Positions 1-64,000 of a DNA stretch of 64,000 nt are shown here, in pieces. The position numbers and the translations under genes are program-made. Origin of the DNA: Myxococcota bacterium (GTDB lineage: Bacteria; Myxococcota; SpSt-1050); contig JBMFOP010000002.1 in NCBI GenBank assembly GCA_049969675.1, positions 758 through 64,757 of the forward strand. Reading direction: 5' to 3'. How positions within the stretch are numbered: the first letter of the stretch is position 1; every line of letters starts with the position of its first letter. Below the pieces are notes generated by a model. It saw only the letters and a list, made by a program, of their open reading frames with translations. It was not told the DNA's origin and ran no database searches.

Positions 1-560
1 AGGACCTTGACAGGATAATAGGACAGACGGTGGTGGTGAATCTCAAGGAAGGGGATCCACTTATGTGGTTTCACTTTCAGGAGAGCCACGGCTTTGAAAA
101 GCTCTCCAGTATTGTTCAGAAGAGGGGGAGGGCAATTACTGTTAGAGTCAATCAGGAGGCGGCGGTTGGAAACTGGATCAGGCCAAATGACCATGTGGAT
201 ATACTTGGGGCGTTTAGAGACCCATCCAGCAATAGTACCATTGTCTCCACACTTTTACAGAATATCCTTGTCCTTGCAACCGGGCGGATTACTCCAGCCT
301 CAAATATGAACCTGGTTCCAGAGAATGAGAGAAATTATGGGAATGTTACCTTATTGGTGCTGCCCGAGGAGGCTGAGATTATTCTTCTGGCACAGGAGAT
401 GGGGACGCTTTACTTAACTCTGAGAAATCCAGATGACCTCTCCCAGCAGGCAGAGCGAAAGAGGATCACTCTTGAGATGGTCATTCAGGGGGATCTGACC
501 AAAGATCTCGCCAGGATAAGGTCGGGGACATTTATTGAGGTGGTGAAGTCGGGTAGATGA
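1..560 (+). CDS. cpaB: Flp/Tad pilus assembly protein CpaB (RcpC family), 5'-truncated at window edge
   Basis: Reading frame is open from position 3. C-terminal RcpC/CpaB-like region recognised by eye (RAITVRVNQEAAVGNWIRPNDHVDILGA ... TLLQNILVLATG ... LLVLPEEAEIILLAQEMGTLYLTLRN). Stop overlaps the next gene start (ATGA). Confidence 0.55.
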   Translation, partial: DLDRIIGQTVVVNLKEGDPLMWFHFQESHGFEKLSSIVQKRGRAITVRVNQEAAVGNWIRPNDHVDILGAFRDPSSNSTIVSTLLQNILVLATGRITPASNMNLVPENERNYGNVTLLVLPEEAEIILLAQEMGTLYLTLRNPDDLSQQAERKRITLEMVIQGDLTKDLARIRSGTFIEVVKSGR

Positions 561-1399
561 GCGGAATTATATTCTTATTGATATTTGGCTCTGTCTTCTT
601 CCTCACACTTGTAGTCTATGATATTATGAGGAGCGGGATGCTGAAATATCAGGAGAAATATCTAAACCCGAAGATTGAAGATCTCTCAGATATGTTCCTC
701 TTTATTGACCCCAGGCAGATGATTCTTCTAAATCTCTCAATAATGGTGATAGGCTTTATAATAGGTATTCTCTTCTTTGGGTATATCATTACCGCTATAC
801 TTACAATACTTGGCTTCTTTACACCATCAATTCTGGTAAAATATTACTCTCAAAAAAGGGTGAGGATGTTCAATGAACAGCTCGTGGATGCACTTCAGAA
901 TATGTCAAATGCCTTAAAGGCTGGATTGAGCCTGCAACAGGCGATGGGGACTGTGGCACAGGACTTCCAACCTCCGATATCTCAGGAGTTTGGACTGGCA
1001 TTAAAGGAGATAAAGCTCGGTCTCTCTGTAGAGGAGGCGTTGAAGAATATGGGTGAGAGGGTAAGGTGTGAGGATCTGAACCTCTTTATTACCTCTACAA
1101 ATATTGCAAAGGCAATGGGTGGAAATCTCTCTGAGATGTTTGAAAATATTGCAAATACCATCAGACAGAGGTTCAGGATAGAAGGGAGAATAAAGGCGCT
1201 CACTGCACAGGGGAAACTTCAGGGGTTTATTATAGGAATAATGCCGATAGTAATCTGGTTTATTATGGATTGGATGAGGCCAGACCTTATGGAACCTATG
1301 CTAAGGCACTGGTTTGGATATGCACTGATTGGTGCCATTTTGTTTATGGAGATAATTGGGGCACTCATAATAAAAAGGATTGTGGATATTGATGTATAG
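557..1399 (+). CDS. tadB: Tad pilus inner-membrane platform protein TadB (single T2SSF domain)
   Basis: T2SSF-like core (LVDALQNMSNALKAGLSLQQAM ... EEALKNMGERV ... NIAKAMGGNLSEMFENIANTIRQR) flanked by TM segments. ~280 aa, typical of TadB. Confidence 0.6.
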   Translation: MSGIIFLLIFGSVFFLTLVVYDIMRSGMLKYQEKYLNPKIEDLSDMFLFIDPRQMILLNLSIMVIGFIIGILFFGYIITAILTILGFFTPSILVKYYSQKRVRMFNEQLVDALQNMSNALKAGLSLQQAMGTVAQDFQPPISQEFGLALKEIKLGLSVEEALKNMGERVRCEDLNLFITSTNIAKAMGGNLSEMFENIANTIRQRFRIEGRIKALTAQGKLQGFIIGIMPIVIWFIMDWMRPDLMEPMLRHWFGYALIGAILFMEIIGALIIKRIVDIDV

Positions 1400-1408
1400 G
1401 GTCTTTAT

Positions 1409-2290
1409 ATGGCAACAACAATAGTATTGATAATCTCTTCAATAGGTCTTGCAATAGCAGCTCTACTGCTCGTAATGGGTATTTATCGTAACTTTATTGA
1501 ACCGATGATTGAAGAGGCAAAGGAGTTAGATGAGGCCTCTCCCTCAAAGGGTCTAAAAAGATATATCTTCAACAGGATAATTGGTGTCAATAAGATCTTT
1601 ATTGGAGATGAGTATCTGAAGTATCTCAGAAGAAGACTGATTATGGCTGGGGAGCCGCGTGGACTTACTGCGGAGGACTTTATAGTCCTTCAGGAGTTGT
1701 GGGCAGTAGGAAGCTTTGTTTTCGGGATGATATTCTGTATACTTATTGGTGTAACTGTATTCTGGTCAATCTTATTTCTCATTGTAGGAGGAGTTTATCC
1801 CATTATATGGTTGAGGGATATGGTTTTGAAGCGGCATAGACTTATTACCAGGGCGCTTCCATACAATCTGGATCTGCTTACTCTATCTGTTGAGGCAGGT
1901 ATGGACTTTCAGGCGGCTGTCAGTAAGGTGGTAGAGAAGGGAATTCAGGGTCCACTTGTGGATGAACTAAATTATATGCTTTCGCTTCTAAAGGTAGGGA
2001 GGACGAGGGAAGAGGCTTTACGGATTATGGAGGAGAGGATTAATCTACCTGCTATAACATCTTTTGTGAATGCGCTCATTCAGGCTGACAGGATGGGAAC
2101 CAGTCTCGGGAAGGTATTGAGAATTCAGTCTGAGACACTACGTGAACAGAGGGCACAGAGGGCAGAGAAACTTGCACAGGAGGCACCGGTCAAGATGTTA
2201 TTCCCTCTTATTGTATTTATATTCCCAACGGTATTTATGGTCCTTTTTGGTCCCATAGTCTTTCAATTCTTTTTTGGTGAGGTCTTTTAA
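1409..2290 (+). CDS. tadC: Tad pilus inner-membrane platform protein TadC (single T2SSF domain)
   Basis: T2SSF-like core (LDLLTLSVEAGMDFQAAVSKVVEKG ... REEALRIMEERI ... ALIQADRMGTSLGKVLRIQSETLREQRAQRAEKLAQEAPVKMLFPL). N- and C-terminal TM segments. Confidence 0.6.
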   Translation: MATTIVLIISSIGLAIAALLLVMGIYRNFIEPMIEEAKELDEASPSKGLKRYIFNRIIGVNKIFIGDEYLKYLRRRLIMAGEPRGLTAEDFIVLQELWAVGSFVFGMIFCILIGVTVFWSILFLIVGGVYPIIWLRDMVLKRHRLITRALPYNLDLLTLSVEAGMDFQAAVSKVVEKGIQGPLVDELNYMLSLLKVGRTREEALRIMEERINLPAITSFVNALIQADRMGTSLGKVLRIQSETLREQRAQRAEKLAQEAPVKMLFPLIVFIFPTVFMVLFGPIVFQFFFGEVF

Positions 2291-3594
2291 TGGGATATAA
2301 GTTAAAGGTCATCAAGGGTTTTGCAAAGGATAAAGTCGTCTCGGTAGAGACAAATGAACTGACTATCGGTAGAACCGAGGAGAATATTCTGGTTATATTT
2401 GACCCCTCTGTCTCCAGAAAACATTCAATAATTAAGAAGGAGGGGACGGTTTTTAAGATAATTGATAGGGGTTCAAGAAATGGAACGCTTCTGAATGGTT
2501 CAGCCGTTGTAGAGGAGATCTTAAAGGACGGTGATACTTTTACAATTGGGAATACAACATTTAGATTTGGCTTCACTGAGAGTCTCTCAGACCAGATAAA
2601 TCAGGAACATACTCAGATACTCGCCCCGCCCCCAAAAAAGTCAAAGGGGAAGGGTGGTCCTGTGGCAAAATCGGAGGTGGCAATAGAGCCCGCAATAGAT
2701 AATGGTCCTGTTTCACCGGCTAAAATCTCTAATGATGTAAACAATAGTAAGAGCAGACTGCTTCCAAGGCTTTTAGTAGGTGCAGGCGCTTTTTTTTTAT
2801 TGCTTTTACTCTTCTTTATCGTCCGTTCAATCTCCTCAGACAAAGGGGGTAATGTAAAGGATCAATCATCTATGGTTTTTGACCTCTCTCCTACATATTT
2901 TGATAAGAAGTTTGGTTACAAAGAGGTAGATTACCAGTGTATAAAGGGGTGCCAGTTTGCCTTTGAACCGAGTGACAACAAACTATTTTTGAGTTTCTCC
3001 GCTTATGGGATATATAACCATAATGATCTGGTGATAGAGGTAAATGGGAGCGAGATTGGCTCTGTCCCTGTCACTGGCAAGAATCTTCTGAGAGGAATCA
3101 GTGTAATGATACCACGGGAGTTGCTCTCAAAGGATGAGAATATCATAGTCTTCAGGTACAAAGGCAATATAGAGAAGATGAATCCGTGGTATATCACCTT
3201 TGTCAAGATTAATCAGGAGGTAATTCCAGAACCTGATGTGGATAAGGCGAAGGAGTTGATAGAACTTGGTTACAATAAATATAGAGAGAAGAACATTGAA
3301 CCAAAGAATCTCTATCTTGCACTCTCATATTTTCTACAGGCGAGGGATTATATGGAGAAGCTCCCTTCCAAGCCACAACTCTATTCTGAGGTTCTGGAGC
3401 AGATTAAGGGGATCAATAAAGAACTTCAGGCTATATATGACAAACTGATGTTCTCAGTCTCAAAGGCAATAAATGATCAGGACTATAAGAAGGCTTATGA
3501 ACTATTAAATGATGTCCTAAAATATTTTCCAGATGCAGATGATATCAGAAATAGAGAGGCAAAGCAGATGATACAAAACCTTAGTGAAGGGTAA
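2290..3594 (+). CDS. FHA-domain membrane protein (N-terminal FHA, central TM, C-terminal extracytoplasmic domain)
   Basis: FHA signature LTIGRTEENILVIFDPSVSRKHSIIKKEGTVFKIIDRGSRNGTLLNG. Hydrophobic stretch LLPRLLVGAGAFFLLLLLFFIV. Start overlaps tadC stop (TAATG). Confidence 0.6.
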   Translation: MGYKLKVIKGFAKDKVVSVETNELTIGRTEENILVIFDPSVSRKHSIIKKEGTVFKIIDRGSRNGTLLNGSAVVEEILKDGDTFTIGNTTFRFGFTESLSDQINQEHTQILAPPPKKSKGKGGPVAKSEVAIEPAIDNGPVSPAKISNDVNNSKSRLLPRLLVGAGAFFLLLLLFFIVRSISSDKGGNVKDQSSMVFDLSPTYFDKKFGYKEVDYQCIKGCQFAFEPSDNKLFLSFSAYGIYNHNDLVIEVNGSEIGSVPVTGKNLLRGISVMIPRELLSKDENIIVFRYKGNIEKMNPWYITFVKINQEVIPEPDVDKAKELIELGYNKYREKNIEPKNLYLALSYFLQARDYMEKLPSKPQLYSEVLEQIKGINKELQAIYDKLMFSVSKAINDQDYKKAYELLNDVLKYFPDADDIRNREAKQMIQNLSEG

Positions 3595-3605
3595 GGGGAT
3601 AAGAG

Positions 3606-5639
3606 ATGGTAAAGAAACCACCAAAAAAAGGCAATGATGAGCTTGAATTTCTGGATGATAACTCACTTGATGAGGAGTTTATTGAGGTAGAGGAAGAGGG
3701 AATTGCGAAAGAGGATAAGACTGTGCCGAGGGCAAAGATTCCTCAGCCAGTCAGACCGATAGAGCCGGTAAAAGAGATTCCACCCCCTGTTCCAACTCCT
3801 CCTCCCCCTCCGAAGAAACCCGTAGTCAAAGAGGTAGTCTTTACAGAAGGTCCTTTATCACCTGTCAACCCCAAAGAGATGCTTATCTCCTCACCCACCT
3901 CCGATACACTTATCAGCACAATATCTGAAAATCTCACTGGCTTCAAGTTGATATTCTTTGATGGACCCAATATGGGCGAGGAGTATTCACTGGATAAGAA
4001 TATTATAACCCTTGGTAGAGGAGCCGATAACGATATTGTGATAAGAGATGTCTCCGTCTCCAGAAGGCACGCTGAGATATCCCGTGACCTCGGGCAGATA
4101 ACTATCAGGGACCTCGGCTCCGGTAATGGTGTGGTCTTAAATGATGAGAGGATTACTGAAAAGGCACTCTCGTCAGGCGATGTTATTAAACTCGGTAACA
4201 CCAGAATTAGATTCGTTGCAGTCTATGATATTTATACCACAGATACCGAACAGGCTTGGATAGGGGAGAAGGTAGCAAAACCAAGGGTAGTAGAGGCTGT
4301 CTCGGGTGGTCAGACATCACCCACTGCAAAGATCCCTCCGCAGAGGGCGGCCGTTGCCGCAAAACCTTCAGAGGGGAAGAAGCCGATACTTTTATATGCG
4401 GCTGTTATGTTTGCACTATTTGTTGTACTTCTTATCTTTGTAAAGTTTGTAATCCTGACCCCTGAGGAGGAGGGTGCAAAAACATCTACTAAAAAGGGGC
4501 AGGTGATATCAGATGATAAAGCCCTTGAGGCACAGAAGCTCCTTGAGGATGGTATTGAGAATTATAAGAAGAAGGACTTCAAGACGGCGCAGGAGAAATT
4601 TGTAGCTGCACTCGCCCTCGACCCCAACAACAGGAGGGCACAACAATATAAGAGCAGGAGTGAAGAGGAGTTAATAAATAAAAATTACCTTGACTCTGCC
4701 AAAGAATTTATGAGCAAGGATTCACCAAAAGGTGCACTTGAGGTCTTAAAGAAGATCTCACCTGAGTCGGTCTTTTACAATGATGCACAAACTATTGTCC
4801 GTTCTGCCACCAGTAGATATATAACACAATTGACTGAGACGGCACAGAAACAGATGGAGGAGAAGAGTTATCAGAATGCCCTTGAGTCAGTTCAGGAGAT
4901 ACTCTCTCTGGATCCGAGTGATTCTAAGGCGCTGGATATGAAGGCTCAGATTGAAAAGGGTCTTGCCTCCTCTACAAAGAAGGAGAAGGAGTCTGCTCAT
5001 AAGACCACTATGGCCGCAAAGGTAAAGAAGGAGACTGTGGAAGAGGAAGAGAGTTCATCAAAGACGATATCTGCGCCGGGTCCGGTAGCGAATAAGGCGG
5101 TGCAGATGTTTAAGGATGGAAATGTAGATGGAGCGGTGCAGACGATTGAGTCTTCCGACGCAGCATCCAATCCAAAGGTGCAGAAGCTCTTACAGAACTT
5201 GAAGGCATTTGCCCAGCTATATCCCGAGGGGGCTGCGGCCTATAAGGCGAAGAAGGATACTGCTATATCTGCCCTTGAACGTTCATATTCCATTGCAAAA
5301 TCTATTGCGCCGGGCAAAGACAACAAGTACCTCTCTGATATCTCAAAGATGCTCTCTGATATGTATACCTACAAAGGGATCAAGGACTTTTATAAAGAGG
5401 ACTACTTCTCTGCCATTGAGAATCTTCAGAAGGCATTAAAACTAAACCCCGAGAATGAGGCTGCCAGGAAGAAGATGGCGGAGATGGGCAATGTCGCACA
5501 GAGGCTCTTTGAAGAGGCATATGTCTTGAAGAATGCGGACCCTGAGGCGGCAAAGAAGAAATTTAAGGTAATACTAAAGATCGCACCACCTGATTCAGAA
5601 TTTTATAAGAAGGCAAAGGAATGGTTGACAAAGTTATAA
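3606..5639 (+). CDS. FHA-domain / Pro-rich / TM / TPR-repeat protein
   Basis: FHA signature ITLGRGADNDIVIRDVSVSRRHAEISRDLGQITIRDLGSGNGVVLNDERI. Pro-rich linker (PPPVPTPPPPPKKP). TM (LLYAAVMFALFVVLLIFV). C-terminal TPR-like repeats (QEKFVAALALDPNN..., LQKALKLNPENEAA...). Confidence 0.6.
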   Translation: MVKKPPKKGNDELEFLDDNSLDEEFIEVEEEGIAKEDKTVPRAKIPQPVRPIEPVKEIPPPVPTPPPPPKKPVVKEVVFTEGPLSPVNPKEMLISSPTSDTLISTISENLTGFKLIFFDGPNMGEEYSLDKNIITLGRGADNDIVIRDVSVSRRHAEISRDLGQITIRDLGSGNGVVLNDERITEKALSSGDVIKLGNTRIRFVAVYDIYTTDTEQAWIGEKVAKPRVVEAVSGGQTSPTAKIPPQRAAVAAKPSEGKKPILLYAAVMFALFVVLLIFVKFVILTPEEEGAKTSTKKGQVISDDKALEAQKLLEDGIENYKKKDFKTAQEKFVAALALDPNNRRAQQYKSRSEEELINKNYLDSAKEFMSKDSPKGALEVLKKISPESVFYNDAQTIVRSATSRYITQLTETAQKQMEEKSYQNALESVQEILSLDPSDSKALDMKAQIEKGLASSTKKEKESAHKTTMAAKVKKETVEEEESSSKTISAPGPVANKAVQMFKDGNVDGAVQTIESSDAASNPKVQKLLQNLKAFAQLYPEGAAAYKAKKDTAISALERSYSIAKSIAPGKDNKYLSDISKMLSDMYTYKGIKDFYKEDYFSAIENLQKALKLNPENEAARKKMAEMGNVAQRLFEEAYVLKNADPEAAKKKFKVILKIAPPDSEFYKKAKEWLTKL

Positions 5640-6232
5640 ATTACAAATCATTGAGTGATAATGAACTTGTAACTCTGATAAGGGATAAGGATTACGCCGC
5701 CTTTGAGGAGATTGTAGAGAGATATTCTCCAAAGGCTATGAGGCTTGCTCTTAAAATAACTAAAAACAGGGAGGACGCGCAGGATGTCCTTCAGGATACC
5801 TTTGTGAGTATATATAAAAACATAGAGAGTTTTAGAGGTGATTCAGCGCTCTCAAGCTGGATATACAGGATATGCACAAATTTTGCACTGATGAAACTCA
5901 GAGGGAAGAAGGTGGAGAATCAGTCAGATTCTATGGATGAAAATCCAAATATGGATATAGAGAGACTCGCCGAGCATTCACACTCAGAAAATGATTGGTC
6001 TGAGAGGGCGGATAGATTACTTTTGAAGAAGGAGTTGAGGGAGAAGATAGATAAGGCTATTGATATGTTACCCGATGAATACAGGATTGTCTTTATTATG
6101 AAAGATGTAGATGGTATGTCCAATGAGGAGATATCAAAGGAGCTGAATCTTTCAATCCCTGCTGTTAAATCCCGTCTCCATCGGGCGAGATTATTTTTAC
6201 GGAGGGAGATATCAAAATATCTTGATGAGTGA
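5621..6232 (+). CDS. ECF-type RNA polymerase sigma factor (sigma-70 family, sigma-24-like)
   Basis: Region-2 motif (AQDVLQDTFVSIYKNIESFRGDSALSSWIYRICTNFALMKLR). Region-4 HTH (LPDEYRIVFIMKDVDGMSNEEISKELNLSIPAVKSRLHRARLFLRREI). Confidence 0.8.
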   Translation: MVDKVINYKSLSDNELVTLIRDKDYAAFEEIVERYSPKAMRLALKITKNREDAQDVLQDTFVSIYKNIESFRGDSALSSWIYRICTNFALMKLRGKKVENQSDSMDENPNMDIERLAEHSHSENDWSERADRLLLKKELREKIDKAIDMLPDEYRIVFIMKDVDGMSNEEISKELNLSIPAVKSRLHRARLFLRREISKYLDE

Positions 6233-6280
6233 ATCCTTTATGAATTCTAATCGTCTAAATACTACGAGAGGTCTTCCAAG

Positions 6281-6511
6281 ATGAGATGTAAGGAGGTAGT
6301 GGAACTACTTTGTGATTATCTGGAAGGAGAACTTCCAGAGGATCTTAAAAAAGAGCTTGAGGAACATTTCAATATGTGCAAGCCCTGTATAAAATTTCTA
6401 AGAACATATTCTGCTACCTCAAAGATATGCAGGCAGGTAATAGAGGAGAATCTGGACGAAGAGTGTGTTGAAGAGCTGAAAAAATTCCTCAGGAAAAAAC
6501 TATCAACTTGA
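6281..6511 (+). CDS. Putative zinc-binding anti-sigma factor (ZAS family)
   Basis: 76 aa, immediately downstream of the ECF sigma gene. Contains an H-x3-C-x2-C motif (HFNMCKPC), the ZAS signature. Starts with a Cys-containing N-terminus (MRCKEVVELLCDY). Confidence 0.5.
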   Translation: MRCKEVVELLCDYLEGELPEDLKKELEEHFNMCKPCIKFLRTYSATSKICRQVIEENLDEECVEELKKFLRKKLST

Positions 6512-6539
6512 CAAATATCTATTTTTATGTGAGTAAAAT
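6508..6539 (+). promoter_or_regulatory. Putative sigma70-type promoter for rpmH-rnpA-yidD-yidC
   Basis: TTGACA at 6508-6513 and TAAAAT at 6534-6539. Spacer is ~20 nt (longer than ideal). SD AAGGAG at 6574-6579 precedes the rpmH GTG start. Confidence 0.3.
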
Positions 6540-6588
6540 TGGTCTGTTTTTATTCTATTAACTATTTTGGAATAAGGAGCGATTATCT

Positions 6589-6738
6589 GTGAAAAGGACA
6601 TTTCAACCACACAACAAGAGTAGAAGAAGGACTCATGGATTTCTTTTGAGGATGTCTAGTAAGAGTGGTCAGGATATATTGAGAAGAAGGAGACGAAAGG
6701 GAAGAAAGAGATTAAGTGTCACGAGTTATGAGAAATAA
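6589..6738 (+). CDS. rpmH: 50S ribosomal protein L34
   Basis: Not in the ORF track (49 aa). GTG start with an AAGGAG SD. Translation [44 protein letters not shown] matches the L34 consensus (MKRTFQPS...RxHGFRxRM...GRxVLxxRRxKGRKxL). Followed by rnpA as in most bacteria. Confidence 0.8.
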
Positions 6739-6757
6739 GAGAGAGCAGTAGTAGATT

Positions 6758-7099
6758 TTGAGGGAATCTTTTCCGCAATGTCTAAGGATTTCAACAAAGA
6801 GAGATATACAACTATTAAAAGATTCTGACAGGAAGCTAAAAGGAAAATATGTCGTTATCATATACAGAGAGAACGGATTGGATTTTGCAAGACTGCTTCC
6901 GGTTGTCTCTTCAAAAGTCGGAAATGCTGTTATGCGAAATAGAATAAAGAGAAAAATTAGAGAGGTCTTTAGAAAGAGGGTCAAATCTTTATCTGGTTAT
7001 GACCTTATGATTATTGCAAAGAGGCTGGCGGCTGGTGCTGTATATTCTGAATTGGAGATTGATATCCTGAAGACATTAGAGCCCATCATAGATGAGTGA
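6758..7099 (+). CDS. rnpA: Ribonuclease P protein component
   Basis: TTG start. RNR-type basic motif ([18 protein letters not shown]). Conserved position between rpmH and yidD. Confidence 0.7.
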
Positions 7100-7316
7100 T
7101 TTTATGGTGAGATGGCTAATCTACTTTATCAGGCTCTATCAGAGGTTTGTATCACCTATGCTTCCACCAGTTTGTAGATTTCATCCTACCTGCTCTGAAT
7201 ATACTGTTGAGGCATTAAGGGAATATGGCCTATTCAGGGGTGGACTACTCGGGATATATCGTATCTTAAGATGTAATCCGTTTTCAAGAGGCGGATATGA
7301 CCCCGTGAGGAAATAA
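7092..7316 (+). CDS. yidD: Membrane protein insertion efficiency factor YidD
   Basis: Signature [61 protein letters not shown]. Confidence 0.8.
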
Positions 7317-9001
7317 TGGATTCAAGTGCAGCAAGGACATTTCTGGCGATAGCACTCTCAATGGCGGTTATACTTCTGTGGCAGATGTATATAGCAAAGA
7401 CTCATCCCCCTCGTATGCTGGATGCCTCATATTCCGATGCATCAGATAATTCATTGCCTAATCAGACGGAGGAGAAGTCCTCAACCGATGAGGTTAAGGC
7501 CTCAGATGATTCAAATAAAGTTAATAAAAACGAACCCTCTGATGGGAGTGCTATAGAATATGAGGAGAAGACGGTATCTTTAAGCAACAATCTATTTAAT
7601 GCGGTATTTACAAATAGAGGTGGAAGACTAAAGGAATTTACACTTAAAAAGTATTATCTCCCCCACGCTAAAGATAAAAATGTTAATCTTGTGCATGACA
7701 GTAGTGATACTTTATCATTTCTCCTCAACAATAAATTGTATAGATTCTCAGGCGACGATAGATACGATTTTATATCTGTCTCAGAGAGGCAACTGGTGTT
7801 GGAGTTTCTACACCCTGATGGGATATTAATTACAAAAGAGTATTCAATAGTTGGCGATTATGAGCTTGCCCTTAAAATTACCGTTACGAATAAATCTGAA
7901 AAAGAGTTCACCTTTAAACCTGAGCTCGTCCTGTCAGATTATGCATTGAAGGGTGGATTGGGCACGAATGAACTTAAGAGCAGTCTTATGGAATACTATT
8001 ACCCGCTCTGTCTTGCAAACGAGTCATTACTTGATGGGCTTGAACTCAAAAAAGGTCCTATCTCCAAATCTCAGGAGGGTAGTATTGGCTGGATTGCCTC
8101 TACATCAAGATATTTTATATCAGCAGTTATTCCAGTAGAGCAGAAGGTCTCACTCTGTAGATTCTCCTCAAACAATAATTATTATTTTACCGCATCACTT
8201 CTCTATCCCGAACGGAAGATTGAAAAGGGAAACAAAACCACCATCTCTTACAGGCTCTACTTCGGTCCAAAAGGATACTCAATGCTTAAAAAGGTCGGCT
8301 CTGACCTCAATCGCTCTGTGGATTTTGGCTGGCTTGCAGTTCTCTGTATCCCACTGTTATATCTTCTCAACCTCTTTAATTCATTTGTCCACAATTACGG
8401 GATTTCAATAATAATCCTTACTGTTATTGTAAAACTCATATCCATTCCATTTACACAGAAATCTATGAAATCTATGCAGGAGCTCCAGAAGATAAAGCCG
8501 AAGATGGATGAGATTCAGAAAAAGTATAAGGACAATAAGGAGAAGCTTAATGAGGAGATGATGAGGCTTTATAGAGAGCATGGTGTATCTCCATTTGGTG
8601 GCTGTCTCCCTATGATATTGCAGATGCCAATATGGTTTGCTCTCTACAGGATGCTTTCAAATTCTGTAGAATTATATCAGGCGGCATTTATCCCGGGCTG
8701 GATAAATGACCTCTCATCCAAGGACCCATATTATATACTGCCGGTGCTACTTGGTGTTGGGACATATCTACAGCAGAGGCTGACCCCTTCTACAATGGAT
8801 AGCACTCAGGCAAAGGTGATGTTGTATTTTATGCCCATATTTTTGACATTTATTATGATTTCGTTGCCATCAGGGCTTACATTATACATTTTTGTAAGTT
8901 CAATATTGTCAATTATTCATCAAATTTATATGAATAAGACAGGTCAGAGTAATCAAATCAACAAAAATCAAACCAAAAGCTTACGGGAGGAGCAAAAGTG
9001 A
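7316..9001 (+). CDS. yidC: Membrane protein insertase YidC
   Basis: N-terminal TM, large periplasmic domain, C-terminal 5-TM core with YidC motifs (GISIIILTVIVKLISIPFTQKSMKSMQELQKIKP ... GCLPMILQMPIWFALYRML). Start overlaps yidD stop. Confidence 0.85.
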   Translation: MDSSAARTFLAIALSMAVILLWQMYIAKTHPPRMLDASYSDASDNSLPNQTEEKSSTDEVKASDDSNKVNKNEPSDGSAIEYEEKTVSLSNNLFNAVFTNRGGRLKEFTLKKYYLPHAKDKNVNLVHDSSDTLSFLLNNKLYRFSGDDRYDFISVSERQLVLEFLHPDGILITKEYSIVGDYELALKITVTNKSEKEFTFKPELVLSDYALKGGLGTNELKSSLMEYYYPLCLANESLLDGLELKKGPISKSQEGSIGWIASTSRYFISAVIPVEQKVSLCRFSSNNNYYFTASLLYPERKIEKGNKTTISYRLYFGPKGYSMLKKVGSDLNRSVDFGWLAVLCIPLLYLLNLFNSFVHNYGISIIILTVIVKLISIPFTQKSMKSMQELQKIKPKMDEIQKKYKDNKEKLNEEMMRLYREHGVSPFGGCLPMILQMPIWFALYRMLSNSVELYQAAFIPGWINDLSSKDPYYILPVLLGVGTYLQQRLTPSTMDSTQAKVMLYFMPIFLTFIMISLPSGLTLYIFVSSILSIIHQIYMNKTGQSNQINKNQTKSLREEQK

Positions 9002-9750
9002 GTAATTTCTCAAAGAGACAATTTGAAGGAAAGACACTTGAAGAGGCTATTGAGAGGGCGGAGAAGGAACTCGGACTCTCAAAGGATAAGTTCATCTATG
9101 ATATTCTACGGGAGTCAGGTGGGGTTTTTGGCTTCGGCCAGAAGGTAGTAATTGAGGTGAGTCCAAGACCGGCTGATGTTAATGAAGAGGAGATTGAGAG
9201 AGGTGGTGAGGTCAAAGGGAATTCTCCATCCAATGGAAATGTGCAGAAGAAGATGCTGGAATTCTTTGAAGGGTTGCTTGAGAGGTTGAATGAGAGTGGT
9301 AAGATTGAGATTACTGAGGAGGATAGAAAGATTATAGTCAGGGCGGCGCTTGATGAGGGCTCAATCTTTCTGAACAGAAAGGGACATACCATTGACTCAA
9401 TAAAGCATCTTCTGAGCCTCATCGCCATAAGAGAGGGGGCTATAGGCAAGAGAGTAAGTATATTTATAGCCGAAAAACCATCTGATTCAAATCTTGATCT
9501 GGTAGAGATGGCAAAGGAGATTAAAGAGAAGGTAGAGCAACACCACAGGACAATTGCATTGGGTGGGATGGATTCAAAGACGCGAAAGGTATTTCATTCT
9601 GCCCTCGGGAGAGACCCAAATATTACTACTTATTCTGAGGGAGAAGGTGCAAATAGAAAACTCTATGTGGAGAAGAGGGGAAGGATAAATAGCCATCACA
9701 ACAGACAATATATTAAGAGGAATAATAGAGGAGGTAAGAGACATGAATAA
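8998..9750 (+). CDS. khpB: Jag/KhpB-like RNA-binding protein (Jag_N, KH, R3H domains)
   Basis: Conserved position after yidC. GTG start overlapping yidC stop. C-terminal R3H-like segment (TIALGGMDSKTRKVFHSALGRDPNITTYSEGEGANRKLYVEKR). Confidence 0.65.
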   Translation: MSNFSKRQFEGKTLEEAIERAEKELGLSKDKFIYDILRESGGVFGFGQKVVIEVSPRPADVNEEEIERGGEVKGNSPSNGNVQKKMLEFFEGLLERLNESGKIEITEEDRKIIVRAALDEGSIFLNRKGHTIDSIKHLLSLIAIREGAIGKRVSIFIAEKPSDSNLDLVEMAKEIKEKVEQHHRTIALGGMDSKTRKVFHSALGRDPNITTYSEGEGANRKLYVEKRGRINSHHNRQYIKRNNRGGKRHE

Positions 9751-10054
9751 GAAACTAATCATTCTCGTAATTGTGCTTCTGGTCTCTCTGGCTGCGGTTC
9801 TTGTATATGCACAGGGGATTCAGGTTCAGCAGATCCCACAGACTGTTGAACAGTCTCCGGTCCAACCAGCGGTTGGCACCGTTCTGACTCAGGTTCAAAA
9901 GCCCCAGCAGACCAGCACAAACTCCCTTGTATCTCTCTCCCCGGACACCTTTGTGTCTGTAAAGGACCACGGCGATTCACAGACAGTAATGATATACAAG
10001 GTGGATGACCAGGGGAAGGTAAGACTCACACACAAGGCTAAATTCTTTTATTAA
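9743..10054 (+). CDS. Small secreted Gln-rich protein, unknown function
   Basis: Signal peptide (MNKKLIILVIVLLVSLAAVLVYAQG). Q/V-rich low-complexity middle region. Start overlaps jag stop by 8 nt. Coding status uncertain. Confidence 0.4.
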   Translation: MNKKLIILVIVLLVSLAAVLVYAQGIQVQQIPQTVEQSPVQPAVGTVLTQVQKPQQTSTNSLVSLSPDTFVSVKDHGDSQTVMIYKVDDQGKVRLTHKAKFFY

Positions 10055-10090
10055 TCAGACCTATCTCAATTAAATTATATATCATCTTAA

Positions 10091-11422
10091 ATGAAGACAG
10101 ATGATGCTATTATAGCACTTGCCACACCGGATGGCAGAGGTGCTATCGCTGTATTCAGGATATCGGGAAGAGGCTTAAAAAGACTTCTCTCTGATATTCT
10201 ACCTCTTGATAAAATAGAGCCGCGTCTCTTAAAAAAGGTCCTGTTGAGAGATGACAATGGAGATATTCTTGATGAGATAACTTTTGTATATTATGCTGAG
10301 CCAAAGTCATATACAGGGGAGGATGTAATAGAGATATTCACTCACGGTGGGGTGGCAAATTCTAAAAGGATATTGAACTTCTTTGTAAAGAGGGGTTTGA
10401 GGATTGCAGAGCCCGGTGAATTCACATTCAGGGCACTTTTCAACGGGAAGCTCTCTCTTTCAAAGGCAGAGTCTATAGATTCAATTTGCAAGGCGGAGAA
10501 TATTGTTGAATTGAATTCAGCGATTCAGGGACTTTCGGGAAGAAGTGACGAGTGTTTTAGAAAAATATATAATCTTTTTCTTGAAATATATGCGGATATT
10601 GTAAATGAAGTAGAGTTTGTTGAGAATGACCCCAATCTTCTGGTATATAAAGATAGGATAATGGAGCTCAATCATAGTGTAGATGAGTTGATAGACTCTT
10701 ATGAGAGTATAAGGGGGTGTTTTGATGGAGTTGATATAGTAATTGCAGGTAGGAGTAATGTGGGTAAATCTTCTCTCTTTAACAGGCTTATAGACGAGGA
10801 GAGGTCAATTGTAACAGAAATAGAAGGGACGACGAGAGATGTTGTGGACAGGAGGGTCTATATAGGAAATCTACCTGTGAGATTTGCAGATACGGCCGGA
10901 CTGCGTGAGACGGCAGATAAGGTGGAATTGATTGGGCAGAAGCGGACAGCAGAGGAGATAAAGAAGGCGACACTTCTTCTCTATATGATTGATGTAGAGA
11001 AGGGTCTGAATGAATCGGATAAAAGAGTTTTAAGCGAGAATAGAGATAGAGTCATCCTTGTTGTGAACAAGATAGATCTTGACCCTGAATTCTCACTCAA
11101 TTGGGATGGGAGTATCTTTTATATTAGCGCAAAGTTCAATCAGGGGATAGTTGGTCTTATGGGTGGAATCAGAAATTTTCTGATGAATAGAATAGATTGG
11201 GATGCCCGCTCGCTTATCTTTAATAAGAGGCAGTATGACATCTTTCTAAATATAAGAGCTGCCCTTGAGAGGGTTCTGGATGTTATAGAGAGGGGAGATG
11301 TAATGGATATCCTCCTATTTGAACTTCGTGAGGTAAAGAATTATTTTGAGAGCCTGCTTGGATATAAAATGGATGAAGATATCTACAGGAGCATCTTCTC
11401 CCGCTTCTGTATAGGAAAGTAG
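10091..11422 (+). CDS. mnmE: tRNA modification GTPase MnmE (TrmE)
   Basis: G-domain motifs (GRSNVGKSSLFN, DTAGLRE, NKIDL). C-terminal CIGK tetrapeptide typical of MnmE. Conserved position after jag. Confidence 0.85.
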   Translation: MKTDDAIIALATPDGRGAIAVFRISGRGLKRLLSDILPLDKIEPRLLKKVLLRDDNGDILDEITFVYYAEPKSYTGEDVIEIFTHGGVANSKRILNFFVKRGLRIAEPGEFTFRALFNGKLSLSKAESIDSICKAENIVELNSAIQGLSGRSDECFRKIYNLFLEIYADIVNEVEFVENDPNLLVYKDRIMELNHSVDELIDSYESIRGCFDGVDIVIAGRSNVGKSSLFNRLIDEERSIVTEIEGTTRDVVDRRVYIGNLPVRFADTAGLRETADKVELIGQKRTAEEIKKATLLLYMIDVEKGLNESDKRVLSENRDRVILVVNKIDLDPEFSLNWDGSIFYISAKFNQGIVGLMGGIRNFLMNRIDWDARSLIFNKRQYDIFLNIRAALERVLDVIERGDVMDILLFELREVKNYFESLLGYKMDEDIYRSIFSRFCIGK

Positions 11423-11552
11423 AATTTGCCATAGATAAATGGAGGGATTTTCGCAATCGCTTAAAATCATTTAGAGAGAGACGAGAGAGAAAAAGGGAAA
11501 GAAAAAAGATTGACAGGATGGTGAAGGTTATATATTTTTTAAGAGCGAGATT

Positions 11553-11929
11553 GTGTTTGAAATGATTCAAATAATAAACAGGTCAAATTGTCGTTACACT
11601 ACCAAATTATTTCAAGAAAAGATGGGAGGGGTTGTGATGGATAAATGGATTGAAAAGTTTAAAGAAATTATCCCGACCTTGCAAAAGATAAATCCTTCAA
11701 AGATTATAACCTTTGGTTTAAGAGAGAGCGGTAATGCAAAAGAAGCGTCAGATATTGACATAATAGTAGTTTCAGACTATATCAAAGAATTTCTTTCTTG
11801 AAGAGGATGCCTATGCTTTTGAGGATGCTGGATTTTGAAATACATATAGATTTTCTGTGCTATAGGGAAGATGAGTTTGAAAGAATTAAAAATAACTCTG
11901 TAATTGTCAGTTCTGAATTGAAAGATTGA
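11553..11929 (+). pseudogene. Frameshifted minimal nucleotidyltransferase (MntA-like antitoxin) remnant
   Basis: ORF 11553-11801 carries the NTase motif (FGLRESGNAKEASDIDIIVV). The expected C-terminal part (KRMPMLLRMLDFEIHIDFLCYREDEFERIKNNSVIVSSELKD) continues in the +1 frame up to TGA at 11927-11929. Confidence 0.5.
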
Positions 11930-11958
11930 ATAGAAATTTAGCCAATGGAGGTGGATGA

Positions 11959-12252
11959 ATGAAAACAATCAAAGAGATAAAAAAGGTTATTGAGAAAGAC
12001 AGAGAGGTTATAGCAAGGGAATTTAAGGCAGAAATTATAGGTATATTTGGCTCTTATGTTCGTGGTGAGCAGAATGAGTGGAGCGATCTGGATATACTTG
12101 TCAGGTTTAAAGAAGGTGCAACATTATTTGATCTTGTAGGACTTGGTGATTTTCTTGAAGAGAAACTCAGTATAAAAATAGATATAGTATCTGAAAATGC
12201 GGTAAGACCGGAGGTAAAAGAGCATATATTAAAAGAGGTGGTAACAATATGA
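11959..12252 (+). CDS. mntA: Minimal nucleotidyltransferase, MntA-type antitoxin
   Basis: GS-x9-13-DxD motif (IIGIFGSYVRGEQNEWSDLDILVRF). 97 aa. Stop overlaps the downstream HepT-like start (ATGA). Confidence 0.65.
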   Translation: MKTIKEIKKVIEKDREVIAREFKAEIIGIFGSYVRGEQNEWSDLDILVRFKEGATLFDLVGLGDFLEEKLSIKIDIVSENAVRPEVKEHILKEVVTI

Positions 12253-12611
12253 AAAGAGATTATCTTCTTTTTTTGAAAGATATACTCAATGCAGTGGAAG
12301 CAATTGAAAGATTTGTTGAGGGAATGGATCTGGAGGCGTTTATTGAAGATGATAAAACCTCAAGCGCAGTTATAAGAAAATTTGAAATCATTGGTGAGGC
12401 AACAAAAAATGTTCCAGATTGGATACTAAAAAAACACCCCAATATTCCATAGAAACGCATGGCTGGAATGCGAGATAGACTGATACATGGTTACTTTGGT
12501 ATTGATTACAAATTGGTGTGGGAGGCGATAGAAGTTGAAATACCTAAAATAAAACCCGAATTACAGAAAATTCTCAAAGAGTTGGAGAACATTGATGAAA
12601 ACGGTGGATGA
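12249..12611 (+). pseudogene. hepT: HepT-like (DUF86/HEPN) toxin gene interrupted by an in-frame amber codon at 12450-12452
   Basis: ORF 12249-12452 stops at TAG. The same frame continues for 53 more codons (KRMAGMRDRLIHGYFGIDYKLVWEAIE...) and contains the HEPN RX4HXY motif (RDRLIHGY), ending at TGA 12609-12611. Confidence 0.6.
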
Positions 12612-12841
12612 AATATAACAAACACTTATATCCAGATTAGCTGACAAAAACCGGTCGTCAGACAGAAATAAAATTCCAAACAGAGTGCCAGATACTTTAC
12701 CGATTCCACAGATCAAATTTTGTATACAAAACAACTGGTGTCCAATTTAGAATTTCAAAAATGATAAAAAAAGACAGATGAATGAACTAAAAAAGAAATT
12801 GAAATCAATAGAAGGGTAACTTTTCATTCTATAAATTATTT

Positions 12842-14500
12842 CTATTTTTTCAATCTGTATACTGTAAGCAGGTCCACGCCCTCAACGGAGATATTAAATA
12901 GAGCGGGGTAATCTCTGTATCTCTTATATAGTTCGGGATATTCTCTCCACCTCTCTTCATGAGTTAGTACCAGATATTCTGCATTCTGAAGATCAGTGAT
13001 TTTTATATCTTCTCTTAAGATCTTATCTCTCTTAAAGTAGGGGGCTGAGCGAATATATTCTTTATTGTTTGGCAAGAAAGTGACCTTTGCATTATGTGGA
13101 AGATTCTTATTAAACCATCTGGCAAGCTCAACATAGAAGATATCATAATATTGCCTCTCCATACCGGCTTTGAGCGCCCCCTTTGGTCCGCCAATAAAAA
13201 TATTGTAATAGCTCAGATGATATGGATGAATCCTGAAGGTAGAATAGGCGGCTGGCAAGACTGATATCAGGAGCAGGAGTGAGGCAGAGATATAGGTGAT
13301 GACTTTATTTCTCTCATTTAGTTTGAATTTTCTTACAACAAATTCATATATTCCCTGAACCCCTACTCCAGACAAAGCTGCAAAGAAAGGGAAGAATGGC
13401 AGGAAGAGTTTTACTCCACCATATTTTGGCACATCCGGGAATGCCACTGTCCCAATAGTTATAAATGCATTTATCAGGAGAAGTTCATAAAATATCTGTT
13501 GATTTTCATCAGGTTGAATCAATTTCTTATAGGTCTTAAAGAGTGTGAGAGATATCAGTGCAATTCCAGACAGCCCGAGTATTATTGTAAGAGGAGGGGT
13601 TGTAATCAGTGTCATTACAAAGGGGGAGTGCCAGGGCGCAAATGGTTTTTCATAGATTGTCCCGAAGTAGTAGAAGTATATCCCGTAGTGTTTCAGGTGA
13701 AAACCCAGATACTCATTTAGCCTTTTTAAGGTATCATTCCATATCCAGGGCCACATCAGGTAGAATACCAAAAGTCCAATAACAGGCATTGTTAACAGAC
13801 TCAATTCAATCTTTGGGAAACGAACTCCATATCCTTTGATGTATCTGAAATCATCTATATTCTTAACGCCCCAATATGCAAGAACTGCGGCGTAGAAGAA
13901 TGGGGCATTCAACTTTGTTGAGAGTGCAATTCCAAAGACGAGCCCAACAAGTATAGACCATTTCAGGGATTTTCTTGATGCAATATAGGCTGCAAAGGAG
14001 AAGAAGTAGGTAGATGCAACCGCCGCATCCAGTGTCTCTACATGTGAATGAAAGAAGAATCGCGGCATAAATAGTAATAGAATTGAAGATGAGACCGCTG
14101 AGAGAAACCCTACATATCTGTACATCGTATAGCAGAGGAGAAATCCTAAAATGGAGACGATTATAATTATCCCGAGTCTGATGCCGGTGATGTTATTGGT
14201 AAGTTTGAGCCATTTTGTAAATATCAGGTGAGACATCCCCATTACGAGTTTTGCAAATGGGGGGTGTTCATGATTGTAGCTCCAGTATTTATCAATCTCT
14301 GATTGGGCAAATCCAGTAAAGTCCAGCCTTATTATCTTTGTAAAAGTCTCTGTAATCCACTCCGAATACCTCATTGCCGCATTCATATAGAAGTCTATAT
14401 CGTCTGTAAGCCCGATCTCTTCTGTTGTGGGGATTAATACAGCGAGATATAGTATGAAAATAAATAATGATGTGTATAATATTTTCCTTTTTTCTGGCAT
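12842..14500 (-). CDS. GT-C fold membrane glycosyltransferase, PMT_2/ArnT family (GT39/GT83-like), paralog 1
   Basis: Multi-pass membrane protein. First-loop acidic pair (LTDDIDFY) and the family hallmark HPPxxK (YNHEHPPFAKLVMG). Later loop STKLNAPFF. C-terminal ~150-aa soluble domain. ~35-40% identical by eye to the adjacent paralog. Confidence 0.55.
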   Translation of the reverse strand: MPEKRKILYTSLFIFILYLAVLIPTTEEIGLTDDIDFYMNAAMRYSEWITETFTKIIRLDFTGFAQSEIDKYWSYNHEHPPFAKLVMGMSHLIFTKWLKLTNNITGIRLGIIIIVSILGFLLCYTMYRYVGFLSAVSSSILLLFMPRFFFHSHVETLDAAVASTYFFSFAAYIASRKSLKWSILVGLVFGIALSTKLNAPFFYAAVLAYWGVKNIDDFRYIKGYGVRFPKIELSLLTMPVIGLLVFYLMWPWIWNDTLKRLNEYLGFHLKHYGIYFYYFGTIYEKPFAPWHSPFVMTLITTPPLTIILGLSGIALISLTLFKTYKKLIQPDENQQIFYELLLINAFITIGTVAFPDVPKYGGVKLFLPFFPFFAALSGVGVQGIYEFVVRKFKLNERNKVITYISASLLLLISVLPAAYSTFRIHPYHLSYYNIFIGGPKGALKAGMERQYYDIFYVELARWFNKNLPHNAKVTFLPNNKEYIRSAPYFKRDKILREDIKITDLQNAEYLVLTHEERWREYPELYKRYRDYPALFNISVEGVDLLTVYRLKK

Positions 14501-14503
14501 TTT

Positions 14504-16186
14504 TTATCTATCAGAACGAATATAGGTCTGAACCATCGGCGCCTCATCAATATAGACACCGTGTCTTGCCACTTTATTCCCGAAATATCTCCATATTTTG
14601 TAGAGGTCTTTCATATACCCCTTCTGGAAGTGAAATGTGGCGGCGGTGGCATTCTCCGGGTCATTGGCATAATTGATATCTCTTCGTAAAAATCCATCTC
14701 TCTGATACATCCTGTATGAATCGTAATTTGTCCTCTGAAAGTAGACCGAGGAGTTTGGAGGTAGATTTTTATTTAAATAAGGTAGTTCATAATACCCAGC
14801 AAATCCCCAGAACTTTCTCTGCATCTCAAGGTCTGCTGCACCCCTTGTCCCTCGCACAAATTCGTTGTAGAAGCCAGTCCCTATTGGATGAATATATATT
14901 ATTCCTAAGATTCCAGTGAGTATTATTAAAGATATAGTGGCATATTGAATTTCTCTACTGAATTTAATGAGTGAAGGCTTAAAGGAGATGACAAATTTCA
15001 GAAGGGTCTCAAATTCAAGTGCCCCGAGGAGACAGAAGTACGGCATGGCGTTGAACCAGTGTTTTACGCCACCGAAGATTGGCACAGATGGGAGTGAGAT
15101 GAGAAAGATAGGGAAGAAGGCATTGAGCAAGATTAGTAGCATAAAGGCGCGGCTCTCAAGTGTGGAGTAGATTTGAGGCGTCTTTCTTATCCATTGGACA
15201 ATCAACCAGAATGTTGTTCTTAAAGAGCCAATTGCGCCGAGCGTCCAGATGACCGCCGGTACAGTAATCATAGTTATTACATATGGGTAAGATATGGGTA
15301 AAGGGGGCCTGTCGTATGTGACATTAAAATATGAGACCGGGTAGTGTTCGTGATGAAGATGGAAATTGTAATAAGCCCCAAGCCTTGCAAGGACATCTGG
15401 CCAGAGATATGGCCAGTGTCCGATTAATATAATTGGTCCAAATACCAGCATAGAAAAAAATGCGAGCGGTATTGTGGGAATTGAGAGTGAGACACCACCA
15501 TCTTTATCTCTATAAAACCTGAGTTCGTTGTGCCTGAGATAGATTATGTAGATAATCAATAAAAATGGTATGAAATATGCATTGTGCTTGGTTGCAATGG
15601 CAAATCCGAATATTATTCCGGTAAATATTGCCCATTTAAATGAATAGATTGACTTAATAAATGCATAAACTGTAAAGAACCACATCGCCGTAATGGGGAC
15701 ATCAAAACAGGCGAGGTGTGAATGGAACCAGAATCTTGGAATCACTGCCATCATAAGTGTTGAGAGTATGGCAACTCTACGATTGAAGAATTCTGCTCCA
15801 AATAGGTACATCAAAAAGAGGAGCAGGCCGGCAGAAAAGATCCCCGGGAGTCTGAAACCGGTGGAGTTGTTTGTTAGTTTCAGTTTATTGGTAAATATCT
15901 GCCAGGAGAAACCAAAGAGCTCCTTCATAAGAACTGGATGCTCATGATTGTAATCAAAGTATCTATCTATATTTGCCTTTGTAAATGAGGCGAGGGGCCT
16001 CCCTTTCTTTATATTCTCCAATAGTTCAACAAACCAGCCATTATATTGTTCGGCGGCTTTGAAATAGTACCCTTCATCTCTCACAAAGCCAATATCTTTA
16101 CTCGTGGCAACAAGAGTGATTATATAGAAAAGGGCAATTATGAGGGCGATTATATAATCTTTCTTTGTCAGTCTATTCCTGTTCAT
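14504..16186 (-). CDS. GT-C fold membrane glycosyltransferase, PMT_2/ArnT family (GT39/GT83-like), paralog 2
   Basis: Loop-1 DE motif (FVRDEGYYFKAA). HPxL motif (YNHEHPVLMKELFG). RLPGIFSAGLLLFLMY resembles the ArnT/PMT RLPSALFG arm. ATKHNAYFIPF. 3 bp from paralog 1. Confidence 0.6.
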   Translation of the reverse strand: MNRNRLTKKDYIIALIIALFYIITLVATSKDIGFVRDEGYYFKAAEQYNGWFVELLENIKKGRPLASFTKANIDRYFDYNHEHPVLMKELFGFSWQIFTNKLKLTNNSTGFRLPGIFSAGLLLFLMYLFGAEFFNRRVAILSTLMMAVIPRFWFHSHLACFDVPITAMWFFTVYAFIKSIYSFKWAIFTGIIFGFAIATKHNAYFIPFLLIIYIIYLRHNELRFYRDKDGGVSLSIPTIPLAFFSMLVFGPIILIGHWPYLWPDVLARLGAYYNFHLHHEHYPVSYFNVTYDRPPLPISYPYVITMITVPAVIWTLGAIGSLRTTFWLIVQWIRKTPQIYSTLESRAFMLLILLNAFFPIFLISLPSVPIFGGVKHWFNAMPYFCLLGALEFETLLKFVISFKPSLIKFSREIQYATISLIILTGILGIIYIHPIGTGFYNEFVRGTRGAADLEMQRKFWGFAGYYELPYLNKNLPPNSSVYFQRTNYDSYRMYQRDGFLRRDINYANDPENATAATFHFQKGYMKDLYKIWRYFGNKVARHGVYIDEAPMVQTYIRSDR

Positions 16187-17124
16187 TTTAAATCCCTTGT
16201 ATCGGCATAGAAGCAGAAATGTCTGACCCCATCTAAGTGTGTGCTAACTCTAAAGGTTATTTTATGGGGACCATCTTTAAATCTCTTTGTATCAATATCA
16301 AATCTATGAGCACCTATCTTATTCGGGTTGGTGTGATATAGCATCTCTTTATCGTCTATCAATATGCTTAAAAATACAGGTGAACCCTCAACATATCTGA
16401 CTGCCTCATCTGTAAGCCCGCTAAATCCAGCAATCTTATCCCCGAATGTGATATCCTCAAAGTTGATTTCAATAATTGAATTTGTAATCGGGTGAGACCA
16501 TATACACTCTCTACCTGTGCCATCTATATCCAGAATCTCTCTACCAATATATTGCCAGTCTGGACCACCACATCTCCATTTCTCATCCTTAAAATCTTTA
16601 CACTCCTTAATTTCATTCCCTTTTAATATTCTAATCTTTGCATCTCTCAAATTTTTGAGAAAACTATATTTTATTACTGCTGGTTCTGGATTTTTATATG
16701 TGTATAACTCTAACTTGCCGAAATCCTTTTTTGAAATAAAATTGAACTTACCTCTTAAAAAGCCATCAGATTTTTTACCATAACCAAAGACAGAAAAGAC
16801 ATATATATTCTCATAAATTGACAGATCTTCTTTTGTAATATCTCTTGGATTTATAAGATTGAGCTCTCCTATATACTCTCTTGCACGCTCCGCCCAGAAT
16901 GGTTGAAGTATTACTACATCTCTCTCATTGTTGAAGCTTCTCTTGAGTTCTTTTGATATATCTTTGTAATCTTCTATGGAAGGTCTTGAGAGCGGGCTAT
17001 AAATATACCAGCCAATTGAAAATATGAGAACACCCACAAATGCACACAGAGAAATAATATTAATAATTTTCAACATTCTCTCAAAGGACATAATGGCAGA
17101 ATTCAATATAATAAAATTTCTCAA
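16183..17124 (-). CDS. Membrane-anchored protein of unknown function, co-transcribed with the GT-C pair
   Basis: N-terminal TM (IINIISLCAFVGVLIFSIGWYIY) then a ~270-aa soluble domain. ATGA overlap with the downstream glycosyltransferase. The true start is probably an internal Met, since the annotated N-terminus runs into the IS remnant. Confidence 0.4.
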   Translation of the reverse strand: MRNFIILNSAIMSFERMLKIINIISLCAFVGVLIFSIGWYIYSPLSRPSIEDYKDISKELKRSFNNERDVVILQPFWAERAREYIGELNLINPRDITKEDLSIYENIYVFSVFGYGKKSDGFLRGKFNFISKKDFGKLELYTYKNPEPAVIKYSFLKNLRDAKIRILKGNEIKECKDFKDEKWRCGGPDWQYIGREILDIDGTGRECIWSHPITNSIIEINFEDITFGDKIAGFSGLTDEAVRYVEGSPVFLSILIDDKEMLYHTNPNKIGAHRFDIDTKRFKDGPHKITFRVSTHLDGVRHFCFYADTRDLK

Positions 17125-17762
17125 ATTTCAATAATTATATAAGTTATAGACTTTTGCGGTATTTCTCCTTTTTCAATTAAGTATTCTAATGGGCTTTTTA
17201 ATCCCAACGATTTATGCGGCCCCTGTGTGTTATAAAATATCATATAATCTGTGAGTCTCTGATTAAACACTGCCTTTACATCCAAATTGTTGCCAATAAA
17301 TTCCTCTTGAATAGGTAATCCCTCACTGAAGCGGGGTAACGCTTTTGGGTTTGTCCATCCCAGATAACGATCCCTACACCCAATGTGACGAGGAGCAGAA
17401 CACCAGCCCAAACTGGCTACGACTCTCCTCCTGGCAAAGGCAAGATTACTCCAGATGCTCCCCTACAGACCGATTGTATCCCAAATAGTGATATTGTTCA
17501 ATGAGACCATTATAGGGCTTTTGGAGGGGAGTCCTTCTCACTCTATAGAGATGAACCATCTGCTTCGCTGTGGGTTGGCTGAGATAACTTCTCTTATTTT
17601 CTCTTGAATTTTACCACGGTATCCAATCTTCTCGCTCATAATTTTTAGATAACATATTGAGAAGCAGAACGAAAGCACTTTTTTAGATCTTTTAAAACGG
17701 AAAAACGGAGGATTTCCCCGCGTCAGTGAAACATTACAAATAATTATAAAACTATATTGCAT
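17121..17762 (-). mobile_element. Degenerate IS remnant (rve-type DDE transposase C-terminal fragment with frameshifts and stops)
   Basis: ORF 17121-17411 ends with the integrase-core C-terminal motif (FNQRLTDYMIFYNTQGPHKSLGLKSPLEYL). Upstream fragments in other frames (LIEQYHYLGYNRSVGEHLE stop; MSEKIGYRGKIQEKIREV...). No intact transposase ORF. Confidence 0.5.
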
Positions 17763-17802
17763 TTACTAAATTTTTATATTAAAGAAAATCACCTGTCTAA
17801 GC

Positions 17803-20800
17803 TTGTTTAAGCTATATCATTTTGGAGGTATTATGCCGATAGTAGAAGTAAATCCTAAAAACGCTAAATTAAAGGCTGGTGAATCAATTATATTTTCAGT
17901 AAAGTTTTTTGACAATGGAGGCAACCACATTGGTCCGGAGAAGCCTCAGGATATCAATCTAATCATTAAAAAGGGTAATGGGCATCTGGGAAGTCCAGTC
18001 ATCTCAAACAAAACCGCTATTTTTTCATATTCCCCCATTACGGAGAAGTCTATAATAGAAATTACAGGCAACGGGATAATAGATCCACCACAGATAGAGG
18101 TTGAACTTGATAAAGAACTCAGGGTGATGCCAAACTCTATTTATGAAAATTCAACAAATGCCTTCTTATCTGATTCCATAATAGAGGTTGAATACCAGAA
18201 AGAGGAGTTTGAGAATCCTGTAAGTAGAAAGGAGGTTGAGGGTCCGTGGTACTATAAGGCTGACATTGAGGGGAGGTTGATGAAGAATGAGGAGGAGGTC
18301 GCCAAAATCACCTTTGCAGATACTGAATGGAGGAATTGTAAGGTACCAATAAACTATTCACTGGAAGACCCCGCACTTGCAGATTTCTATGGATGGGTAT
18401 TCTTTAGAAAGAGGATAAAGATTGACCCAGAATTTTTAAGAAAGCATCAAAAATTTCTTTTAAGATTCAATGGCGTGGATTATTTTGCGAGGGTCTGGTT
18501 CAACGAGAGATTTTTAGGTAGCCACGAAGGTTACTTCAATCCATTTCAATTTGATATAACCGATTTGATAAAAGAAGGCGAAAACATAATAATGCTGGAG
18601 GTGAAGAATCCATACGACAATGGAATAAAGAGCGCATCAGAAGAGAATGCCACAAATCTGGCAGAGAAAATATGGATCAAAGGGATACTTAACTACCACG
18701 ATACAAGGCCCGGCTCAATTATGCTTGATGATGCATCTGCTCAGACAGTCGGCACAGGTGGAATTACTGATGTAGTAGAGATTATAGGGACAAATAATAT
18801 CAGATTTGAGAATGTCAGAATTGATACAATTGATGTTAAAGAAAATTCAGCGAAACTCAGGCTGACACTTGATATCGGAAACTACACTGGTAGAGAGCAG
18901 GATTATTTCATCACAACAGAGGTATCAGGGAAAGGATTTGAACAGAGGTTTAATTTCAGGCATAGAGTTACGCTCAAAAACGGATTCAGCAGATTTGTTA
19001 TAGAAAAAGGACTTTCCAATTTATCTCTCTGGTGGCCATACTCCCATCCCGAACTTGGAAATCCAGATCTATATGATATAAAAATATCTATAGCAGATAC
19101 ATTGATGCGGGATGTTGAGGTTTTGGTTGAGAAGCCTTCAAAGTCAAAAAAAGCCAAAAAGCAAGAGTTTGAGAAGAGGATTATTAAGACGAGGAAGTAC
19201 TACGACCTCTTTGAAACCACATTCGGATTTAGAGAGACAAAGCTCACAAAATCAGATGAAAAGGCGGAGTTTTACATCAATGGAAAGAGGCTCTTTATAA
19301 GAGGGACAAATATCATCCCGTCCATATACTTTTCTAAACTAAATATCTATACAATTCAGAAAGATATCAGCCTTCTAAAAAAGGCAAATCTGGATGCAGT
19401 AATAGTTCTGGACCATCTCCTCCCAGACCTATTTTACAGATTGATGGATGAGGCTGGGATTATGGTCTTTCAGGAATTTACATTGGTCTGGGAATATAAT
19501 ATCGCCAATTTCAAGAGAGAATGTGGAGATTTAAATCTTACCTCCAACATAGAAGTAATAAAGAGAATGGTGACAGAGGCATTGATGAAATACCAGAATC
19601 ATCCATCTATTGTATGGTGGTCAATGCACGACGAACCATTCTTTACATTTGGAAATTTTGAGGCTGGTGAGACTATAATACCAGAAAAGGTATTTGATGA
19701 ATCCGAAAAGCCACCTTTTATGATAGATAGAAGCGGGAATAAGATTCTGGACGAGGAGATAAAGAAAGTTGTAGAGAGATATAAGCCATCCATTCCGTAT
19801 CACATAAGCGGTAATGAATACACAAACTCTACAAATTATTACGGCTGGTATAACGGAACAGTTCTGGATTTGTATGAAAAGAAAATAGAGCCTATGCCAA
19901 TTGAATTCGGTTCACAGGCAGTCCAGTTCTCATCGGAGAAGAATATTTACAAAAAATATGAAGAGCTCTTCTGGCCACCAAAGAATGAAGAGGCATATAA
20001 AAGGCTCACATTCCACGACTGCCAGCTCCCACTTATGTCGGCAAGGATTGGGAAGAGCAGCAGATATGAAAAATATCTGGATTGGGCATTTGGTTCTCAA
20101 CTATATCAGGCATTTATTCTCAAATCGCACATTGAATTTTTCAGGATACACAAATACAATCCCACCGGTGTATTTTTCTACTTTATGTTTAATAACTACT
20201 GGGAGGGTATTACATGGGCAACACTCTCTGACAATAGAGAGCCAACAATTGCATATCAACAACTCTGTGAATATAATAAATCTGTTCAGCCAATTGCAAT
20301 TGTAAAGAGTGGAATCTTCAATGAGAGATTTATAAATATCCCGCTATATGTTGTAAACGATGAACATAGAGAATATATCGGACTGAAACTCTCTGTAAAA
20401 TTAAAGAAGACAAAGGATACATTCATAATCAAATCTGATCCCGAAGGATTTGATGAAGGTATAAAAACCCAATTTATGCAGTACGAACATAGAGATATAG
20501 CCCTCGCCATTCAATCTCTGGATGAAGGTAAAGAGACAATAAACACATGGGAATTTGATGTAAATCTACAATCTGATTCCATCTATAAAGTAGAAGATAT
20601 TCAAATTAATGTAGAAGATATCTCAAAACCATCGCATTTTATCTTTGAGATGGAACTCTCAAACCAAAATGGTATTATTTCAAAAAACAGATATTCAATT
20701 GTATTTGCCAGCAAAGACTATATTGAATCTCTACCGTACGGATTATCTCCAAAACCAGAATTTACTATTGAAATAAGTACTAAACTTACAAGACCTACAA

Positions 20801-20997
20801 ACATTCCAGTCAAATTTTCACTGGAGAGGTTGTACAGTCTAAAGCCCGGCTACGGGGCAATCCTGTTTGGTGAGGACAGGAAGGTGCTTAAAAATCTTGA
20901 GCCCGGACTTTATAGACTAATCTATACTCATATGAACAATGAAAGGATAAAAGAATTTATTCCCTGCTCAGATATGAAGATTGAACTAATCATATAG
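17803..20997 (+). CDS. Glycoside hydrolase family 2-like protein (beta-mannosidase/glucuronidase-like), ~1060 aa
   Basis: GH2 sugar-binding-domain pattern (FLLRFNGVDYFARVWFNERFLGSHEGYFNPFQFDITDLIKEGENIIMLEVKNP). TIM-barrel segment with putative acid/base region WWSMHDEPFF and putative nucleophile in PIEFGSQ. Long C-terminal extension. Confidence 0.6.
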   Translation: MFKLYHFGGIMPIVEVNPKNAKLKAGESIIFSVKFFDNGGNHIGPEKPQDINLIIKKGNGHLGSPVISNKTAIFSYSPITEKSIIEITGNGIIDPPQIEVELDKELRVMPNSIYENSTNAFLSDSIIEVEYQKEEFENPVSRKEVEGPWYYKADIEGRLMKNEEEVAKITFADTEWRNCKVPINYSLEDPALADFYGWVFFRKRIKIDPEFLRKHQKFLLRFNGVDYFARVWFNERFLGSHEGYFNPFQFDITDLIKEGENIIMLEVKNPYDNGIKSASEENATNLAEKIWIKGILNYHDTRPGSIMLDDASAQTVGTGGITDVVEIIGTNNIRFENVRIDTIDVKENSAKLRLTLDIGNYTGREQDYFITTEVSGKGFEQRFNFRHRVTLKNGFSRFVIEKGLSNLSLWWPYSHPELGNPDLYDIKISIADTLMRDVEVLVEKPSKSKKAKKQEFEKRIIKTRKYYDLFETTFGFRETKLTKSDEKAEFYINGKRLFIRGTNIIPSIYFSKLNIYTIQKDISLLKKANLDAVIVLDHLLPDLFYRLMDEAGIMVFQEFTLVWEYNIANFKRECGDLNLTSNIEVIKRMVTEALMKYQNHPSIVWWSMHDEPFFTFGNFEAGETIIPEKVFDESEKPPFMIDRSGNKILDEEIKKVVERYKPSIPYHISGNEYTNSTNYYGWYNGTVLDLYEKKIEPMPIEFGSQAVQFSSEKNIYKKYEELFWPPKNEEAYKRLTFHDCQLPLMSARIGKSSRYEKYLDWAFGSQLYQAFILKSHIEFFRIHKYNPTGVFFYFMFNNYWEGITWATLSDNREPTIAYQQLCEYNKSVQPIAIVKSGIFNERFINIPLYVVNDEHREYIGLKLSVKLKKTKDTFIIKSDPEGFDEGIKTQFMQYEHRDIALAIQSLDEGKETINTWEFDVNLQSDSIYKVEDIQINVEDISKPSHFIFEMELSNQNGIISKNRYSIVFASKDYIESLPYGLSPKPEFTIEISTKLTRPTNIPVKFSLERLYSLKPGYGAILFGEDRKVLKNLEPGLYRLIYTHMNNERIKEFIPCSDMKIELII

Positions 20998-21123
20998 AAT
21001 TCAATTGTTTATACATACCCAAATATTGCCTCATCAATTTTGATTTATAGAGTAGACCATCAATTGGATTTCAATCAGAAGTTTTTAATACCATTCATCA
21101 AATGAAAAACTAAAACCAATTTC

Positions 21124-22431
21124 TCATTTGCAACTGGCAATTGGCATCTCAGATTCATCCAATAGTTTGATAGGATATGGGAGAATTGAACCATCTGGAA
21201 TCCTATCTATGTATTTCTTCCTGAATTCTGGTGTCTGCATACGGCACATCTGATGTCTCTTCTTATAGGCTGGATGATTTGTCATCCTTTCCCAGACAAC
21301 CTTTGTGCCTTCTTCAACTGCATTTCCAAATGATATCGGCGTAAAGTCACAGGGGGTCATCTCTCCGTATGCGGTCATATAATATTGATTGTAAGCAGCA
21401 AAACAACCCATTGATATAGGAGAATTTACATAAGCCTGTGCAGTAAGCGTTGGATATTCCGGTTTCTTAAAATAATTTAAGGTATCACGCATAATCCCCT
21501 CCTTATCCTCAGCAGTCAGAAGGATATCGGTCTTTCTCATAAATGCACCGGTGGGAACCGCATCAAATAAGACTATCTCACAGACACCAACATTCTTTCC
21601 GAGCTCCATCAGGTCATTGAGTTCACCTTTTTGATACCGTTCGTGTGTAATATATGAAGAGAAACCTACCATTATATCCAATTTTTTACAGGTCTCCACC
21701 GATTTCATTACTTTCTTATAAAGTCCAGGCCTCTTTCGGAGGTAGTCATGCTCTTCCTCATACGGCGAGTCAAGACTGATAAATATTGCATAAATACCTG
21801 CATCCTTTAATCTCTTTAGATTCTCTTCTGTATGCAATTCTCCATTGGTGAACATAATTACAGTTGCCTTATCTTTATCTACAAACTCTACAAGTTCAAA
21901 GATATCCTTCCTGATGAGAGGTTCACCCCCGGTATAAATTATATTTGTGCAACCCATCTCCACGGTATCATAGATAATCTTCTTCCACTGTTCTGTTGTA
22001 AGCCACTGCTTATCCGGATTCTTTGAGAGCTGTGCAGAGCAGTGATAACAATCAAGCTGACAGGCATATGTAAGTGCCAATGTGGCAGCCGCTGGAATCC
22101 TCTCTTTGAGATAGACCCTTCTCAATCTATATACAAGCTCTCTCTTCCCAGCCTTAGAAGGGAGCGGAGGTGCAAAGAATGAGACTGACCTTGCACCATT
22201 GTAATAACCAGCCACCTTAAATTTATTGAATCTATCTGTAGTCTTTACAACATAAGCAAAAGCCTCTTCGGGCATCTCACCGGTCTTCCTTGCCACAAGC
22301 CTACCATCCACGAGCTCAATCTCAAAATTTTCAAGCACCGATGGGTCACTCAATTCACATCTTCTCTCCATAATAAACTCCTTTCTAGTTTTAAGGTTTT
22401 TTAAATAATAAAATAATTTTTTTAAGTTCAT
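21124..22431 (-). CDS. Radical SAM enzyme with ~110-aa N-terminal extension
   Basis: CxxxCxxC cluster (CQLDCYHCSA) and GGEP motif (YTGGEPLIRKD). Several C-terminal Cys (GCFAAY, PCDF, MCRMQ) suggest a possible auxiliary cluster. Start may be the internal Met at ~22371. Confidence 0.7.
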   Translation of the reverse strand: MNLKKLFYYLKNLKTRKEFIMERRCELSDPSVLENFEIELVDGRLVARKTGEMPEEAFAYVVKTTDRFNKFKVAGYYNGARSVSFFAPPLPSKAGKRELVYRLRRVYLKERIPAAATLALTYACQLDCYHCSAQLSKNPDKQWLTTEQWKKIIYDTVEMGCTNIIYTGGEPLIRKDIFELVEFVDKDKATVIMFTNGELHTEENLKRLKDAGIYAIFISLDSPYEEEHDYLRKRPGLYKKVMKSVETCKKLDIMVGFSSYITHERYQKGELNDLMELGKNVGVCEIVLFDAVPTGAFMRKTDILLTAEDKEGIMRDTLNYFKKPEYPTLTAQAYVNSPISMGCFAAYNQYYMTAYGEMTPCDFTPISFGNAVEEGTKVVWERMTNHPAYKKRHQMCRMQTPEFRKKYIDRIPDGSILPYPIKLLDESEMPIASCK

Positions 22432-22987
22432 TATACATAACTTTAAGATTTACTGAATCCCTTCTTACCCTCCACTGCAACAATGTCCCTTCCATTACAC
22501 CTAAGAGAATGGCAGCAACCGCCTCACTATTCCCATCTATAAAGAAGCCTTCTTTAATTCCATCTCTCATAATATTATTAAGAATTTTCCTTATTGAGTC
22601 CTGAAGCTCAAAGATTATCTGATTTACTTTCTTATCTCGTACACTCTGCCCCCAATACTCTATCCAGACTGCCATAAGTCCATACAGATCGTCCTCATCT
22701 CTCAATAGATGATAATCTACAAAGGCATTTAACTTCTCAACTGGAGTCTTAAATCTGCTAATATATTTATTCAGACCTGTCACATAATTATTGCTGAGCT
22801 GTCTCATTAATTCTGAAAGCATCTCATCCTTATTCTCAAAGTAATAATGAATAATACCCCGTGCCACCCTGCTCTTCCTTGATATATCAGTAATAGAGGT
22901 CTTCAGGAATCCCTTTGATACGATACTCTTATAGAGACCGTTTAATATCTGCTCTCTTCTAAGTGGTGCTACTATTCTTCTACTCAT
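22391..22987 (-). CDS. TetR/AcrR family transcriptional regulator
   Basis: N-terminal TetR HTH (GFLKTSITDISRKSRVARGIIHYYFENKDEM). Overlaps the start of the radical SAM gene. Confidence 0.75.
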   Translation of the reverse strand: MSRRIVAPLRREQILNGLYKSIVSKGFLKTSITDISRKSRVARGIIHYYFENKDEMLSELMRQLSNNYVTGLNKYISRFKTPVEKLNAFVDYHLLRDEDDLYGLMAVWIEYWGQSVRDKKVNQIIFELQDSIRKILNNIMRDGIKEGFFIDGNSEAVAAILLGVMEGTLLQWRVRRDSVNLKVMYNELKKIILLFKKP

Positions 22988-23129
22988 TTAAGTTGGACAT
23001 CCATCCAATTATTAATTATCCATATTCGGACTTATATTGTCAAGAAAATTTTGAAGCCTGTTAAATAAATTTGTTGAAATTTTGATTTTGTTGATATATA
23101 GAAGTTATCCTTAATATACGGGAGAGGCC

Positions 23130-23657
23130 GTGGAGATAAGACTTGAAGATTTTACAACAGCAGTAATTGAAAGGATAGAGGACTTTAAGCCTCAAATCAT
23201 TGATAGCTGGCTTGCTGATTATGAAGGATATAGAAATTGTGGCGATATACGTACGAATGCCCATTTTACAAAGACCGGTACACAAATATTAATGCAGGCT
23301 GAACTTCACGGCAATATCATAGGAGTCTGTTCAAGGTGTCTTGAAGATGCTATTATACCAATTGACACTGACTTTACAATAATCTTTCTTCCCTCAAGTC
23401 AGCAGAGAAAATATACTGAGGATGAGGAAATAGAACTATTGAGCAATGAACTGGATTTTGAATATTATAAGGGGAACAAAATTGATGTGGATTATCTATT
23501 TAGAGAGAGTTTATTGCTTGCTATCCCTTATTCCCCTCTCTGCAGTGAATCCTGTAAGGGGCTATGTCAGGTCTGTGGTGGAAATCTCAATCGTAATGAA
23601 TGTACCTGTAAAAAAGGCAAATCTGTTTTTAATAATATAAAACTAAATCTGTTTTAA
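23130..23657 (+). CDS. yceD: YceD/DUF177 family protein (23S rRNA accumulation protein)
   Basis: Conserved Cys clusters (GVCSRCLEDAI ... CQVCGGNLNRNECTC). Canonical position immediately upstream of rpmF. Confidence 0.7.
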   Translation: MEIRLEDFTTAVIERIEDFKPQIIDSWLADYEGYRNCGDIRTNAHFTKTGTQILMQAELHGNIIGVCSRCLEDAIIPIDTDFTIIFLPSSQQRKYTEDEEIELLSNELDFEYYKGNKIDVDYLFRESLLLAIPYSPLCSESCKGLCQVCGGNLNRNECTCKKGKSVFNNIKLNLF

Positions 23658-23671
23658 GAAAGGAGTTAGTC

Positions 23672-23854
23672 GTGGCTGTACCAAAGAGGAGAAAATCCAG
23701 ATCAAAGAGAGATATGAGACGCTCTCAGTGGAAATTGTCCGCGGTCAATGTAATCACCTGCCCAAACTGTATGGAGCCTATGCTTCCACATCATATATGC
23801 CCGAGCTGCGGGTATTATAAGGGCAGGCAGATTATAGAAAAGGAAGAGGAGTAG
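23672..23854 (+). CDS. rpmF: 50S ribosomal protein L32
   Basis: MAVPKRRKSRSKRDMRR ... CPNC ... CPSCGYYKG, matching the L32 consensus. Confidence 0.85.
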   Translation: MAVPKRRKSRSKRDMRRSQWKLSAVNVITCPNCMEPMLPHHICPSCGYYKGRQIIEKEEE

Positions 23855-23880
23855 CTTTTATTAAGGAGGGCATAACTACT

Positions 23881-24180
23881 ATGAAGAAATTGACCCATTT
23901 TGTCTTTCTTTCCCTATTTGCAATCTCCTATTTCGGATGTTCAGATCCCTGTAGAGATGCAGCAGATAAGGTAAAGGACTGTCTTGAAAAGTTTTGTGAA
24001 AAATATGGACAAACTACAGATCAGGCTAAGATGAAGTGCTCTACTTTCTACACCATCTGTCCTAATGGAGAGAATCCGGCCTGTGGTTTTGATTTTGACA
24101 GATGCAGCAAAGATAATTCACTTGCCGACCCCGTTCTTGACGGCAGGTGCGATGAGACCACTGGAGAGGTCAAAAAGTAG
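23881..24180 (+). CDS. Small Cys-rich secreted/lipo-protein, unknown function
   Basis: Signal peptide with lipobox-like FGCS. 10 Cys in 99 aa. Lies between rpmF and acpP, where plsX/fabH/fabD/fabG usually sit. Confidence 0.4.
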   Translation: MKKLTHFVFLSLFAISYFGCSDPCRDAADKVKDCLEKFCEKYGQTTDQAKMKCSTFYTICPNGENPACGFDFDRCSKDNSLADPVLDGRCDETTGEVKK

Positions 24181-24200
24181 GAGGAAATCAACTGCATCAA

Positions 24201-24452
24201 ATGGAGGAGATGATGCTAAACATTGAAAACACATTAAAAGAGATTATTTCTGAAAAGACTGGCGCAAAGATTGATGATATCAAGATGAATACCCATTTTG
24301 TTGAAGACCTTGGTGCCGATTCTCTGGAGATTGTCAGAATCATAATGGCGATTGAGGATAAATTCCACATTGAAATCCCGGATGAGGATATGGAGAAGAT
24401 TGCAACCTTTCAGGACGCAATAAATTATATAAAGGCTAAATACAAGGGATAA
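24201..24452 (+). CDS. acpP: Acyl carrier protein
   Basis: Phosphopantetheine attachment motif (DLGADSLEIVRIIMAIEDKF). ~80 aa, acidic. Confidence 0.8.
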   Translation: MEEMMLNIENTLKEIISEKTGAKIDDIKMNTHFVEDLGADSLEIVRIIMAIEDKFHIEIPDEDMEKIATFQDAINYIKAKYKG

Positions 24453-24904
24453 TGTCAATCCAGAAAATATATATAGGTTCAGACCATGCAGGATTCTCCT
24501 ATAAAGAGAAGATAAAGGAGTATCTGACCAATAGCGGTTATACTGTGATTGACAAGGGGTGTGATAGTGAAGAGTCAGTTCATTATCCCATCTATGCCAC
24601 ATCTGTCTCAAAAGAGGTCTTAAAGGATACAGAGTCAGTCGGGATACTTATCTGCGGTAGTGGTATAGGTATGAGTATAGCCGCAAATAAATATAAGGGT
24701 ATTAGATGTGCGCTCTGCCTCAATGAATATATGGCTGAGATGAGCAGGAGACACAACAATGCCAATGTGCTATCTTTAGGCTCAAGGGTAATTGGGATTG
24801 ACCTTGCCATTGCAATAGTAAGAAGATTTCTTGGTTCTGAATTTGAAGGCGGGAGACATCAGAAGAGGCTTGACCTGATATGCGAAGCCGAGAAATCTCA
24901 ATAA
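24452..24904 (+). CDS. rpiB: Ribose-5-phosphate isomerase B (RpiB/LacAB family)
   Basis: KIYIGSDHAGF ... GILICGSGIGMSIAANKYKGIRCALC, matching the RpiB signature. Confidence 0.8.
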   Translation: MSIQKIYIGSDHAGFSYKEKIKEYLTNSGYTVIDKGCDSEESVHYPIYATSVSKEVLKDTESVGILICGSGIGMSIAANKYKGIRCALCLNEYMAEMSRRHNNANVLSLGSRVIGIDLAIAIVRRFLGSEFEGGRHQKRLDLICEAEKSQ

Positions 24905-26085
24905 TCAAAAAGATTTTGCAAGACGAAGAGAGACGGCAGAGAGATACTATCTGCCTCATTGCATCAGAAAATTACATCAGTAAAGAAGTAAAAAATGCTC
25001 TCTCCTCAGTGATTATTAATAAATATGCTGAAGGCGTTCCATTTAATAGACATTATCCGGGTTGTATGGAGGCTGATAGATTGGAATTATTCGGGGAGAG
25101 GCTTGCAAAGAGGCTATTTGGAGTTGAAGGGGCCAATCTTCAACCATACTCCGGTTCAATCGCAAATCTAATTGCATTTAGAGCATTACTAAAAAAAGGT
25201 GATCGCGTTCTGGCTATGCATCCCTTTGATGGCGGGCATTCAACACACGCCACAAAGTCAAATATAAGCGGAGAACTTTATAAGACATCCTTTTATAGGG
25301 TAGGTGGAGATGGCTTACTGGACTATGAAATCATTAGAAAGGTTGCTAAAAAGGTCAGACCAAATCTTATAATTGCTGGCTCAAGCCTTTACCCGCGCGA
25401 AATTGATTATAAAGCCTTTTATGATATTGCAAAAGAGAACGATTCATACTTCCTTGCAGATATTGCTCATCCGGCTGGTTTTATTGCCGCAGGGCTACAC
25501 AACTCCCCTGCAAAATATGCAGATATAATCACCTCCACAACACATAAGACCTTGCGGGGACCCAGAGGCGGACTCATAATGTTTAAGGAGAGTCTAAGAG
25601 GAGCCGTCTTCAGTGCCCTCTATCCCGGTGTTCAGGGAGGACCACTTCTAAATCTCGTTGCCGCAAAGGCAGTAGCATTCTCTGAGGCACTGAGTAAAGA
25701 CTTTAGAGAATATCAAAAACAGGTAATAAAAAACACATCTGTTCTTTGCGAGATGCTCAAAGAACGGGGATTCTCATTATATACTGGAGGAAGCTCAAAT
25801 CACCTTATTGTAATTGACCTGAGACCAATAAAAATGGATGCCTCAAAGATAGAGAAGGAACTGGAAAAGATAAATATCACATCCAATGCGCTTCCCGTCC
25901 CGGGCAGAGATGGTACAACTATGGACGGACTCAGGATAGGGACATCTGCGATTACTACATCAGGATATACCGATACAGAGTTGAGGGAGATTGCTGAAAT
26001 ACTGTATCATCTGATAATCAGAAGAGATATAAATGAGGCTTCTCGAATACAGAAGAGACTAATAAGAAGAATCAAGAGCCATTAG
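24880..26085 (+). CDS. glyA: Serine hydroxymethyltransferase
   Basis: LIASENY, NKYAEG and PLP-lysine region (TTHKTLRGPRGG). Confidence 0.85.
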   Translation: MRSREISIIKKILQDEERRQRDTICLIASENYISKEVKNALSSVIINKYAEGVPFNRHYPGCMEADRLELFGERLAKRLFGVEGANLQPYSGSIANLIAFRALLKKGDRVLAMHPFDGGHSTHATKSNISGELYKTSFYRVGGDGLLDYEIIRKVAKKVRPNLIIAGSSLYPREIDYKAFYDIAKENDSYFLADIAHPAGFIAAGLHNSPAKYADIITSTTHKTLRGPRGGLIMFKESLRGAVFSALYPGVQGGPLLNLVAAKAVAFSEALSKDFREYQKQVIKNTSVLCEMLKERGFSLYTGGSSNHLIVIDLRPIKMDASKIEKELEKINITSNALPVPGRDGTTMDGLRIGTSAITTSGYTDTELREIAEILYHLIIRRDINEASRIQKRLIRRIKSH

Positions 26086-26100
26086 CCAAGAGGAAAAATT

Positions 26101-28839
26101 ATGGTAGATAAAATTCTAAAGGCACTATTTGGGACATATCACGAGAGGGAACTCAAAAGGATAGCACCAATTGTAGCAAAGATAAATGCCCTTGAAGAGG
26201 AGATAAAGAGACTCTCCGATGAGGAGATGAGACTCAGGACCAAAAAATTTAAGGAGTTTATAGATAATGCCCGCAGAGAGAAATTTAAGAATAAAAAGCC
26301 GGACCCGTTAGAGGAGTTCAAATTTGAACAGGAACTTCTCAACCAGATTCTACCTGAGGCATTTGCACTGGTAAGAGAGGCATCAGTCAGAACCTTAAAT
26401 ATGCGGCATTTTGATGTTCAGTTGATAGGCGGGATAGTATTGCACGAGGGGAAGATAGCTGAGATGAAGACTGGAGAGGGAAAGACACTCGTTGCAACCC
26501 TGCCGGCTTATCTGAACGCACTATGTGGTAAGGGTGTTCACATCGTGACAGTCAATGAATATCTTGCCAGGAGAGATACTGAGTGGATGGGGAAGATATA
26601 TAGATTCCTCGGACTTACCGTTGGCACAGTCATACCGCAGATGTCTGATGCAGAGAGAAAGTATGCATACAACTGTGATATTACATACGGACACAATTCG
26701 GAAATAGGATTTGATTATCTCAGAGATAATATGAAATTTTCCCTTGATGACTATGTGCAGAGGGAACATTATTATGCAATTGTTGACGAGGTAGACTGTA
26801 TTCTGATAGATGAGGCAAGGACTCCACTTATCATATCCGGACCATCTGAGGAATCTACAGAAATATACTATCGTGCAAATTCTATTGTCAAATATCTAAA
26901 ACGTGCCCCCTCAGATGATGAGAAGGAGAGGCAACTTGGCGACTTCTGGGTGGATGAAAAGTCAAAGAATGTAATTTTAAATGAATCCGGAATTGAAAAG
27001 GCTGAAAAACTATTGGGGGTTGACAATCTATATGACCCGGCAAATATTGAGTTGCTGCACGCACTTCAGCAGGCACTAAGGGCACATATGTGCTTTGAAA
27101 AAGAGAAAGACTACATTATAAAAGACGGGGAAGTAATGATTGTTGATGACTTTACTGGCAGAATAATGGAAGGGAGGAGATGGAGTGACGGGCTGCATCA
27201 GGCGATAGAAGCTAAAGAAGGGGTTGCCATTCAGGCTGAGAACCAGACACTCGCAACAATTACATATCAGAACTATTTTAGACTTTATAAGAAATTGGCT
27301 GGCATGACCGGCACAGCCGATACCGAGGCAGAGGAGTTTAAGAAGATATACAACCTGAATGTAAATGTAATCCCTACAAATAAGCCTATGATTCGAAAGG
27401 ATTATCAGGATGCGATCTTTGCAAATGAAAAGAGCAAATTTGATGCAGTAATTGAAGAGATAATAGATTGTTATAATAGAGGACAGCCGGTCCTCGTTGG
27501 CACCATCTCTATAGAGAAATCTGAGAAGTTATCAGAGATGCTCAAAAAGAGGGGAATCCCTCACAATGTACTGAATGCAAAACACCACGAGAAAGAGGCA
27601 TACATAGTCGCACAGGCTGGTAGATATAAGTCAGTGACAATCGCAACCAATATGGCTGGTAGAGGAACTGACATACTCCTCGGTGGTAATCCAGAGATGC
27701 TGGCAAGACAGGAGGTAAATGAAGAAGAGAATCCCGAAGAATACAGACGCGTCCTGGAGAAATACAAAAAGATATGTGCCGAAGAGAAGCAGAAGGTCAT
27801 TGAGGCAGGGGGACTTCATATAATCGGTACAGAGCGTCACGAGAGCAGGAGAATTGACAATCAATTGAGAGGACGTTCAGGACGACAGGGTGACCCGGGC
27901 TCTTCAAGATTCTTTGTGAGTCTTGAAGATGACCTGATGAGGATGTTTGGTGGTGATGCCATCAAGGGAGCAATGGCTCGTCTCGGAATGAATAATGGTG
28001 AACATATAGAACATAAATGGCTTTCAAAGGCGATTGAGAATGCTCAGAAGAAGGTTGAGGCACACAACTTTGAAATTAGAAAACATCTGCTTGACTACGA
28101 CGATGTAATGAATCAACAGAGAAAGACGATATATGGTCTTAGAAGGTCAATTCTTGGTGCAGAGGACATTCGTGAACTAATACTCAGAGCAATTGATGAA
28201 TATGTCTGCCTGCTTGTAGATACATACTGCCCGGAGAAAGAGAGGATAGAGGATTGGGACATAAAAGGGCTCCAGGATAAATTCTACTCTGTATTCGGTG
28301 TAAACATAAACCTTGCCGGTGCCTCCGTCAATAGAGAATCTTACGAAGATCTGCTTTATGATGCAGCAATCAAACGATATGAAGAGAAAGAACAGGAGAT
28401 TACCCCTACCATTATGCGAAAGTTGGAGCAATATATCTACCTGCAGACCCTTGATGACCAGTGGAGAGAGCACCTTTTGACTATGGACCACTTAAGAGAG
28501 GGTATAGGGCTCAGGGGTTATGGGCAGAAAGACCCAAAGATTGAATATAAGAGAGAGGGATATGCCTTCTTTTTAGATATGATGGATAGAATAAGGGAGA
28601 ATCTGCTCTCAAAGCTTATGAAGATTCAACTTGCTCAAAAAGAAGAGAGTGAAGTAGAAAAGTATAAGCCAAAGGCAAGAAAGATGAATATAGGTCCTGC
28701 TGCTGCAAATGCCCCCGCAAAGCCAACAACAGTAATTAAAGGGAAGAAGATCGGAAGAAATGACCCCTGTCCCTGCGGTTCAGGGAAAAAATATAAACAC
28801 TGTTGCCTTGAGAAAGATGAGGCGGCTGGAAAATTATAG
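26101..28839 (+). CDS. secA: Preprotein translocase ATPase SecA
   Basis: 912 aa. DEAD-like motor motifs (AEMKTGEGKTLVATLPAYLNAL; IVDEVDCILIDEARTPLIISG; TNMAGRGTDI). C-terminal zinc finger (CPCGSGKKYKHCC). Confidence 0.9.
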   Translation: MVDKILKALFGTYHERELKRIAPIVAKINALEEEIKRLSDEEMRLRTKKFKEFIDNARREKFKNKKPDPLEEFKFEQELLNQILPEAFALVREASVRTLNMRHFDVQLIGGIVLHEGKIAEMKTGEGKTLVATLPAYLNALCGKGVHIVTVNEYLARRDTEWMGKIYRFLGLTVGTVIPQMSDAERKYAYNCDITYGHNSEIGFDYLRDNMKFSLDDYVQREHYYAIVDEVDCILIDEARTPLIISGPSEESTEIYYRANSIVKYLKRAPSDDEKERQLGDFWVDEKSKNVILNESGIEKAEKLLGVDNLYDPANIELLHALQQALRAHMCFEKEKDYIIKDGEVMIVDDFTGRIMEGRRWSDGLHQAIEAKEGVAIQAENQTLATITYQNYFRLYKKLAGMTGTADTEAEEFKKIYNLNVNVIPTNKPMIRKDYQDAIFANEKSKFDAVIEEIIDCYNRGQPVLVGTISIEKSEKLSEMLKKRGIPHNVLNAKHHEKEAYIVAQAGRYKSVTIATNMAGRGTDILLGGNPEMLARQEVNEEENPEEYRRVLEKYKKICAEEKQKVIEAGGLHIIGTERHESRRIDNQLRGRSGRQGDPGSSRFFVSLEDDLMRMFGGDAIKGAMARLGMNNGEHIEHKWLSKAIENAQKKVEAHNFEIRKHLLDYDDVMNQQRKTIYGLRRSILGAEDIRELILRAIDEYVCLLVDTYCPEKERIEDWDIKGLQDKFYSVFGVNINLAGASVNRESYEDLLYDAAIKRYEEKEQEITPTIMRKLEQYIYLQTLDDQWREHLLTMDHLREGIGLRGYGQKDPKIEYKREGYAFFLDMMDRIRENLLSKLMKIQLAQKEESEVEKYKPKARKMNIGPAAANAPAKPTTVIKGKKIGRNDPCPCGSGKKYKHCCLEKDEAAGKL

Positions 28840-29280
28840 ATCCCATACAATCCTTTTTAGATTTTCACATAGTAAACAATTCCTGCTAATAATACTCATT
28901 TAACACCCTTTTAATTGCTACCTTTCCATTGCCGCTTACCTTCCTAACCCGTCATAGCCGAAGTCAAAGTCCATAAAAAATCTTCTGTGCATTTTGCGTA
29001 GAAGTTGCAATTAAAGAATCTAATATATATATATTTTTGTAAGTATGTCTAATATAGAAGTCACAGACATTGCAAAACCAGGTAAATTATTTGCTGTCTC
29101 ATAATAACTATACTTTACCCTGCTTTTTTGTAATAAAAATCAAAATATAATTTCAGAGAATATAAAATCAGACTCTTTAATTAGAGAATCCGAATCTTTC
29201 ATAGATATTCCAGTAAAATATTTTTCATTGTAAAAAAGAAAAATTTTTGATAATCAGAGAACCGATTGAAAGGAGTCTTT

Positions 29281-30474
29281 ATGCTTTCAAAGCGTGTAAA
29301 TATGATTCATCCCTCACCAACGCTCAAGATTACTGCCACTGCCAGGAAGATGCGGTCTGAGGGTAAACCAGTCATATCCTTTGCAGCAGGTGAGCCCGAC
29401 TTTGACACCCCTGAGGAGATCAAAGAGGCTGCTATTAAGGCACTAAGAGAAGGTAAGACAAAATATACTGCCACCTCCGGGATATCAGAACTCAAAGAGG
29501 CTATTTGCAAAAAGCTTGAAAATGAAAACGACTTAAAATATTCACCAGATGAGATAATAGTCTCCAATGGGGCAAAGCAATGCATATTCAATGCCCTTTT
29601 ATCTCTTTTGAATGAACATGAGACCATCCTCATACCACTCCCCTACTGGGTCTCATATCCAGAGATAGTCAACTTCTCTGGCGCCAAATACAAATTGATA
29701 AAAGGGGAGAAACACAACAAGTATAAAATAACAGCAAAGTCATTAAGTGATTCAATAGATTCATCTGTCAAGGCTCTAATTATAAACTCCCCATCCAACC
29801 CGACCGGTGCAGTCTATACAAAGGAAGAATTGACTGAACTGGCATCAGTCTTACGAGATAATCCTTCAGTATGGATCCTTTCAGACGATATATATGAAAA
29901 GCTTATTTATACCGAGGACAGATTCATCTCAATACTCAATGTGGCACCTGATTTAAGGTACAGGACTATAATTATCAATGGGTTGTCCAAAGCCTTCTCA
30001 ATGACCGGATTTAGGATTGGTTATGCAGCAGGAAATTATGATATCATATCAGCAATGACGAGAATTCAAGACCATACAACCTCTAATGCATCTACCATTG
30101 CACAATATGCCGCCCTATTTGCCCTAACAGGTAAAATAAAAGAGATTGAGATGATGAAATCCGAATTTAAAAAGAGGATGGAGATAATGTTTGAAGGTCT
30201 ATCTGCTATAGATGGCTTAAAACCTATAAAGCCAGATGGGGCATTTTATATGTTTACCGATATATCCTCATTTATTGGCAAGAGGTATAAAGGCAACATA
30301 ATTAAAAGTTCAGAAGACTTCTCACTAAAATTACTTGAAAATTATTATATTGCCACTATCCCGGGAATTGCATTTGGCACAGACAACTTTATAAGGCTTT
30401 CCTTTGCTACATCAGAAAAGGATATTAGAGAAGGTATTGAAAAGATCAAGGGCTTTATCAATGAAATCAATTAG
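29281..30474 (+). CDS. aspC: Aspartate / aromatic aminotransferase (class I)
   Basis: AGEPDF motif and PLP-lysine region (NGLSKAFSMTGFRIGY). Start placed at the ATG after the AAGGAG SD; the ORF track begins 15 nt earlier. Confidence 0.8.
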   Translation: MLSKRVNMIHPSPTLKITATARKMRSEGKPVISFAAGEPDFDTPEEIKEAAIKALREGKTKYTATSGISELKEAICKKLENENDLKYSPDEIIVSNGAKQCIFNALLSLLNEHETILIPLPYWVSYPEIVNFSGAKYKLIKGEKHNKYKITAKSLSDSIDSSVKALIINSPSNPTGAVYTKEELTELASVLRDNPSVWILSDDIYEKLIYTEDRFISILNVAPDLRYRTIIINGLSKAFSMTGFRIGYAAGNYDIISAMTRIQDHTTSNASTIAQYAALFALTGKIKEIEMMKSEFKKRMEIMFEGLSAIDGLKPIKPDGAFYMFTDISSFIGKRYKGNIIKSSEDFSLKLLENYYIATIPGIAFGTDNFIRLSFATSEKDIREGIEKIKGFINEIN

Positions 30475-30486
30475 CGAGGTCATACT

Positions 30487-31230
30487 ATGGAGACCAATGT
30501 AATTTTTATTCTGATTATTGTTGCGCTTGTTATCTCAAACGGTTTTGTGCTTTATCTCTTTATGAGCCGTTCCAATTCAATCAACAACGCTGAACAGGAA
30601 AGGCAGGAACTCAAGAACCAGAATGAAAATCTTAAGAGAGAGATAGAGAAGACAACAAATGAAGTGAAAGACTTAAGAGAAGAGAATATTGAACTCAAAA
30701 ATAAACTTAAACAGATTAAATCTGAGTTATACGAGACTGAGACAAAAAATAAGGATTTATTGGAGAGACTGGACAATTCTGAGAAGAAGATATCAGAATA
30801 TGAAGATAACCTCAGAAAATTAAATATTGAACTGGAGAACATTAAATCAAAGCCATCAGAGAAGACAATCAGATCTGAGATACTGGATTCAGACAATAAA
30901 CAGAAGCAGATAAATGAACTAAACAACAAAATCAGAGAGTTAGAGAAGAAAATTAGCATCTATGAAAATGAGCACAAACTTGAGGAGTATAAGAATAACA
31001 TCCAACTCTATCAGAATCGCATAAAGATTCTTGAAGACCAGCTTGCAAAGATTAAGACAATAGCAGAAGAAAAGTCAAAAGAGGTGGCCTCTCTGAAAAT
31101 CAAAAATGAAAATCTTGATAAGGCATATATGACCATAAGAGGTGAGCTTGCCTCTGCACTGGATAAGATATCTGCCCTAAAAGGGGAAGAGGGAAGGGGC
31201 TTTAGCGATGAGACAGAAAATAAAGACTGA
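30487..31230 (+). CDS. Membrane-anchored coiled-coil protein, unknown function
   Basis: N-terminal TM (VIFILIIVALVISNGFVLYLFM) followed by ~200 aa of K/E/N-rich heptad-like sequence. Confidence 0.4.
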   Translation: METNVIFILIIVALVISNGFVLYLFMSRSNSINNAEQERQELKNQNENLKREIEKTTNEVKDLREENIELKNKLKQIKSELYETETKNKDLLERLDNSEKKISEYEDNLRKLNIELENIKSKPSEKTIRSEILDSDNKQKQINELNNKIRELEKKISIYENEHKLEEYKNNIQLYQNRIKILEDQLAKIKTIAEEKSKEVASLKIKNENLDKAYMTIRGELASALDKISALKGEEGRGFSDETENKD

Positions 31231-31324
31231 TTTTTTTAATTGCAACTTTCCAATTTTAGTGATTATTATCACTTTGCTGGAATATATATTTGATATTTTT
31301 AATTTTTTCTTCTATATATGAGTT

Positions 31325-32230
31325 ATGAGTGAAGATAAGGAAGAAAAGACCAGAGTAATAGACCTCAAGGAAATCAAGACCGACGCCAGGAGCAAGCACG
31401 CATATTTTATAGTAATTTCTGGTAAATTGGCTGGAAAGATGTTCAAGATTGAGCAGAATGAGATGCTAATCGGTCGGTCTGATGAGGCAGATATTCAGAT
31501 TGAGGATGAGGGGGTCTCCAGAAAACACGCCAAAATTACAAGGCTTGCAGATGGGCAGGTGATGCTTATAGACCTCGGTAGCACCAATGGCACATACTTT
31601 AATGGGACAAAGATATCCGAACATATCTTAAAAGATGGAGATAAGATTCAGATAGGGTCTACAACAATTTTGAAATTCAGTTATCAGGATGATGTAGATG
31701 AACAGTTTCAAAAACAGTTCTACGACAGTGCCACAAAAGACCACCTCACAAAGATATTCAATCGTAAATTCTTTGCTGAGAGATTTATTCAGGAATTTAG
31801 TTACGCCCTCAGACATCAGAAGGTATATTCGCTTGCAATACTTGATATTGACCATTTTAAGAGAGTAAACGATACATACGGACATCAGGCTGGAGATTAT
31901 GTGTTGAGACAGGTCGCAGATGTCGTCTCGCAACTAATCAGAAACGAAGATATATTTGCCAGATATGGTGGAGAGGAATTTGTCCTTCTACTCAGAGATA
32001 CAGATGAGGAAAAGGCATTTATCTGCGCTATGAGAATCAGACGGGCGATTGAAAAACATGAATTCAAATTTCAGGATAAGATAATCCCGATTACGGTCAG
32101 TATCGGAATAAGCACACTTAAGGATGGGAATTTTAAGACGCCAGAGGAGATGTTCAGGGTGGCTGATGAATATCTATATAAGGCAAAGAATAATGGCAGA
32201 AATCGGGTGGAAAGTATTATTAATGCCTGA
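31325..32230 (+). CDS. FHA-GGDEF protein (putative diguanylate cyclase with phosphothreonine-binding input domain)
   Basis: FHA (MLIGRSDEADIQIEDEGVSRKHAKITRLADGQVMLIDLGSTNGTYFNG). GGDEF domain with intact GGEEF and a canonical I-site RxxD five residues upstream (RNEDIFARYGGEEF). Confidence 0.75.
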   Translation: MSEDKEEKTRVIDLKEIKTDARSKHAYFIVISGKLAGKMFKIEQNEMLIGRSDEADIQIEDEGVSRKHAKITRLADGQVMLIDLGSTNGTYFNGTKISEHILKDGDKIQIGSTTILKFSYQDDVDEQFQKQFYDSATKDHLTKIFNRKFFAERFIQEFSYALRHQKVYSLAILDIDHFKRVNDTYGHQAGDYVLRQVADVVSQLIRNEDIFARYGGEEFVLLLRDTDEEKAFICAMRIRRAIEKHEFKFQDKIIPITVSIGISTLKDGNFKTPEEMFRVADEYLYKAKNNGRNRVESIINA

Positions 32231-32258
32231 GATAACCCTGATAAATGAATAAGAAAAA

Positions 32259-32639
32259 ATGAGGATTTTTATAATAATATTTTTACTACCTCTCTTTCTT
32301 GTATCATACATCAATCCTATATCTGCAGAAGAGGATACAGCAAATCAGATAAATAGGCTCAATATGGGAACCGGTTTAACTCTCTCTATAATCCCCGGAT
32401 TTGGGGCAGGCAATTATTATGCGCATAACTTTTCAAAGGGGTTGACATTCACATTTATTGATGCCTCACTTTTAGGAATCTCTATCTGGGCATATACAGG
32501 CACAAAGCTTACAGATTACTCGGTCATTTCAATAGGGGTAATACCTGCCGTTTTGCTGATTTTTAAGGTCATTCAAGTTAAGACGGTATATGATGATATT
32601 GAGGCATACAATAATAGATATATTTTTTATAAACCATAA
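32259..32639 (+). CDS. Small membrane protein, unknown function
   Basis: Signal/TM N-terminus and several hydrophobic segments. No recognisable motif. Confidence 0.3.
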   Translation: MRIFIIIFLLPLFLVSYINPISAEEDTANQINRLNMGTGLTLSIIPGFGAGNYYAHNFSKGLTFTFIDASLLGISIWAYTGTKLTDYSVISIGVIPAVLLIFKVIQVKTVYDDIEAYNNRYIFYKP

Positions 32640-32642
32640 TGA

Positions 32643-33383
32643 TTGATGAACCTCTTTGAAAATACTTATATAATACTTTATAGACCGGAAAAGATAAGAA
32701 ATATCGGTCAGACTGCAAGGGCTATAAAGAACTTCGGATTTACAAATTTGAGGATTGTCTCTCCCCCGGCGGGGAATATGCGAGAGGCATACGAAAATGC
32801 AGTCAATGCCAGAGATATAATTGATAATAGAGAGGTCTATAATAGTATTGAGGATGCAACAGGAGACTTAAATATCCTGATTGGCACAACCAGCAGAACG
32901 AGCGAACTACCTATGTCACCAACAGGGCTTGCAGAATTTATGCTCAATAGACCCAATCTCAAATATGGAATTCTCTTTGGCACAGAATTCAGGGGACTAT
33001 CTAACTCAGAAATATCTCTATGTCATAAAGTAGTTAGTATTCCCACCTCCGAACTCTATCCATCAATGAATCTATCCCACGCCGTATGTGTAATATGTTA
33101 TGAACTCAGAAAGGCATTTGTCTCAAATGAACATATAAATTACATACACAGAGAACCTGTTGCAACTATCTCAGAGATAGAGAATCTCCTAAAACATGCA
33201 GGTGAGACACTGAAAAACATTGGTTTTTTAAGGGAAGGTTCACCCGGACATCTAATCACTATACTGAGAAGGCTTTCAATCAACACAGAATTGACCTCAA
33301 AGGATATCAGAATTCTTCGCGGTATACTGAGACAGATTGATTGGGTATATGAAAAAAATTCTGGCATTAAAAGAGGGTCGTGA
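32643..33383 (+). CDS. SpoU/TrmH-family RNA 2'-O-methyltransferase (TrmJ-like)
   Basis: SPOUT-class motifs (ILYRPEKIRNIGQTARAIKNFGF ... ILFGTEFRGLSNSEISLCHKVVSIPT). Confidence 0.65.
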   Translation: MMNLFENTYIILYRPEKIRNIGQTARAIKNFGFTNLRIVSPPAGNMREAYENAVNARDIIDNREVYNSIEDATGDLNILIGTTSRTSELPMSPTGLAEFMLNRPNLKYGILFGTEFRGLSNSEISLCHKVVSIPTSELYPSMNLSHAVCVICYELRKAFVSNEHINYIHREPVATISEIENLLKHAGETLKNIGFLREGSPGHLITILRRLSINTELTSKDIRILRGILRQIDWVYEKNSGIKRGS

Positions 33384-34048
33384 GAATAGTCATTAAGATA
33401 ATTGTAGCACTGCTCTTAATACCTCTAATTGGGGGTTATGCCTCTGCCCTCTTCAACACTGCCCTGGTATTTATAAACAACCCTTCTCTCAACTGGCACT
33501 TCCTCACGGGGATTGGAGCCGGGATATTATTATTCCCGATATTGATGAAGAGAAGATTTATTAGAACTTTTGAACACGAGATGACACATCTCATCTTTGC
33601 AAAACTCTTCCTTGGAAACATTAAAGAGTTGAATGTCTCATCCGAGGGTAGTGGTTATGTAGAATATTCGGCGTTCCCAAATCCATTTATTGGGCTTTCA
33701 CCATACTTCTTCCCACTCTTTGCAGCAATAATTGCATTGCTGGTTCCATTACTAAATCCCATCTTCTCAAAATATTTTTATATTGCTGTTGGGTTCTTCC
33801 TCGTTCATCACCTTCTTTCTGCCATTATTGAAATATCCTCCTCACAACCAGATATTAAACAGGAGGGGATCCTCTTCTCCGCTGTATTCATCTCATTCTT
33901 TCTGATTCTCTTCTATGGAATTATTATTTCAGAGATTATATCTTATGCCCAGATTCTGATATTTTTCAAGACTGGACTTATCAAATCACTCTCAATCCTG
34001 ATGAGTATCAAAGATTTATTTACAGTCTATCTTTTAGCTCTATGCTGA
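33380..34048 (+). CDS. Polytopic membrane protein with HExxH motif (putative intramembrane zinc metallopeptidase-like, DUF3267-like)
   Basis: 6-7 predicted TM segments. HEMTH lies at the end of a cytoplasm-facing loop (FEHEMTHLIFAKLF). GTG start overlaps the upstream stop. Confidence 0.35.
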   Translation: MRIVIKIIVALLLIPLIGGYASALFNTALVFINNPSLNWHFLTGIGAGILLFPILMKRRFIRTFEHEMTHLIFAKLFLGNIKELNVSSEGSGYVEYSAFPNPFIGLSPYFFPLFAAIIALLVPLLNPIFSKYFYIAVGFFLVHHLLSAIIEISSSQPDIKQEGILFSAVFISFFLILFYGIIISEIISYAQILIFFKTGLIKSLSILMSIKDLFTVYLLALC

Positions 34049-34141
34049 TCTGTTAATACTTAAATGACTAACCAGCACTAATGCCTTATTAAAGGAATAT
34101 CTTGCCTAATGTCAGATTTATATGTATAAACTCATTGCACT

Positions 34142-34876
34142 ATGAAGAGACGTGATTTCTTAAAAGCCTTTATAACCATCCCATTTATACCAGACCTGTT
34201 TATGCTACTGGATTACTCAAAATTCACAATTGCAAAGGTCAAATATAACGGCAACTGGAATCTCAGAGATAATGCATTAAGAAAGGTTATGTTTGAGGTC
34301 AACAGGAGGACATCCATCTCCTGCTCAAAGGAGCCAGCCACTATCTCGGCAGATGATACAGCCATATTTAACTATCCATTTCTCGTGATAAGCGGAGATA
34401 AGGCGCTGCCCGACTTCTCAGGGCTCTCTATCGCCCGACTCAAACGATTCATCAATAAAGGTGGATTCTTATTCGCAGATTCATCAGAGGAGAAGTCAGA
34501 TGAGTTCTACCTTTCGGTTGTGAAACTGATGAATCAGATCATACCCAATTCTGAATTTGTGACACTTGACGAGAATAATGTAATTTACAAGACATTTTAT
34601 ATGCTGACAAAATCTTACGGGAGACTGAATAAGAAGGACTTCTTTGAGGGTGTAATCTTTGAGAATAGAATTGCACTCCTCTTCTCTCACAATGACCTGC
34701 TCGGCGCCCTCGAGCGTGATGAATTTGGAAATTACAAATATTCAATACCAGATGAGCAGACAAGAAGGGAATTATGTATCAGGACAGCAGTAAATATAGT
34801 AATGTATTCTCTCACAGTTGATTACAAAGACGATCAGGTTCATCACCCATTTTTTAAAGAGAAGATTAGAAGATGA
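34142..34876 (+). CDS. DUF4159-like exported protein
   Basis: Tat-like N-terminus (MKRRDFLKAFITIPF). Domain resembles the DUF4159 family that accompanies VWA/BatA-type loci. ATGA overlap with the downstream VWA gene. Confidence 0.35.
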   Translation: MKRRDFLKAFITIPFIPDLFMLLDYSKFTIAKVKYNGNWNLRDNALRKVMFEVNRRTSISCSKEPATISADDTAIFNYPFLVISGDKALPDFSGLSIARLKRFINKGGFLFADSSEEKSDEFYLSVVKLMNQIIPNSEFVTLDENNVIYKTFYMLTKSYGRLNKKDFFEGVIFENRIALLFSHNDLLGALERDEFGNYKYSIPDEQTRRELCIRTAVNIVMYSLTVDYKDDQVHHPFFKEKIRR

Positions 34877-37077
34877 ATAATCTTTTGACCTCATATAGCA
34901 TAAATTTTGAACCACCCTTATCCGATGTCCTTTCAATCATAGTTGCAATTATAATCCTGCTTCTAACCGCTTACTCCATCAAGAATCTCCTCTTTTATCT
35001 GAGTATAAAAGTCAGGGTGCTTCTGGCAATTTTAAGGACGCTTTCAGTGCTGACATTCCTCTTTATATTCTTTGAACCATCCATTGTTGAGACCACATAC
35101 TACCTTGAAAAGGACACAGTGGCAATTCTTGTAGATGCCTCCCGTTCAATGTCTATTTCATCTGATGGCTTATCAAGGCTCCAGATAGCAAAGAGGGTCG
35201 CCTCAAAGATAATCGGGAATAATGAACTGAGAAAAGAACATAATATAGTCATCTACTCATTTAGTAAGAAGACCCATCTGAACAGCTCAGTTGAAGACAT
35301 CTCCATTCTCAATGAGGATTCAACAGATATTGTCAACTCGCTTGAAGATATAAGGCTCAGACATCAGGACCTCTCAAATATCATTCTAATCTCCGATGGC
35401 GCGGACAACAATCTGCTACAGAATAGAGGTGGAGATATCACTGATATATTAAAGAATTTCGCAAAGAATCTGGAGATCCCGGTTCATACCATTCTGGCAG
35501 GTAATGAGAATAGCATAAACGATGTCGCAATAAAGGTCATCTCCGCCTCACCTATTGGATTTGCAGGTAAAGAGTTTGAGGTCTCTTTATTGATTTCAAA
35601 TAACTCCAATATCACAGAGACAATTCCAGTCAAGATTAAGGAGAATGACACACCTATCTATTCAACCAGCTTAAGAGTACCATTCAATCAGTCAAAACAG
35701 ATTAAAGTCACTCTGTTTCCGAAGAATATGGGGAGAAATGTCTATGAGGTTTCAATCCCACCCTTTAGTGATGAGACAAACCTAAAAAACAATGTAGACT
35801 ATTTCACCTCCAAGATAAGGAAAGAGAGCTTCAGGATACTTCAGATAAGCGGCTCAGTCTCCTATGATGTAAGGTTTCTAAGGCATCTCTTCAAAAAGGC
35901 ACCGGATATAGACCTTATCTCCTTCTTTATTTTACGAACTCTTGAAAGTGATGTAAATGCACCCGATTCCGAACTATCGCTGATCCCATTCCCCGCAGAT
36001 AGTGTAATAAAGGAGAGTCTATTTAGCTTTGATGTTGTAATATTGCAGGACTTCGGATTTGTGCCGTATGGATTAAATACAACATTTTCGGAACTTAACA
36101 ACTTCATCAGGAGAGGCGGAGGACTTATATTCATAACCGGCAACAACTGGTACAGGTGGATCGGGGATTACATAACCTTCTTCAACGACTGTATGCCTGC
36201 TACCCCGAGAACTGATGATAATGCGATTGAGAATATCATCTTCAGGCCAGAGCTCACATCAGATGGGAAGAACCATCCAATAATGAGGATTCTTGATTCA
36301 ATGGAAGAGAATACCATCCTCTTTCGCAATCTCCCCGAACTCCACGGCATACACAGGATAAACAATATCAAGCCTACATCTCTTTCACTTATGTCTGCAA
36401 AGATTACAGAGAACGAGACCCTCCCGATATTTTTAATTAATAGATGTGAGAAAGGTCGCACCGCACTAATTACTACTGATGAATTGTGGAGATTCTCATT
36501 CTCTGAGAAGACCCCTGATGAATTCAATCTCTATAACAAATTGATGAACAACCTGCTTCTATGGATAACGGCTGAACCGGATAGAGAGGACATTGTAATA
36601 TCACAGAGTCAGCAATCATCAAAAACCGATGAACTAAGGGGTAGATTAGCGAGCATCATCTACTCAAATGATATAAAGATACAGATAGAAAATGGAACCA
36701 CTATTCAGGGAAAAATTAATTCTGACGGAGAATTTAGCTTTGATATATCAAAGGTAGAGGATGGCATCCATAACGCCAAGGTCTTATATAATGACAGAAT
36801 TTATAATATCTACTTTTATAAGAAGCTCAAAGATATTGAGATGCAGGATATTTCATTAAGGGCCGATGTCTTAAAAGCAATTGCGAGATACTCTAACGGT
36901 AAATATTACAAAGATAACGATATCTCTGATAAAGAGTTCTCTTTACAAAAGAGACCGATAAAGAAGATTCAGGAGAGAAAACGAACCCCATTATGGAATA
37001 AAACTATATTCCTTGCCCTCATTATAATATTATTTTCAATTGAGTGGTTTACAAGAAGGATGTACGGACACCAATAG
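34873..37077 (+). CDS. BatA-like membrane protein with von Willebrand factor A domain and C-terminal TM
   Basis: Two N-terminal TM segments. VWA MIDAS motif (ILVDASRSMS = DxSxS). Large middle region. C-terminal TM (IFLALIIILFSIEWF). Confidence 0.55.
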   Translation: MNNLLTSYSINFEPPLSDVLSIIVAIIILLLTAYSIKNLLFYLSIKVRVLLAILRTLSVLTFLFIFFEPSIVETTYYLEKDTVAILVDASRSMSISSDGLSRLQIAKRVASKIIGNNELRKEHNIVIYSFSKKTHLNSSVEDISILNEDSTDIVNSLEDIRLRHQDLSNIILISDGADNNLLQNRGGDITDILKNFAKNLEIPVHTILAGNENSINDVAIKVISASPIGFAGKEFEVSLLISNNSNITETIPVKIKENDTPIYSTSLRVPFNQSKQIKVTLFPKNMGRNVYEVSIPPFSDETNLKNNVDYFTSKIRKESFRILQISGSVSYDVRFLRHLFKKAPDIDLISFFILRTLESDVNAPDSELSLIPFPADSVIKESLFSFDVVILQDFGFVPYGLNTTFSELNNFIRRGGGLIFITGNNWYRWIGDYITFFNDCMPATPRTDDNAIENIIFRPELTSDGKNHPIMRILDSMEENTILFRNLPELHGIHRINNIKPTSLSLMSAKITENETLPIFLINRCEKGRTALITTDELWRFSFSEKTPDEFNLYNKLMNNLLLWITAEPDREDIVISQSQQSSKTDELRGRLASIIYSNDIKIQIENGTTIQGKINSDGEFSFDISKVEDGIHNAKVLYNDRIYNIYFYKKLKDIEMQDISLRADVLKAIARYSNGKYYKDNDISDKEFSLQKRPIKKIQERKRTPLWNKTIFLALIIILFSIEWFTRRMYGHQ

Positions 37078-37078
37078 A

Positions 37079-37639
37079 TTATTTATTCACAGTAATCAGC
37101 CCCGCCCTCAATCTATTCTGCCCATCATTCTCTACCTCTTTGGGATTTGAAATAGGCATACGGGTATCACCCATATAAAAGCCTATATATACCGCTATCT
37201 TCTGAGCAGAATATGAGGATGGAACCTTTACTTCCCGCTCATCCACGATAATCTCACCCGGTCTCCAGTTGCTGGTGCGATATTTTCCAAATACCGGATA
37301 GTGGTCTCCATGAATCCTCTGCTCAAATCCACCCCACGAATCCATATGGACAAATATCTGCCAATCCTCATCAATGGGTTTAAGACATTTGAAATAGTAT
37401 TTGATCTTAAATTTGGTGCCCGGCCTAACCTCTCTATCCACAGTATAACCGAGGAATGCAATCTGATCTCCAAATATCGCCTTTGAAGGGACCTGAATAT
37501 CTGGAGGCGAGGTAAGTATATATTCCTTAATTGAGGACCTATCAAAAGAATTTCGCTCCTCATCAACCGGCTTTGGATTCGGGAGACAGGAAGAGATTAT
37601 GAGGACCAAAGTGAACAGATATAAATACCTCGGGTTCAT
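37079..37639 (-). CDS. Lipoprotein, unknown function
   Basis: Lipobox (LIISSCLP). 186 aa. No recognisable motif. Confidence 0.4.
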   Translation of the reverse strand: MNPRYLYLFTLVLIISSCLPNPKPVDEERNSFDRSSIKEYILTSPPDIQVPSKAIFGDQIAFLGYTVDREVRPGTKFKIKYYFKCLKPIDEDWQIFVHMDSWGGFEQRIHGDHYPVFGKYRTSNWRPGEIIVDEREVKVPSSYSAQKIAVYIGFYMGDTRMPISNPKEVENDGQNRLRAGLITVNK

Positions 37640-37779
37640 TCAAATTCCTCCTAAGATAAAACGAATATTTAATAATTTTAAATTGAAGTGTCAAGGGATT
37701 TATGCAGGACGGAAATAGTTGATTCTTATTGTTGCATTTCAGGAATCTGGGTTGTATAATAAAACTCAGGAGGTGGGAA

Positions 37780-40700
37780 ATGAAGAAATATCTGTTATTG
37801 ATATCAATCTTTTACCTTTTATATGCCTGTAGCTCACAGACTGAACCTAATAATATCTCTGATGAAAATGTGGATGTGGTCATTAACTTACGGGATGGAA
37901 CTTCTATCAAAGATATTGAACCTTCTGATGCTTCAGAGGAAGTCTGTAAAACAGGTGATAAGAGAAGTTGTTTTAGTGGCACTGACTCCCAGAGGAATAA
38001 GGGAATCTGTAGAGATGGTGAACAGATCTGCACTAATGGTAGATGGGGTGAATGTAAGAATGAAATATTGCCAGAGAGTGATGAGACCTGCGGGAATCAA
38101 AAGGACGATAATTGTAACGGCATTACAGATGAAGGTTGTGAGTGTAAAGATGGAGAAAAGAGGAGTTGTTACACCGCCAGCGAAAATACAAAATATGTAG
38201 GATTATGTAGACCTGGCACACAATATTGCAAAGATGGAAAATGGGGATTGTGTGAAGGTGAGATTACTCCAAAACCAGAGAGCTGCGAAGGTGTAGCCGA
38301 TGGATTTGCCCCTCTTGATTCAGATTGTGACGGGAAACCAGACCCATCAATCACCAACAGGTGCGGTAAATGTGGTCCTGAATTTGAAGAGATATGTGGA
38401 AACCTCGTAGACGATAATTGCAATGGAGAGACTGATGAAGGCTGTATATGCAGGGGCGGGGCGATTCAGAGCTGTTATACCGGTCCCAGAGAGACTCTCA
38501 ATAAAGGAATTTGTAAGGCCGGGATTCAGGAATGTATAAATGGGAGATGGAGTGAATGCAAGGATGAGATACTGCCAGAGAAAGACGAGGTCTGTGGTAA
38601 TCTAAAAGATGACAATTGCAATGGGATTACTGATGAGAACTGCCCCTGCACGGAGGGGGCAAAGAAGAGATGTTATACAGGTCCAGCAAATACAGAGGGT
38701 GTCGGGAGCTGCAGAGCTGGAATATCTATCTGCACAAACGGGGTCTGGGGTAAATGCGAGGGTGAGATACTTCCTGAAAAGGAGAGCTGCATAGGGGTGG
38801 AGGATGGCAAGATTCCAGAAGATACAGATTGTAATGGAGAGGTTGATAGAACAGTTGTAAATCTATGTGGATATTGTGGGCCGCTGCCACAGGAGATTTG
38901 CGGAAATGGAAAGGATGACAACTGCAATGGAGAAGTAGATGAGGGTTGTGATTGTAATGCAGATTGCCAATGCTCGGGTGGGGATTGTGAATGCCAGCCA
39001 AGATTCAATCAGCCCTGTTATGGGGGGCCATTGGAGAATATGGGCAAGGGAATATGCAAGAGCGGACTCCACGATTGTATCTTTGTAAATAATAAGTGGC
39101 AGTGGACTGAATGCAAAGGATATATACTCCCTGAGCCCGGTGAAACCTGTGACGATAAACTGGATAACGATTGCGATGGATATACAGATGAGGGGTGTGA
39201 GAGCAATAATTGTGACCCTGAGACTCAAGAGGGGTGTATTATTGAACCAGAGTGTGAGGACTGGATGATAAGGAGCTGCTACACTGGACCGATTGAGACT
39301 CGCAATAAAGGGAGCTGTCACGACGGCACCCAACATTGTATCAATGGATTCTGGGAAAAGACCTGCAATGGAGAGAAGAAACCAACGGGTGAGGAATGTG
39401 ATGGCATAGATAACAACTGCGATGGGAATATTGATGAAGACTGCGAATGTTCACCCGGTGAAGTGAGTGAATGCTATAATGGACCAATTCCAGTGATCTT
39501 TCAAAACGAGTTTGAGAAGAGTATCTGCAAAAGAGGTGAGAGAGTCTGTCTTGAATCGGGGAGGTGGGGAGAATGCACCGGCGCAACTCTTCCAGTTGAT
39601 GAGGTCTGCGGAGACGGTCTGGATAATAATTGCAATGGATATGTAGATGAATACTGCGATTGTAATCCCGGCCAGAAGAGGCTCTGCTATACCGGAAATC
39701 CAAATACAAGAGGGGTTGGGGAGTGCAGAGATGGGATTGAAGAGTGTACAATTACTGGATGGAGCGGTATCTGTGTTGGGGAGATAAAGCCAGCACAGGA
39801 GATATGTGGTGACGGATTGGACAACGACTGCAACGGACTCATTGATGACTCTGTAAATGCCTGTGGTAAATGTGATGAACCTTGCTACGAAAAGGATTAT
39901 AATGACCTCTCAGATTGCAGTGTAGAAGGGAGGAATTGCAATGGAGTAGAACCCGACCCAAATAATCCGGGCTCTATCACACTCGGTGAGGCGACATTCC
40001 AGACTCCTTTTATCTATGTGGCTGTTCAGGGCAAGAACGAGATAGCCAAACTGGATACAGTAACCGGACAGAAGATATGGCAGAAGTCCTCCTATGGAAC
40101 CGACCCATCCCGTACCGCGGTCGCAATGGACTATTCCGTCTGGGTTGGAAATAGGGGATTCAACTCTCCCGGCAACCCAGATTATTCAAATGCAGTACAC
40201 CTTGATATAGATGGGAATCTCGTATGCCGTGCAGATGTAATCGGGATCTGCAGAGGAATCGCCATTGATGCATATGGATATGTCTGGGCAGGGACATGGA
40301 ATACAAAGAAACTCTATAAGATTCATCCCTATGAAGTGGATAAGACACAGAATCCTCCAAGATGTAAGGTAGAGGCGGTCTATGATATACCTATTCCAGT
40401 CTATGGCCTCGCTGTGGACGGCAGAGGCTATCTATGGGCTTCTACAAATGCGGCTCAGACGATAAAGTTTGATACCTCCAAGGGCAATTACACCCTGGTA
40501 TCATTCCTCGCTGCATACGGGATTGCAGTCTCTCCTAAAAATGGCTGGATATGGTTTGGGAGTTATCACAAGACCGGTTGTGTTAATGCGGTTGAACCAG
40601 ACCCACCTTATACAACACACAATACATCTGTTGGGTGCGGAGGGATTATTACAGGTGTAACAGTTGATAGAGATGGATATGTCTGGGCATCAGCATATAC

Positions 40701-41286
40701 AAGTACGCACAAGGTATATAAGATAGATCCCTCAACAGGGCAGGAGATATGCAGTGCGCTCTCACCCTGTTATCCAGGCGGGAATAGCGGATGCGATGCA
40801 AGGGGTGTAGCAGAGGACTCTGCTGGTAAGATATGGGTAATCAATAGGGGCGGAGGTTATGCCAACAGATTTACAAAAGACTGCAGGCTTGAGGCAACCT
40901 TCCCGATTGACCCGGGTTATTATACCTATACCTACTCTGATATGACCGGACAGCAACTGAGGGTCGTCACCACCAAAGAGGGATATTTCATTCAAAACTT
41001 TGATTCTGGATATACAAACCCCAAATGGTATTCCATCACCTTTGACTCCATTATTCCACCTGATACATCTATTGAAATCAGGGCAAGGGCTGCAAACACC
41101 GCCGGAGAACTCCAGACCAATCCGACTCAGTGGTGTGGGCCTTTTACAATATCACCGGTCGACCTGACCACCTGTCCATTTCTAAATGACCACAGATGGT
41201 TACAAATTGAGGTCAGGCTCTCTACAAAGAAAGATGGTGTCAGACCCTCTTTGAGTAATATTAAGGTATACTGGGCAAGAGATTAA
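37780..41286 (+). CDS. Large Cys-rich lipoprotein with ~8 tandem MopE-like (putative metal-binding, CxxxDDNCNGxxDE) repeats and a C-terminal beta-propeller domain
   Basis: Start set at the Met after the GGAGGTG SD (lipobox LLYACSS). Repeats of the form CYTG...NKGIC..G...C.NG.W..C..EILPE.E.CGN.KDDNCNG.TDEGC. C-terminal 450 aa has propeller-blade motifs (GYVWAGTW, GYLWASTN, GWIWFGSY, GYVWASAY, KIWVINRG). Confidence 0.6.
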   Translation: MKKYLLLISIFYLLYACSSQTEPNNISDENVDVVINLRDGTSIKDIEPSDASEEVCKTGDKRSCFSGTDSQRNKGICRDGEQICTNGRWGECKNEILPESDETCGNQKDDNCNGITDEGCECKDGEKRSCYTASENTKYVGLCRPGTQYCKDGKWGLCEGEITPKPESCEGVADGFAPLDSDCDGKPDPSITNRCGKCGPEFEEICGNLVDDNCNGETDEGCICRGGAIQSCYTGPRETLNKGICKAGIQECINGRWSECKDEILPEKDEVCGNLKDDNCNGITDENCPCTEGAKKRCYTGPANTEGVGSCRAGISICTNGVWGKCEGEILPEKESCIGVEDGKIPEDTDCNGEVDRTVVNLCGYCGPLPQEICGNGKDDNCNGEVDEGCDCNADCQCSGGDCECQPRFNQPCYGGPLENMGKGICKSGLHDCIFVNNKWQWTECKGYILPEPGETCDDKLDNDCDGYTDEGCESNNCDPETQEGCIIEPECEDWMIRSCYTGPIETRNKGSCHDGTQHCINGFWEKTCNGEKKPTGEECDGIDNNCDGNIDEDCECSPGEVSECYNGPIPVIFQNEFEKSICKRGERVCLESGRWGECTGATLPVDEVCGDGLDNNCNGYVDEYCDCNPGQKRLCYTGNPNTRGVGECRDGIEECTITGWSGICVGEIKPAQEICGDGLDNDCNGLIDDSVNACGKCDEPCYEKDYNDLSDCSVEGRNCNGVEPDPNNPGSITLGEATFQTPFIYVAVQGKNEIAKLDTVTGQKIWQKSSYGTDPSRTAVAMDYSVWVGNRGFNSPGNPDYSNAVHLDIDGNLVCRADVIGICRGIAIDAYGYVWAGTWNTKKLYKIHPYEVDKTQNPPRCKVEAVYDIPIPVYGLAVDGRGYLWASTNAAQTIKFDTSKGNYTLVSFLAAYGIAVSPKNGWIWFGSYHKTGCVNAVEPDPPYTTHNTSVGCGGIITGVTVDRDGYVWASAYTSTHKVYKIDPSTGQEICSALSPCYPGGNSGCDARGVAEDSAGKIWVINRGGGYANRFTKDCRLEATFPIDPGYYTYTYSDMTGQQLRVVTTKEGYFIQNFDSGYTNPKWYSITFDSIIPPDTSIEIRARAANTAGELQTNPTQWCGPFTISPVDLTTCPFLNDHRWLQIEVRLSTKKDGVRPSLSNIKVYWARD
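37950..39870 (+). repeat. Tandem in-frame coding repeats (alternating ~200 and ~300 bp units), each ending in a DDNCNG-type motif
   Basis: DDNCNG/DNDCDG codon blocks recur near 38105, 38410, 38605, 38915, 39170, 39415, 39615 and 39825. Confidence 0.55.
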
Positions 41287-41348
41287 AAAAGATTTGACTT
41301 TGATAAATTTTTGGTATAGAAGCAAACTCCCTGTTCTGGAGGTAGAAG

Positions 41349-41579
41349 ATGAAGGAGAAGATTCACCCTGAATATCAAGATTGTACAATTACCTGCGCCT
41401 GCGGTAATGTAATAAAGACTCGTTCCACAAGGAAGGACTTCTCTGTGGAAATCTGCTCAAACTGTCATCCATTCTTCACTGGCAAGCAGAAGATCATTGA
41501 TACGGCTGGTAGGGTTGATAAGTTTATGAAGAGATACGGAAAGACAGCCGCCAAAAAAGAAGAGTTGAAGAAGGATTAA
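41349..41579 (+). CDS. rpmE: 50S ribosomal protein L31
   Basis: MKEKIHPEY...CxCG...[13 protein letters not shown], matching the L31 consensus with a zinc ribbon. Possible extended -10 promoter upstream (TTGACT ... TGGTATAGA near 41293-41325). Confidence 0.85.
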
Positions 41580-41600
41580 GACCTTTTTAGATATAGTTAG

Positions 41601-42593
41601 ATGAATTCAAGAGAAAAGCTGATTAGAATTAGAGGGGAGTTGATTGATTTAATATGTCAATTCTTCAATAGTCGTGGATTTTTGAGAGTGGAGACCCCTT
41701 CTATATATCTCTCTGAAGAGAGTAACCCTCACATAAAGAGCATAAAAGTTGGACTCGAATTTAATGGTAAAAGAATTGATGCAACACTCATCACCTCCCC
41801 TGAAATTTTTATGAAGAGACTACTTGCTGATGGATTTGGAAATATTTATCAGATGTGCAGATTTTACAGAAATGATGAATATGGAAATCTCCACAGCCCC
41901 GAATTTCTTGGACTTGAATTCTATGAACTCAATAAAAACTATTACGGGACGATGGATACCACAGAGGAGTTAATTAAATTTCTTATTAGAGAGAAGAGCC
42001 TCAGGGTATTCAATAGATATGGGAAGGAGATTGATTTCACAAAACCATTTGCAAGAATAAGTGTTATGGAATTATTGAAGGAATATGGAGTTTACTTAAA
42101 CTCTCTCGAGGATATAGAGGAACTCAAATCAGAACTCAAAGACAGAATCAATATCACAGATTCGGACAGTTATGATGATATATTCTTCAAATTCTTTCTT
42201 ACATATATAGAGCCCGAACTCGGGAAAGTAGAACCGATATTTCTTTTTGACTACCCTCCTTCAATGTCCTCAATGGCAAAGATATCAGAGAAGGGAGGTA
42301 TAAGGGTGGCTGAGAGATACGAACTATATTTCAATCAGGTTGAGATATGTAATGGATTTTCTGAATTGAACGATGCAGATGAACAGGCAGAAAGACTAAT
42401 AAAAGATTTGAACTTAAAAGGTGCAAAAAATAATTATGATAGAGTTTTTATTGAGGCATTAAAGAGATTACCCCAATGCTCCGGGAATGCAATCGGCATT
42501 GATAGATTAATTATGGTGCTTTTGAACTTGAAAAGTATAAAAGATATTATACTCTTCCCCCTTGATGAAGAGATTGAACTTTATAAAAAGTAG
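41601..42593 (+). CDS. epmA: EF-P lysyl ligase EpmA (GenX/PoxA; truncated class II LysRS paralog)
   Basis: 330 aa. Class II aaRS core with motif 2-like FRNE segment (CRFYRNDEYGNLHSPEFLGLEFYE). No anticodon-binding domain. Assignment by length and motifs only. Confidence 0.55.
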   Translation: MNSREKLIRIRGELIDLICQFFNSRGFLRVETPSIYLSEESNPHIKSIKVGLEFNGKRIDATLITSPEIFMKRLLADGFGNIYQMCRFYRNDEYGNLHSPEFLGLEFYELNKNYYGTMDTTEELIKFLIREKSLRVFNRYGKEIDFTKPFARISVMELLKEYGVYLNSLEDIEELKSELKDRINITDSDSYDDIFFKFFLTYIEPELGKVEPIFLFDYPPSMSSMAKISEKGGIRVAERYELYFNQVEICNGFSELNDADEQAERLIKDLNLKGAKNNYDRVFIEALKRLPQCSGNAIGIDRLIMVLLNLKSIKDIILFPLDEEIELYKK

Positions 42594-43245
42594 ATTTACT
42601 CTGATAACTCTCATTTTCCTCGCCTTCTCTATGTTTTCCTATGAGAGAGAATATGCTGAAGGTTCAAAGAAGGCCCTAAAATGGGAAAAGATGCCAATAA
42701 AGTATCATATAAATAAGTATTGCTATAAACCCATAGAGACAGAAAGGTGCAAAGATGCCATAGTTAAATCTTTTCAGGAGTGGGAGAGTCCGGATTGCAC
42801 AACTCTCAGATTTGAGAGAGGTGAAGATACAGAAGAGGCAAAAGGTTCATTTAATAGTCTGGATATTGAGGCAAATAAAAATATCATTGTATGGTATTAC
42901 AAAGACTGGCCATACGAACCTAATGGTCTGGCACTCACAACTGTTACTTATGATGATAAGACTGGAAAGATCTATGATGCAGATATAGAACTAAATGGTG
43001 TGTTTTATAGATTTGATGTTGTGGAGCGGACACCCTCAACATATACAGATATCCAGAATACAATTACTCACGAAATTGGACATATGATAGGTCTTGACCA
43101 TACTTTCAACCCTGATAGCGTGATGTATCCTACAGCGAGGGCCGGAGAGATAAAGAAACGTAAACTCTCACAGGACGATATTGATGGTGTCTGTGCAATC
43201 TATAAAGAAGATAGCGGTTGCAGCTGCTCTACTCTCTCTTATTGA
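42562..43245 (+). CDS. Secreted zinc metalloprotease, matrixin-like (peptidase M10)
   Basis: Signal peptide. HExxHxxGxxH plus Met-turn (HEIGHMIGLDHTFNPDSVMYP). Confidence 0.7.
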   Translation: MMKRLNFIKSRFTLITLIFLAFSMFSYEREYAEGSKKALKWEKMPIKYHINKYCYKPIETERCKDAIVKSFQEWESPDCTTLRFERGEDTEEAKGSFNSLDIEANKNIIVWYYKDWPYEPNGLALTTVTYDDKTGKIYDADIELNGVFYRFDVVERTPSTYTDIQNTITHEIGHMIGLDHTFNPDSVMYPTARAGEIKKRKLSQDDIDGVCAIYKEDSGCSCSTLSY

Positions 43246-44212
43246 GCACAACTATTCCAAGGTCATTATTTCCCTTTTTGAGTTCCACATTCCTCTGCGC
43301 ACTACTATAAGTAATATTTCCGCCAGAATCTATCCCGTAAATAATAAAACTATACACCCCCTCACTCAGGTCCTGATTCATATACTGCTGAGGGAGACAG
43401 GAGAGTGTCTTATCCAGAAAGACTGCTCCACCAGATGGCGCACTGAAGATAATCCTCACATTGGTTACACCGACATCGTTACAGGATTTACTCTCAGAAC
43501 CGAATGTCCACCCAACCTGAAATATAGCCTTTGTATAAACTCTCTTTAATACAATCACCCCTAAGTCATTGTTTCCAAAGTTGAGGGTCTTCTCAAGACT
43601 TGCAAAATACAAAGGGACACCAGCCACATCATAACCGGTGAGCTCAATAAGATATTTCTTCTTCGGGGCAAATGCTGTTATGGTTCCACCCTTATCAGAG
43701 CATTTTATAAAATCATCAAACTCAACCGTTCCATCTGCATTATAAATCCTGACACCAATCTTTGATACACCAGCCTGCACACAGTCTGTATTTGATTGAG
43801 ACTCAAATGACCAGCTAAATGTAATATCAGATAAGACATAAGCAAGTTCAATCAGGACCACCCTGCCGTTAATATCCACCTCGGATGACCCTGAATATCT
43901 GATCTCACCATTTGACCCAATCCCTTTTAAAACCACACTATAAGTATCAGGGATAAAATTTGTAACAGTTACGCCCATATATTCACAGGAGAAGTTGTTT
44001 TCATATTCCAGAGTTCCATCAGAGTTATAGACTTCAAGCCCAATGACCAGAACTCCAGCCTCAGCACAACTGATATTATTTGGAAATTTCCAGGCTATCT
44101 TCAACTCTCCCGAACCACCCTGTGGAGGAGAGACCCCTCCACAGGAATTGAAAATCAGTACCGTTGCAATGAGAAGAACTAATATATAAAACCTTCTTGA
44201 GTTCGGGTACAT
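43229..44212 (-). CDS. Lipoprotein built from three tandem ~100-aa Cys-pair domains
   Basis: Lipobox (IFNSCGG). Internal triplication, e.g. ISCAEAGVLVIGLEVYNSDGTLEYENNFSC / TDCVQAGVSKIGVRIYNADGTVEFDDFIKC / KSCNDVGVTNVRIIFSAPSGGAVFLDKTLSC. Each unit ends in a GNNDLG(I/V)VVL motif. Confidence 0.5.
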   Translation of the reverse strand: MYPNSRRFYILVLLIATVLIFNSCGGVSPPQGGSGELKIAWKFPNNISCAEAGVLVIGLEVYNSDGTLEYENNFSCEYMGVTVTNFIPDTYSVVLKGIGSNGEIRYSGSSEVDINGRVVLIELAYVLSDITFSWSFESQSNTDCVQAGVSKIGVRIYNADGTVEFDDFIKCSDKGGTITAFAPKKKYLIELTGYDVAGVPLYFASLEKTLNFGNNDLGVIVLKRVYTKAIFQVGWTFGSESKSCNDVGVTNVRIIFSAPSGGAVFLDKTLSCLPQQYMNQDLSEGVYSFIIYGIDSGGNITYSSAQRNVELKKGNNDLGIVVLNKRE

Positions 44213-44228
44213 AATCTCACCTCACCTC

Positions 44229-47200
44229 TCAATAAGTAACTGAACCCGGGATATACCAGAGTACCTTCTCACTCATAGTTCCCTTCAAATAAGTCTGCAC
44301 AGTTCCAGATACAGAATCCAGTAAAACCGCCTGAAGAGTTACAGAATTTATATAGCAATGGTCTGATTGCAACTGCAATGTCTTGTTAATCTTAATCACA
44401 TTGTTGATGTAGCATATTTTGTAATTACTATCCTGAGGGTCAATCTGACAGACCGTCACCTGAGTAGGTGAAGAATAACTGAATGATAGTTTATATGGAG
44501 GTTTCTCCGGTACAATAAATGTTGACGGCCCACTTATAACCGGTGGCGGTGGTGGTGGAATCTCATCCGAAAGAGGCTTAGCTGTTGTAAACTCTATAAC
44601 GGCACCCGGTTGATTTACAAAGTGTGAATCACATACCTTAAAATTAAACTTATACGTCTCTCCGTTACGCATTGAGAAAGTTGTATTCGGGCATAATAGA
44701 TTTATTCCAGGTGATACCGGATTGGAGCCATTACACTGACCCGCAGAAGGATAAGGGTCGGTTACAAGATTGATAGCATCTGACCACGCCATAATGGTCT
44801 CTTTGTATATGTTGGTGTTTGAATCCCATTTGTTATTTCCACTGCTCCAGATACCATCACCGTTTGTATCAAAGAAGAGTTCCACAGGTAGATTTCGCAC
44901 ATTGTCATCATCGGCATCAAAGAATGGCTCGGGCAGGTCCACAAATGGCTCGCTGGCAGAGATGGTATCTCCACCGACTGTATTTATCCAATTATTACAT
45001 CTGGGTGGGTCGTACGAGGCGATATCAATCCTCCTACACTTCTGGTCTGTCCCCGCATCAAACTTCTGTGCCTGAGGTGTTGTAAAGATATTCTCTCTCC
45101 ACATCTCTGAGCCAGTAAAATCACCATTCCCATCATTGTCGTAAAACTCCTCTTCACCAGTTGTAACTGCTATAATTGAAACGACCGTATCCCTCGGATT
45201 ATTTGTGCCATTAAAAGGTTCTCCGGCAATCGGTGTTGTATCATAAGGATATGGCTCTGAGGTTCTCAAAGAAGCAGTAGCAGTACCTAAATATGCCTCC
45301 CAATCATTTGGATATGTTGACTTTGCCGTCTCTCTGTCATAGGTCAATGCCTGTGAAGTCATCAGTCCAGCCTCAGACCTAAAGTGAACTGTTGTAGCCT
45401 TTTCAATCTTATTTGTATATCTATCACCAAGAGAGACCTTACAGGGGACTTCAACAGGTGTACCACCCAATGCAGCAACTACCTTCCTCTCGCAACTAAA
45501 GTTCATATATCGAGCTGAAGGCTTGGCACCGATTATCGCTATGGCTGGAGAGACACCCTGCACTGTTATACCGGGAAGTGTAGATGATGCAGTCACAGTG
45601 AATGTAGTGGCAACTGTACCGGATTTAATCGTAGCATATACCATACCACTATCATCCGTATATGCATAAGGAGGAATAATTACAATCCCGCCCGGTGAAT
45701 TGCTGAGTGTAAAGTCAACCCTCTGATTTTTCGGGAACCTCTGACCGATATTGTCAAATACCTTAAAAGAGATTATCGCTGTCTCATTGAATCCAGAACC
45801 CTTTGCACCCATTACATCACTTGTAATACTCTGATATATAATAGAACCCAGCGTCACAAAATTGACATAGGTAGAGTTAGAAATCACCTTATTATCTGGT
45901 GTAGTAAACTTCCCTTCAATCCTTGCAAGTGCCGCAGCAGGACCACTTATCAATTTTGCAGAGGCGTTTCCACTATTATTCAGCTGAACCGTTATATCTT
46001 TGTGCTGAATGTCGTTATAGACGCATTGTGGCGCCGGATCAATACATTCAAGAGTACCATCTGTCGTTGTAATCTTTACACTGCCGGTCTTCACCGGGGC
46101 ATTTGTATTATCAAAGACAAAGGCAGTAATCGTAGTTCTGGAATCACCATCTGCAATCAGTGATAAGTCAGATGCCACCACACTTATGAAGTAATTTGTA
46201 AGTGCATCTGCCGGTCTGATTATAATGGTAATCTTCCTCATCGGCACCTTATTCCCACAGAAATACTGGGCTGTAACCTCCGCTGCACCAGCCTCTGAAC
46301 CTCCAAACATGGTAACAGTCGCCTCACTATTATTATTGGTCAATACAACAATCTCCTGTTCACCGTTGCTGAATTTGCCCAATGTGGTAGTCAGCTGAAC
46401 CGGTACATTAGCACCGATAGGCTGATTAAACTGGTTTCTAATATCTTTTACAGTAATCACAGTTGAATCTGTTCCATTTGCCTGAATTACACTGTTTGAT
46501 GCCTCAAGCCTGAATGCACAGGGACCGGTGGCATTCGGGTCATTCATAACACCGAGCGAAGTAATGGTAGCACTCTGGTCATACTGCTTCTCATCAGCAG
46601 ACGGGTCAAATGAATAAATAATCTTTACATTGGCAGATACATTCTGGGTCTGGCCAGAATCACCAACCACATCATCAAAGACGGCAAATGTACCTTTGAT
46701 CCCGGCAGAAAAATCGGAGATAGCGGTCTGCTCAGAACAGATATATGACTGGCAGCTTCTACCTGTTGTAATCTTCATTCCAAGGTCATCATTTATAACC
46801 GGGGACTTTCCATCAATCCCTATCTTGCCAATTGTGAATAGAGTTATTATTGAAGATTTAGTTGGAGGATTGAGCCTTGCATCTTTAATCTCATAAGAGA
46901 AGTCCTGAGTACTTCCATCTGCCAGATTGAATGTAATAGGACATATGACACTCAGGTTCGGTTCATTCTGCTTACAATCTGAACCGGGGGCAACAGGGCC
47001 TGTCCAGAGGACATATGTCTTAACCCATACCAATGAATTGTCATTGGGATCAGAATGAGAATCCCAGACTCCGTTGGCCGGCGTATATTTGCCATCTGCA
47101 TTGGTATCAATATACAGCTCAGCGCAGTTATATGGTTTATTCTGCTGTCTCAATGTCTCATCAGCCGGTGTTGAACCATCACAATATCCGTTATCATTCT

Positions 47201-50200
47201 CATCTACAAAAGGTTCGCCCTGATCCACAAATGGCTCACCGGAATCATACTTACCATTCCCGTTGACATCATCAAATTCCTCCTCACCCTTAAATGCAGC
47301 AATCAGAGTTACAAGCCCATCTCTCGGGTTATATGTTTTACCACCTGAGGTATAACGTGGCTCATTGGCAAGAGGGGCAACATCAGCGGGCATTCTCACA
47401 TTGTTCGTCACCAAATTAGCGTATGCGTTTCCATCTTCGCCAATATTTGAGACATTCGTAATAATCCCGGCCTCTGTTATAAATCTTACAGCCACAGGGA
47501 GACTTACAACATTTGTATATCTATCCCTTGCACTTACTACACAATTGGTAGAAACCTTTTCACTCCCAAAACCTCCAAGGTTTTTATATTCACAACCAAA
47601 TGAGACATATTTCCTGTTTGGCTTTGCACCTATAATCACAATCGGATCTGACGATGCCGTGACTATTTGAGTCCCCATCTGCGCCCTTGCAATAATATTT
47701 ATAGTCTGCGCAAGAGTACCGGTTGTAATTATGGTCTTCACGAGACCGTCTTCAGCAGAGATTGAAGATGCTGGATTGAGTGTAATTGCACTTGTCCCGC
47801 TCTGTGCCCCTGTAAATGTAAAATCTACATTCTGACCCGCAAGCGGTCGTCCAGATGAATCAATAACCCTGAAGATTACCTCTGCTGTCTCATTAAATCC
47901 AGAATCTTTTACACCAAGTGGCGACTTTGAAATTGAGAGATATTTAATATCAGCAAGTTGAACAATATTGATTTTCACCTCAGACTTTAATTCGGGGTTG
48001 CTCTGAAATAGAGATGCACTCACTGTTGCCTCGCCTGTTGAATAACCACCCACCATCTCAATTGATGCCAGCCCTCCGGATGTCTGAGTTACACACAGGT
48101 TGGTTGTATTAATCTTGGTATTGATGCACTTATATCCATTTGGACTATTTATATCAGGGGGATTCTTGAAATATCCGAGTGTAGTTGTGAACTTTACAAG
48201 AGTTCCATCAGCAACCGGAATCCCACTGTCATCAATAAGAGTTGCATTAAATTTTGCGGAGTCAACTCCATCAGCCATAATGCTGGTCTTACCAGAATCA
48301 GGCTCCATAAGTATATTGACACCTATAAATGTGACCTTTACCTCGTCAGTAACCTTTGTAGAATATGAATCATTACAGATAAAGCTTGCCTGAATAGTCG
48401 CCGTTCCACCTCTCTCTCCATTTACCATCTGAACAGTTGCCTGCTTATTGCTTGAATTTACTACCAGATATTTTGAACCACCTGCTGTAAATTTACCGAT
48501 ATCTGTGCTGAAAGTAATTGTGGTATCCCAGGGCAATCCATCCTTATCAAGTGGCTCTGCCTTAATAAGGACCTGAGAGACTCCATCAGCGGCGACAGGG
48601 AGAGATGGGGTAAATGAGAGTTTGCTTCTGCAGGCACCTGAACTTATTGTGGAATCCATTCTACCACTTGAGGATATCACAGTCTTCTCAGAACCGGTGG
48701 AGGTCTTTGTCTCTATAGTAGCCGAGACATAAGATGGTTTCATCACCTCCTTTTCAGGGTCATCATCGGCGAGTGTAAATGCCCCGAAATAGCCGGTCCC
48801 AAATGAAAACTCATTTACCTCATAAGATATCTTTGGATTTGTCTGGTTCGCCTTTCTAACTCTTTTAATACCTATGCCGGTCATAGCTGGGACTGTCTTA
48901 CTTGTATCGCCCAGAAGCTTACCGGCACCATCCACCTTGACTTCAATAGTAGAGCCCGGTATTGGGGGGAGGAGATTAAAATCTTTAAAGGCATAATAAA
49001 ATGGCATTGAACCTTTATTTGGTATATCAAATCTCTCCGGACACATCACAGATTGAGAATTTGGATCCGGGGTCGCCCCAAGGCACTTCCCACCAGTAGC
49101 AATATTTCCAGTCCAGACTACCCATGTTGCCTTCCAGATAACCGTATTCCCATCCCATTTGCCATTTGGACCATCATACTGACCATTTAGATTTACATCT
49201 ATAAATGCCTCATCTGAATCCCATTGATTGTTGTCATTCATATCCACAAAAGGCTCACCTAAATCTACGAACGCCTCACCCTCATCGTACTGCCCATTTC
49301 CATTCTCATCATCAAACTCCTCCTCACCTGTTGTCGCCGCTATTATAGTTACTAGACCATCTCTCGGATTTCTTGCAAGCCCCGTCCCCACCCTCGGTTC
49401 ATCAGTAAATGGCTGCACATCTTTGGGCCTTGGGTCCTGAGTTCTCAGTGTTACATTGGCAATCCCCATTGAATCCGGGTCTTCACTTGTCTCAGAAGAT
49501 GGTGTGATTGCCCCCGCCTCTGTCCTGAAGAATATCTTTGTAGAAAATGGAATCTTATTTGAAAACCTATCTGCAATAGCCACCGAGCAGTGCTGTTCAA
49601 GAAGGTCATATACGAATCCCTGAACATTTATATCACCAGGGTTACAACTAAAATTGAAATACCTCGCATTGGGAACACCCGTGGTCATTACCACCGGACC
49701 ACACCTCGCCTCACCAACTTTGGATGAGCCCTTTACCCATACCGTAGTTGGGACAGTGCCGGCATAAAGTATAGTACAGGCAAGCCCTGAGTCATCAGAG
49801 ACCATACTTGTAGGATTGACATATATGCCACCCGGTGCATCTGATGGCGCGAAACTTAATGTAATCTTTGATATTGGTGCACCCTGGTCATCAACCACCT
49901 TAAAACACATATTGGTATAATCTTTATGACCAGAATTCTTGAGCCCAAGATGACTATCTCCAATATATTCACAGGATATTGTAGCATTCCTGATGAGTCT
50001 CACATCTATCGTTTTAGAGAGCTGTCTATCCAAGACTCTGGTCTGAACATTGACTGTAGCAATACCCATATCTCCATCAGACTTCAACTGGACCGATGCC
50101 TTCCCGCCTTCTGTCTTAACTGTTAGATGTTTTGTCTTTGAATTATCCGTTGTAACAAAATATCCAAGTACAGTATCAAAGATTACATCAACCTCTGGCG

Positions 50201-51101
50201 AGACAGGGTTCTCGCCATCCGAGGTGACAGATGCCTCAATCTTCAGTGAGTCAATACCGTTTGCAATCAGATATTCGTATTCACTCGTAACCTTGAGAGT
50301 TGGAGACTTTTCCGGCTCCTGCATAGATATCTTTAATGGCTCGTTTGTATTGGAGACCAGCTCATTACCCTGCGCATCCTTACACTTAAAACTGGCATTG
50401 ACCTGAATCTCGGTATTGGCATAACTGATCGCATAAATCTTGACCTTTGCCGCGCCCTGAGCATTTGTCAGTGCAGATGTACTTAGCACCGGTGTATCAG
50501 TCTTGCTTACAAATGAACCGGGAGAGGTGGTTGTAAAGGTAATCTGAGTACCTGAACTTACCGGTTTTCCTTCATAGTCTGTGGCATTCGCAGATATCTC
50601 AGCATAATCCTCTCCATTGGCAATAATTGACTTCTTATCTGCTGATAGGACTATCAAACAGGGCTCACCGGTCTCAACAGGGATCTTCGTAAAGACCACA
50701 GATGCGGTCTTTCTGTATTCTTTATTGGTTGACGGGTCCGTATAAGCGGCTGTAATTGTGACAGTACCATCTTCTTCAGATGTAAGACTCTCAGTAGCCT
50801 TACCATCGGTAGTATAGACAACCACACTATTTGTATTGTTGGAAAATTTTCCTTTACCTGTCGCATTGAGTGTGATCTCACTATCATCCGGGGCATTCTG
50901 ACCACCAATGGTAAGTCCAATTGTAATCCTGGCTGCCGTCTTCCCATCAGCAGGGACATTGGAAGAAGGGCTCACTGAGAGGGTAAGTTTCACTACTGTA
51001 GAAGGGCCTGTATCTTCTACAGATGCACCACCTCCGCCTCCACAGGAGACGATGAGCACTGTCATAAACACAATTGAAAGGATACCTGAATATTTTTTCA
51101 T
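44229..51101 (-). CDS. Giant (2290 aa) surface lipoprotein/adhesin with Ig-like (Big_1-type) domains and EF-hand-like calcium-binding loop pairs, organised as three ~690-aa super-repeats
   Basis: Lipobox (LIVSCGG). Invasin/intimin-like Ig segments (e.g. LGVKDSGFNETAEVIFRVIDSSGRPLAGQNVDFTFTG). 12-residue DxNxNGxxDxxE loops in pairs (DENGNGQYDEGE, DVNGNGKYDSGE, DNDGNGDFTGSE). Super-repeat anchors PNARYFNFSC / PNRKYVSFGC / PSARYMNFSC. Confidence 0.6.
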   Translation of the reverse strand: MKKYSGILSIVFMTVLIVSCGGGGGASVEDTGPSTVVKLTLSVSPSSNVPADGKTAARITIGLTIGGQNAPDDSEITLNATGKGKFSNNTNSVVVYTTDGKATESLTSEEDGTVTITAAYTDPSTNKEYRKTASVVFTKIPVETGEPCLIVLSADKKSIIANGEDYAEISANATDYEGKPVSSGTQITFTTTSPGSFVSKTDTPVLSTSALTNAQGAAKVKIYAISYANTEIQVNASFKCKDAQGNELVSNTNEPLKISMQEPEKSPTLKVTSEYEYLIANGIDSLKIEASVTSDGENPVSPEVDVIFDTVLGYFVTTDNSKTKHLTVKTEGGKASVQLKSDGDMGIATVNVQTRVLDRQLSKTIDVRLIRNATISCEYIGDSHLGLKNSGHKDYTNMCFKVVDDQGAPISKITLSFAPSDAPGGIYVNPTSMVSDDSGLACTILYAGTVPTTVWVKGSSKVGEARCGPVVMTTGVPNARYFNFSCNPGDINVQGFVYDLLEQHCSVAIADRFSNKIPFSTKIFFRTEAGAITPSSETSEDPDSMGIANVTLRTQDPRPKDVQPFTDEPRVGTGLARNPRDGLVTIIAATTGEEEFDDENGNGQYDEGEAFVDLGEPFVDMNDNNQWDSDEAFIDVNLNGQYDGPNGKWDGNTVIWKATWVVWTGNIATGGKCLGATPDPNSQSVMCPERFDIPNKGSMPFYYAFKDFNLLPPIPGSTIEVKVDGAGKLLGDTSKTVPAMTGIGIKRVRKANQTNPKISYEVNEFSFGTGYFGAFTLADDDPEKEVMKPSYVSATIETKTSTGSEKTVISSSGRMDSTISSGACRSKLSFTPSLPVAADGVSQVLIKAEPLDKDGLPWDTTITFSTDIGKFTAGGSKYLVVNSSNKQATVQMVNGERGGTATIQASFICNDSYSTKVTDEVKVTFIGVNILMEPDSGKTSIMADGVDSAKFNATLIDDSGIPVADGTLVKFTTTLGYFKNPPDINSPNGYKCINTKINTTNLCVTQTSGGLASIEMVGGYSTGEATVSASLFQSNPELKSEVKINIVQLADIKYLSISKSPLGVKDSGFNETAEVIFRVIDSSGRPLAGQNVDFTFTGAQSGTSAITLNPASSISAEDGLVKTIITTGTLAQTINIIARAQMGTQIVTASSDPIVIIGAKPNRKYVSFGCEYKNLGGFGSEKVSTNCVVSARDRYTNVVSLPVAVRFITEAGIITNVSNIGEDGNAYANLVTNNVRMPADVAPLANEPRYTSGGKTYNPRDGLVTLIAAFKGEEEFDDVNGNGKYDSGEPFVDQGEPFVDENDNGYCDGSTPADETLRQQNKPYNCAELYIDTNADGKYTPANGVWDSHSDPNDNSLVWVKTYVLWTGPVAPGSDCKQNEPNLSVICPITFNLADGSTQDFSYEIKDARLNPPTKSSIITLFTIGKIGIDGKSPVINDDLGMKITTGRSCQSYICSEQTAISDFSAGIKGTFAVFDDVVGDSGQTQNVSANVKIIYSFDPSADEKQYDQSATITSLGVMNDPNATGPCAFRLEASNSVIQANGTDSTVITVKDIRNQFNQPIGANVPVQLTTTLGKFSNGEQEIVVLTNNNSEATVTMFGGSEAGAAEVTAQYFCGNKVPMRKITIIIRPADALTNYFISVVASDLSLIADGDSRTTITAFVFDNTNAPVKTGSVKITTTDGTLECIDPAPQCVYNDIQHKDITVQLNNSGNASAKLISGPAAALARIEGKFTTPDNKVISNSTYVNFVTLGSIIYQSITSDVMGAKGSGFNETAIISFKVFDNIGQRFPKNQRVDFTLSNSPGGIVIIPPYAYTDDSGMVYATIKSGTVATTFTVTASSTLPGITVQGVSPAIAIIGAKPSARYMNFSCERKVVAALGGTPVEVPCKVSLGDRYTNKIEKATTVHFRSEAGLMTSQALTYDRETAKSTYPNDWEAYLGTATASLRTSEPYPYDTTPIAGEPFNGTNNPRDTVVSIIAVTTGEEEFYDNDGNGDFTGSEMWRENIFTTPQAQKFDAGTDQKCRRIDIASYDPPRCNNWINTVGGDTISASEPFVDLPEPFFDADDDNVRNLPVELFFDTNGDGIWSSGNNKWDSNTNIYKETIMAWSDAINLVTDPYPSAGQCNGSNPVSPGINLLCPNTTFSMRNGETYKFNFKVCDSHFVNQPGAVIEFTTAKPLSDEIPPPPPPVISGPSTFIVPEKPPYKLSFSYSSPTQVTVCQIDPQDSNYKICYINNVIKINKTLQLQSDHCYINSVTLQAVLLDSVSGTVQTYLKGTMSEKVLWYIPGSVTY
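44900..51000 (-). repeat. Three in-frame super-repeats of ~2.0-2.1 kb within the giant lipoprotein gene
   Basis: The GEEEF(D/Y)D-encoding block recurs near 45150, 47280 and 49310. Flanking segments are diverged at DNA level (protein identity roughly 40-60% by eye). Confidence 0.5.
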
Positions 51102-51220
51102 AAAAACCTCCTATCCAGCACGGATTTAGTAATATAGTTTATAGCAAACAATATATTTTTGCAACAAGATTTTGATCATATATATCAATTTCCGGTAAAA
51201 AAATAGGAGAAAATTTTTAC

Positions 51221-51249
51221 TTGACAAATCTCATTGCTAATCTTATATA
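51221..51249 (+). promoter_or_regulatory. Sigma70-type promoter for rplM-rpsI
   Basis: TTGACA (51221-51226), 17-nt spacer, TATATA (51244-51249), then an SD-like GGTGAAAGAG before the start. Confidence 0.5.
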
Positions 51250-51270
51250 TTACCACCTTATTTTTATGAG

Positions 51271-51717
51271 GTGAAAGAGATGTTAACAAAGATGACCAAA
51301 CATTTTTCGGAGAAAGAAGTAAAGAAGAACTGGTATATCATTGATGCCAGGGACCAGATCTTAGGAAAAGTTGCCGTAAAGGCAGCAGATATCCTTCAGG
51401 GGAAGAATAAGGTTGAATTCACCCCAAACTCAGATGTAGGCGATTTTGTCATTATCGTGAATGCCAGAAAGGTCAAGGTGACCGGGAATAAACTTATAGA
51501 AAAGATCTACTATAAGCATACCGGTTACTTCGGGAATTTAAAAGAGTTCAACCTCAAGTATCTACTTGAGAAACACCCCGAAAGAGTAATATCACTCGCC
51601 ATAAAGAATATGCTCCCCAAAGGGAATATCGGTCATAAGATGTTCAGAAAACTTAAGGTATATGCAGATGAATCACATCCGCATAAAGCCCAAAAACCAA
51701 CAGTAGTTACTTTCTAA
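51271..51717 (+). CDS. rplM: 50S ribosomal protein L13
   Basis: KNWYIIDARDQILGKVAVKAADILQGK..., matching the L13 consensus. True start probably the ATG at 51292 (MTKHF...) rather than the GTG at 51271. Confidence 0.9.
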   Translation: MKEMLTKMTKHFSEKEVKKNWYIIDARDQILGKVAVKAADILQGKNKVEFTPNSDVGDFVIIVNARKVKVTGNKLIEKIYYKHTGYFGNLKEFNLKYLLEKHPERVISLAIKNMLPKGNIGHKMFRKLKVYADESHPHKAQKPTVVTF

Positions 51718-51723
51718 AGGAGA

Positions 51724-52125
51724 TTGCAGATGGCTATTGAAACTCAAATTATGGCAACAGGAAGAAGGAAGAGAGCAGTTGCAAGAATTATCTTAAGACC
51801 TGGGAAAGGGGAGATAAAGATAAATGACCAGAATCTAAATGATTACTTCCCGAGAGAGACAAGCCGAATCATTATCAGACAACCTTTCCTTATTACAAAT
51901 ACCCTCTCAGAGCTTGACGCTATTGTAAACGCCAGAGGTGGTGGCAAATCAGGGCAGGCTGAGGCAGTAAGGGCTGGAATATCAAGGGCGCTCATCAAAT
52001 ATAAACCTGAACTCAGACCAATTCTCAAAAAGGCTGGATTCCTTACAAGAGACGCCAGAGAGGTTGAACGAAAGAAATACGGACGCAAAAAAGCCAGAAA
52101 GAGATTCCAGTACAGCAAGAGATAA
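51724..52125 (+). CDS. rpsI: 30S ribosomal protein S9
   Basis: [22 protein letters not shown] ... [19 protein letters not shown] ... RFQYSKR at the C-terminus, matching the S9 consensus. Confidence 0.9.
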
Positions 52126-52938
52126 GCACTTCCAACAATTCTACAAATACCAAAACTCTGGTTTTCCAAAAATAGAATATCAACAATAGTTGTGTTTCAC
52201 TGCTACCACAAATAATCTGCTCTGAGAAGTTAACCATTTATAAAATAATGAATGAGTCTATTCAAATTGACAGGATAACATTGCCACGAATTACACCTAA
52301 GAGATAAATCCATTAATTCCTCTCTGCTTTTATCTTTCTCACCAACTTATAAAACATATTCTTAGAAAATCTTATAGAATTTGCCGAAGACCTATACGAA
52401 ACATCACTGCTGTCCAAAACAAGCCGCTTTGAGAAGTGAACTATTTGTAAAATAAGAATTCTGGACGAATAAATACAGGTTTTCAAAATCTGTTTACCCC
52501 CTTTCTTGAATATACTACTCAATAAAATGCTGTCCAACTTTTAAAACAATGGCTAATAATCATTAACCCCTACAATGGCTACATCTGGTACAACAGGTAA
52601 GGTTTAATAGGGTTTATTTATCCATTAGCATAAATTTTTGTATAATAAACCCCGTTAGAAATCTATCGCTACAAATTGCTCCAACAACTAAATCCTTTTG
52701 CTCCCTTATCAACCTTCGTCCCCTCTACCGCCCTTATAAGACTAATAATTCTGTAGAATTTCCTTACCTCAATCATAGATTTGTCCAGAGATACTGCTTC
52801 AGTGTTTTTGACGGTTCCGTATTTTTAAACTTACTTAAAGTGTCATAAGAGTGAATAAAATTTTAATAAAACAGACTGGACAGATTATAATGCCATAAAT
52901 GTTGTGGATTTATCTGAAAACCAGTATCCAGAGATTAC

Positions 52939-53667
52939 TCAAAATGTGTATTTTATTGATGGTTGGAGATTCAAGAAGAGTGTGCCTATACCAAGGAAAT
53001 AATATGCCCTTGCCTCAATGGCAATGGAGAAATGCCTCAGGGTTGTATAATATTCAGCCCCAACTCCGCCATCAAAGGCTGGAGATGTTCCGCTCATAGA
53101 GAGTTCCGAACCATCACTCTTATAATTCTTATCAGGAGAGAGGAATGCAAAACCACCACCTGCCCTGACATAGGCAAATAGCCTATCAGTTGAAAGGTAT
53201 GCAAATTTTGCAGAGAGACCAATCAATTTTATAGCGACATCGTTTGAGAGGTACTTCGGATAATTCTCGGCACATTTATCTACATCAATATTATCTCCAA
53301 ACTCCTTTTTGCACTTATTTGCATCAAAATACACCATCTTCCCTTCTTTATTGTATCCATATCCATAGGCATAACCGGTGGAATTATCAGCAGATATAAA
53401 AAATGAATAGAATCCAGCCTCTACAGAGAGTATATCCATAATATCATATCCCACAGTCATTGAATTGGTAAAGCCGGAGGAGAGTCCGGATACATCAGAC
53501 ATAATGGAAAGCCCATATGCAAGGTCTGTATTTACAAAGATACCCTTATGCACCTCAGTAATCTTCTTAACCTTATAAGCGGATGTGGCTGTAGTCTCAG
53601 TCTGCGCAAAGAGAGAGAAAGAAAATAAAGAAATAATAATCAAGAAGAGTGCATTTCTTCCAATCAT
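52939..53667 (-). CDS. Outer-membrane beta-barrel protein (GltH/NfsH-like position)
   Basis: Start set at the Met after an AGGAG SD (MIGRNALFLIIISLFSFSLFAQTE signal peptide). The ORF track's upstream extension is unlikely. Alternating hydrophobic beta-strand pattern and aromatic C-terminus (SIKYTF). Confidence 0.5.
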   Translation of the reverse strand: MIGRNALFLIIISLFSFSLFAQTETTATSAYKVKKITEVHKGIFVNTDLAYGLSIMSDVSGLSSGFTNSMTVGYDIMDILSVEAGFYSFFISADNSTGYAYGYGYNKEGKMVYFDANKCKKEFGDNIDVDKCAENYPKYLSNDVAIKLIGLSAKFAYLSTDRLFAYVRAGGGFAFLSPDKNYKSDGSELSMSGTSPAFDGGVGAEYYTTLRHFSIAIEARAYYFLGIGTLFLNLQPSIKYTF

Positions 53668-54059
53668 AAAAACTCCTATTAGAAAATGAATTATAATTGA
53701 AAATGGTTTTTTCATTAAAACAGGAAAGGCGGAAGAATTATATAATTCTCGGCTCTTTGAATCACTACCATCATAAAGGACTGATTCAGAAACCAGTCTC
53801 GCCTTTCTCAAACAATTTTTTAGGAAGTTATTTATTCGTTTGTAGATACTGATGTCTCCATATCTTCTTTCTCTGACACGACTCTTAACTACAACTGTTC
53901 TATCCATTTCTCTATTACTGTCAATACGGATCCCAATGTGTTCTCCAGACTCCTTATTGTCACTACCTCTGTTTGCAAATTTTCCAGGACTATTTTTGTT
54001 ATGCCTTCTCATAAATCTTTTCTACATCTAAGAGAATTTTTTATAGTTAACTCCCGTCT

Positions 54060-55928
54060 TTAATCTGTTCTCTTGAGTATAAATGGATATGTCACAATCA
54101 CAATACCTCCACCCTTTGGCTCGGGGAATTTCCATCCTTTAATCTTACTAACTATACAATTCTCAACATTCTGGTTATTAATTGTGGTCTCTTTCACCTT
54201 TGCTGACTGAACTGAACCTGTTGGAGATATTACAAAGTTGACTGATACCTTACCCCAAAGTCCAGGATTCTTTGCAAGCTCAAGCTCATAGCAGTATCTT
54301 ATCTCATTTGCATGTGCCCTGATAACTCTTCTGATCAATTCCTTATCAAGTGAACCGAGGACCATTGGAGTTCCACCAGATATACCTATATCATGTTCCT
54401 TCTTTCCACCAATTGAACCCACACCATAACCATAACCACCCTGTCCCGCACCTCTCCCTCTGGTACCAACAGAGCCGATGCCGATAGAATCAAGGCTGGA
54501 ACCTCCGCCACCAGGACCAACACCTCTAAGCCCTAATCCACCCGAGCCCCTTGCATCACCTATCTGAGAACCAAATAGTCCTCCAATAGCATTTTGTAAA
54601 TCACCTCCAAGACCTTTTCCACCAAATAATGTTGAGCCACCGGCAAACATACCACCACTCTTGCCAAACATTTTCAACACTCCAACTTTCTGGACAATCT
54701 CCCTATCATCGGGTTTAATTGCCTTTACAGCAGACCTCTTAAAAACCTCTGGTGCATCTTTCTTGCCCATCTTACCTTCCTTACCTGCTGCTTTTGCACC
54801 CGACTCGCCCTGCTTTGGCATCTCCTTTAATTTCTTCATCTCTTTATCATCGTCCATTTTCTTCGCTGGTGTCATAATGAAGTTGACAAATTTATTAGGA
54901 TTTTTAACCACCTGTTCGGTCTCAGCCTTTATATCGTATGGGAATAGATACATACTTACCAGTGATGTAACCGTAAAGAAGACAGCCACAATAAGGGCAT
55001 TTAAATAATTGTAATCAACATTAGTTCCCAATCCGAGAGGGAGTTTTCTTGGTGGAGGTGTAAATCTAAACTGAAAAATTGCATTGTTAATATACATTCT
55101 GGTAATCGAATTAGGGGGCAGTGTATAGATATAAGAATCGGGTATTTGAGGATCAGGAAGTGCCCTTTTTTCATCTATCAAATCCTTGAATGACTTTGAA
55201 CTCTCTCCAATATAGACCTCTCCCTCCACATTCCTTGGAAAGGTGAGTTGATATTCTCTATTTACTGTTCTAATAACTGGATATTCAGGGATGGTTATCT
55301 CATCCGGTATAATATAGAAATCACACTTACTCGTTGAACCTATAGTCACCTTCTGAGGATATGTAAAATATTTTACATCAACCATCTCCATATACCACAG
55401 GAACTTTACCTCAATAGCCCTATTTCCATAAGGGTCCTTCTCCTCCTCTTCATGCTCATCCAAATCCCTCTTTGATGCACCCTGTGGCTTTATATTCTCT
55501 TTAGGCTTACTCTTTTGAACCTCTCTCTTCTCTAATTTTGGAGATACTAACTTCTCCTCCTTTACAACCTCCTCCCTCTCCTCTTCAACTACCGGGGCTA
55601 CTGCAACTGGAGATTTTATAACACCTTTATCAATTGATACAATCAGCTTTGTCTTCCCGAGGAGAATCTCATCACCGTCATTTAATACAGCCCTTTCTAC
55701 GGTCTCTCCATTGACTATGGTTCCAGCGGATGAGCCCATATCCTTAATGAGATATCCATCTGATGTGGCTTCAATATGTGCATGAACCCTTGAGACTGTA
55801 GGGTCATCCAGCTTCAGATTAACAGAGGATAGTCTTCCAATTTTAATGAGAGCATCTGAATATGTCTCCTCTCCAATAAACTCATCACCATAATAAATCT
55901 TAAAAGAAATCTTTTTATCCATGGTCAT
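54060..55928 (-). CDS. FHA + TM + AgmX/PglI C-terminal (TonB-C-like) domain protein, GltG/PglI/NfsG-like
   Basis: FHA (IGRLSSVNLKLDDPTVSRVHAHIEATSDGYLIKDMGSSAGTIVNGETV). Acidic/Pro-rich linker, TM (LNALIVAVFFTVTSLVSMYLF), Gly-rich region. C-terminal domain with the conserved Cys pair (ANEIRYCYELELAKNPGLWGKVSVNFVISPTGSV ... NCIVSKIKGWKFPEP). Confidence 0.65.
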   Translation of the reverse strand: MTMDKKISFKIYYGDEFIGEETYSDALIKIGRLSSVNLKLDDPTVSRVHAHIEATSDGYLIKDMGSSAGTIVNGETVERAVLNDGDEILLGKTKLIVSIDKGVIKSPVAVAPVVEEEREEVVKEEKLVSPKLEKREVQKSKPKENIKPQGASKRDLDEHEEEEKDPYGNRAIEVKFLWYMEMVDVKYFTYPQKVTIGSTSKCDFYIIPDEITIPEYPVIRTVNREYQLTFPRNVEGEVYIGESSKSFKDLIDEKRALPDPQIPDSYIYTLPPNSITRMYINNAIFQFRFTPPPRKLPLGLGTNVDYNYLNALIVAVFFTVTSLVSMYLFPYDIKAETEQVVKNPNKFVNFIMTPAKKMDDDKEMKKLKEMPKQGESGAKAAGKEGKMGKKDAPEVFKRSAVKAIKPDDREIVQKVGVLKMFGKSGGMFAGGSTLFGGKGLGGDLQNAIGGLFGSQIGDARGSGGLGLRGVGPGGGGSSLDSIGIGSVGTRGRGAGQGGYGYGVGSIGGKKEHDIGISGGTPMVLGSLDKELIRRVIRAHANEIRYCYELELAKNPGLWGKVSVNFVISPTGSVQSAKVKETTINNQNVENCIVSKIKGWKFPEPKGGGIVIVTYPFILKRTD

Positions 55929-55938
55929 CCCTTTCGTC

Positions 55939-56238
55939 TTAGAGGTCTGAGACCGAACCTAAGATCTTATTCTTAAAATCCTCTCTATATTTGATCAGAT
56001 TCTGATGTTTAACCTTTGCAGCGCTCTGAATATATTCACCATCGGGCTTTGTAAGGTCTCCAGTAATCAGGTCATCTTCAAAGTCATAGACCGTCTTCTT
56101 CTTATATAGAGTTTGCCCATCTGAGACGGTTGCATTCTCCTCTTCGTCTGCGAAACTTAATTGAGAATTCAGAAGAAATATTATGGCAAAGACAATTGAG
56201 AGGAAAAAAAGTCTCTTCATCATACTACCTCCAGACAA
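55939..56238 (-). CDS. Small periplasmic protein (GltF/NfsF-like position)
   Basis: Signal peptide (MKRLFFLSIVFAIIFLLNSQLSFA). ~75-aa mature acidic protein with no recognisable motif. Sits between the TPR genes and the FHA/TonB-C gene, as gltF does. Confidence 0.4.
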   Translation of the reverse strand: MSGGSMMKRLFFLSIVFAIIFLLNSQLSFADEEENATVSDGQTLYKKKTVYDFEDDLITGDLTKPDGEYIQSAAKVKHQNLIKYREDFKNKILGSVSDL

Positions 56239-56283
56239 TTACTATTATAACACCATACCCTTATTAATTCAAATAGTATTATT

Positions 56284-58311
56284 TTATTCATCCTCATCTC
56301 CGTTTGATTGTGGATTCTTTGTGGATTCTGACTTTACCCCTTCAGACGGTTTATCCTCACCCTTTTTCTCTTCTGGTTTCTGCTCTGTCTTCTTTTCCTC
56401 TGCCGGCGGCTGTTGTGTCTGCGCTGTAGATTGCGGAGTATTTTCTCCCTTCGATGTCCCTTCCAGCGGTTTTGGTGGTACTACCTGCTGTTCTGGGAGT
56501 GCCGACTTCTTAGACTCTGCCTCTGCCTTTTTCTTTTGTTCCTCTTCTGCCTTCTTCTGTGCCTCTTCTGCCTTCTTAGCCTTTTCCTCCGCCTTCCTCT
56601 TCTCCTCTTCAGCCTTCTTCCTCGCCTCCTCTTCAGCCTTCTTCTTAGCCTCTTCCTCTGCCTTCTTCTTCTCCTCCAGAACCTTCTGTGCATACTGAGT
56701 CATTGTCTCTGAGTATATCTTCTCAGCCGCCTTCGGAGCCTGATCCATAGCAAGCTGCTCAAGTACATCTTTATTCAACATCTGCAATAAATTCTTCTTG
56801 AAAAATTGATATGCCATCTCTGGAAGCATCTTCCTTGCCTGATCCGGGATTGTCTTCTTATCTGTAATCTTGAAAGATGCCTGAATGATATCAGCCTCTA
56901 TCGCCTCTGGTGCCACAGCATATATCTCCTCTTTTAGAGTCTTATCCACCTGCTCAAGGATCGCCTTTCTCACAGCAGTAAATGAATCCAGTATAACCTT
57001 ATCACGAATATCCTTCTCAGCCTTCTTATCATCCATAGGCTTTACAAGTTTTGCAACTGTCTTCTCACATGCCTTTCTAATTGGGGGGTCAAGTATCTCT
57101 GACAGTACCTTATTGTAAGCCTCCTCTACAGCCTTATCCTTATCCTTCTCTATCGCCTGATTTACGAGCGCCATTCTCTCCTCTTTGTCCTTTGCATCCT
57201 TTGCAAGGGCTGCCTTCTCTTTTACTTCCTTAATATATTGATATACAGGGTCCTTCATCCCGAGAGCCGTCCCCATTGTAGTCTTATACATCTCAAACCA
57301 CCTGATAGCCTCATCATAATTTTCATACCCTTTGTACATCAAGATCCCCATATTCATCATAGCAGCAGTGTCCTTCGGGTCAAGTTTCAGCATTGTCTCA
57401 TAGGTTCTCTTTGCATCCTCAAATTGTTTCTTTCCTCTGTACGCGACTGCCAGCCCCAAAAGGGCATCCCTATTTCTCGGTTCATAACTCAGGACCTCTG
57501 TAAACTGCTTTATAGCGCCGTCATAATTACTATACTTTAGTGCAATTGCCCCGATATTCATCTTGGCATCTATCATATCCTTCTTAAGGCTTACCACCTT
57601 CACAAACTGATTCAAAGCGCCAGATTCATCATCCAACTTCAAGAGAATCATCCCAAGGATATTATTCAGGCCCGGGTCGTTTGCATCTATCTTAAGACCT
57701 TGAATACAGGTGAGCCTTGCGAGTTGAAATTTATTTGCATCGTAATATATCATCGAGAGGACTCTATATGCCTCAAGATTTGTCGGGTCAAATCTAAGGG
57801 CCTTTCTACAGTACTTAATTGCCTCGTCAGCTTTATTCTGCTCCTTATAAATGGATGCCAGAATTACATTGTATCTTGCAGATTTCTCATCTTTCTTTAG
57901 CAAAGCCTTTGCAACCTCAATCGCCTGATTAAGCTTCTTCGCCTTACGATACACATTTATCAAATTTTCTGCAGCAATATCCATCTTTAAGGAAGCCATT
58001 TTATAATATTTTTCTGCATTATCCAGATCTCCCTTCTTCTCATACAGAAATCCGAGATTGTAATAGACCTCCGGGATAGAGGCACCAGAAGATTCAAACG
58101 ACTTAAATCTTGAAATCAGTTCATCATAGTTTATTACACCAGATGCCTCCTGTTCCTTATATAGTGCTACCGCAGATTCAAAATCAGACTGACTGACACT
58201 GAGAGAAACAGACTTTGCAGGTTGAACTGCTGCCTCCCTTGTCTTACCCGGACATCCTGCTATAACAAATGCAATCAATATTATAAAAGATGCAATATAC
58301 ACCTTATTCAT
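56284..58311 (-). CDS. TPR-repeat lipoprotein with K/E/A-rich charged C-terminal tail (GltE/NfsE-like position)
   Basis: Start set at MNKVYIASFIILIAFVIAGC (lipobox). The Arg-rich 40-aa extension in the ORF track is an out-of-frame read-through artefact. Multiple TPR units. C-terminal ~120 aa of (E/K/A)n repeats. Confidence 0.6.
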   Translation of the reverse strand: MNKVYIASFIILIAFVIAGCPGKTREAAVQPAKSVSLSVSQSDFESAVALYKEQEASGVINYDELISRFKSFESSGASIPEVYYNLGFLYEKKGDLDNAEKYYKMASLKMDIAAENLINVYRKAKKLNQAIEVAKALLKKDEKSARYNVILASIYKEQNKADEAIKYCRKALRFDPTNLEAYRVLSMIYYDANKFQLARLTCIQGLKIDANDPGLNNILGMILLKLDDESGALNQFVKVVSLKKDMIDAKMNIGAIALKYSNYDGAIKQFTEVLSYEPRNRDALLGLAVAYRGKKQFEDAKRTYETMLKLDPKDTAAMMNMGILMYKGYENYDEAIRWFEMYKTTMGTALGMKDPVYQYIKEVKEKAALAKDAKDKEERMALVNQAIEKDKDKAVEEAYNKVLSEILDPPIRKACEKTVAKLVKPMDDKKAEKDIRDKVILDSFTAVRKAILEQVDKTLKEEIYAVAPEAIEADIIQASFKITDKKTIPDQARKMLPEMAYQFFKKNLLQMLNKDVLEQLAMDQAPKAAEKIYSETMTQYAQKVLEEKKKAEEEAKKKAEEEARKKAEEEKRKAEEKAKKAEEAQKKAEEEQKKKAEAESKKSALPEQQVVPPKPLEGTSKGENTPQSTAQTQQPPAEEKKTEQKPEEKKGEDKPSEGVKSESTKNPQSNGDEDE
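56480..56700 (-). repeat. Low-complexity GCC/TTC/CTT-rich DNA encoding an (E/K/A)n tail
   Basis: Repeated gccttcttc / ctcttcagcc units on the + strand, encoding EEKKKAEEEAKKKAEEEARKKAEEEKRKAEEKAKK on the - strand. Generates spurious antisense ORFs. Confidence 0.6.
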
Positions 58312-61300
58312 TGCCTTCCTCCTCCGTCTTTGAATCACCCTTCTCCTCCATAGTACCTCCCTCCCTTTCTGGCTCTGCCTCCTTCTTTGTCTTTTCGCCC
58401 TTCTTCTCCTCCGTCTTCTGCCCCATCTCATCTACATTCTTCTGTTCTACCTGTTTTGGCTTCTCTATCTCCTTCTTCTGTGTCCTCATCTCTTTTACCC
58501 TCTTATCCCAGTCAAACGCCATCGCAAATGGATTTGATTCAAGAACCTGTCTGAAATTATCGGGCTTTGGCTTTATCTCATCTCCAGATGGATACTCCTG
58601 TGGTCTCAACTCGTAAAGTCTCTTTAAAGACTCAACAGACCAATTATTAAAGACACCCAACTCAGAGGATTTTGAGAGGGCTGCCTGATAATGTGCAACC
58701 GCCTTCTCCTCAAGTGGCATGGTCTGTTCACGAATCATCTGCTTATAGAGGTCTTTCTGTTGTTTGGTCTTTAACTCTTTCGGAATCGGCATCTCCAGAA
58801 AGCCCTTGATAAACTTCTCGTATGCCTCTCCAATCTTATATAAACTGGCTATAGCCCATTCTGCCACTTTGATATTTACTATATCTGCATATGCCTTATA
58901 GACCTTCTCCATCGCCTTTGTCTTGTCGGCAAATCTCTTCTTAAATGTAGCCTCAGGCATCTCCAGTTTAATGGCATCAAACTGAGCAAATACCGGGGCT
59001 ACCATAATAAATTTTGCGTGTGCAACTGCCTCTAACGCCTCAGGTGTAAATTTGTCCTTTTCCTTGCTCTTATCATAAATCTTGATTGCCTGTTCAAATT
59101 TCTTCTCAGCCTCTTTCTGATTTCCAAGTTCTCTTAGCAGCAAGCCCTGTTTTACTATGATTGGGATGAGTTTATTTACATCTGATTTTGAATACTTCTT
59201 CTCATACTCCTGATATACCTCAAGCTCCTTCTTCTTGTCTTTCATAATATTGTAAATCTTCGCTATTGAGAGATGAACCTCTGGTATATCAGACTCCCTC
59301 GGATAATCCTTTATATACTTCCTTCTCGCATCAATCGCCTCCTGATACATATCAAGTCCCAATAAATATGTACCTGCGTTGAAGAGGGCCGTCGGCGCAT
59401 CCTTCTCTTTCGGGAACATCTCTACAAATTTTAGATAGTATTTTGCTGCATTTTCATAGTCTGCCTCATCTCTGTATGACTCAGCAACGGAGTATAAGGT
59501 CTTTGGTGCAAGTGAGGATTTGGGATATTTTTCCACAAGTAGTATCCTCATCTTAATAGAGTCTTCAAACTTCTGTGCCTTACTATAATTGGCAGCCGCA
59601 TTATAGAGTGCTGTATCAGCCATCTTTGTATCCGGAAATTCCTGCTGGAATTCATAATACTTTTTTGCAGCGACCTCATACTCCCCTTTCTTTTCATAAT
59701 CTTCAATCAGTTTGAATGCCGATTCGGCGACGAGCCTCTTTAGGTCCTCAAGCACTTTCCCCTTGGCAATCTTCGGGTTCTTTAAAAATTCGCGAGTCCA
59801 TTTATTTAGTTCTGCCCAGTTCTGAGCAAGGTTAAATGAGTCCAGAATCAGATTTACTGCGTATTCTGCTACCTTGCTATCCGGATACTTTAGAGCCACA
59901 TCCGCAAATAATCTATTCGCCTCCTTAAAGTAGTTGTATGAATAAAATAAATAACCTATCTCGTATGTAATATCTGGCAATCTCTCTTTATGCTCATTCC
60001 ACTTGTCCATAGAGAGTTTGGGTGGCTTCTTGTCGGCTACGAGGATACCAATATATTTCTGCATTGCATCAATCCTCTTCTTCTGTATCGGTGGCATCTC
60101 AACTGGTGTCTTAATCTTTGCCGATGGCAATTTTACTCCCTTTGCGGCATTCTTATATGAGATTATCGCTGAATGTATTGCATCCAGATTCAATTCGCCC
60201 TTCGGGTCCATCTTTACCACTTTCAGATATGCATCTCCGGCACTCTCCCATTTCTGCAGTTTGTAAAGTAATTCAGCGTAGTAGAAATTGAGGGTATAGG
60301 CATCTTTGGCATTTGGAAACAATTCAAGATAGTCGCCATAGAGCTCGTGTGCCATAAAATAGGTCTTCTGCTGTCCGGTCTTCTTCGCCTCATTATGATA
60401 GGTCGTTGCAAGCTTTCGTAAGAGTGACTCTGTCAACTCCTCTGCCTCTTTATAATTCTTCGCCATCTCCTCAAGTCTCTTCTTCTCCTGTACATCAGTG
60501 GTCTGTTCTATTAATTTCTTCTCCGGTACCTTTGACCTGATATTTTTGAACATATCCACGAGAACCCTTGCCTCTTCCACGGCCTGTCTCTTATTTGCCA
60601 TCCTGTCGTATGACTCCACAATCCTTGCCTGATAGGTAAGATTCCTCATATCGTCAGGCTTTTCAGAAATCAGTAATTTATGAATCTCCACTGCCTCCCT
60701 ATCCTTTCCCTGATCAAAGAGTAGCTGTGCCAGTGTCCTTATCATATCCAGATACTTCTCGGGCCCGGCGATCCTCAGAAAACGTTCCTTGGCATCGCTC
60801 ACATTTCCAGCATTTGAGTATGTAAGGACGAAATCCTTCATCGCCTCCTTCTGAAGTGTAAGTTTATTCTCTTTATTCTCTTCCACATTGGTAAGGGAGT
60901 ATGTAATCACCTTTTCAAAGACATCCAGTGCCCTATCCCACTCTCCAAGGTTATAATAGACCCACGCCATTTTATACATTGCATATCCATATACCCTTGC
61001 GCTCTCATCCTTTGCTGCCCTCTTATATGCCTCTATTGCCCTCTGCAAATCACCTTTATTGAAATAATATTCACCAAAACTCACATAGGCATCCGGGACA
61101 TATTTTGATTCTGGATAGTCCTTTATCAAAGTCCTGTACATCTTGAGTGCCTCTTCCTGCTGTCCCATCTCCATCAGATTAAATCCATAATAAAAATATA
61201 CCTCATCTATCCTCGGATAGTTTGGGTATTTGTCAATCAGGGTCTTATACATCTCCAGCGCCCTGGTTCTGAAATTCTCCTGTTGCTTTTTTAGTGCCTC

Positions 61301-61678
61301 CTTCTCCTTCTGAATCATCTTCAATTTTTCTGGCTGTTTTTCATATTTTACCTCCTCGGAGGTCTTTTCCATAATCTTCATCCATCTAAATTTTGCCTTC
61401 TCACTGTATATCTCTGCCATCCTGAACAGGATCTTTGGCTTTTCCTCATCCGAGACTCCTAACTTGAGCATACGGTTCATCGTCTCAAGCTCCTTATCCC
61501 TGATCTCCTCCATCTCTGTGCCCACCTGAAAGAATTGGTCTTCAAACTTTAAATCCGGCCTCACCTGTTCCTGAGGCTTCTGAGCACCTTTCCCCTTCTT
61601 CTGTGCAAATAGAGGAATAGAAGTAAAACTCAGAATAATAAATCCAGCCGTCAATAAACAAACTATTTTCTTCATCAA
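58304..61678 (-). CDS. Large (1124 aa) TPR-repeat exported protein (GltD/AgmU/NfsD-like position)
   Basis: Signal peptide (MMKKIVCLLTAGFIILSFTSIPLFA). TPR units along the whole length. Charged K/E-rich N- and C-terminal segments. Confidence 0.6.
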   Translation of the reverse strand: MMKKIVCLLTAGFIILSFTSIPLFAQKKGKGAQKPQEQVRPDLKFEDQFFQVGTEMEEIRDKELETMNRMLKLGVSDEEKPKILFRMAEIYSEKAKFRWMKIMEKTSEEVKYEKQPEKLKMIQKEKEALKKQQENFRTRALEMYKTLIDKYPNYPRIDEVYFYYGFNLMEMGQQEEALKMYRTLIKDYPESKYVPDAYVSFGEYYFNKGDLQRAIEAYKRAAKDESARVYGYAMYKMAWVYYNLGEWDRALDVFEKVITYSLTNVEENKENKLTLQKEAMKDFVLTYSNAGNVSDAKERFLRIAGPEKYLDMIRTLAQLLFDQGKDREAVEIHKLLISEKPDDMRNLTYQARIVESYDRMANKRQAVEEARVLVDMFKNIRSKVPEKKLIEQTTDVQEKKRLEEMAKNYKEAEELTESLLRKLATTYHNEAKKTGQQKTYFMAHELYGDYLELFPNAKDAYTLNFYYAELLYKLQKWESAGDAYLKVVKMDPKGELNLDAIHSAIISYKNAAKGVKLPSAKIKTPVEMPPIQKKRIDAMQKYIGILVADKKPPKLSMDKWNEHKERLPDITYEIGYLFYSYNYFKEANRLFADVALKYPDSKVAEYAVNLILDSFNLAQNWAELNKWTREFLKNPKIAKGKVLEDLKRLVAESAFKLIEDYEKKGEYEVAAKKYYEFQQEFPDTKMADTALYNAAANYSKAQKFEDSIKMRILLVEKYPKSSLAPKTLYSVAESYRDEADYENAAKYYLKFVEMFPKEKDAPTALFNAGTYLLGLDMYQEAIDARRKYIKDYPRESDIPEVHLSIAKIYNIMKDKKKELEVYQEYEKKYSKSDVNKLIPIIVKQGLLLRELGNQKEAEKKFEQAIKIYDKSKEKDKFTPEALEAVAHAKFIMVAPVFAQFDAIKLEMPEATFKKRFADKTKAMEKVYKAYADIVNIKVAEWAIASLYKIGEAYEKFIKGFLEMPIPKELKTKQQKDLYKQMIREQTMPLEEKAVAHYQAALSKSSELGVFNNWSVESLKRLYELRPQEYPSGDEIKPKPDNFRQVLESNPFAMAFDWDKRVKEMRTQKKEIEKPKQVEQKNVDEMGQKTEEKKGEKTKKEAEPEREGGTMEEKGDSKTEEEGNE

Positions 61679-61731
61679 CAGACCTCCATAATCGGCAACC
61701 CCTCAGAGAGAGGATGCAAAACCATTTGATA

Positions 61732-63555
61732 TCATTTATTACACCCTTTTAGCATAGTGTAATGATATGTGCCAAGTTCATCCCGCCAGTACTCACCCTC
61801 ATAAGGCCAGTAGAGCTCATTATCTTCAGTTGCACCTGTGTACTTCTTGTTCAGTATCTGCACAGAGAAATCCTGCCCCTTGAGTTTGGATTCAAGCAGA
61901 TTCTTCTTGGCTGTCTCAACCTCAAGTTGAATTCTCAATGCCTGTTGAATTAGCTCCCTCAATTCATCTCTATGCAAAATAATAGAATCCTTCATAACAG
62001 CACCAGCCATTGACATCAACCTTCTCTTATCATTGGTCAAATCCGCTATCGCCTTCTTTGCAACCTGTGAATTTCTCCAGTATCCACTCTGCTTTGCAAT
62101 TGATTGAATCTCCTTATCTATCTGAGAAATCGCATCATTGTATCTCCTGGCAATCTTATTGCTCAGGACACTTGCCATAATCCTTCGCTTCATATCCGTC
62201 TTTGCTGTCTGCTCACCAATACTCATCTCCATCTTATGAAAATATTCGTAATACTTATCATCGTTCATCTTCTGAACTACAATCTTATTTAGCTCCTCAT
62301 AGAGATTCTGATATGTCTCCATAAATTCATCAACAAAGGACGCCGCCTCAGGATACCGACAGTTATCATAATAAATAACTGCCTTAATAATAGTCGCCTC
62401 AGGGAAGAATTCATCTTTAAAGAATGGAGATGAAAGCGTAATCAAGTTGCCCAGTGCCTTTTCATAATCCCCCATCCTGAAATATGCCCAGGAGGATTCA
62501 AAGAGAGATTCCAGCCAGTTGTCAGAATCCCTGCTTATCTTATTATAGTAATATACAGAATTCTTAAATTGCCCTGCCTGATAGTGTATTCTTGCCAGTT
62601 GTAAGAAGGCATTTTCCCTTAATTCTTCATCTACAACCAGGCCCTTTTTGGGATTTGTAAGTTTTACGACATCTCTAAAGACATTGACTGCATCCTGAAG
62701 TTTATTCTCTCTATATAGGATAATTCCCTCCAGATATCTCGCCTTCGGGAAGAGTGGAGAATTCTCTGCGATTCTATTTATCATCACCCTCGCAGAGGCA
62801 AAATCATCCTTTTCGTAATAATATTTTGCGAGCAGGAAGTGAGATTGATCCCTATATTTTGCAGGGAAGTCTACATCGGGATATCTGGATAGAGCCTGTA
62901 ATAAAGATGAGTCATCCGATAATTTCTGGCTAATAAAGATTCCCCACTCAATAGATGACTGGAAGAATCTGTGAGCGGTTCCCTTATTAATAATCTGCAC
63001 AAAATAATTGAGTGAGGCATAATATTTTTTCATACGATAAAGGGCTTTGGCAATATTATATTCCGCTGCCTGATGAAACTCCATATTCTTTGGGTCTGCT
63101 AAAATCTCATAAAAAAGTATTGTGGCGTTCTGAAACTCACCCTGTTTCATAAGAGAGAGGGCCTTATCCATCTTCGCCTTGTCCGCTGCCTGAGTGGTCC
63201 CGAGTTCAAGTGCATCAAATGTAATTGCACCCCTGAATGCAGGTTGAATCGCCGGTTTTTTCTCCTCTAAGGGTGGGGCAACAACAGCCTTCCCTTTATC
63301 GGGTTTTGAGGGCATCAACTCCTCTGGAACCGCTGATGGCACCTCCTCTTTAGGAGCCACTGATGGCTTCTCCTCTGCTGCCTTCTCTCTCCCCTTCTTT
63401 GCCTTCTTTTCCTTTGGAGCCTTCTTCGGTGCCTCCTTCTTGGGCGCCGCCTCGTCCATATCCAGATCCAGTCCCTCAAACTTTATCTGTCCATACGAAG
63501 AGAGGCAGAAGAGAAAGGAGAACGCAAAAATAAATATACTCTTAAATCTTATCAT
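61732..63555 (-). CDS. TPR-repeat exported protein, 607 aa (GltC/NfsC-like position)
   Basis: Signal peptide (MIRFKSIFIFAFSFLFCLSSYG). K/E/P/A-rich low-complexity region followed by TPR units. Confidence 0.6.
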   Translation of the reverse strand: MIRFKSIFIFAFSFLFCLSSYGQIKFEGLDLDMDEAAPKKEAPKKAPKEKKAKKGREKAAEEKPSVAPKEEVPSAVPEELMPSKPDKGKAVVAPPLEEKKPAIQPAFRGAITFDALELGTTQAADKAKMDKALSLMKQGEFQNATILFYEILADPKNMEFHQAAEYNIAKALYRMKKYYASLNYFVQIINKGTAHRFFQSSIEWGIFISQKLSDDSSLLQALSRYPDVDFPAKYRDQSHFLLAKYYYEKDDFASARVMINRIAENSPLFPKARYLEGIILYRENKLQDAVNVFRDVVKLTNPKKGLVVDEELRENAFLQLARIHYQAGQFKNSVYYYNKISRDSDNWLESLFESSWAYFRMGDYEKALGNLITLSSPFFKDEFFPEATIIKAVIYYDNCRYPEAASFVDEFMETYQNLYEELNKIVVQKMNDDKYYEYFHKMEMSIGEQTAKTDMKRRIMASVLSNKIARRYNDAISQIDKEIQSIAKQSGYWRNSQVAKKAIADLTNDKRRLMSMAGAVMKDSIILHRDELRELIQQALRIQLEVETAKKNLLESKLKGQDFSVQILNKKYTGATEDNELYWPYEGEYWRDELGTYHYTMLKGCNK

Positions 63556-63598
63556 CTCTTTCTACTCCTTAATAATCAGTAAAAAGTGAATGTCAAAA

Positions 63599-64000
63599 TC
63601 ATAACTCCTCTTCAAACTGCATCGGGAAGTAGATTCCTACTCCAACAAGACCAAGTATGTGATTCTGAATATCTGTGATACCATCAGGATAATATTTTGG
63701 TTTGAGGTCCATCGTATAAATAATGTCTTTGAGCTCAAATTTCAAAACCAGCCATCTTGAAAGGAATATCCTCTCCCCAATACCTACAGAGCTCATAAAC
63801 CTGATTCCACCCATATCCTTCTCAACTCTATTGCTTAAATCACCTTCCCAGCCCCTGTACTCAACGCCCACCACCCCAAAGTTGAGTGAGATGAAAGAAT
63901 CAAAGTGCACAATCAAATCTGAAAGGAAGCTGACCTTTCCGTATATCGGGGACCAGCTCGCCCCACCAGATGCAAAATACTTCATCTTCCCCATCTCCGG
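63599..64000 (-). CDS. Hypothetical protein, C-terminal part (gene continues beyond window edge); possible outer-membrane beta-barrel (GltB/A-like position)
   Basis: Reading frame stays open upstream of the Met at 63994. Alternating hydrophobic pattern (SFISLNFGVVGVEY ... GIRFMSSVGIG ... LVLKFEL). Weak evidence. Confidence 0.3.
   Translation of the reverse strand, partial: PEMGKMKYFASGGASWSPIYGKVSFLSDLIVHFDSFISLNFGVVGVEYRGWEGDLSNRVEKDMGGIRFMSSVGIGERIFLSRWLVLKFELKDIIYTMDLKPKYYPDGITDIQNHILGLVGVGIYFPMQFEEEL

Follow-up and report, generated by a model that had tools for sequence, protein, structure and literature searches.

The window analysed here, the whole 64,000-nt stretch of contig JBMFOP010000002.1 (assembly GCA_049969675.1, assigned to a Myxococcota bacterium), contains a cassette of three short genes, all on the plus strand. 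They lie between mnmE (10091–11422, on the yidC/mnmE side) and a set of PMT_2-type glycosyltransferase genes. The left edge of the cassette was recognised by DNA homology to a related locus, named L004 (Caldisericum sp. GCA_049970335.1, contig JBMFND010000049.1), and corresponds to the 3′-terminal ∼11 codons of a HEPN gene of the PF05168 type that has otherwise been lost (class II; positions 11604–11636). The first of the three genes, at 11637–11962, codes for a nucleotidyltransferase of the class II MNT type (∼114 aa); it is a pseudogene, and is assigned to PF01909 after repair. It is followed by mntA (11959–12252), which is intact and codes for a minimal nucleotidyltransferase antitoxin of 97 aa, and by hepT (12249–12611), a pseudogene for a HEPN/DUF86 RNase toxin that is broken at codon 68 and matches PF01934 when repaired. 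The right-hand neighbours of the cassette are two convergent PMT_2-type glycosyltransferase genes on the minus strand (12842–16186).

A candidate sigma-70-like promoter, TTGACA-17-TATTTT, was found upstream of the cassette at 11510–11538 on the plus strand (score 10 out of 12), and could possibly serve as the promoter of the cassette. The number of promoter-like sites in the cassette region did not exceed that expected from shuffled sequences, so the evidence for this site is weak. The interval between mnmE and the cassette also includes a purine-rich, low-complexity stretch, gagagagagacgagagagaaaaagggaaagaaaaaag, located at 11460–11510, directly before the TTGACA hexamer. The mntA-hepT pair is flanked by a direct repeat, GGTGGATGAA, present at 11950–11971 and 12603–12624 with 82% identity over 22 nt, and the C-terminal tail of HepT, ENIDENGG, was unlike that of all the relatives aligned. 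The repeat and the odd tail could be traces of recombination at an old junction, or be due to chance; two-copy repeats of 10–14 nt can arise by chance, which bears both on GGTGGATGAA and on a second repeat, AAGATGGGGTGAGT, described below.

HepT is a HEPN RNase that cleaves RNA by means of an RX4H site, and MntA neutralises it by oligo-AMPylation of the tyrosine of the RX4HXY motif, an activity that depends on the GSX10DXD motif and is abolished when the GS residues are mutated (PMC7641770). Class I HEPN/MNT modules combine PF01934 (or PF08780) with PF01909, while class II modules combine PF05168 with PF01909; Shewanella oneidensis SO_3166/SO_3165 and Thermococcus cleftensis CL1_0071/0070 are examples of type VII HepT/MntA systems (PMC7641770). 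The pair found in the window resembles these systems in its gene order (MNT, then HEPN), in the ATGA overlap between its two genes, in an MntA of ∼97 aa with GSX10DXD, and in a HepT of ∼115–120 aa with RX4HXY, whose tyrosine is at position 82, as in T. cleftensis HepT. The Pfam families also agree: a toxin gene of the PF01934 family that encodes RX4HXY, in this case beyond the stop codon, lies next to a PF01909 MNT gene with GSX10DXD, as befits class I.

The mntA gene is preceded by its own Shine-Dalgarno sequence (GGAGGTG), and its TGA stop codon overlaps the ATG of hepT as ATGA. MntA matched NTP_transf_2 (PF01909) with an E-value of 5e-14 in Pfam and the minimal nucleotidyltransferase of PDB entry 1wot with an E-value of 1e-14; its motif reads G31-S32-x10-D43-L-D45 within GSYVRGEQNEWSDLD. 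It was 86% identical to the MntA of L004, against which its dN/dS was 0.22. These data bear out the claim, made in an earlier reading of the sequence alone (hereafter the sequence-only reading), that mntA is intact and ATGA-coupled to a DUF86/HEPN ORF. No second hepT was found within the 64-kb window. Judging from its sequence and surroundings, mntA would be an orphan antitoxin gene, the only intact gene of the cassette.

The hepT gene consists of 119 sense codons and a single TAG at codon 68 (12450–12452, plus strand), in agreement with the initial description of a HEPN ORF that is continuous save for one stop. Its translation reads MKRDY...HPNIP, the stop, and then KRMAGMRDRLIHGY...ENGG. The RX4HXY motif, which is both the catalytic and the AMPylation motif, is encoded 3′ of the stop at 12471–12494 (RDRLIHGY, R75 to Y82, with the histidine at position 80). 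It had been placed eight codons past the stop; it is indeed downstream, at a distance of seven codons. When the TAG was read as Trp, the repaired HepT matched PF01934 in Pfam with an E-value of 2.1e-30 over profile positions 1–120 of 120, and the 67-aa and 50-aa pieces each had a precomputed match to the same family. A search of 5.8 billion proteins provided thousands of full-length relatives, and the best 120 were all full length (111–124 aa). The closest homolog among the matches, a protein from a Caldisericum sp. metagenome-assembled genome (MAG), was intact and showed 90% amino acid identity. The sequence-only reading had proposed an alignment to intact HepT homologs; alignments of 32 and 35 sequences showed Trp in all homologs (34 homologs) at the position taken by the TAG. 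In the closest intact copy, that of L004, the codons read CCA TGG AAA, as against CCA TAG AAA in the window, the remaining DNA being 91% identical. The hepT lesion is thus a single G-to-A transition, converting the TGG of Trp68 into TAG.

An AlphaFold model of the intact homolog with 90% identity (P0001), used in place of the repaired HepT of the window, had a pLDDT of 91.8. Its top fold matches were the Shewanella HepT chains 7bxo, 5yep and 6m6u, with TM-scores of 0.65–0.68; the E-values were weak (0.03), though the top hits were consistent. Similarity to the Aphanizomenon HEPN toxin 7ae8 reached a TM-score of 0.71 in the same PDB fold search, again with weak E-values (0.03). Searches of PDB sequences with HepT, either as a single sequence or as a profile, gave no match, the sequence similarity of the solved Shewanella and Aphanizomenon proteins to the HepT of the window being below HMMER detection. 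In the model, the helices that follow residue 68 are two short ones (68–72 and 74–78), which carry RX4H, and a long C-terminal one (87–114). A product ending after 67 residues lacks the active site and about 40% of the fold, the model placing both the RX4H helix and the long C-terminal one beyond its end. An ATG at 12459, 6 nt past the TAG, opens a residual 50-aa ORF that runs from Met71 to the end of hepT (12459–12611, plus strand) and contains the motif; the frame 3′ of the TAG is open for 51 codons. No Shine-Dalgarno sequence was found before this ATG, in contrast to the GGAGG-like ones present at all three genes of the cassette, and the 50-aa ORF is presumably not expressed to a useful level. 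Thus, hepT has no continuous reading frame from which an active RNase could be made. Since the RX4H site is lost, the published mechanism leads us to infer that HepT has lost its RNase activity, leaving the toxin dead and the antitoxin orphaned. Unlike working HepT/MntA systems, the window has a toxin ORF cut at the invariant Trp68, before the motif, and an antitoxin gene that alone is intact; the pair has probably lost its toxin-antitoxin function.

The first nucleotidyltransferase gene is in a more advanced state of decay. It starts at ATG 11637, preceded by the Shine-Dalgarno sequence GGGAGGGG; a first reading frame ends at TGA 11799–11801, and a second runs on to 11929. Only after repair did the product match PF01909 (E-value 1.3e-6). 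Comparison with the DNA of L004 and with intact homologs of 110–130 aa (75–79% identical) revealed four lesions. The serine of the GS motif is replaced by leucine (TTA at 11718–11720), while G-S is present in all intact homologs. One G of an AAAGGAA sequence is missing at 11787/11788, a 1-nt deletion that puts the downstream part in the -1 frame. In addition, an in-frame TGA (11927–11929) and an in-frame TAG (11939–11941) occupy positions that in relatives code for Gly and Pro, respectively. The ancestral stop codon would overlap the mntA start (ATGA, 11959–11962), as it does in L004. The sequence-only reading had recognised a frameshift near 11800, which is present, although as a -1 rather than a +1 event, and the decay goes further than it had described, since there are four lesions and the HEPN partner is lost. 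Two GSX10DXD nucleotidyltransferase genes had also been claimed; this holds for mntA, but the first gene reads G-L and lacks the intact motif of a class II MNT.

The nature of the lost partner could be approached through the relatives. In L004 and in a further locus, L025, the intact members of the first nucleotidyltransferase family lie directly 3′ of a PF05168-type HEPN ORF, as in class II modules. These ORFs, of 68 aa in L004 and 55 aa in L025, end in ...YFKKRWGEL/NL and match the C-terminal end of PF05168 weakly, scoring 22.7 and 21.3 bits where the cut-off is 22; they differ from full class II modules in that the HEPN ORF amounts to just 55–68 aa, the C-terminal part of the domain. A tblastn search with the 68-aa ORF of L004 found only its residues 52–65 in the window, at 11584–11625, and no neighbouring PF05168 gene is present there beyond a remnant of ∼11 codons (11584/11604–11636). 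Unlike class II modules, therefore, the window has a HEPN part of ∼11 codons and an MNT gene that reads GL in place of GS, is frameshifted and contains two additional stops. The first nucleotidyltransferase gene thus appears to be an older pseudogene of a class II HEPN/MNT pair whose HEPN partner is almost entirely gone. The short PF05168-like ORFs of L004 (4892–5098) and L025 (2834–3001) share ∼86% identity over their last 50 residues and are at least as conserved as the nucleotidyltransferase; they may be functional mini-HEPN proteins rather than remnants.

The lesions were also looked for in other assemblies. Exact-sequence look-up of MntA led to a 28.9-kb contig (ENA ERZ3623746 NODE_401; L001), with a coverage of ∼3x according to its name, and a second contig with an identical MntA was a 13-kb one (GCA_049971375.1 JBMFLD010000090.1; L002). 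L001 is collinear with window positions 5959–17314 at 99.5% identity; along these 11.4 kb the two differ by 52 substitutions and by 2 indels, both of them intergenic. L002 differs from the window at 12 positions. The three contigs therefore derive from different strains. The TAG of hepT is present in L001, and the frameshift of the first nucleotidyltransferase gene in both L001 and L002; L002 stops 10 nt into hepT (window position 12258). Records of the 67-aa and 50-aa products exist for one more contig, of 53.6 kb; since it encodes the same MnmE as L001, it may come from that strain. On these grounds, the TAG of hepT is a real, fixed nonsense mutation. Exact-pattern scans for the TGG and TAG alleles, with two patterns against JGI metagenome contigs and one degenerate back-translated pattern against viral contigs, gave no match.

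These comparisons brought up three further observations. L002 ends, and a contig of the same accession series (L005) begins at its position 1, at or near the mntA/hepT boundary; a likely cause is that assemblies are fragmented by near-identical copies of the cassette in the community (those of the ‘Myxococcota’ and Caldisericum MAGs share 86–91% of their DNA sequence). Past position 17314, the window and L001 diverge fully: L001, compared over its positions 11357–12294, continues with a sigma-70 gene, and the window with a gene for a 1064-aa glycosidase of the GH2 family (17803–20997). The divergence at window position 17315 corresponds to a strain-level rearrangement or an island boundary. 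Finally, 10 of the substitutions between the window and L001 fall within 58 nt (14912–14969) of a PMT/PMT_2 glycosyltransferase gene, a density well in excess of the 0.46% background, and this cluster may be a small recombination tract.

Window positions 11604–12588 showed 86% DNA identity to positions 5065–6068 of L004, with no match past either end. In L004, the nucleotidyltransferase-MntA-HepT unit is part of a HEPN/MNT array located inside a gene for a DUF1156 methyltransferase and adjoining an SNF2 helicase gene; the region is a defence island. The GC content of the cassette is 32–35%, as against 38–45% for its flanks. A scan of species-representative genomes with MntA, in which the window's own species was not among the matches, gave relatives with at most 70% identity, mostly archaeal; the nearest mntA genes were archaeal, with 62–70% identity. 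The different context in L004, the low GC content and the archaeal nearest mntA genes support the view that the cassette is accessory and horizontally mobile, as the sequence-only reading had supposed.

Several features of the related loci concern the way in which such cassettes are arranged. The DUF1156 gene of L004 (3393–8588) is halved by the ∼2.4-kb array into an N-terminal part (3393–4895) and a C-terminal part (7338–8588). A 46-nt direct repeat occurs at the array junctions (4850–4895 and 5397–5442, with a degenerate copy at 6194–6239), and the two copies of the 14-nt exact repeat AAGATGGGGTGAGT, at 5080–5093 and 6065–6078, lie almost exactly at the ends of the unit that L004 and the window have in common. 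The repeats of L004 suggest that cassettes are shuffled by recombination at gene junctions. L025 (2834–3484) contains an intact DUF1156 gene followed by the HEPN remnant, the nucleotidyltransferase gene and a duplicated DUF1156 fragment of 52 aa, and in an Archaeoglobus locus (L009, 4466–4669) a DUF1156 N-terminal fragment lies 3′ of hepT. The association of this cassette family with DUF1156 genes is thus a recurring one.

The gene located 3′ of mntA was checked in 18 assessable loci of other genomes. An intact hepT (114–118 aa, with RX4HXY) was present in seven of them, and hepT was absent from three. In the remaining eight (L006, L007, L008, L011, L013, L015, L017 and L019) hepT was defective, being a remnant, frameshifted, internally deleted or shortened. 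Hence, 8 of the 15 loci with a recognisable hepT have it in a defective form, beside an open mntA. The lesions were all different and none was a stop at Trp68, which points to repeated, independent loss of the toxin and argues against a programmed signal at that position. Loss of the toxin with retention of the antitoxin is thus common in this mntA subfamily.

Considered together, these results make it very probable that the 11604–12611 segment is a horizontally acquired HEPN/MNT cassette undergoing ordinary decay, with a toxin that was inactivated recently. The four independent lesions of the adjacent MNT gene indicate that the whole locus is decaying. That the pair is decaying, with its toxin off and its antitoxin kept, had already been proposed from the sequence alone, and is upheld by the TAG at an invariant Trp, the intact mntA and the broken first nucleotidyltransferase gene. 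Other explanations for the interrupted hepT were nevertheless considered. The TAG might be leaky or subject to programmed read-through, or translation might reinitiate at ATG 12459, so that a metered trace of full-length or two-piece HepT is made in the presence of an excess of MntA. The frame downstream of the TAG, intact for 51 codons and with a low dN/dS, would fit this idea, as would the ATG 6 nt past the stop, the intact mntA and the presence of the TAG allele, fixed, in at least two strains. The dN/dS values against the Caldisericum copy of L004, which refer to the whole divergence between the two, were 0.07 for codons 69–113, a sign of strong constraint, and 0.31 for codons 1–67. These values and the preserved frame after the TAG are expected if the mutation is recent, and would equally result from continued selection on the C-terminal part. 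The mntA-hepT segment is 100% identical in the window and L001, with no further lesions among strains, and is thus uninformative about selection since the TAG arose. The context of the stop, however, speaks against read-through. Of the 10 large ORFs of the window that end in TAG, 7 have A as the next base, so that the stop at 12450 stands in the most frequent context of natural TAG terminators; no stimulatory RNA structure was detected in a 100-nt stretch spanning the hepT stop and the sequence beyond it (z=+1.0 relative to shuffled sequences), and reinitiation would have to proceed from an ATG that no Shine-Dalgarno sequence precedes. When UAG is decoded by near-cognate tRNAs, the residue incorporated is normally Gln, Tyr or Lys, any of which would replace the invariant Trp. 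Further, the best 120 homologs are full length, the TAG is limited to the lineage of the window and the closest intact copy has TGG, the hepT lesions of other relatives are unrelated, and the adjacent gene is plainly a pseudogene. Programmed read-through, one of the options offered by the sequence-only reading, is therefore unsupported, and a metered or split toxin seems highly improbable; were it real, keeping HepT at trace levels while MntA is in excess would represent a novel means of tuning a type VII toxin.

A sequencing or assembly artefact had been offered as another option, according to which the true genome would have TGG at 12450–12452 and an intact first nucleotidyltransferase gene. 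The sequences do come from metagenome assemblies, L001 has a coverage of only ∼3x, and L002 breaks 10 nt into hepT. However, both the TAG and the frameshift were found again in the independently assembled contig of a different strain, distinguishable by 52 SNPs over 11.4 kb, and the 67-aa and 50-aa products recur on the 53.6-kb contig, albeit possibly from the L001 strain. The indels between the window and L001 are confined to intergenic stretches, and four separate lesions in one gene, including an amino acid change, are not an error pattern. An artefact is thus scarcely credible, and the option can be discarded. Another explanation would be that TAG is a sense codon in this organism, by reassignment or through pyrrolysine. 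Beyond the in-frame TAG itself nothing favours it; the 41 large ORFs of the window end in TAA (16), TGA (15) or TAG (10), those that end in TAG have sensible gene ends and spacing, no tRNA gene was found within the 64-kb window, and the ancestral codon was that of Trp, TGG in relatives. To our knowledge, Trp is not among the known meanings of TAG. Reassignment and pyrrolysine were therefore rejected, the likelihood of either being next to nil.

Under the preferred explanation, the decay of a horizontally acquired cassette, the ancestral unit would have comprised a class II pair (a PF05168 HEPN and its MNT) followed by a translationally coupled class I MntA and HepT. The upstream MNT would have been lost first, through its four lesions, its HEPN partner being deleted. 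The G-to-A change at the Trp68 codon would then end translation after 67 residues, and no active toxin would be made. The inactivation of hepT was probably recent, and that of the first MNT gene ancient. The mntA gene may be intact because there has been too little time for it to decay, or because it is kept to neutralise related HepT toxins.

Chromosomal orphan antitoxins and toxin pseudogenes are known, and the ‘anti-addiction’ idea has been put forward in relation to them. The locus described here resembles such loci in that a chromosomal toxin is inactivated and its antitoxin kept, a pattern shared by 8 of the 15 related loci. HEPN/MNT modules are the most abundant predicted class of toxin-antitoxin systems in prokaryotes. 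The locus itself is of little wider weight, being one more case of the turnover of a HEPN/MNT cassette in which the toxin is knocked out and the antitoxin persists. For annotation, it implies that hepT and the first nucleotidyltransferase gene are better labelled pseudogenes than small ORFs. With roughly half of the hepT genes beside mntA of this subfamily defective in the sampled genomes, the finding also bears on how many of the toxin-antitoxin systems counted in MAGs are ‘functional’.

Follow-up and report, generated by a model that had tools for sequence, protein, structure and literature searches.

What is the function of a bacterial lipoprotein whose repeats match a family named for copper binding and whose C-terminal part resembles a beta-propeller? 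Such a protein is encoded on the forward strand of the window (the whole stretch of DNA analysed, 64,000 nucleotides of contig JBMFOP010000002.1 from a Myxococcota bacterium). The open reading frame is genuine: it spans positions 37729 to 41286 (+), and its biological start, the ATG at 37780, has the ribosome site AGGAGG 8 nt on its 5' side and gives a product of 1168 residues. Opposite-strand reading frames within the gene were dismissed as by-products of skewed composition, and promoter and terminator scans at the gene gave signals at or below shuffle expectation. The initial annotation had proposed a lipoprotein that continues into a propeller and a beta-sandwich-like tail, and this layout proved right (Table 1). 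Judged from its sequence, the protein qualifies as a bacterial lipoprotein, with a predicted signal peptide closing on a lipobox cysteine (LLYA/C17-SS) that is kept among orthologs (P0001, L001 and L003, likewise ...(S/A)C-SS).

Table 1. Features of the gene and its product, in window positions (aa, residues of the protein).
Feature	Position	Strand	Basis
Lipoprotein signal peptide with lipobox MKKYLLLISIFYLLYA, then C17	37780..37830	+	Read from sequence; ortholog lipoboxes
Acidic tether, Cys-free, aa 18-52, probably disordered	37831..37935	+	Low ortholog identity; disorder inferred
Stalk unit 1, short, 66 aa; Cys hairpin sub-module and PF11617 acidic loop	37936..38133	+	Motif, PF11617
Stalk unit 2, long, 102 aa	38134..38439	+	Motif and unit comparison
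Unit 2 insert, extra DSDCDG loop and CGKCGP, aa 167-200	38278-38379	+	
Stalk unit 3, short, 66 aa	38440..38637	+	Motif; AF2 jointly with unit 4, pLDDT 95.1
Stalk unit 4, long, 102 aa	38638..38943	+	Motif; AF2 model
Unit 4 insert, DTDCNG loop and CGYCGP, aa 335-368	38782-38883	+	
Stalk unit 5, 83 aa, begins with Cys knot	38944..39192	+	Motif
Cys knot CDCNADCQCSGGDCECQP, aa 390-407	38947-39000	+	Conserved in P0003, P0004, P0006, P0009, P0012
Stalk unit 6, 82 aa, N-terminal Cys-rich extension	39193..39438	+	
Stalk unit 7, 71 aa	39439..39651	+	
Stalk unit 8, 66 aa	39652..39849	+	
Cys-rich connector NACGKCDEPCY..., aa 691-728	39850..39963	+	Alignment of 66 homologs; short strands modelled
Seven-bladed beta-propeller, aa 729-1042	39964..40905	+	AF2, Foldseek, weak Pfam Reg_prop/SGL
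Invariant PSRTAV within propeller	40105-40122	+	
Linker with family-invariant PYTYSDMTG	40906..40977	+	Homolog alignments
YTYSDMTG within linker	40927-40950	+	
C-terminal beta-sandwich, aa 1067-1168, and stop codon	40978..41286	+	AF2 strands, fragment residues 377-476

The stalk consists of eight units, each closing on E-x-C-G-[ND]-x-x-D-[DN]-[ND]-C-[ND]-G-x-x-D-[DE]; the motif [DN]x[DN]C[DN]GxxxD/E recurs eight times, with ends at residues 118, 220, 286, 388, 471, 553, 624 and 690, which bears out the estimate of about eight repeats. The short/long alternation that had been described holds for units 1-4 but breaks down in units 5-8, and the insert ascribed to every second unit (34-36 residues, a DxDC[DN]G loop and CG(K/Y)CGP) was recovered in units 2 and 4. 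The extra Cys-dense knot reported for one unit is present in unit 5, and distant homologs keep it. Ahead of its acidic loop, each unit carries a hairpin sub-module with the pattern C-x-C-x7-CYxGP...GxCxxGxxxCxxGxWxxC. Cysteine makes up 12% of the repeat region (80 per 661 residues), and the whole stalk holds 82 in 668 residues; their fixed spacings fit disulfides better than metal thiolates, and all 82 are presumably disulfide-bonded. Units 3 and 4, a short and a long one, were modelled together by AF2 with confidence (pLDDT 95), and the model matched no known fold in the PDB (Foldseek, best E = 4.1). Similarly, the 636-residue repeat region retrieved nothing at E≤10 from all PDB chains with phmmer, and the first ∼42 residues of every unit matched no Pfam family. 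The idea that the repeats expanded recently, or form a contingency locus, was rejected because TRF detected no tandem array, identity between units is low (38-62% in protein, ∼60% in DNA), and unit order and lengths are the same in orthologs of 80-89% identity.

Searched as a whole, the protein matches PF11617 (Cu-binding_MopE) in eight stretches with 99.5 bits (E = 1.1e-28), far above chance and above the gathering cut-off of 27 bits, although single units score slightly below that cut-off (22.9-25.8 bits each). The family core C-x-[DN]-x-x-D-[DN]-[DN]-C-[DN]-G-x-x-D-[DE] is present in 8/8 units, and 16 aligned motifs share P, E, C, D, C, G and D without exception; the acidic cluster is thus conserved, in line with the initial annotation. 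That annotation had also named an outcome that would overturn it, namely repeats resembling only EGF-like domains with the acidic cluster unconserved. When single units were compared with Pfam at E≤10, PF11617 alone was matched, on the last 17-24 residues, and no EGF family was, so this outcome did not occur. The proposed TIGR02232 Myxococcus cysteine-rich repeat found no backing: an NCBIfam scan (release 20.0, in which we take the TIGR02232 model to be present) returned no family at E≤1.

Does the PF11617 match imply copper? The initial annotation had offered a copper, metal-scavenging or redox role, and the family name invites a similar reading, in which the acidic, Cys-rich repeats would take up copper or other metals and the protein would serve as a scavenger or store. 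The stalk is strongly acidic (130 D/E vs 59 K/R, net charge near -71), and MopE* lacking its first 24 residues, part of the motif-bearing region, is no longer retained on a Cu(II) IMAC column (PMC3423442). However, in MopE* the canonical motif of homolog P0012 matches residues 6-44 (E = 0.0012), which fall within the 46 N-terminal residues that are invisible in the crystal, and the high-affinity Cu(I) site is formed by His132, His203 and Kyn130 (PMC3423442). The Cu(I) site of MopE* thus lies elsewhere in the protein, and the motif lends the copper reading no support. The remainder of MopE*, including the beta-sandwich core of MopE* and CorA, showed no similarity to the stalk (phmmer, PDB chains), and neither this core nor the His/His/kynurenine site has a counterpart in the protein studied here. 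The 668-residue stalk contains just three His (residues 431, 514 and 519) and two Met, none of which recurs unit by unit, and copper-handling genes are absent from the neighbourhood. Oxygen ligands from carboxylate and amide groups, moreover, prefer Ca2+. We therefore consider metal scavenging or storage highly improbable. What the methanotroph surface proteins MopE and CorA (PDB 2VOV) and this protein have in common is the PF11617 motif, of which MopE has one and this protein eight to ten, and an association with the cell surface, which is predicted in the present case. Because the Cu-binding_MopE label derives from a segment that is absent from the crystal and does not form the Cu(I) site, inferring copper handling from PF11617 is unsafe.

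The acidic loops are instead likely to bind Ca2+ rather than copper, as suggested by their residue pattern. Ten loops, the eight canonical ones and those of the two long-unit inserts, fit the relaxed pattern Dx[DN]x[DN]GxxD, and 3/10 (in unit 5, unit 6 and the insert of unit 2) fit the strict form Dx[DN]xDG, an established Ca2+ motif found in at least 16 structural contexts (PMC3123361). A profile of the motif retrieved a single match from the PDB, GEIAGDGIDNDGNGYIDD in the subtilase 3VV3, which is likewise of the Dx[DN]xDG type. Parallels exist in three kinds of module, namely the C-rich domain of teneurin, the type-3 repeats of thrombospondin and the class A modules of the LDL receptor, whose acidic loops are likewise short, clamped by disulfides and of the DxDxDGxxD type, and bind structural Ca2+ (PMC9058538). 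In teneurin, a similar Cys-rich acidic motif, which has been aligned to PF11617 (PMC3278476), binds three Ca2+ in a 1.5 Å structure (PMC9058538), and the Cys-rich calcium domain also precedes an NHL-type propeller (PMC3278476). This likeness is at the level of pattern only: Cys positions differ, with the loop Cys at position 4 in the present protein. From the PDB the motif profile retrieved none of the three kinds; PF11617 likewise retrieved neither teneurin nor thrombospondin, gave no match to the C-rich cores of teneurin at E≤10, and scored neither the 24 N-terminal residues of MopE* nor the inserts of the long units. Together with the Foldseek result for the stalk (E 4.1), these searches revealed no homology in sequence or fold to the teneurin C-rich domain or thrombospondin type-3 repeats, and because the profiles failed to retrieve these proteins, the assignment of calcium leans on a short pattern. 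In all three kinds of parallel module, calcium has a stiffening effect.

The C-terminal part, or head, was modelled by AF2 with high confidence (pLDDT 94, pTM 0.87). The model contains 28 propeller strands and thus seven blades, not the five or six that had been counted; the blade motif given as GY(V/L/I)W is real in the form G[YWK][VLI]W but is carried by only five of them, and the beta-sandwich-like tail agrees with the model. The sandwich itself has no Pfam match. Foldseek relates the head with probability 1.00 to 1L0Q, 2QC5, 2Z2N, YncE and NHL domains, that is, to generic seven-bladed propellers at 8-15% identity; teneurin propellers are missing from its top 50 fold matches. In sequence, Reg_prop reaches 24 bits (cut-off 20.4), and phmmer retrieved designed Pizza propellers alone from the PDB chains. 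The head shares its fold and the blade signature GIAVDxxGxVW with the YVTN, NHL and Vgb-lyase propellers (1L0Q, 2QC5/2Z2N, YncE), and in 1L0Q, too, the propeller is followed by a beta-sandwich. It differs from them in invariants of its own (PSRT and PYTYSDMTG) and in having no conserved His or Glu.

Across the head family, conservation falls on PSRT, two Arg, two Tyr-Gly and PYTYSDMTG, and the invariant positions are S777, R778, T779, R792, R825, Y875, Y913 and Y1050-G1057. Homologs down to 25% identity always have Y, Y, S, D and G in the linker motif and nearly always its T, M and T. In the connector, C5, G6, C8 and C12 are invariant across 66 homologs. Because most of the conserved head residues open successive innermost strands, the topology of the model suggests that a conserved pocket lies where the central channel opens on one side. 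The Arg/Tyr lining of this putative pocket would suit an anionic or aromatic ligand.

Such conservation also resembles that of an active site: even homologs of 25% identity keep the polar residues S, R, T, R, R, Y, Y and YSDMTG unchanged. The head could then be an enzyme similar in type to Vgb lyase or SMP30/gluconolactonase, acting as lyase, lactonase or hydrolase, with a stalk that only positions it outside the cell. The fold search returned two Vgb lyase structures, 2QC5 and 2Z2N, precomputed Vgb_lyase matches occur among homologs, and JGI labels homologs 'streptogramin lyase' or 'sugar lactone lactonase YvrE'. These names are automatic annotations, however, the fold matches are those of generic propellers, and the SGL match of 23.2 bits falls under its gathering cut-off of 26.3. 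No His or Glu occurs among the invariant or near-invariant head columns in alignments of 66 and 14 sequences, whereas Vgb lyase needs His270, the H270A mutant being catalytically inactive (entry 2Z2P). Neither a family score above cut-off nor the catalytic His/Glu of Vgb lyase or SMP30 was thus found, and we consider an enzymatic head unlikely.

How widespread is this architecture? It is common in Myxococcota and "Deltaproteobacteria" MAGs, where it is annotated "MopE-related protein". Proteins labelled "MopE-related" or "putative metal-binding motif-containing" (among them P0009, P0011, P0012, P0019, P0041 and P0073) have the same order of parts, from the lipoprotein signal through PF11617 units, the CxCxxxCxCxxGxCxC knot, the NACGxC connector and the propeller to PYTYSDMTG and the beta-sandwich, at 39-57% identity across 68-82% of the length. 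They are ∼950-1030 residues long; the present protein and its 80-89% orthologs (∼1170 residues, 8 units) have one additional short-plus-long pair. By sequence, the protein is unremarkable within a large family of predicted envelope proteins that is uncharacterised, and our literature search found no experimental paper on any MopE-related member. The head family comprises ∼1,800 clusters at 50% identity and also occurs with other stalks or stalkless.

Nearby genes encode other large surface proteins, among them a Big_1/invasin giant and a matrixin. The close ortholog L001 shares downstream genes only (rpmE, an epmA-like gene, the matrixin, a 326-aa reading frame and the Big_1 giant), and a shared neighbourhood sought among distant homologs was not found, so that gene order gives no hint at the ligand. 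The ∼780-aa upstream genes in L001 and L007, considered as a conserved partner, are unrelated and were rejected.

This context, together with an abundant family that includes paralogs (in tandem in L008, and as a second copy within the same MAG in L005), could also fit a structural part of the envelope or surface layer that spaces or cross-links envelope or matrix and has no specific external ligand. The best PDB match of the head, 1L0Q (E = 2.4e-14), is in fact a surface-layer protein of the archaeon Methanosarcina, with a YVTN propeller and PKD in tandem. A lipid anchor, a long stalk and a single head would, however, be more typical of a receptor or adhesin, we saw no sign of lattice-forming self-association, and the strong conservation of polar residues in the putative pocket favours a specific ligand. 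A purely structural role is therefore rather improbable.

We lean, with moderate confidence, toward a lipid-anchored envelope protein in which a calcium-stiffened stalk presents a ligand-binding propeller head. Lipidated Cys17 would anchor the protein, and the short acidic tether would lead into a ∼640-residue stalk of eight modules, each a beta-hairpin sub-module plus an acidic loop. Ca2+ bound in ten loops would stiffen this stalk, so that it could project the working part, the seven-bladed propeller joined to the C-terminal beta-sandwich, whose most likely role would be to bind or adhere to an envelope or extracellular ligand. Of the roles originally offered, adhesion or ligand binding fits best; copper, scavenging and redox functions found no support. 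Two further points were counted in favour of the stalk-and-head reading: identity to 80%-identical orthologs is higher in the head (89%) than in the stalk (80%; tether ∼30%), and the head family exists independently of the stalk.

A bolder reading, which we regard as a long shot, is that the repeat is a structurally unsolved calcium rod module, that the head represents a new ligand-binding or catalytic family, and that bacterial proteins joining a Cys-rich calcium motif of the PF11617 type to an NHL-like propeller correspond to, or even gave rise to, the teneurin arrangement of C-rich domain plus propeller, the origin of which is debated (PMC3278476). If so, the Arg/Tyr-lined channel mouth and PSRT...PYTYSDMTG would define a new head family. 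The Cys hairpin, which is predicted with confidence, takes up about two-thirds of each repeat and matches no Pfam family or PDB fold. The propeller-plus-sandwich head is a separate, portable family, and its invariant motifs define a target for structural and ligand work.

The target gene probably starts at the ATG at position 37780, which has AGGAGG 8 nt upstream and gives a product of 1168 aa. Its N-terminus, MKKYLLLISIFYLLYA followed directly by C17-SS, is a lipoprotein signal, and the ...(S/A)C-SS is kept in orthologs although their N-terminal sequences otherwise differ. A search with the full-length protein returned more than 2,000 matches; proteins of this architecture, about 900-1,100 aa long, are frequent among Myxococcota and "Deltaproteobacteria" MAGs, under the source names "MopE-related protein", "streptogramin lyase" or hypothetical. 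The target is a member of an already known kind, experimentally uncharacterised, and a literature search found no paper on its family. Orthologs at 80-89% identity, from MAGs bearing the label Deltaproteobacteria bacterium or Bdellovibrio sp., retain the eight-unit plan; one short-plus-long unit pair is missing in more distant members. By region, ortholog identity is 87-89% in the head, 79-80% in the stalk and about 30% in the tether. Paralogs of the family occur within single genomes: one MAG carries both an 89% ortholog (locus L002) and a 52% paralog (L005, JBBISZ010000190.1), and one metagenome contig (L008, 5011-11258) holds two family members in tandem.

The Pfam scan places the stalk in PF11617 (Cu-binding_MopE; E = 1.1e-28, 99.5 bits, 8 stretches), confirming the motif family named in the initial annotation; TIGR02232, also suggested there, gained no support, the NCBIfam scan of the target being empty at E<=1. 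In single units PF11617 covers only the last 17-24 residues, and for the first ~42 residues (the part with the Cys hairpin) no Pfam family, not even an EGF one, scores at E<=10. Repeats matching only generic EGF domains, with no acidic cluster, were looked for and are absent: PF11617 matches and EGF does not. Eight copies of the motif [DN]x[DN]C[DN]GxxxD/E are present in the target (ends at aa 118, 220, 286, 388, 471, 553, 624 and 690) and, in a six-frame scan, none elsewhere in the 64-kb window; the scan also found two additional DxDC[DN]G loops, within long units. Units 1-4 (66, 102, 66 and 102 aa) alternate between short and long as first described, while units 5-8 (83, 82, 71 and 66 aa) do not. 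The MAFFT consensus of the eight units is c-x-C-x2-g-x4-CYtGp-...-kGxCxxGxxxC-...-W-xx-C-x-geilP-...-ExCg-xxx-DxnCnGxxDE. The extra Cys knot reported earlier, CDCNADCQCSGGDCECQP, is found at the start of unit 5 (aa 390-407) and recurs in homologs at 40-57% identity.

Recent repeat expansion is ruled out by the protein identity between units (38-62%), the DNA identity of units 1-2 to units 3-4 (about 60%) and the lack of any tandem array by TRF; direct repeats at the DNA level are no more than 60-80% alike. The repeats are old and under selection. In an AF2 model of units 3+4 (pLDDT 95.1, 64 aligned sequences), each unit is predicted to fold as a short strand, a turn, a beta-hairpin and then coil, and Foldseek finds no PDB match to this model (best E = 4.1). 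GC content (0.46, against ~0.38-0.43 elsewhere) and GC skew (+0.33) peak at window 38001-40000, coincident with the stalk coding region, which is probably a codon-composition effect of the Cys/Gly/Asp/Glu-rich stalk, not foreign DNA.

The copper, redox or metal-scavenging role proposed initially is wrong or, at the least, unsupported. The whole repeat region has no PDB match at E<=10, and a profile of 16 motifs finds a sole PDB match, GEIAGDGIDNDGNGYIDD in the subtilase 3VV3, retrieving neither teneurin nor thrombospondin. A full-length canonical motif of a homolog, P0012, matches the methanotroph copper-binding protein MopE* (2VOV, E = 0.0012) over residues 6-44, DRDGDGSTADADCNDFAPTIHPGAAEATLDGVDSNCDGR. 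In MopE*, electron density is missing for the first 46 residues, the high-affinity Cu(I) site consists of His132, His203 and kynurenine-130, and the sole copper link of the N-terminal segment is that loss of the first 24 residues abolishes Cu(II) column retention (PMC3423442). Because the motif lies in the invisible segment and the Cu(I) site elsewhere, it is a motif without a solved structure and not the known copper site. Among the 668 aa of the stalk there are only 3 His and 2 Met, without periodicity, and no copper-handling genes lie near the target; both points, together with the location of the motif, make a copper scavenger highly improbable. The stalk further contains 82 Cys at fixed spacing and 130 D/E vs 59 K/R. 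Its loops, D-[DN]-[ND]-C-[ND]-G-x-x-D-[DE], are a relaxed version of the Dx[DN]xDG calcium loop (PMC3123361). They also resemble, at the pattern level only, the teneurin C-rich core, which is not scored by PF11617, was aligned to that family by Tucker et al. (PMC3278476) and has since been shown to bind three Ca2+ (PMC9058538). The ion of the stalk loops is likely to be calcium.

The AF2 model of the head (aa 691-1168; pLDDT 94.0, pTM 0.87) has 28 strands at head-fragment residues 39-352, forming seven four-stranded blades, with a helix and then a beta-sandwich C-terminal to them. The initial description is for the most part correct, and Pfam and AF2 bear out its architecture (motif repeats, propeller, C-terminal beta-sandwich), with seven blades in place of five or six. 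Pfam matches here are weak (Reg_prop, 24 bits; SGL, 23.2 bits, under its cut-off), and by sequence the head matches designed Pizza (NHL-type) propellers only. The best Foldseek match (E = 2.4e-14) is 1L0Q, an archaeal surface-layer protein whose tandem of YVTN propeller and PKD is similar in fold; that the target is itself a structural surface-layer-like component, as this likeness might suggest, is improbable. Further matches are designed propellers, NirF, Vgb lyase, NHL domains, YncE and WD40 proteins, all matches being at 8-15% identity.

A word-indexed search with the head alone gave 230 hits, and the head family comprises 1,797 clusters (50% identity) at E<=1e-3, 725 at E<=1e-10 and 63 at E<=1e-30. 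Many members, of 500-750 aa, lack the PF11617 stalk or carry other N-terminal modules; by itself the head delimits a family. Among the residues invariant down to ~25% identity are PSRT, two Arg, two Tyr-Gly pairs, PYTYSDMTG and several blade-signature Gly/Asp/Trp. In successive blades, the conserved Arg/Tyr sit at the first positions of the innermost strand; we infer from this that the propeller channel has a conserved pocket at one of its mouths. An enzymatic head, with Vgb lyase among its fold matches, seems unlikely; no His or Glu is invariant in the family, which disfavors a mechanism like that of Vgb lyase, an enzyme inactivated by the H270A mutation (PDB entry 2Z2P). Five distant members (P0153, P0160, P0165, P0172 and P0187; alignment A4, columns ~700-740) have an insertion between blades, CxDxNGNGxIDTSxDxNGDGxI, with two further DxNGxG-type loops; the target's subfamily lacks it.

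The target is surrounded by housekeeping and envelope genes, those upstream being secA, an aminotransferase, FHA-GGDEF, DUF4159 and the VWA membrane protein. The DUF4159/VWA pair and the 186-aa ORF are not conserved upstream of the 80% ortholog (locus L001), and only the downstream block is common to both. There, the L31 call is supported by PF01197 at the same position in L001, which also keeps the EpmA-like gene and, beside the block, the Big_1/invasin gene, whose product resembles a giant adhesin. The PF00152 protein lacks the anticodon-binding part and resembles EF-P lysyl ligases of the EpmA/PoxA type. The first 32 nt of the matrixin gene lie within the end of the gene before it, and the C-terminal end of the matrixin is Cys-rich (...SGCSCSTLSY). 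Distant homologs have no neighbor genes in common with the target. The FHA-GGDEF, FHA and large TPR genes are content typical of Myxococcota-like genomes.

Features of the target and its neighborhood (window coordinates)
Feature	Position	Strand	Remark
FHA-GGDEF diguanylate cyclase	31325-32230	+	
DUF4159 protein, then 734-aa membrane protein (weak VWA_2 match)	34142-37077	+	BatA-like pair
186-aa lipoprotein-like ORF	37079-37639	-	no Pfam match; convergent to VWA gene, divergent from target
Target ORF	37729-41286	+	open reading frame
rpmE, ribosomal protein L31, 76 aa	41347-41577	+	ends ...KKD; between target and next gene
EpmA-like ligase, 330 aa	41601-42593	+	class II tRNA-synthetase-like (PF00152)
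Matrixin (peptidase M10), 227 aa	42562-43245	+	HEIGHMIGLDH zinc motif
2,290-aa protein	44229-51101	-	Big_1 + Invasin_D3 repeats; other strand than target
622-aa FHA protein	54060-55928	-	
Three large TPR proteins	56284-63555	-	

On balance the most likely reading, which we consider somewhat probable, is of a stalk that is lipid-anchored, disulfide-knotted and calcium-stiffened and that presents a ligand-binding propeller-plus-sandwich head. The lipid anchor would provide the attachment point of the stalk at the envelope; the stalk, knotted by its disulfides and stiffened by calcium, would present the head, which may in turn bind the ligand.

Follow-up and report, generated by a model that had tools for sequence, protein, structure and literature searches.

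A 2290-residue lipoprotein of Myxococcota composed of three super-repeats, each with an undescribed module bearing putative metal-binding loops

A minus-strand gene in the window (the whole 64,000-nt stretch of Myxococcota DNA that was analysed) encodes a 2290-aa lipoprotein and raises the question of what such a protein is made of, how it arose and what it might do. Very large surface proteins that are built of Ig repeats and bear calcium sites are already a familiar kind, and the protein as a whole is therefore unsurprising; the novelty lies in a ~350-aa module found in each of its repeats. Defining this module would name, together with a testable Ca2+-binding hypothesis, many unannotated myxobacterial envelope proteins.

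Lipoprotein anchor, super-repeats and stand-alone relatives

The N-terminus of the protein reads MKKYSGILSIVFMTVLIVSC followed by GGGGG and carries a lipobox, MKKYSGILSIVFMTVLIVS-C20, in agreement with the bacterial lipoprotein pattern ([LVI][ASTVI][GAS]-C). Cys20 is invariant in 10 orthologues and stand-alone homologues likewise begin with lipoboxes, which bears out the lipoprotein assignment made in an earlier note on this DNA. The 2290-residue protein is real and uncharacterised; a near-identical 2289-aa protein, annotated 'hypothetical protein', is present in a Myxococcota MAG. Its anchoring in the outer membrane is most likely, and the many invariant Cys, together with one Cys pair lost jointly in distant R3 copies, point to an oxidising, extracytoplasmic location as far as sequence can indicate it.

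Self-BLASTP with masked windows and a three-way alignment resolved three super-repeats of ~700-800 aa each (Table 1), with offsets of 663-706 aa, 24-43% protein identity and E-values down to 4e-47. With membership defined as a Pfam HMM score above the gathering cut-off, the protein belongs to both Big_1 (PF02369; 140.4 bits against a cut-off of 34.9, 8 stretches) and Invasin_D3 (PF09134; 104.8 bits against 33, 6 stretches), only four Pfam families being found at E<=1 on the whole sequence; in each super-repeat these Ig-like domains precede the ~350-aa module. The description of three super-repeats of Big_1-type Ig domains was thus confirmed, as were the motifs VxFxVxDxxGxP, PN(A/R)(R/K)Y..F(S/G)C and GEPFVD and the DxNGNG loops, all present and aligned between the repeats, and the threefold recurrence of EEEF(D/Y)D blocks, located at 49314-49325, 47274-47285 and 45144-45155.

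Table 1. Features of the lipoprotein gene and its partner (super-repeat boundaries are approximate)
Feature	Residues	Position	Strand	Basis
Shine-Dalgarno AGGAGG, 5 nt upstream of ATG		51107..51112	(-)	read in sequence
Whole gene, 2290-aa lipoprotein (stop codon included)		44229..51101	(-)	ORF list and translation, ATG start
Signal peptide and lipobox, ...LIVS-C20	1-20	51042..51101	(-)	sequence
Super-repeat 1: four Big_1/Invasin_D3-like Ig domains and module 1	21-815	48657..51041	(-)	Pfam, self-BLASTP, alignment
Module 1: Ig-like domain, loop stretch, beta-sandwich	468-815	48657..49700	(-)	AlphaFold2 model, invariant columns over 18 modules
Loop stretch 1: EEF-DENGNGQYDEGE-AFVDLGEPFV-DMNDNNQWDSDE-AFI-DVNLNGQYDGPN-GKWD	594-652	49146..49322	(-)	sequence, coil in both models
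Super-repeat 2	816-1512	46566..48656	(-)	self-BLASTP, alignment
Module 2	1150-1512	46566..47654	(-)	alignment
Loop stretch 2: loops 1278, 1300, 1332; Cys1307-Cys1326 insertion inside loop 2	1273-1347	47061..47285	(-)	alignment
Super-repeat 3, most divergent, longer C-terminal sandwich	1513-2290	44232..46565	(-)	self-BLASTP, alignment
Module 3	1850-2290	44232..45554	(-)	alignment
Loop stretch 3: loops 1988, 2062, 2078; 50-aa Cys2022-Cys2035 insertion after loop 1	1983-2093	44823..45155	(-)	alignment
Co-transcribed partner gene, 16 nt downstream: 327-aa lipoprotein, lipobox FNSC		43229..44212	(-)	sequence

The module was found in 3747 representative proteins, most of them stand-alone ~800-aa lipoproteins each equal to one super-repeat, and all source names seen were 'hypothetical' or generic 'Ig-like' or 'Big-1 domain-containing'. 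The stand-alone lipoproteins of Myxococcota (e.g. Archangium violaceum JRI60_10580) are true homologues with the domain order of one super-repeat, module included, but with one module instead of three; every one of them carries a hypothetical annotation and no member has been characterised, and a search for a characterised homologue in a model organism returned only hypothetical or 'Ig-like domain-containing' names, Archangium violaceum included. A narrow peptide-pattern scan of the genome contigs gave only 6 loci, a count that says little about distribution. Each of the three super-repeats can be aligned over its full length with stand-alone ~800-aa lipoproteins, super-repeat 1 for instance with the 850-aa P0020 (44% over 779 aa) and super-repeat 2 with the 823-aa P0168 (36% identity over 683 aa). 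Such alignments support an origin of the 2290-aa protein whereby an ~800-aa lipoprotein, existing alone in many relatives, would have been triplicated or fused in frame, and the tandem module genes with a partner gene at one homologous locus (L014) suggest a possible route to fusion.

The ~350-aa module and its acidic loops

In the module, an Ig-like domain is followed by ~60 residues of coil with three DxNxNGx(Y/W)DxxE loops and then by a beta-sandwich; in module 1 the Ig-like domain has a Cys486-Cys505 pair and the sandwich an invariant Cys673-Cys687 pair. The AlphaFold2 model of module 1 (pLDDT 88.7, pTM 0.84) and a second AlphaFold model (pLDDT 88.5) are both all-beta, and in both the loop stretch is coil (pLDDT 82-90), with no helix assigned by DSSP in aa 594-652. 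No Pfam model covers the module, a PDB sequence search with the whole protein gave no match, and Foldseek searches of the PDB returned only weak multi-Ig matches for the module (TM<=0.26), the best including intimin D00-D0-D1, and nothing below E=5.9e-3 for the loop-plus-sandwich subdomain (TM<=0.31). Consequently, the module is new: it is undescribed though widespread, with neither a Pfam model nor a match among solved structures.

The loops of module 1, at 598, 620 and 635 and with counterparts in R2 and R3, are 12 residues long and carry the EF-loop ligand pattern at positions 1, 3, 5, 9 and 12 with Gly at position 6, except that loop 3 has Asn in place of Glu at position 12. Cores of DxDxDG type occur 7 times in the protein where 0.23 are expected (2000 shuffles, maximum 4). 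The ligand positions are invariant across 18 paralogous and orthologous modules and 70-99% conserved in a set of about 340 copies of the module, drawn from about 240 proteins (D598 99%, N600 93%, E609 91%, D620 98%, E631 92%, D635 97%). The acidic positions, on whose conservation in homologs the earlier note had made its calcium proposal depend, are therefore, at 80-99%, among the most conserved residues of the family, and this conservation makes metal binding by the loops, probably of Ca2+, a strong inference from sequence. The number of loops ranges from 3 to dozens in some relatives, and the insertions and extra loop units that the stretch takes in homologues (R3, P0040, P0080, P0195) fit an exposed excursion.

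True EF-hand identity was rejected, since the loop stretch is helix-free in both models, PROSITE PS00018 gave 0 matches and Pfam EF-hand was negative. EF-hand, dockerin, TSP_3 and Calx-beta families were absent at E<=1 on the whole lipoprotein and at E<=10 on the isolated loop stretches or a 435-aa loop array, and an NCBIfam search for a named calcium domain was likewise negative. Of the profile searches that the earlier note had proposed, Big_1 was borne out and Calx-beta, dockerin and EF-hand were not; of its 'paired EF-hand-like Ca2+ loops' the ligand pattern stands, while the pairing gives way to three loops per module and the EF-hand fold is not kept.

Length stability, partner gene and neighbourhood

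The gene had also been described as made of DNA-level super-repeats and, on that account, as a likely site of recombinational length variation and assembly collapse. The codon-aligned modules are only 47-49% identical in DNA, no exact direct repeat exceeds 15 nt, TRF found no tandem repeats, and BLASTN gave no more than two short matches (141 nt at 74%, 32 nt at 88%). The EEEF(D/Y)D blocks fall within the sole three-copy DNA repeat family (82 nt, 62-71% identity). Full-length orthologues were found at 80-84% and 40-41% identity, and all 11 examined, down to 40%, have exactly three modules and lengths of 2286-2337 aa in independent assemblies, which agree on repeat number. With no usable DNA identity and orthologues constant in length and module number, neither length variation nor assembly collapse is supported, a contingency or length-variable repeat gene was rejected, and the earlier practical worry about this gene can be corrected.

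The 327-aa partner lipoprotein has three ~95-aa repeats with two Cys in each, and the partners of orthologues show weak SdrD_B-like Pfam similarity. A partner homologue lies directly 3' of every three-module orthologue examined (L001, L003, L008) and also follows some single-module homologues (L011, L014). A correspondence of one partner repeat per module was rejected: P0170, which has a single module, is paired with a partner of two repeats, and at several single-module genes the partner is absent altogether. Beyond the partner gene the neighbourhood varies, with rplM-rpsI in the window and in L001 and housekeeping genes in Archangium, and it therefore offers no functional anchor. A functional tie to the neighbouring gliding (glt) genes found no support either, this adjacency being absent from the 80% and 41% orthologue contigs.

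The protein had further been called extremely Ser/Thr/Gly/Asn-rich and a candidate glycosylation substrate for 'nearby' PMT_2 enzymes. These four residues do make up 33.8% of it, compared with 22.2% for the remaining ORFs of the window, an enrichment for which 'extremely' is an overstatement. The PMT_2 gene (14504-16186) lies 28 kb away, with secA, glyA and many other genes between, and none was called around two orthologue genes (L001, 10 kb on each side; L003, 5.3 kb upstream and 10 kb downstream), so that the proposed link is not supported.

Proposed role and comparison with known systems

Taken together, the reading preferred here, to which a probability of about 0.55 is given, is that three fused ~800-aa units form a long, disulfide-braced, Ca2+-dependent stalk that would serve adhesion or envelope-surface organisation with its partner. 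What the analysis establishes directly is the ORF with its lipobox, the repeats and their Ig domains, the conservation of the loops, the all-beta models, the distribution of the family and the synteny of the partner gene. In each unit, three or four Big_1/Invasin_D3 Ig-like domains would make up a rod with the ~350-aa module as its cap; within this module, the Ig-like domain and the beta-sandwich would be joined by the ~60-residue helix-free stretch of three tandem 12-residue loops with (E)PF(V/I) linkers. Each loop would most likely chelate one Ca2+, nine per protein, and the Phe and Tyr/Trp residues of the loops could pack into a small core, so that metal binding would fold and stiffen a knob, unstructured without metal, where the two domains meet. 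The stalk would show three such knobs and would probably act jointly with the product of the downstream partner gene. A point against this reading is that the protein showed no tip domain for ligand binding, such as a lectin or VWA domain; with its presumed outer-membrane or surface location and adhesive or structural role, it may be spoken of as a putative adhesin. A broader and more tentative view is that the module founds an undescribed domain family, in which two Ig-like sandwiches hold between them an array of helix-free tandem EF-type loops (EPF-DxNxNGx(Y/W)DxxE). Such modules occur in envelope lipoproteins, numbering thousands, from Myxococcota, Nitrospirota and allies, and together with the partner lipoprotein, and in many lineages with Tol-Pal genes close by, the module could possibly be a general Ca2+-dependent, or even lanthanide-dependent, envelope or surface element.

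A periplasmic or outer-membrane structural tether or spacer cooperating with Tol-Pal, rather than a surface adhesin, is a rather unlikely alternative. Tol-pal genes neighbour many single-module homologues, 5 of the 7 examined being divergent from tolQ-tolR-tolA(-tolB-pal), and a lipoprotein anchor and disulfides are equally compatible with the periplasm. However, the three-module gene never adjoins tol-pal (window, L001, L003), Archangium violaceum and L015 have no such association, and the five tol-pal contigs share murI-grpE-dnaK neighbours and may thus reflect the inherited synteny of one lineage; by our own estimate, a 2290-aa Ig-like rod is also probably too long for the periplasm. Surface layers commonly depend on Ca2+ for their assembly. 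The protein is large, has Ig-like repeats and numerous putative Ca2+ sites and belongs to a conserved two-gene cassette, and it could likewise be one unit of a Ca2+-dependent lattice or matrix on the cell surface (an S-layer-like coat) assembled with the partner lipoprotein, yet this is improbable given that no S-layer family was matched in Pfam or NCBIfam and that many family members have no partner gene.

The full reading of the earlier note, a glycosylated adhesin with true paired EF-hands and DNA repeats driving length variation, agrees with the ligand scheme of the loops, with the Ser/Thr/Gly/Asn enrichment and with the presence of a PMT_2 gene in the window, but it is contradicted on three of its four points. 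Against it stand the helix-free loops and negative EF-hand searches, the low DNA identity and fixed length and module number of the gene, and the distant, non-syntenic PMT_2, and it is very improbable. Least probable is an alpha-2-macroglobulin-like lipoprotein acting as a protease trap: it would account for a large lipoprotein of beta-sandwich domains, for weak Foldseek matches, at E about 4e-3, to the alpha-2-macroglobulin of E. coli and to complement C3/C5, and for a weak bMG3 match in the relative P0019, but the TM-scores of these matches are 0.2 or lower, no A2M/MG Pfam domain was found in the lipoprotein and the CxEQ thioester motif is absent from its translation.

The preferred reading, that of a Ca2+-dependent stalk, can be set against several known systems. 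As in the Big_1 and Invasin_D3 arrays of intimin and invasin, most of each super-repeat consists of tandem Ig-like domains, but the protein is anchored by a lipobox instead of an inverse-autotransporter beta-barrel and has no LysM anchor or C-type-lectin tip, neither barrel nor lectin being among the four Pfam families at E<=1; to our knowledge, intimin and invasin do not carry the loop module. Lanthanide-binding tags bind metal without flanking helices. These tags (PDB 2OJR, 3VDZ) are derived from the EF-hand loop, and both resemble the module in having loops of 12 residues in which positions 1, 3, 5, 9 and 12 provide ligands, position 6 is Gly and position 7/8 is aromatic, whereas the EF-hand helix-loop-helix is lacking in the module. 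The only PDB matches of the module profile were engineered double lanthanide/Ca-binding tags (YIDTNNDGWIEGDEL x2), on loops 2-3, which at E=0.32 is motif similarity only and not evidence of homology. The thrombospondin type-3/COMP calcium 'wire' has in common with the module helix-free tandem Asp/Asn-rich loops before a beta-sandwich and occasional disulfides in the loop region, but the module has only three loops, of the unit EPF-DxNxNGx(Y/W)DxxE with a period of about 15 and an aromatic at position 8, and has no TSP_3 match. The Myxococcus xanthus surface lipoprotein CglD has 12 DxDxDG motifs and confers Ca2+-dependent gliding (bioRxiv 10.1101/2023.10.19.562135). No sequence relationship was found between CglD and the 2290-aa lipoprotein, in which the VWA/MIDAS domain, EGF-like Cys-rich repeats and COMP-type repeats of CglD were not detected (VWA and EGF Pfam and NCBIfam gliding-protein searches gave no match). 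Both are nevertheless Myxococcota lipoproteins in which a largely unstructured region holds many loops of DxDxDG type, and for CglD a Ca2+-dependent function has been shown.

Architecture of the three-module lipoprotein

The ORF of the three-module gene is intact, carries AGGAGG five bases before its ATG and begins with a lipobox (...LIVS-C20-GGGGG) whose Cys20 is kept in 10/10 orthologues. Self-masked windowed BLASTP of the protein gave two sets of off-diagonal matches at offsets of 663-706 residues (identity 24-43%, best E = 4e-47) which, with the lipobox and a three-way alignment, confirm at the protein level the lipoprotein of three super-repeats described in the earlier note. The EEEF(D/Y)D blocks that it placed at ~45.15, 47.28 and 49.31 kb are indeed encoded there, and its Big_1-like Ig domains were recovered by Pfam, with Big_1 matching eight stretches (140 bits) and Invasin_D3 six (105 bits) and no further match of substance on the protein. 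Super-repeat 1 (unit 1) holds four such domains and the other two hold three each, in every case ahead of a module of ~350 aa for which neither a Pfam nor an NCBIfam match was obtained.

The same note had also put the repeats at the DNA level, with length variation and assembly collapse as consequences, which the nucleotide sequence contradicts. Tandem Repeats Finder reported no repeat in the gene, and a BLASTN self-comparison yielded nothing beyond 141 nt at 74% and 32 nt at 88%. Exact direct repeats do not exceed 15 nt, and the codon-aligned modules share 47-49% nucleotide identity. The full-length orthologues, drawn from independent assemblies of NCBI, JGI, Logan and GEM (80-84% and 40-41% identity, 2286-2337 aa), all contain exactly three modules. 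Judging from these sequences, the low DNA identity and the fixed length and module number indicate that the triplication is old and stable and that the gene is prone neither to homologous recombination nor to assembly collapse.

Features of the three-module protein, its gene and the surrounding window (nt, window positions; aa, protein residues)
Feature	Position	Strand	Remarks
Three-module gene	44229-51101 nt	-	2290 residues encoded
EEEF(D/Y)D codons	49314-49325, 47274-47285, 45144-45155 nt	-	one per super-repeat
Super-repeats 1 / 2 / 3	~21-815 / 816-1512 / 1513-2290 aa		three-way alignment
Unit 1 loop 1	598-609 aa		DENGNGQYDEGE
Unit 1 loop 2	620-631 aa		DMNDNNQWDSDE
Unit 1 loop 3	635-646 aa		DVNLNGQYDGPN
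Ig-like domain	module residues 1-126		AlphaFold2
Stretch nearly without regular secondary structure	module residues 127-185		AlphaFold2, pLDDT 82-89
Beta-sandwich region	module residues 186-347		AlphaFold2
Partner gene	43229-44212 nt	-	327-aa lipoprotein; starts 16 nt downstream of three-module gene
Metalloprotease	42562-43245 nt	+	matrixin-type (M10); resembles myxosortase-dependent MXAN_2677/2678 family, 158 bits, under 250 cut-off
1185-aa protein	37729-41286 nt	+	five MopE-type putative metal-binding motifs (PF11617, 99 bits); weak beta-propeller matches (Reg_prop, SGL)
PMT_2 surroundings	12842-17124 nt	-	include a 313-aa ORF upstream
PMT_2 gene	14504-16186 nt	-	glycosyltransferase; sole PMT_2 match in window
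PMT_2 neighbour	12842-14500 nt	-	similar size, without Pfam matches
GH2-like protein	17803-20997 nt	+	1064 aa; adjoins PMT_2 region
Agl-Glt gene set	52939-63555 nt	-	myxobacterial adventurous gliding
CglE	52939-54012 nt	-	96 bits, cut-off 70
GltG	54060-55928 nt	-	FHA + AgmX/PglI C-terminal domain; 523 bits, under 650 cut-off
GltE-like TPR	56284-58431 nt	-	184 bits, under 225
Large TPR protein	58304-61678 nt	-	1124 aa
GltC	61732-63555 nt	-	575 bits, cut-off 450
Two adjacent FHA proteins	2290-3594, 3606-5639 nt	+	3606-5639 also with TPR
FHA-GGDEF diguanylate cyclase	31325-32230 nt	+

Predicted fold and metal-type loops of the module

In an alignment of the three modules from each of six orthologues, the invariant elements (18/18 sequences) are DRxxN in the first module domain, NPRD followed by G-EEEF-D-x-x-G-x-G, E-x-F-x-D followed by EP-x-x-D-x-x-D and E...D, two Trp and the Cys pair C673/C687. 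Both members of a further pair, C486/C505, are lost together in distant copies of super-repeat 3, consistent with what a disulfide would do. The AlphaFold2 model built from this alignment (pLDDT 88.7, pTM 0.84) agrees with a second model of residues 572-815 from a separate 19-sequence alignment (pLDDT 88.5).

Three 12-residue loops are present per module. In unit 1 they are joined by (E)PF(V/I) linkers, with an additional FVDLGE half-unit after the first loop; the three loops recur in units 2 and 3, which also have Cys-pair insertions within loop 2 (unit 2) and after loop 1 (unit 3). Seven DxDxDG-type cores were observed against 0.23 expected. In an HMM alignment of ~340 non-redundant module copies from 292 fetched relatives, the acidic loop positions are clearly not lost, D598 being kept in 99%, D620 in 98% and D635 in 97%, along with D613 (94%), N600 and G603 (93% each), E631 (92%), E609 and E616 (91% each), aromatic 605 (89%), N602 and D650 (88% each), D606 (84%) and W649 (81%). 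The earlier reading as paired EF-hand-like Ca2+ loops is therefore retained for the 12-residue loops and their acidic positions and abandoned for the pairing and the EF-hands. Membership of the EF-hand family was ruled out, as neither model has helices flanking the loops, PROSITE PS00018 gave zero matches, and the EF-hand, dockerin, TSP_3 and Calx-beta Pfam families matched neither the whole protein nor, at E<=10, the isolated loop stretches or the 435-aa loop array of the relative P0146. The description that fits sequence and models is instead one of tandem EF-type loops, free of helices, within an undescribed module.

Searching the PDB with the module profile gave only two matches, 2ojr_A and 3vdz_A (E=0.32, module positions 149-176), both ubiquitin fusions starting YIDTNNDGWIEGDELYIDTNNDGWIEGDEL with the tag YIDTNNDGWIEGDEL twice, which we take to be double lanthanide-binding tags engineered from EF-loops and binding metal without helices. 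The resemblance is one of motif and not of homology. By analogy with these tags, a loop of this type can act as a self-sufficient metal site, and Tb3+ luminescence may be a usable probe of the natural loops.

Relatives and genomic neighbourhood

Among 1.84 billion representative proteins searched by profile, 3747 matched at E<=1e-3, 764 of them at E<=1e-30; among the fetched relatives, 178 have one module, 23 two and 16 three or more. Many top matches have ~800 aa and carry the module at about 460-820; those read start with a lipobox and show their domains in the same order as one super-repeat. Every whole super-repeat could be aligned from end to end with proteins of this type, for example super-repeat 1 with the relative P0020 (44% over 779 aa) and super-repeat 2 with P0168 (36% over 683 aa). 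Named homologues come from Myxococcota, 'Deltaproteobacteria', Bradymonadales and Nitrospirota MAGs and from cultured Archangium violaceum, all annotated as hypothetical or 'Ig-like domain-containing'. The variable part is the loop stretch: P0080 and P0195 have extra loop units, P0040 has inserted DUF7151 domains, and a 15-residue unit, (E)PFxDxNxNGxWDxxE, forms long tandem arrays in P0146 (4813 aa, dozens of copies), P0019 (2345 aa), P0195 and P0080, the expanded arrays having no Pfam match at E<=10. The PF11617 motif is N-terminal in some module-bearing relatives (P0185, P0236, P0145).

In the partner protein, three internal repeats of ~95 aa carry two Cys apiece. No Pfam family was assigned to it, and its counterparts in orthologue contigs show weak matches of the SdrD_B / CarboxypepD_reg type. 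A homologue directly follows the three-module gene in L001 and L003 (contigs of the 80% and 41% orthologues) and in L008 (a further orthologue), and also some single-module genes (loci L011, L014), not others. One partner repeat per module was considered and rejected, since a one-module protein has a partner with two repeats. The metalloprotease gene converges on the partner gene, sharing 17 nt with its 3' end, and is also kept as its neighbour in L001.

The proposed link to nearby PMT_2 enzymes as glycosylating partners is not supported: the PMT_2 gene lies 28 kb away, with secA, glyA and some twenty further genes between, and none was called in L001 within 10 kb each side of the orthologue gene or in L003 from 5.3 kb upstream of it to 10 kb downstream. 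S+T+G+N content is 33.8% against 22.2% in other ORFs, an enrichment that we take to be ordinary for Ig-repeat surface proteins. Only rplM-rpsI separate the three-module gene from the gliding-motility cluster, an adjacency absent in L001 and L003. FHA-domain proteins, GltG among them, are unusually dense in the window. At loci L010-L014, stand-alone single-module homologues of ~800 aa lie divergent from tolQ-tolR-tolA(-tolB-pal) and upstream of murI-grpE-dnaK.

Proposed origin and role

Taken together, the best-supported reading is that of an extracytoplasmic rod of Ig-like domains with a lipid anchor and disulfide bracing. It would have arisen when three copies of a lipoprotein of the stand-alone kind fused, each ending in a knob whose fold would require three EF-type sites for a metal, Ca2+ being the likeliest. 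Locus L014 has two tandem module genes with a 331-aa partner, plausibly the precursor type for the fused gene.

A periplasmic role linked to Tol-Pal, suggested by tolQ-tolR-tolA(-tolB-pal) being the divergent neighbour of 5/7 single-module genes examined, appears unlikely, the three-module genes (L001, L003) and the Archangium gene having no such neighbour; a role in a surface lattice appears less likely still. For the rod of Ig-like domains, the likeliest role may be adhesion or surface organisation with the partner lipoprotein, because of the analogy with Big_1 adhesins and with CglD of M. xanthus, a Ca2+-dependent lipoprotein (bioRxiv 10.1101/2023.10.19.562135). The protein as a whole would belong to a kind already known, the Ig-repeat, Ca2+-dependent envelope proteins; its undescribed module merits definition as a family.

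Follow-up and report, generated by a model that had tools for sequence, protein, structure and literature searches.

Does the run of minus-strand genes at the 3' end of the 64,000-nt stretch of DNA analysed here (the window) encode a Glt-type gliding apparatus, its Nfs-type relative or a set of genes that only resembles the two? An initial annotation had called seven ORFs there and described their order and domain content as Glt/Nfs-like. All seven were found where it placed them. The interval 52939-64000 holds seven minus-strand genes, all intact, which run GltA-type barrel (which the window end cuts)-GltC-GltD-GltE-GltF-GltG-GltH; this order is identical to that of glt/nfs, and the family models agree with the domain content. 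Listed from the window end, the features are:

63599..64000, minus strand: gltA/B-type barrel, 3' part (TIGR04565 OMP_myx_plus)
61732..63555, minus strand: gltC, 607-aa secreted TPR protein (NF033756)
58304..61675, minus strand: gltD (AgmU-like), 1123-aa secreted TPR scaffold with homologues in G1 clusters
56284..58311, minus strand: gltE (AglT-like), 675-aa TPR lipoprotein (best family NF033758)
55939..56238, minus strand: gltF (CglF), small secreted protein (NF033764)
54060..55928, minus strand: gltG (PglI-like), 622-aa protein with FHA domain, TM segment and AgmX/PglI tail (NF033768, NF033760)
53668..54059, no strand: gltG-gltH spacer of ~390 nt, specific to this genome
52939..53667, minus strand: gltH (CglE), 242-aa protein predicted to be an 8-stranded outer-membrane beta-barrel (NF033755, AlphaFold2 model)

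From the barrel to gltG, the intergenic gaps measure 43, 53, -8, 45 and 10 nt in order (the negative value is an 8-nt overlap of the gltE start with the gltD stop), and 389-392 nt then separate gltG from gltH. The genes had been described as tightly spaced, which is therefore true of every junction down to gltG but not of the last. In the related loci L001, L002 and L083 the gltG-gltH junction is 12-14 nt long, against ~390 nt in the window. The spacer is not repeated elsewhere in the window or in the fetched loci, and it has no Rfam match. The CglE call at NCBI is 357 aa long, with its start extended into the spacer, and the extra N-terminal 114 aa have no counterpart in 13 homologues of 242-272 aa. 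Signal peptides are present on GltC, GltD, GltE, GltF and GltH, and the localisation signals fit an assembly across the inner membrane, periplasm and outer membrane. The GC content of the window is 36-46%. An eight-gene block, composed of an adhesin candidate, the barrel and C-D-E-F-G-H, is kept in L001 and L002 with 72-90% protein identity and is partly present in L003, L081 and L083. The genes on either side of it vary from locus to locus, with rpsI-rplM downstream of gltH in the window and deoC in relatives. The L081 contig matches the window at 99.93% identity and extends past the window end.

Profile searches of the seven proteins, proposed as a check by the initial annotation, were based on curated NCBIfam models with cut-offs of 450 (GltC), 90 (CglF), 70 (CglE), 40 (AgmX/PglI tail), 60 (OMP_myx_plus), 650 (GltG) and 225 (GltE). 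The first five models gave matches above cut-off, whereas GltG and GltE fell below theirs and GltD is without a model. More specifically, the 607-aa TPR protein that had been considered GltC-like reaches 575 bits with NF033756 gliding_GltC over residues 18-606, against 42 bits for the next family. Its exact sequence is deposited as NCBI MGC8926438.1, [quoted passage not shown], and its best Myxococcaceae matches sit in B-A-C (G2) clusters. GltE, with the lipobox IAGC, scores 184.5 bits with NF033758 gliding_GltE (E=3e-54, residues 29-394), below the equivalog cut-off and still more than 100 bits ahead of the next family (PrsT 80 bits, PilW 73 bits). Its C-terminal extension of ~280 aa ends in the K/E-rich tail that had been described as of K/E/A type (K 23%, E 25% over residues 546-675), and it shares 29% identity with the GltE in syntenic position at locus L082. 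No dedicated NCBIfam model matched GltD, which gave only repeated YbgF/BamD-type TPR matches. Consistent with the earlier suggestion that it is GltD-like, its best Myxococcaceae matches (P0053, P0050 and P0047) all lie in G1 clusters, in the context D-E-F-G-H-(~550-650 aa)-giant TPR (GltI-like). GltD is 1124 aa long from a TTG (58304-61678) and 1123 aa from the ATG used by NCBI; its homologues (n = 102) are about 1100-1200 aa long, and alignment with the L082 GltD gives 30% identity over 1188 alignment columns (E=1e-151).

The 99-aa secreted protein thought to be GltF-like scores 101.4 bits with NF033764 gliding_CglF, CglF being the same protein as GltF (PMC4488436), and the product of the same-position gene in L082 matches it with 64% identity over 55 aa. 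The 99 aa are counted from a TTG (55939-56238). An alternative ATG lies at 56223/56220, at the methionines of MMKRL, and since relatives are 91-93 aa long, the true length from these methionines is probably 93-94 aa. For the FHA-TM-AgmX/PglI architecture ascribed to GltG, we found an FHA domain at 28-91 (Pfam FHA, 65 bits), one TM segment only (307-331) with a Gly-rich stretch after it (40 Gly in residues 421-520), and an AgmX/PglI tail at 527-619. NF033768, singled out beforehand as the model with which to check this C-terminus, gave 121.9 bits. The protein is laid out as a cytoplasmic FHA domain, one TM helix, a Gly-rich linker and a periplasmic, TonB-C-like AgmX/PglI tail. Over its full length, NF033760 gliding_GltG is clearly the best family (523 bits, E=1e-156), and PDB sequence matches are confined to the FHA domain.

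GltH is 242 aa long from its ATG; the 243 aa first reported counted one codon too many. It scores 98 bits with NF033755 gliding_CglE, and 21.5 against a threshold of 21 with Pfam OmpA_membrane. Structure prediction had been recommended for this protein as a check for a barrel, and the AlphaFold2 model, built from 91 sequences, is an 8-stranded barrel (pLDDT 90.2, pTM 0.78) with eight long strands and an insert of ~50 residues in one loop (95-144). Foldseek comparison of the model with the PDB returned the OmpA TM domain, NspA, Ail, OmpW and OmpX, with probability 1.00. The C-terminus reads ...KYTF, and its terminal Phe is invariant in the 91 sequences. GltH thus models as an OmpA/OmpX-like outer-membrane barrel.

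The ORF at the window edge (63599-64000) is the C-terminal 133 aa of a 260-aa protein, the remainder of which was read from L081; the full gene would reach about 64381, beyond the window end. As the initial annotation had it, this protein is of barrel type, passing TIGR04565 OMP_myx_plus with 67.7 bits (90.2 bits for the full-length homologue in L002), and its NCBI record, MGC8926439.1, reads "outer membrane beta-barrel domain-containing protein". Against most Myxococcaceae loci, the protein scores a little higher with the barrel that adjoins gltC (gltA by position) than with the distal one. Looking beyond 64000 for one or two further barrel genes, as had been suggested, completed the edge barrel in L081, but a second barrel was absent from the locus. 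In L001, L002 and L081, a single OMP_myx_plus gene stands at the locus between a MIDAS lipoprotein gene and gltC, with no second GltA/GltB paralogue upstream of gltC there, whereas every other locus with enough upstream sequence carries two A/B barrels in that place. In M. xanthus, GltA and GltB depend on each other for stability (PMC9946355).

With these scores in hand, we asked whether unrelated TPR and outer-membrane genes, of the Bat/aerotolerance, PEP-CTERM/PrsT or PilW type, could resemble Glt through generic TPR repeats. TPR cross-matches are common, as the PrsT and PilW scores of GltE illustrate, but GltC stands far above its next family, four non-TPR assignments (GltF, GltH, the GltG tail and the OMP_myx_plus barrel) exceed Glt-specific cut-offs, and the gene order is that of glt/nfs. 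The TPR proteins grouped with GltC, GltD and GltE rather than with Bat or PEP-CTERM families. All the refuting outcomes named in the initial annotation, for the C-terminus of the FHA protein, the two barrels and the TPR proteins, turned out in favour of its reading. Contradicted by family scores, non-TPR model matches and gene order, this explanation is hardly credible and was rejected. At the level of sequence, the homology to Glt and the architecture of the cluster are established, and the cluster is a genuine copy of the Glt cell-envelope complex, with its genes intact.

Directly upstream of the barrel gene, beyond the window end, lies the gene for the MIDAS lipoprotein, a Cys-rich protein of 673-678 aa with a DNSGS MIDAS motif and 39 Cys. 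It gives a 46-bit local match, over 51 residues only, to a Bdellovibrio MIDAS-adhesin model, and its link to CglB is weak; its Pfam VWA score stays below threshold, and no PDB sequence matches it. In the published system, GltA/B/H/K/C form an outer-membrane platform that binds the VWA adhesin CglB (Islam 2023, PMC9946355). No homologue of the MIDAS lipoprotein was found in the flanks of the other contiguous loci (L004, L005, L009, L075, L076, L077 and L087).

The M. xanthus Agl-Glt system (G1 gltD-J, G2 gltK-B-A-C) shares with the window homologues of GltA/B, C, D, E, F, G and H, the same internal gene order and the same domain architectures (TPR scaffolds, GltE lipoprotein, FHA-TM-TonB-like GltG and small barrels). 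It differs in occupying two loci where the window has one block, in having two A/B barrels instead of one at the locus, and in possessing GltK, GltI and GltJ, none of which lies near the window cluster. Other differences are a window GltE about 190 aa longer than its M. xanthus counterpart, the ~50-aa loop insert of the window GltH, and the GC content of about 40% in the window. Window and Myxococcus proteins are 28-37% identical in full-length alignments (C, D, E, H), and GltF and the GltG tail 55-64% identical over short conserved segments. A contiguous barrel(s)-C-D-E-F-G(-H) block is also present in L004, L005, L009 (Vulgatibacter), L075 (Anaeromyxobacteraceae), L076, L077 and L087, with two A/B barrels upstream of gltC compared to one in the window lineage, and a contiguous glt cluster has been reported for Anaeromyxobacter (Luciano 2011, PMC3169522). 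The proposal of a single-operon Glt/Nfs-like system in a different lineage is correct in that the genes form one block, but the arrangement is not new, as these other Myxococcota loci and Anaeromyxobacter attest. Earlier publications already describe the system and its architecture, as well as its distribution beyond Myxococcus. Specific to the lineage are the one GltA/B barrel in place of two, the linked gene for the 39-cysteine MIDAS lipoprotein and the ~390-nt spacer before gltH.

We give a probability of roughly 0.6 to the reading that the block is the envelope-spanning Glt half of an Agl-Glt-type machine, in the unsplit form gltA-like-C-D-E-F-G-H, in a deep-branching, low-GC, uncultured lineage labelled Myxococcota. 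With this cluster, the known range of the Glt apparatus, and of GltH in particular, which was supposedly acquired late, takes in an uncultured lineage of low GC; it supports the unsplit A-to-H block as the ancestral layout and the G1/G2 split of Myxococcaceae as derived. For work on a minimal outer-membrane platform and its adhesin, the single barrel and the linked MIDAS lipoprotein offer modest leads; the rest of the result is confirmatory.

The statement that the window holds no motor genes was upheld, with no MotA/ExbB/TolQ or ExbD/TolR family match among 36 other substantial ORFs. No motor genes of aglRQS, TolQR or ExbBD type occur within about 53 kb downstream of the cluster. In L001 and L002, whose flanks were covered for ~10 kb either side of the gltC match, there are none in the ~7 kb beyond the upstream adhesin gene. 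Neither the window nor the fetched flanks of relatives contain homologues of GltI, GltJ or GltK, and no AglZ or MglA homologue was seen nearby. In M. xanthus, GltI (cytoplasmic), GltJ (inner-membrane), GltK (a lipoprotein part), AglZ and MglA are essential for gliding, and the AglRQS motor is likewise encoded at a separate locus. By analogy, we infer a motor partner, an adhesin role and a gliding output for the cluster. A TolQR-like, proton-driven AglRQS motor, encoded elsewhere in the genome, would act on GltG at its inner-membrane TM helix, and GltG would span into the periplasm by way of the Gly-rich linker and the TonB-C-like tail. The periplasmic scaffold would consist of GltF and two secreted TPR proteins, GltD and GltE; GltC would link it to a platform in the outer membrane, built from the GltA-type barrel and from GltH with its 8 strands. 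This platform would grip a surface adhesin, for which the Cys-rich MIDAS lipoprotein encoded directly upstream is the candidate, against the substratum, and motor movement would then propel the cell. A bacterium with AglRQS and GltD, E, F, G, C, A and B has been proposed as a potential glider (Luciano 2011, PMC3169522). We counted as points against gliding the lack of a nearby motor or of I/J/K/AglZ/MglA, the one A/B barrel, the sub-cut-off scores of GltG and GltE, and the weak MIDAS-CglB link.

The same kind of motor could instead serve to carry or distribute a polymer (coat, capsule or slime) around the cell surface without propulsion, in an Nfs-like or other non-motility surface transporter. 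The eight genes nfsA-H of M. xanthus, which encode the Nfs spore-coat assembly complex, form, like the window genes, one A-to-H cluster without I, J and K paralogues, an exact match in layout apart from the two barrels (NfsA, NfsB) against one, and the Nfs motor is encoded elsewhere (PMC3858216). The cytoplasmic-platform genes (GltI, GltJ, AglZ) are not nearby either, and the Glt-like paralogue sets G4 and G5 of M. xanthus are dispensable for motility (PMC3169522). Nfs, however, is a terminal-branch paralogue, produced by duplication in the Myxococcales, that coexists with Glt (Wartel 2013, PMC3858216), and because the duplication lies in that branch, a system as divergent as the one in the window should predate it. 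Moreover, the best Myxococcaceae matches of the window proteins are Glt loci (for C and D, the motility clusters G2 and G1 rather than contiguous nfs-type ones), Nfs itself entering the comparison by its published layout. GltC, CglF and CglE pass equivalog cut-offs and the cluster has a linked gene for a candidate adhesin, and we regard the transporter as unlikely.

Less probable still is an ancestral-type envelope "core complex" with a non-motility role, such as Tol-Pal-like envelope maintenance, an idea proposed for the Group-B sets of non-gliding Gammaproteobacteria, Fibrobacter and Geobacter (Luciano et al., PMC3169522). Such complexes exist in non-gliders, GltD matches YbgF/CpoB and BamD TPR models, and the GltG tail is TonB/TolA-like. 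Group-B complexes, however, have gltC/D/E/G clustered with motor genes and lack the Group-A genes gltA/B/F/H (PMC3169522). The window cluster differs on both counts and falls outside this group, since its motor is not adjacent and gltF, gltH and the gltA-type barrel score above cut-offs. Bdellovibrio bacteriovorus, a gliding non-myxobacterial predator, has clusters (e.g., Bd0828-0838) in which the core complex is expanded and homologues of GltA/B and GltF occur; these hold motor genes and are without GltH, I, J and K (PMC3169522), whereas the window cluster includes GltH and has no adjacent motor.

Within the Agl-Glt-type reading, we tentatively suggest that the lineage may run a pared-down, single-locus Glt machine, with one GltA-type barrel plus GltH, no GltB or GltK, and the 675-aa, 39-cysteine MIDAS lipoprotein, encoded by the first gene of the block, as its dedicated adhesin. 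Adhesin, platform and scaffold would then be arranged in an ancestral-like way, and the machine would reveal which Myxococcus parts can be dispensed with and be easier to reconstitute.

The public record already names three of the genes, as GltC, CglE and a generic barrel protein. The initial annotation was right to set the genomic background apart from Myxococcus; at NCBI, however, the identical proteins carry the label "Myxococcota bacterium", two of them under the names GltC and CglE. The relative L001 carries the label "Bdellovibrio sp."

The initial annotation had described a Glt/Nfs-like set of seven minus-strand genes at the 3' end of the window. This set, which fills the final 11 kb, is real and was correctly interpreted; its seven ORFs are intact and the coordinates hold, with small corrections to starts and lengths.

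Family assignments of the seven proteins of the cluster (window 52939-64000, minus strand), in transcription order, with NCBIfam scores
Edge ORF (GltA-type barrel): TIGR04565 OMP_myx_plus, 67.7 bits (cut-off 60)
607 aa (GltC): GltC equivalog, 575 bits (cut-off 450)
1124 aa (GltD): generic YbgF/BamD TPR models only
675 aa (GltE): GltE equivalog, 184.5 bits (cut-off 225)
99 aa (GltF): CglF, 101.4 bits (cut-off 90)
622 aa (GltG): C-terminus, AgmX/PglI domain, 122 bits (cut-off 40); full length, GltG equivalog, 523 bits (cut-off 650), E=1e-156
242 aa (GltH): CglE, 98 bits (cut-off 70)

CglF corresponds to GltF (PMC4488436) and CglE to GltH (PMC9946355). GltG also carries an FHA domain, and a PDB sequence search with this protein returned matches limited to FHA domains. 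GltE falls below its equivalog cut-off, yet scores more than 100 bits above PrsT, MamA and PilW (NCBIfam); particular to the window's lineage is its C-terminal extension of ~280 aa, the last part of which is a tail rich in K and E. The top Myxococcaceae homologues of GltD (P0053, P0050 and P0047) each lie in a cluster of the order D-E-F-G(FHA)-H-(~550-650 aa)-giant TPR, which is the G1 motility locus (gltD-J in M. xanthus) with a GltI-like neighbour; with two further homologues (P0063 and P0058), all five loci, three of them from Myxococcaceae, are G1-type or other contiguous glt-type. GltD aligns with its counterpart in the fetched locus L082 at 30% identity over 1188 alignment columns. For the GltC-like protein, every top match in Myxococcaceae has a pair of small barrels upstream and no gltD downstream, and these loci are G2 (gltK-B-A-C in M. 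xanthus). Family scores, together with the G1 or G2 context of the best Myxococcaceae matches, therefore rule out that the TPR proteins belong to unrelated TPR families. That the seven genes are homologous to those of the Glt envelope complex leaves very little room for doubt.

The corrections concern individual genes. The 1124-aa gltD ORF starts with TTG, and its NCBI version (P0001) is one codon shorter (1123 aa, 100% identical). The 99-aa gltF ORF also starts with TTG; since the relatives' proteins are 91-93 aa long, its true start is probably at the methionines of MMKRL. The last gene, noted as encoding 243 aa, is present and encodes 242 aa from the ATG at 53667. The edge ORF belongs to a 260-aa protein, of which the window covers the C-terminal 133 aa; the remainder was read from L081, another contig, which matches window 56593-64000 at 99.93% identity and extends 1102 nt further. 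Intergenic gaps along the cluster are 43, 53, -8, 45 and 10 nt, followed by ~390 nt preceding gltH. This last spacer (window 53668-54059) is unique to this genome, the junction measuring 12-14 nt in three relatives (L001, L002 and L083). The NCBI call of the last gene, named CglE, reads through it to give 357 aa, and no homologue was found for the extra 114 residues. Repeat and BLAST searches with the spacer and with the 815-nt gltH-rpsI intergenic region returned zero copies, promoter and terminator scans gave no useful excess over shuffled background, and neither tRNA genes nor Rfam families at gathering score were found across the 64 kb, be it in the cluster, in the spacer or elsewhere.

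Prediction of the structure of GltH (window 52939-53670) with AlphaFold2 hinged wholly on the depth of the alignment. From 14 close homologues, a false helical model was obtained (pLDDT 40). Searching 1.84 billion representative proteins with a profile recovered 154 relatives, and an alignment of 91 diverse sequences raised the model to pLDDT 90.2 and pTM 0.78, with eight long antiparallel strands and one loop holding a ~50-residue insert (residues 95-144) with two cysteines. Comparison with the PDB by Foldseek matched the OmpA transmembrane domain, NspA, Ail, OmpW and OmpX with probability 1.00, bearing out the earlier suggestion that the last gene encodes an outer-membrane beta-barrel. The C-terminus reads ...KYTF, and the terminal Phe is invariant in the 91 sequences. 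Signal peptides were predicted for GltC, GltD, GltF and GltH, and GltE has the lipobox IAGC; in GltG a signal peptide is absent, and one TM segment (307-331) is followed by a Gly-rich linker (40 Gly per 100 residues). The predicted topology is the inner-membrane, periplasm and outer-membrane spread described for Glt.

In the window lineage (L001, L002 and L081) one A/B-type barrel lies upstream of gltC, against two in all other loci whose sequence reaches far enough upstream. GltA and GltB of M. xanthus are mutually stabilising (PMC9946355). Directly upstream of the single barrel gene, we found a gene for a predicted lipoprotein of 673-678 aa that has 39 cysteines and a MIDAS motif (DNSGS).

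Positions of the MIDAS lipoprotein gene
From ~64406, past the window end: window numbering
L081 1-697: near-identical contig, 231-aa C-terminal fragment, 88% identical to L001
L001 7132-9153: relative
L002 7149-9185: relative

The window's own species and two relatives share the protein at 73-88% identity, and no homologue was found in the flanks of the other Glt loci covered by this search (L004-L080). In M. xanthus, the lipoprotein CglB, which binds the GltABCHK platform, has a VWA domain, a MIDAS site and 17 Cys (PMC9946355). The predicted lipoprotein matches the Bdellovibrio MIDAS-adhesin model at 46 bits, as a local match only, and its VWA match is sub-threshold, so that we take its likeness to CglB as a lead, not a result; a PDB sequence search gave zero matches. 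We regard it as a possible adhesin linked to the operon. Of the cluster's features, only this lipoprotein and the lone barrel would have follow-up value. Divergent from the adhesin-glt block lies a conserved gene (L001 5419-7035, minus strand; L002 5457-7190, minus strand) for a protein with DUF4388 and a DnaJ-like domain and a sub-threshold match to the MshE-type c-di-GMP-binding motif, which may regulate the cluster.

Contiguous barrel-barrel-C-D-E-F-G(-H) blocks are also found in L004, L005, L009 (Vulgatibacter), L075 (Anaeromyxobacteraceae), L076, L077 and L087, and the window cluster adds to a known, partly annotated kind of system. Luciano et al. 2011 described G1 and G2 homologues grouped together in Anaeromyxobacter, four expanded clusters in Bdellovibrio, and nfsA-H as a single cluster (PMC3169522). 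Considering that the Myxococcus proteins share only 28-37% identity with the window proteins in full-length alignments, and that Wartel et al. 2013 trace glt/nfs to a recent duplication on a terminal branch (PMC3858216), the window system would most simply be a form that was neither duplicated nor split, and co-orthologous to both Glt and Nfs.

The absence of motor genes from the window, noted earlier, was upheld, as no MotA/ExbB/TolQ or ExbD/TolR match occurs in the 36 other sizeable ORFs, nor in the flanks of L001 and L002. Small upstream ORFs of L001 were considered as TolQ/TolR and rejected, being HAD, OsmC and other unrelated genes. GltI, GltJ and GltK were not found near the cluster. The M. 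xanthus Agl-Glt motor is likewise encoded at a separate locus, and for this reason its absence nearby argues neither for nor against function. By analogy with M. xanthus, and with a probability of about 0.6, we favor the reading that the complex, together with an unlinked AglRQS-type motor, would drive gliding-type surface motility, in which the platform in the outer membrane and an adhesin are pushed against the substratum. A role in surface-polymer transport, either like that of Nfs, the spore-coat complex to which the system would also be co-orthologous, or of another kind, appears unlikely, and a core-complex role without motility, as in the glt-like gene sets of non-gliders, is less probable still.

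The public record already names three of the seven genes: GltC (exact match MGC8926438.1, [quoted passage not shown]), GltH as CglE, and the edge barrel under a generic beta-barrel name (MGC8926439.1); for GltD the name is just "tetratricopeptide repeat protein". When the 622-aa, 675-aa and 99-aa proteins were looked up exactly, no record matched, probably given differing NCBI starts. By GltC, the closest genomes are three MAGs (81-86% identity), one labelled "Bdellovibrio sp." and two "Deltaproteobacteria bacterium", followed by Myxococcota at 33-42%. SecA identity is 86-90% within the clade, 66-67% to uncultured "Deltaproteobacteria" and ~60% to a mix of Desulfuromonadales, Deferrisoma and Nitrospirota; with nothing above 67% outside the clade, this marker places the lineage no further than "no close cultured relative". 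Together, the SecA and GltC identities argue that the lineage is deep-branching and uncultured. The proposed non-Myxococcus background thus stands as far as the genus is concerned, while the phylum label is nonetheless Myxococcota. Window GC is 36-46%, and the most GC-rich stretch (46%) holds the gene for a 1185-aa protein whose Cys-rich metal-binding repeats are of MopE type (37729-41286). A 227-aa metalloprotease (42562-43245) matches the myxosortase-dependent MXAN_2677/2678 family below threshold (158 bits vs 250); both kinds of protein are typical of Myxococcota.

Elsewhere in the window, 44229-51101 (minus strand) encodes a predicted 2290-aa lipoprotein, which has several Ig-like domains of the Big_1 and invasin-D3 kinds and appears to be made of long internal repeats; the adjoining 327-aa ORF (43229-44212) has no family match. 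Sequence motifs at 11553-12611 indicate apparent remnants of a nucleotidyltransferase/HepT-type toxin-antitoxin pair: a truncated MNT-like ORF (11553-11801), a second of 97 aa (11959-12252), then a DUF86/HepT-like frame whose split into ORFs of 67 aa and 50 aa suggests a frameshift. An rnpA-yidC-jag-mnmE set, often close to the replication origin, occupies 6758-11422. The stretch 30-6232 contains the tail of a Tad/Flp pilus locus (RcpC/CpaB and two T2SSF genes of TadB/C type); after it come genes for two FHA-domain proteins, one of which also carries TPRs, and for an ECF-type sigma factor. FHA domains are unusually common in the window, a further example being an FHA-GGDEF diguanylate cyclase at 31325-32230.
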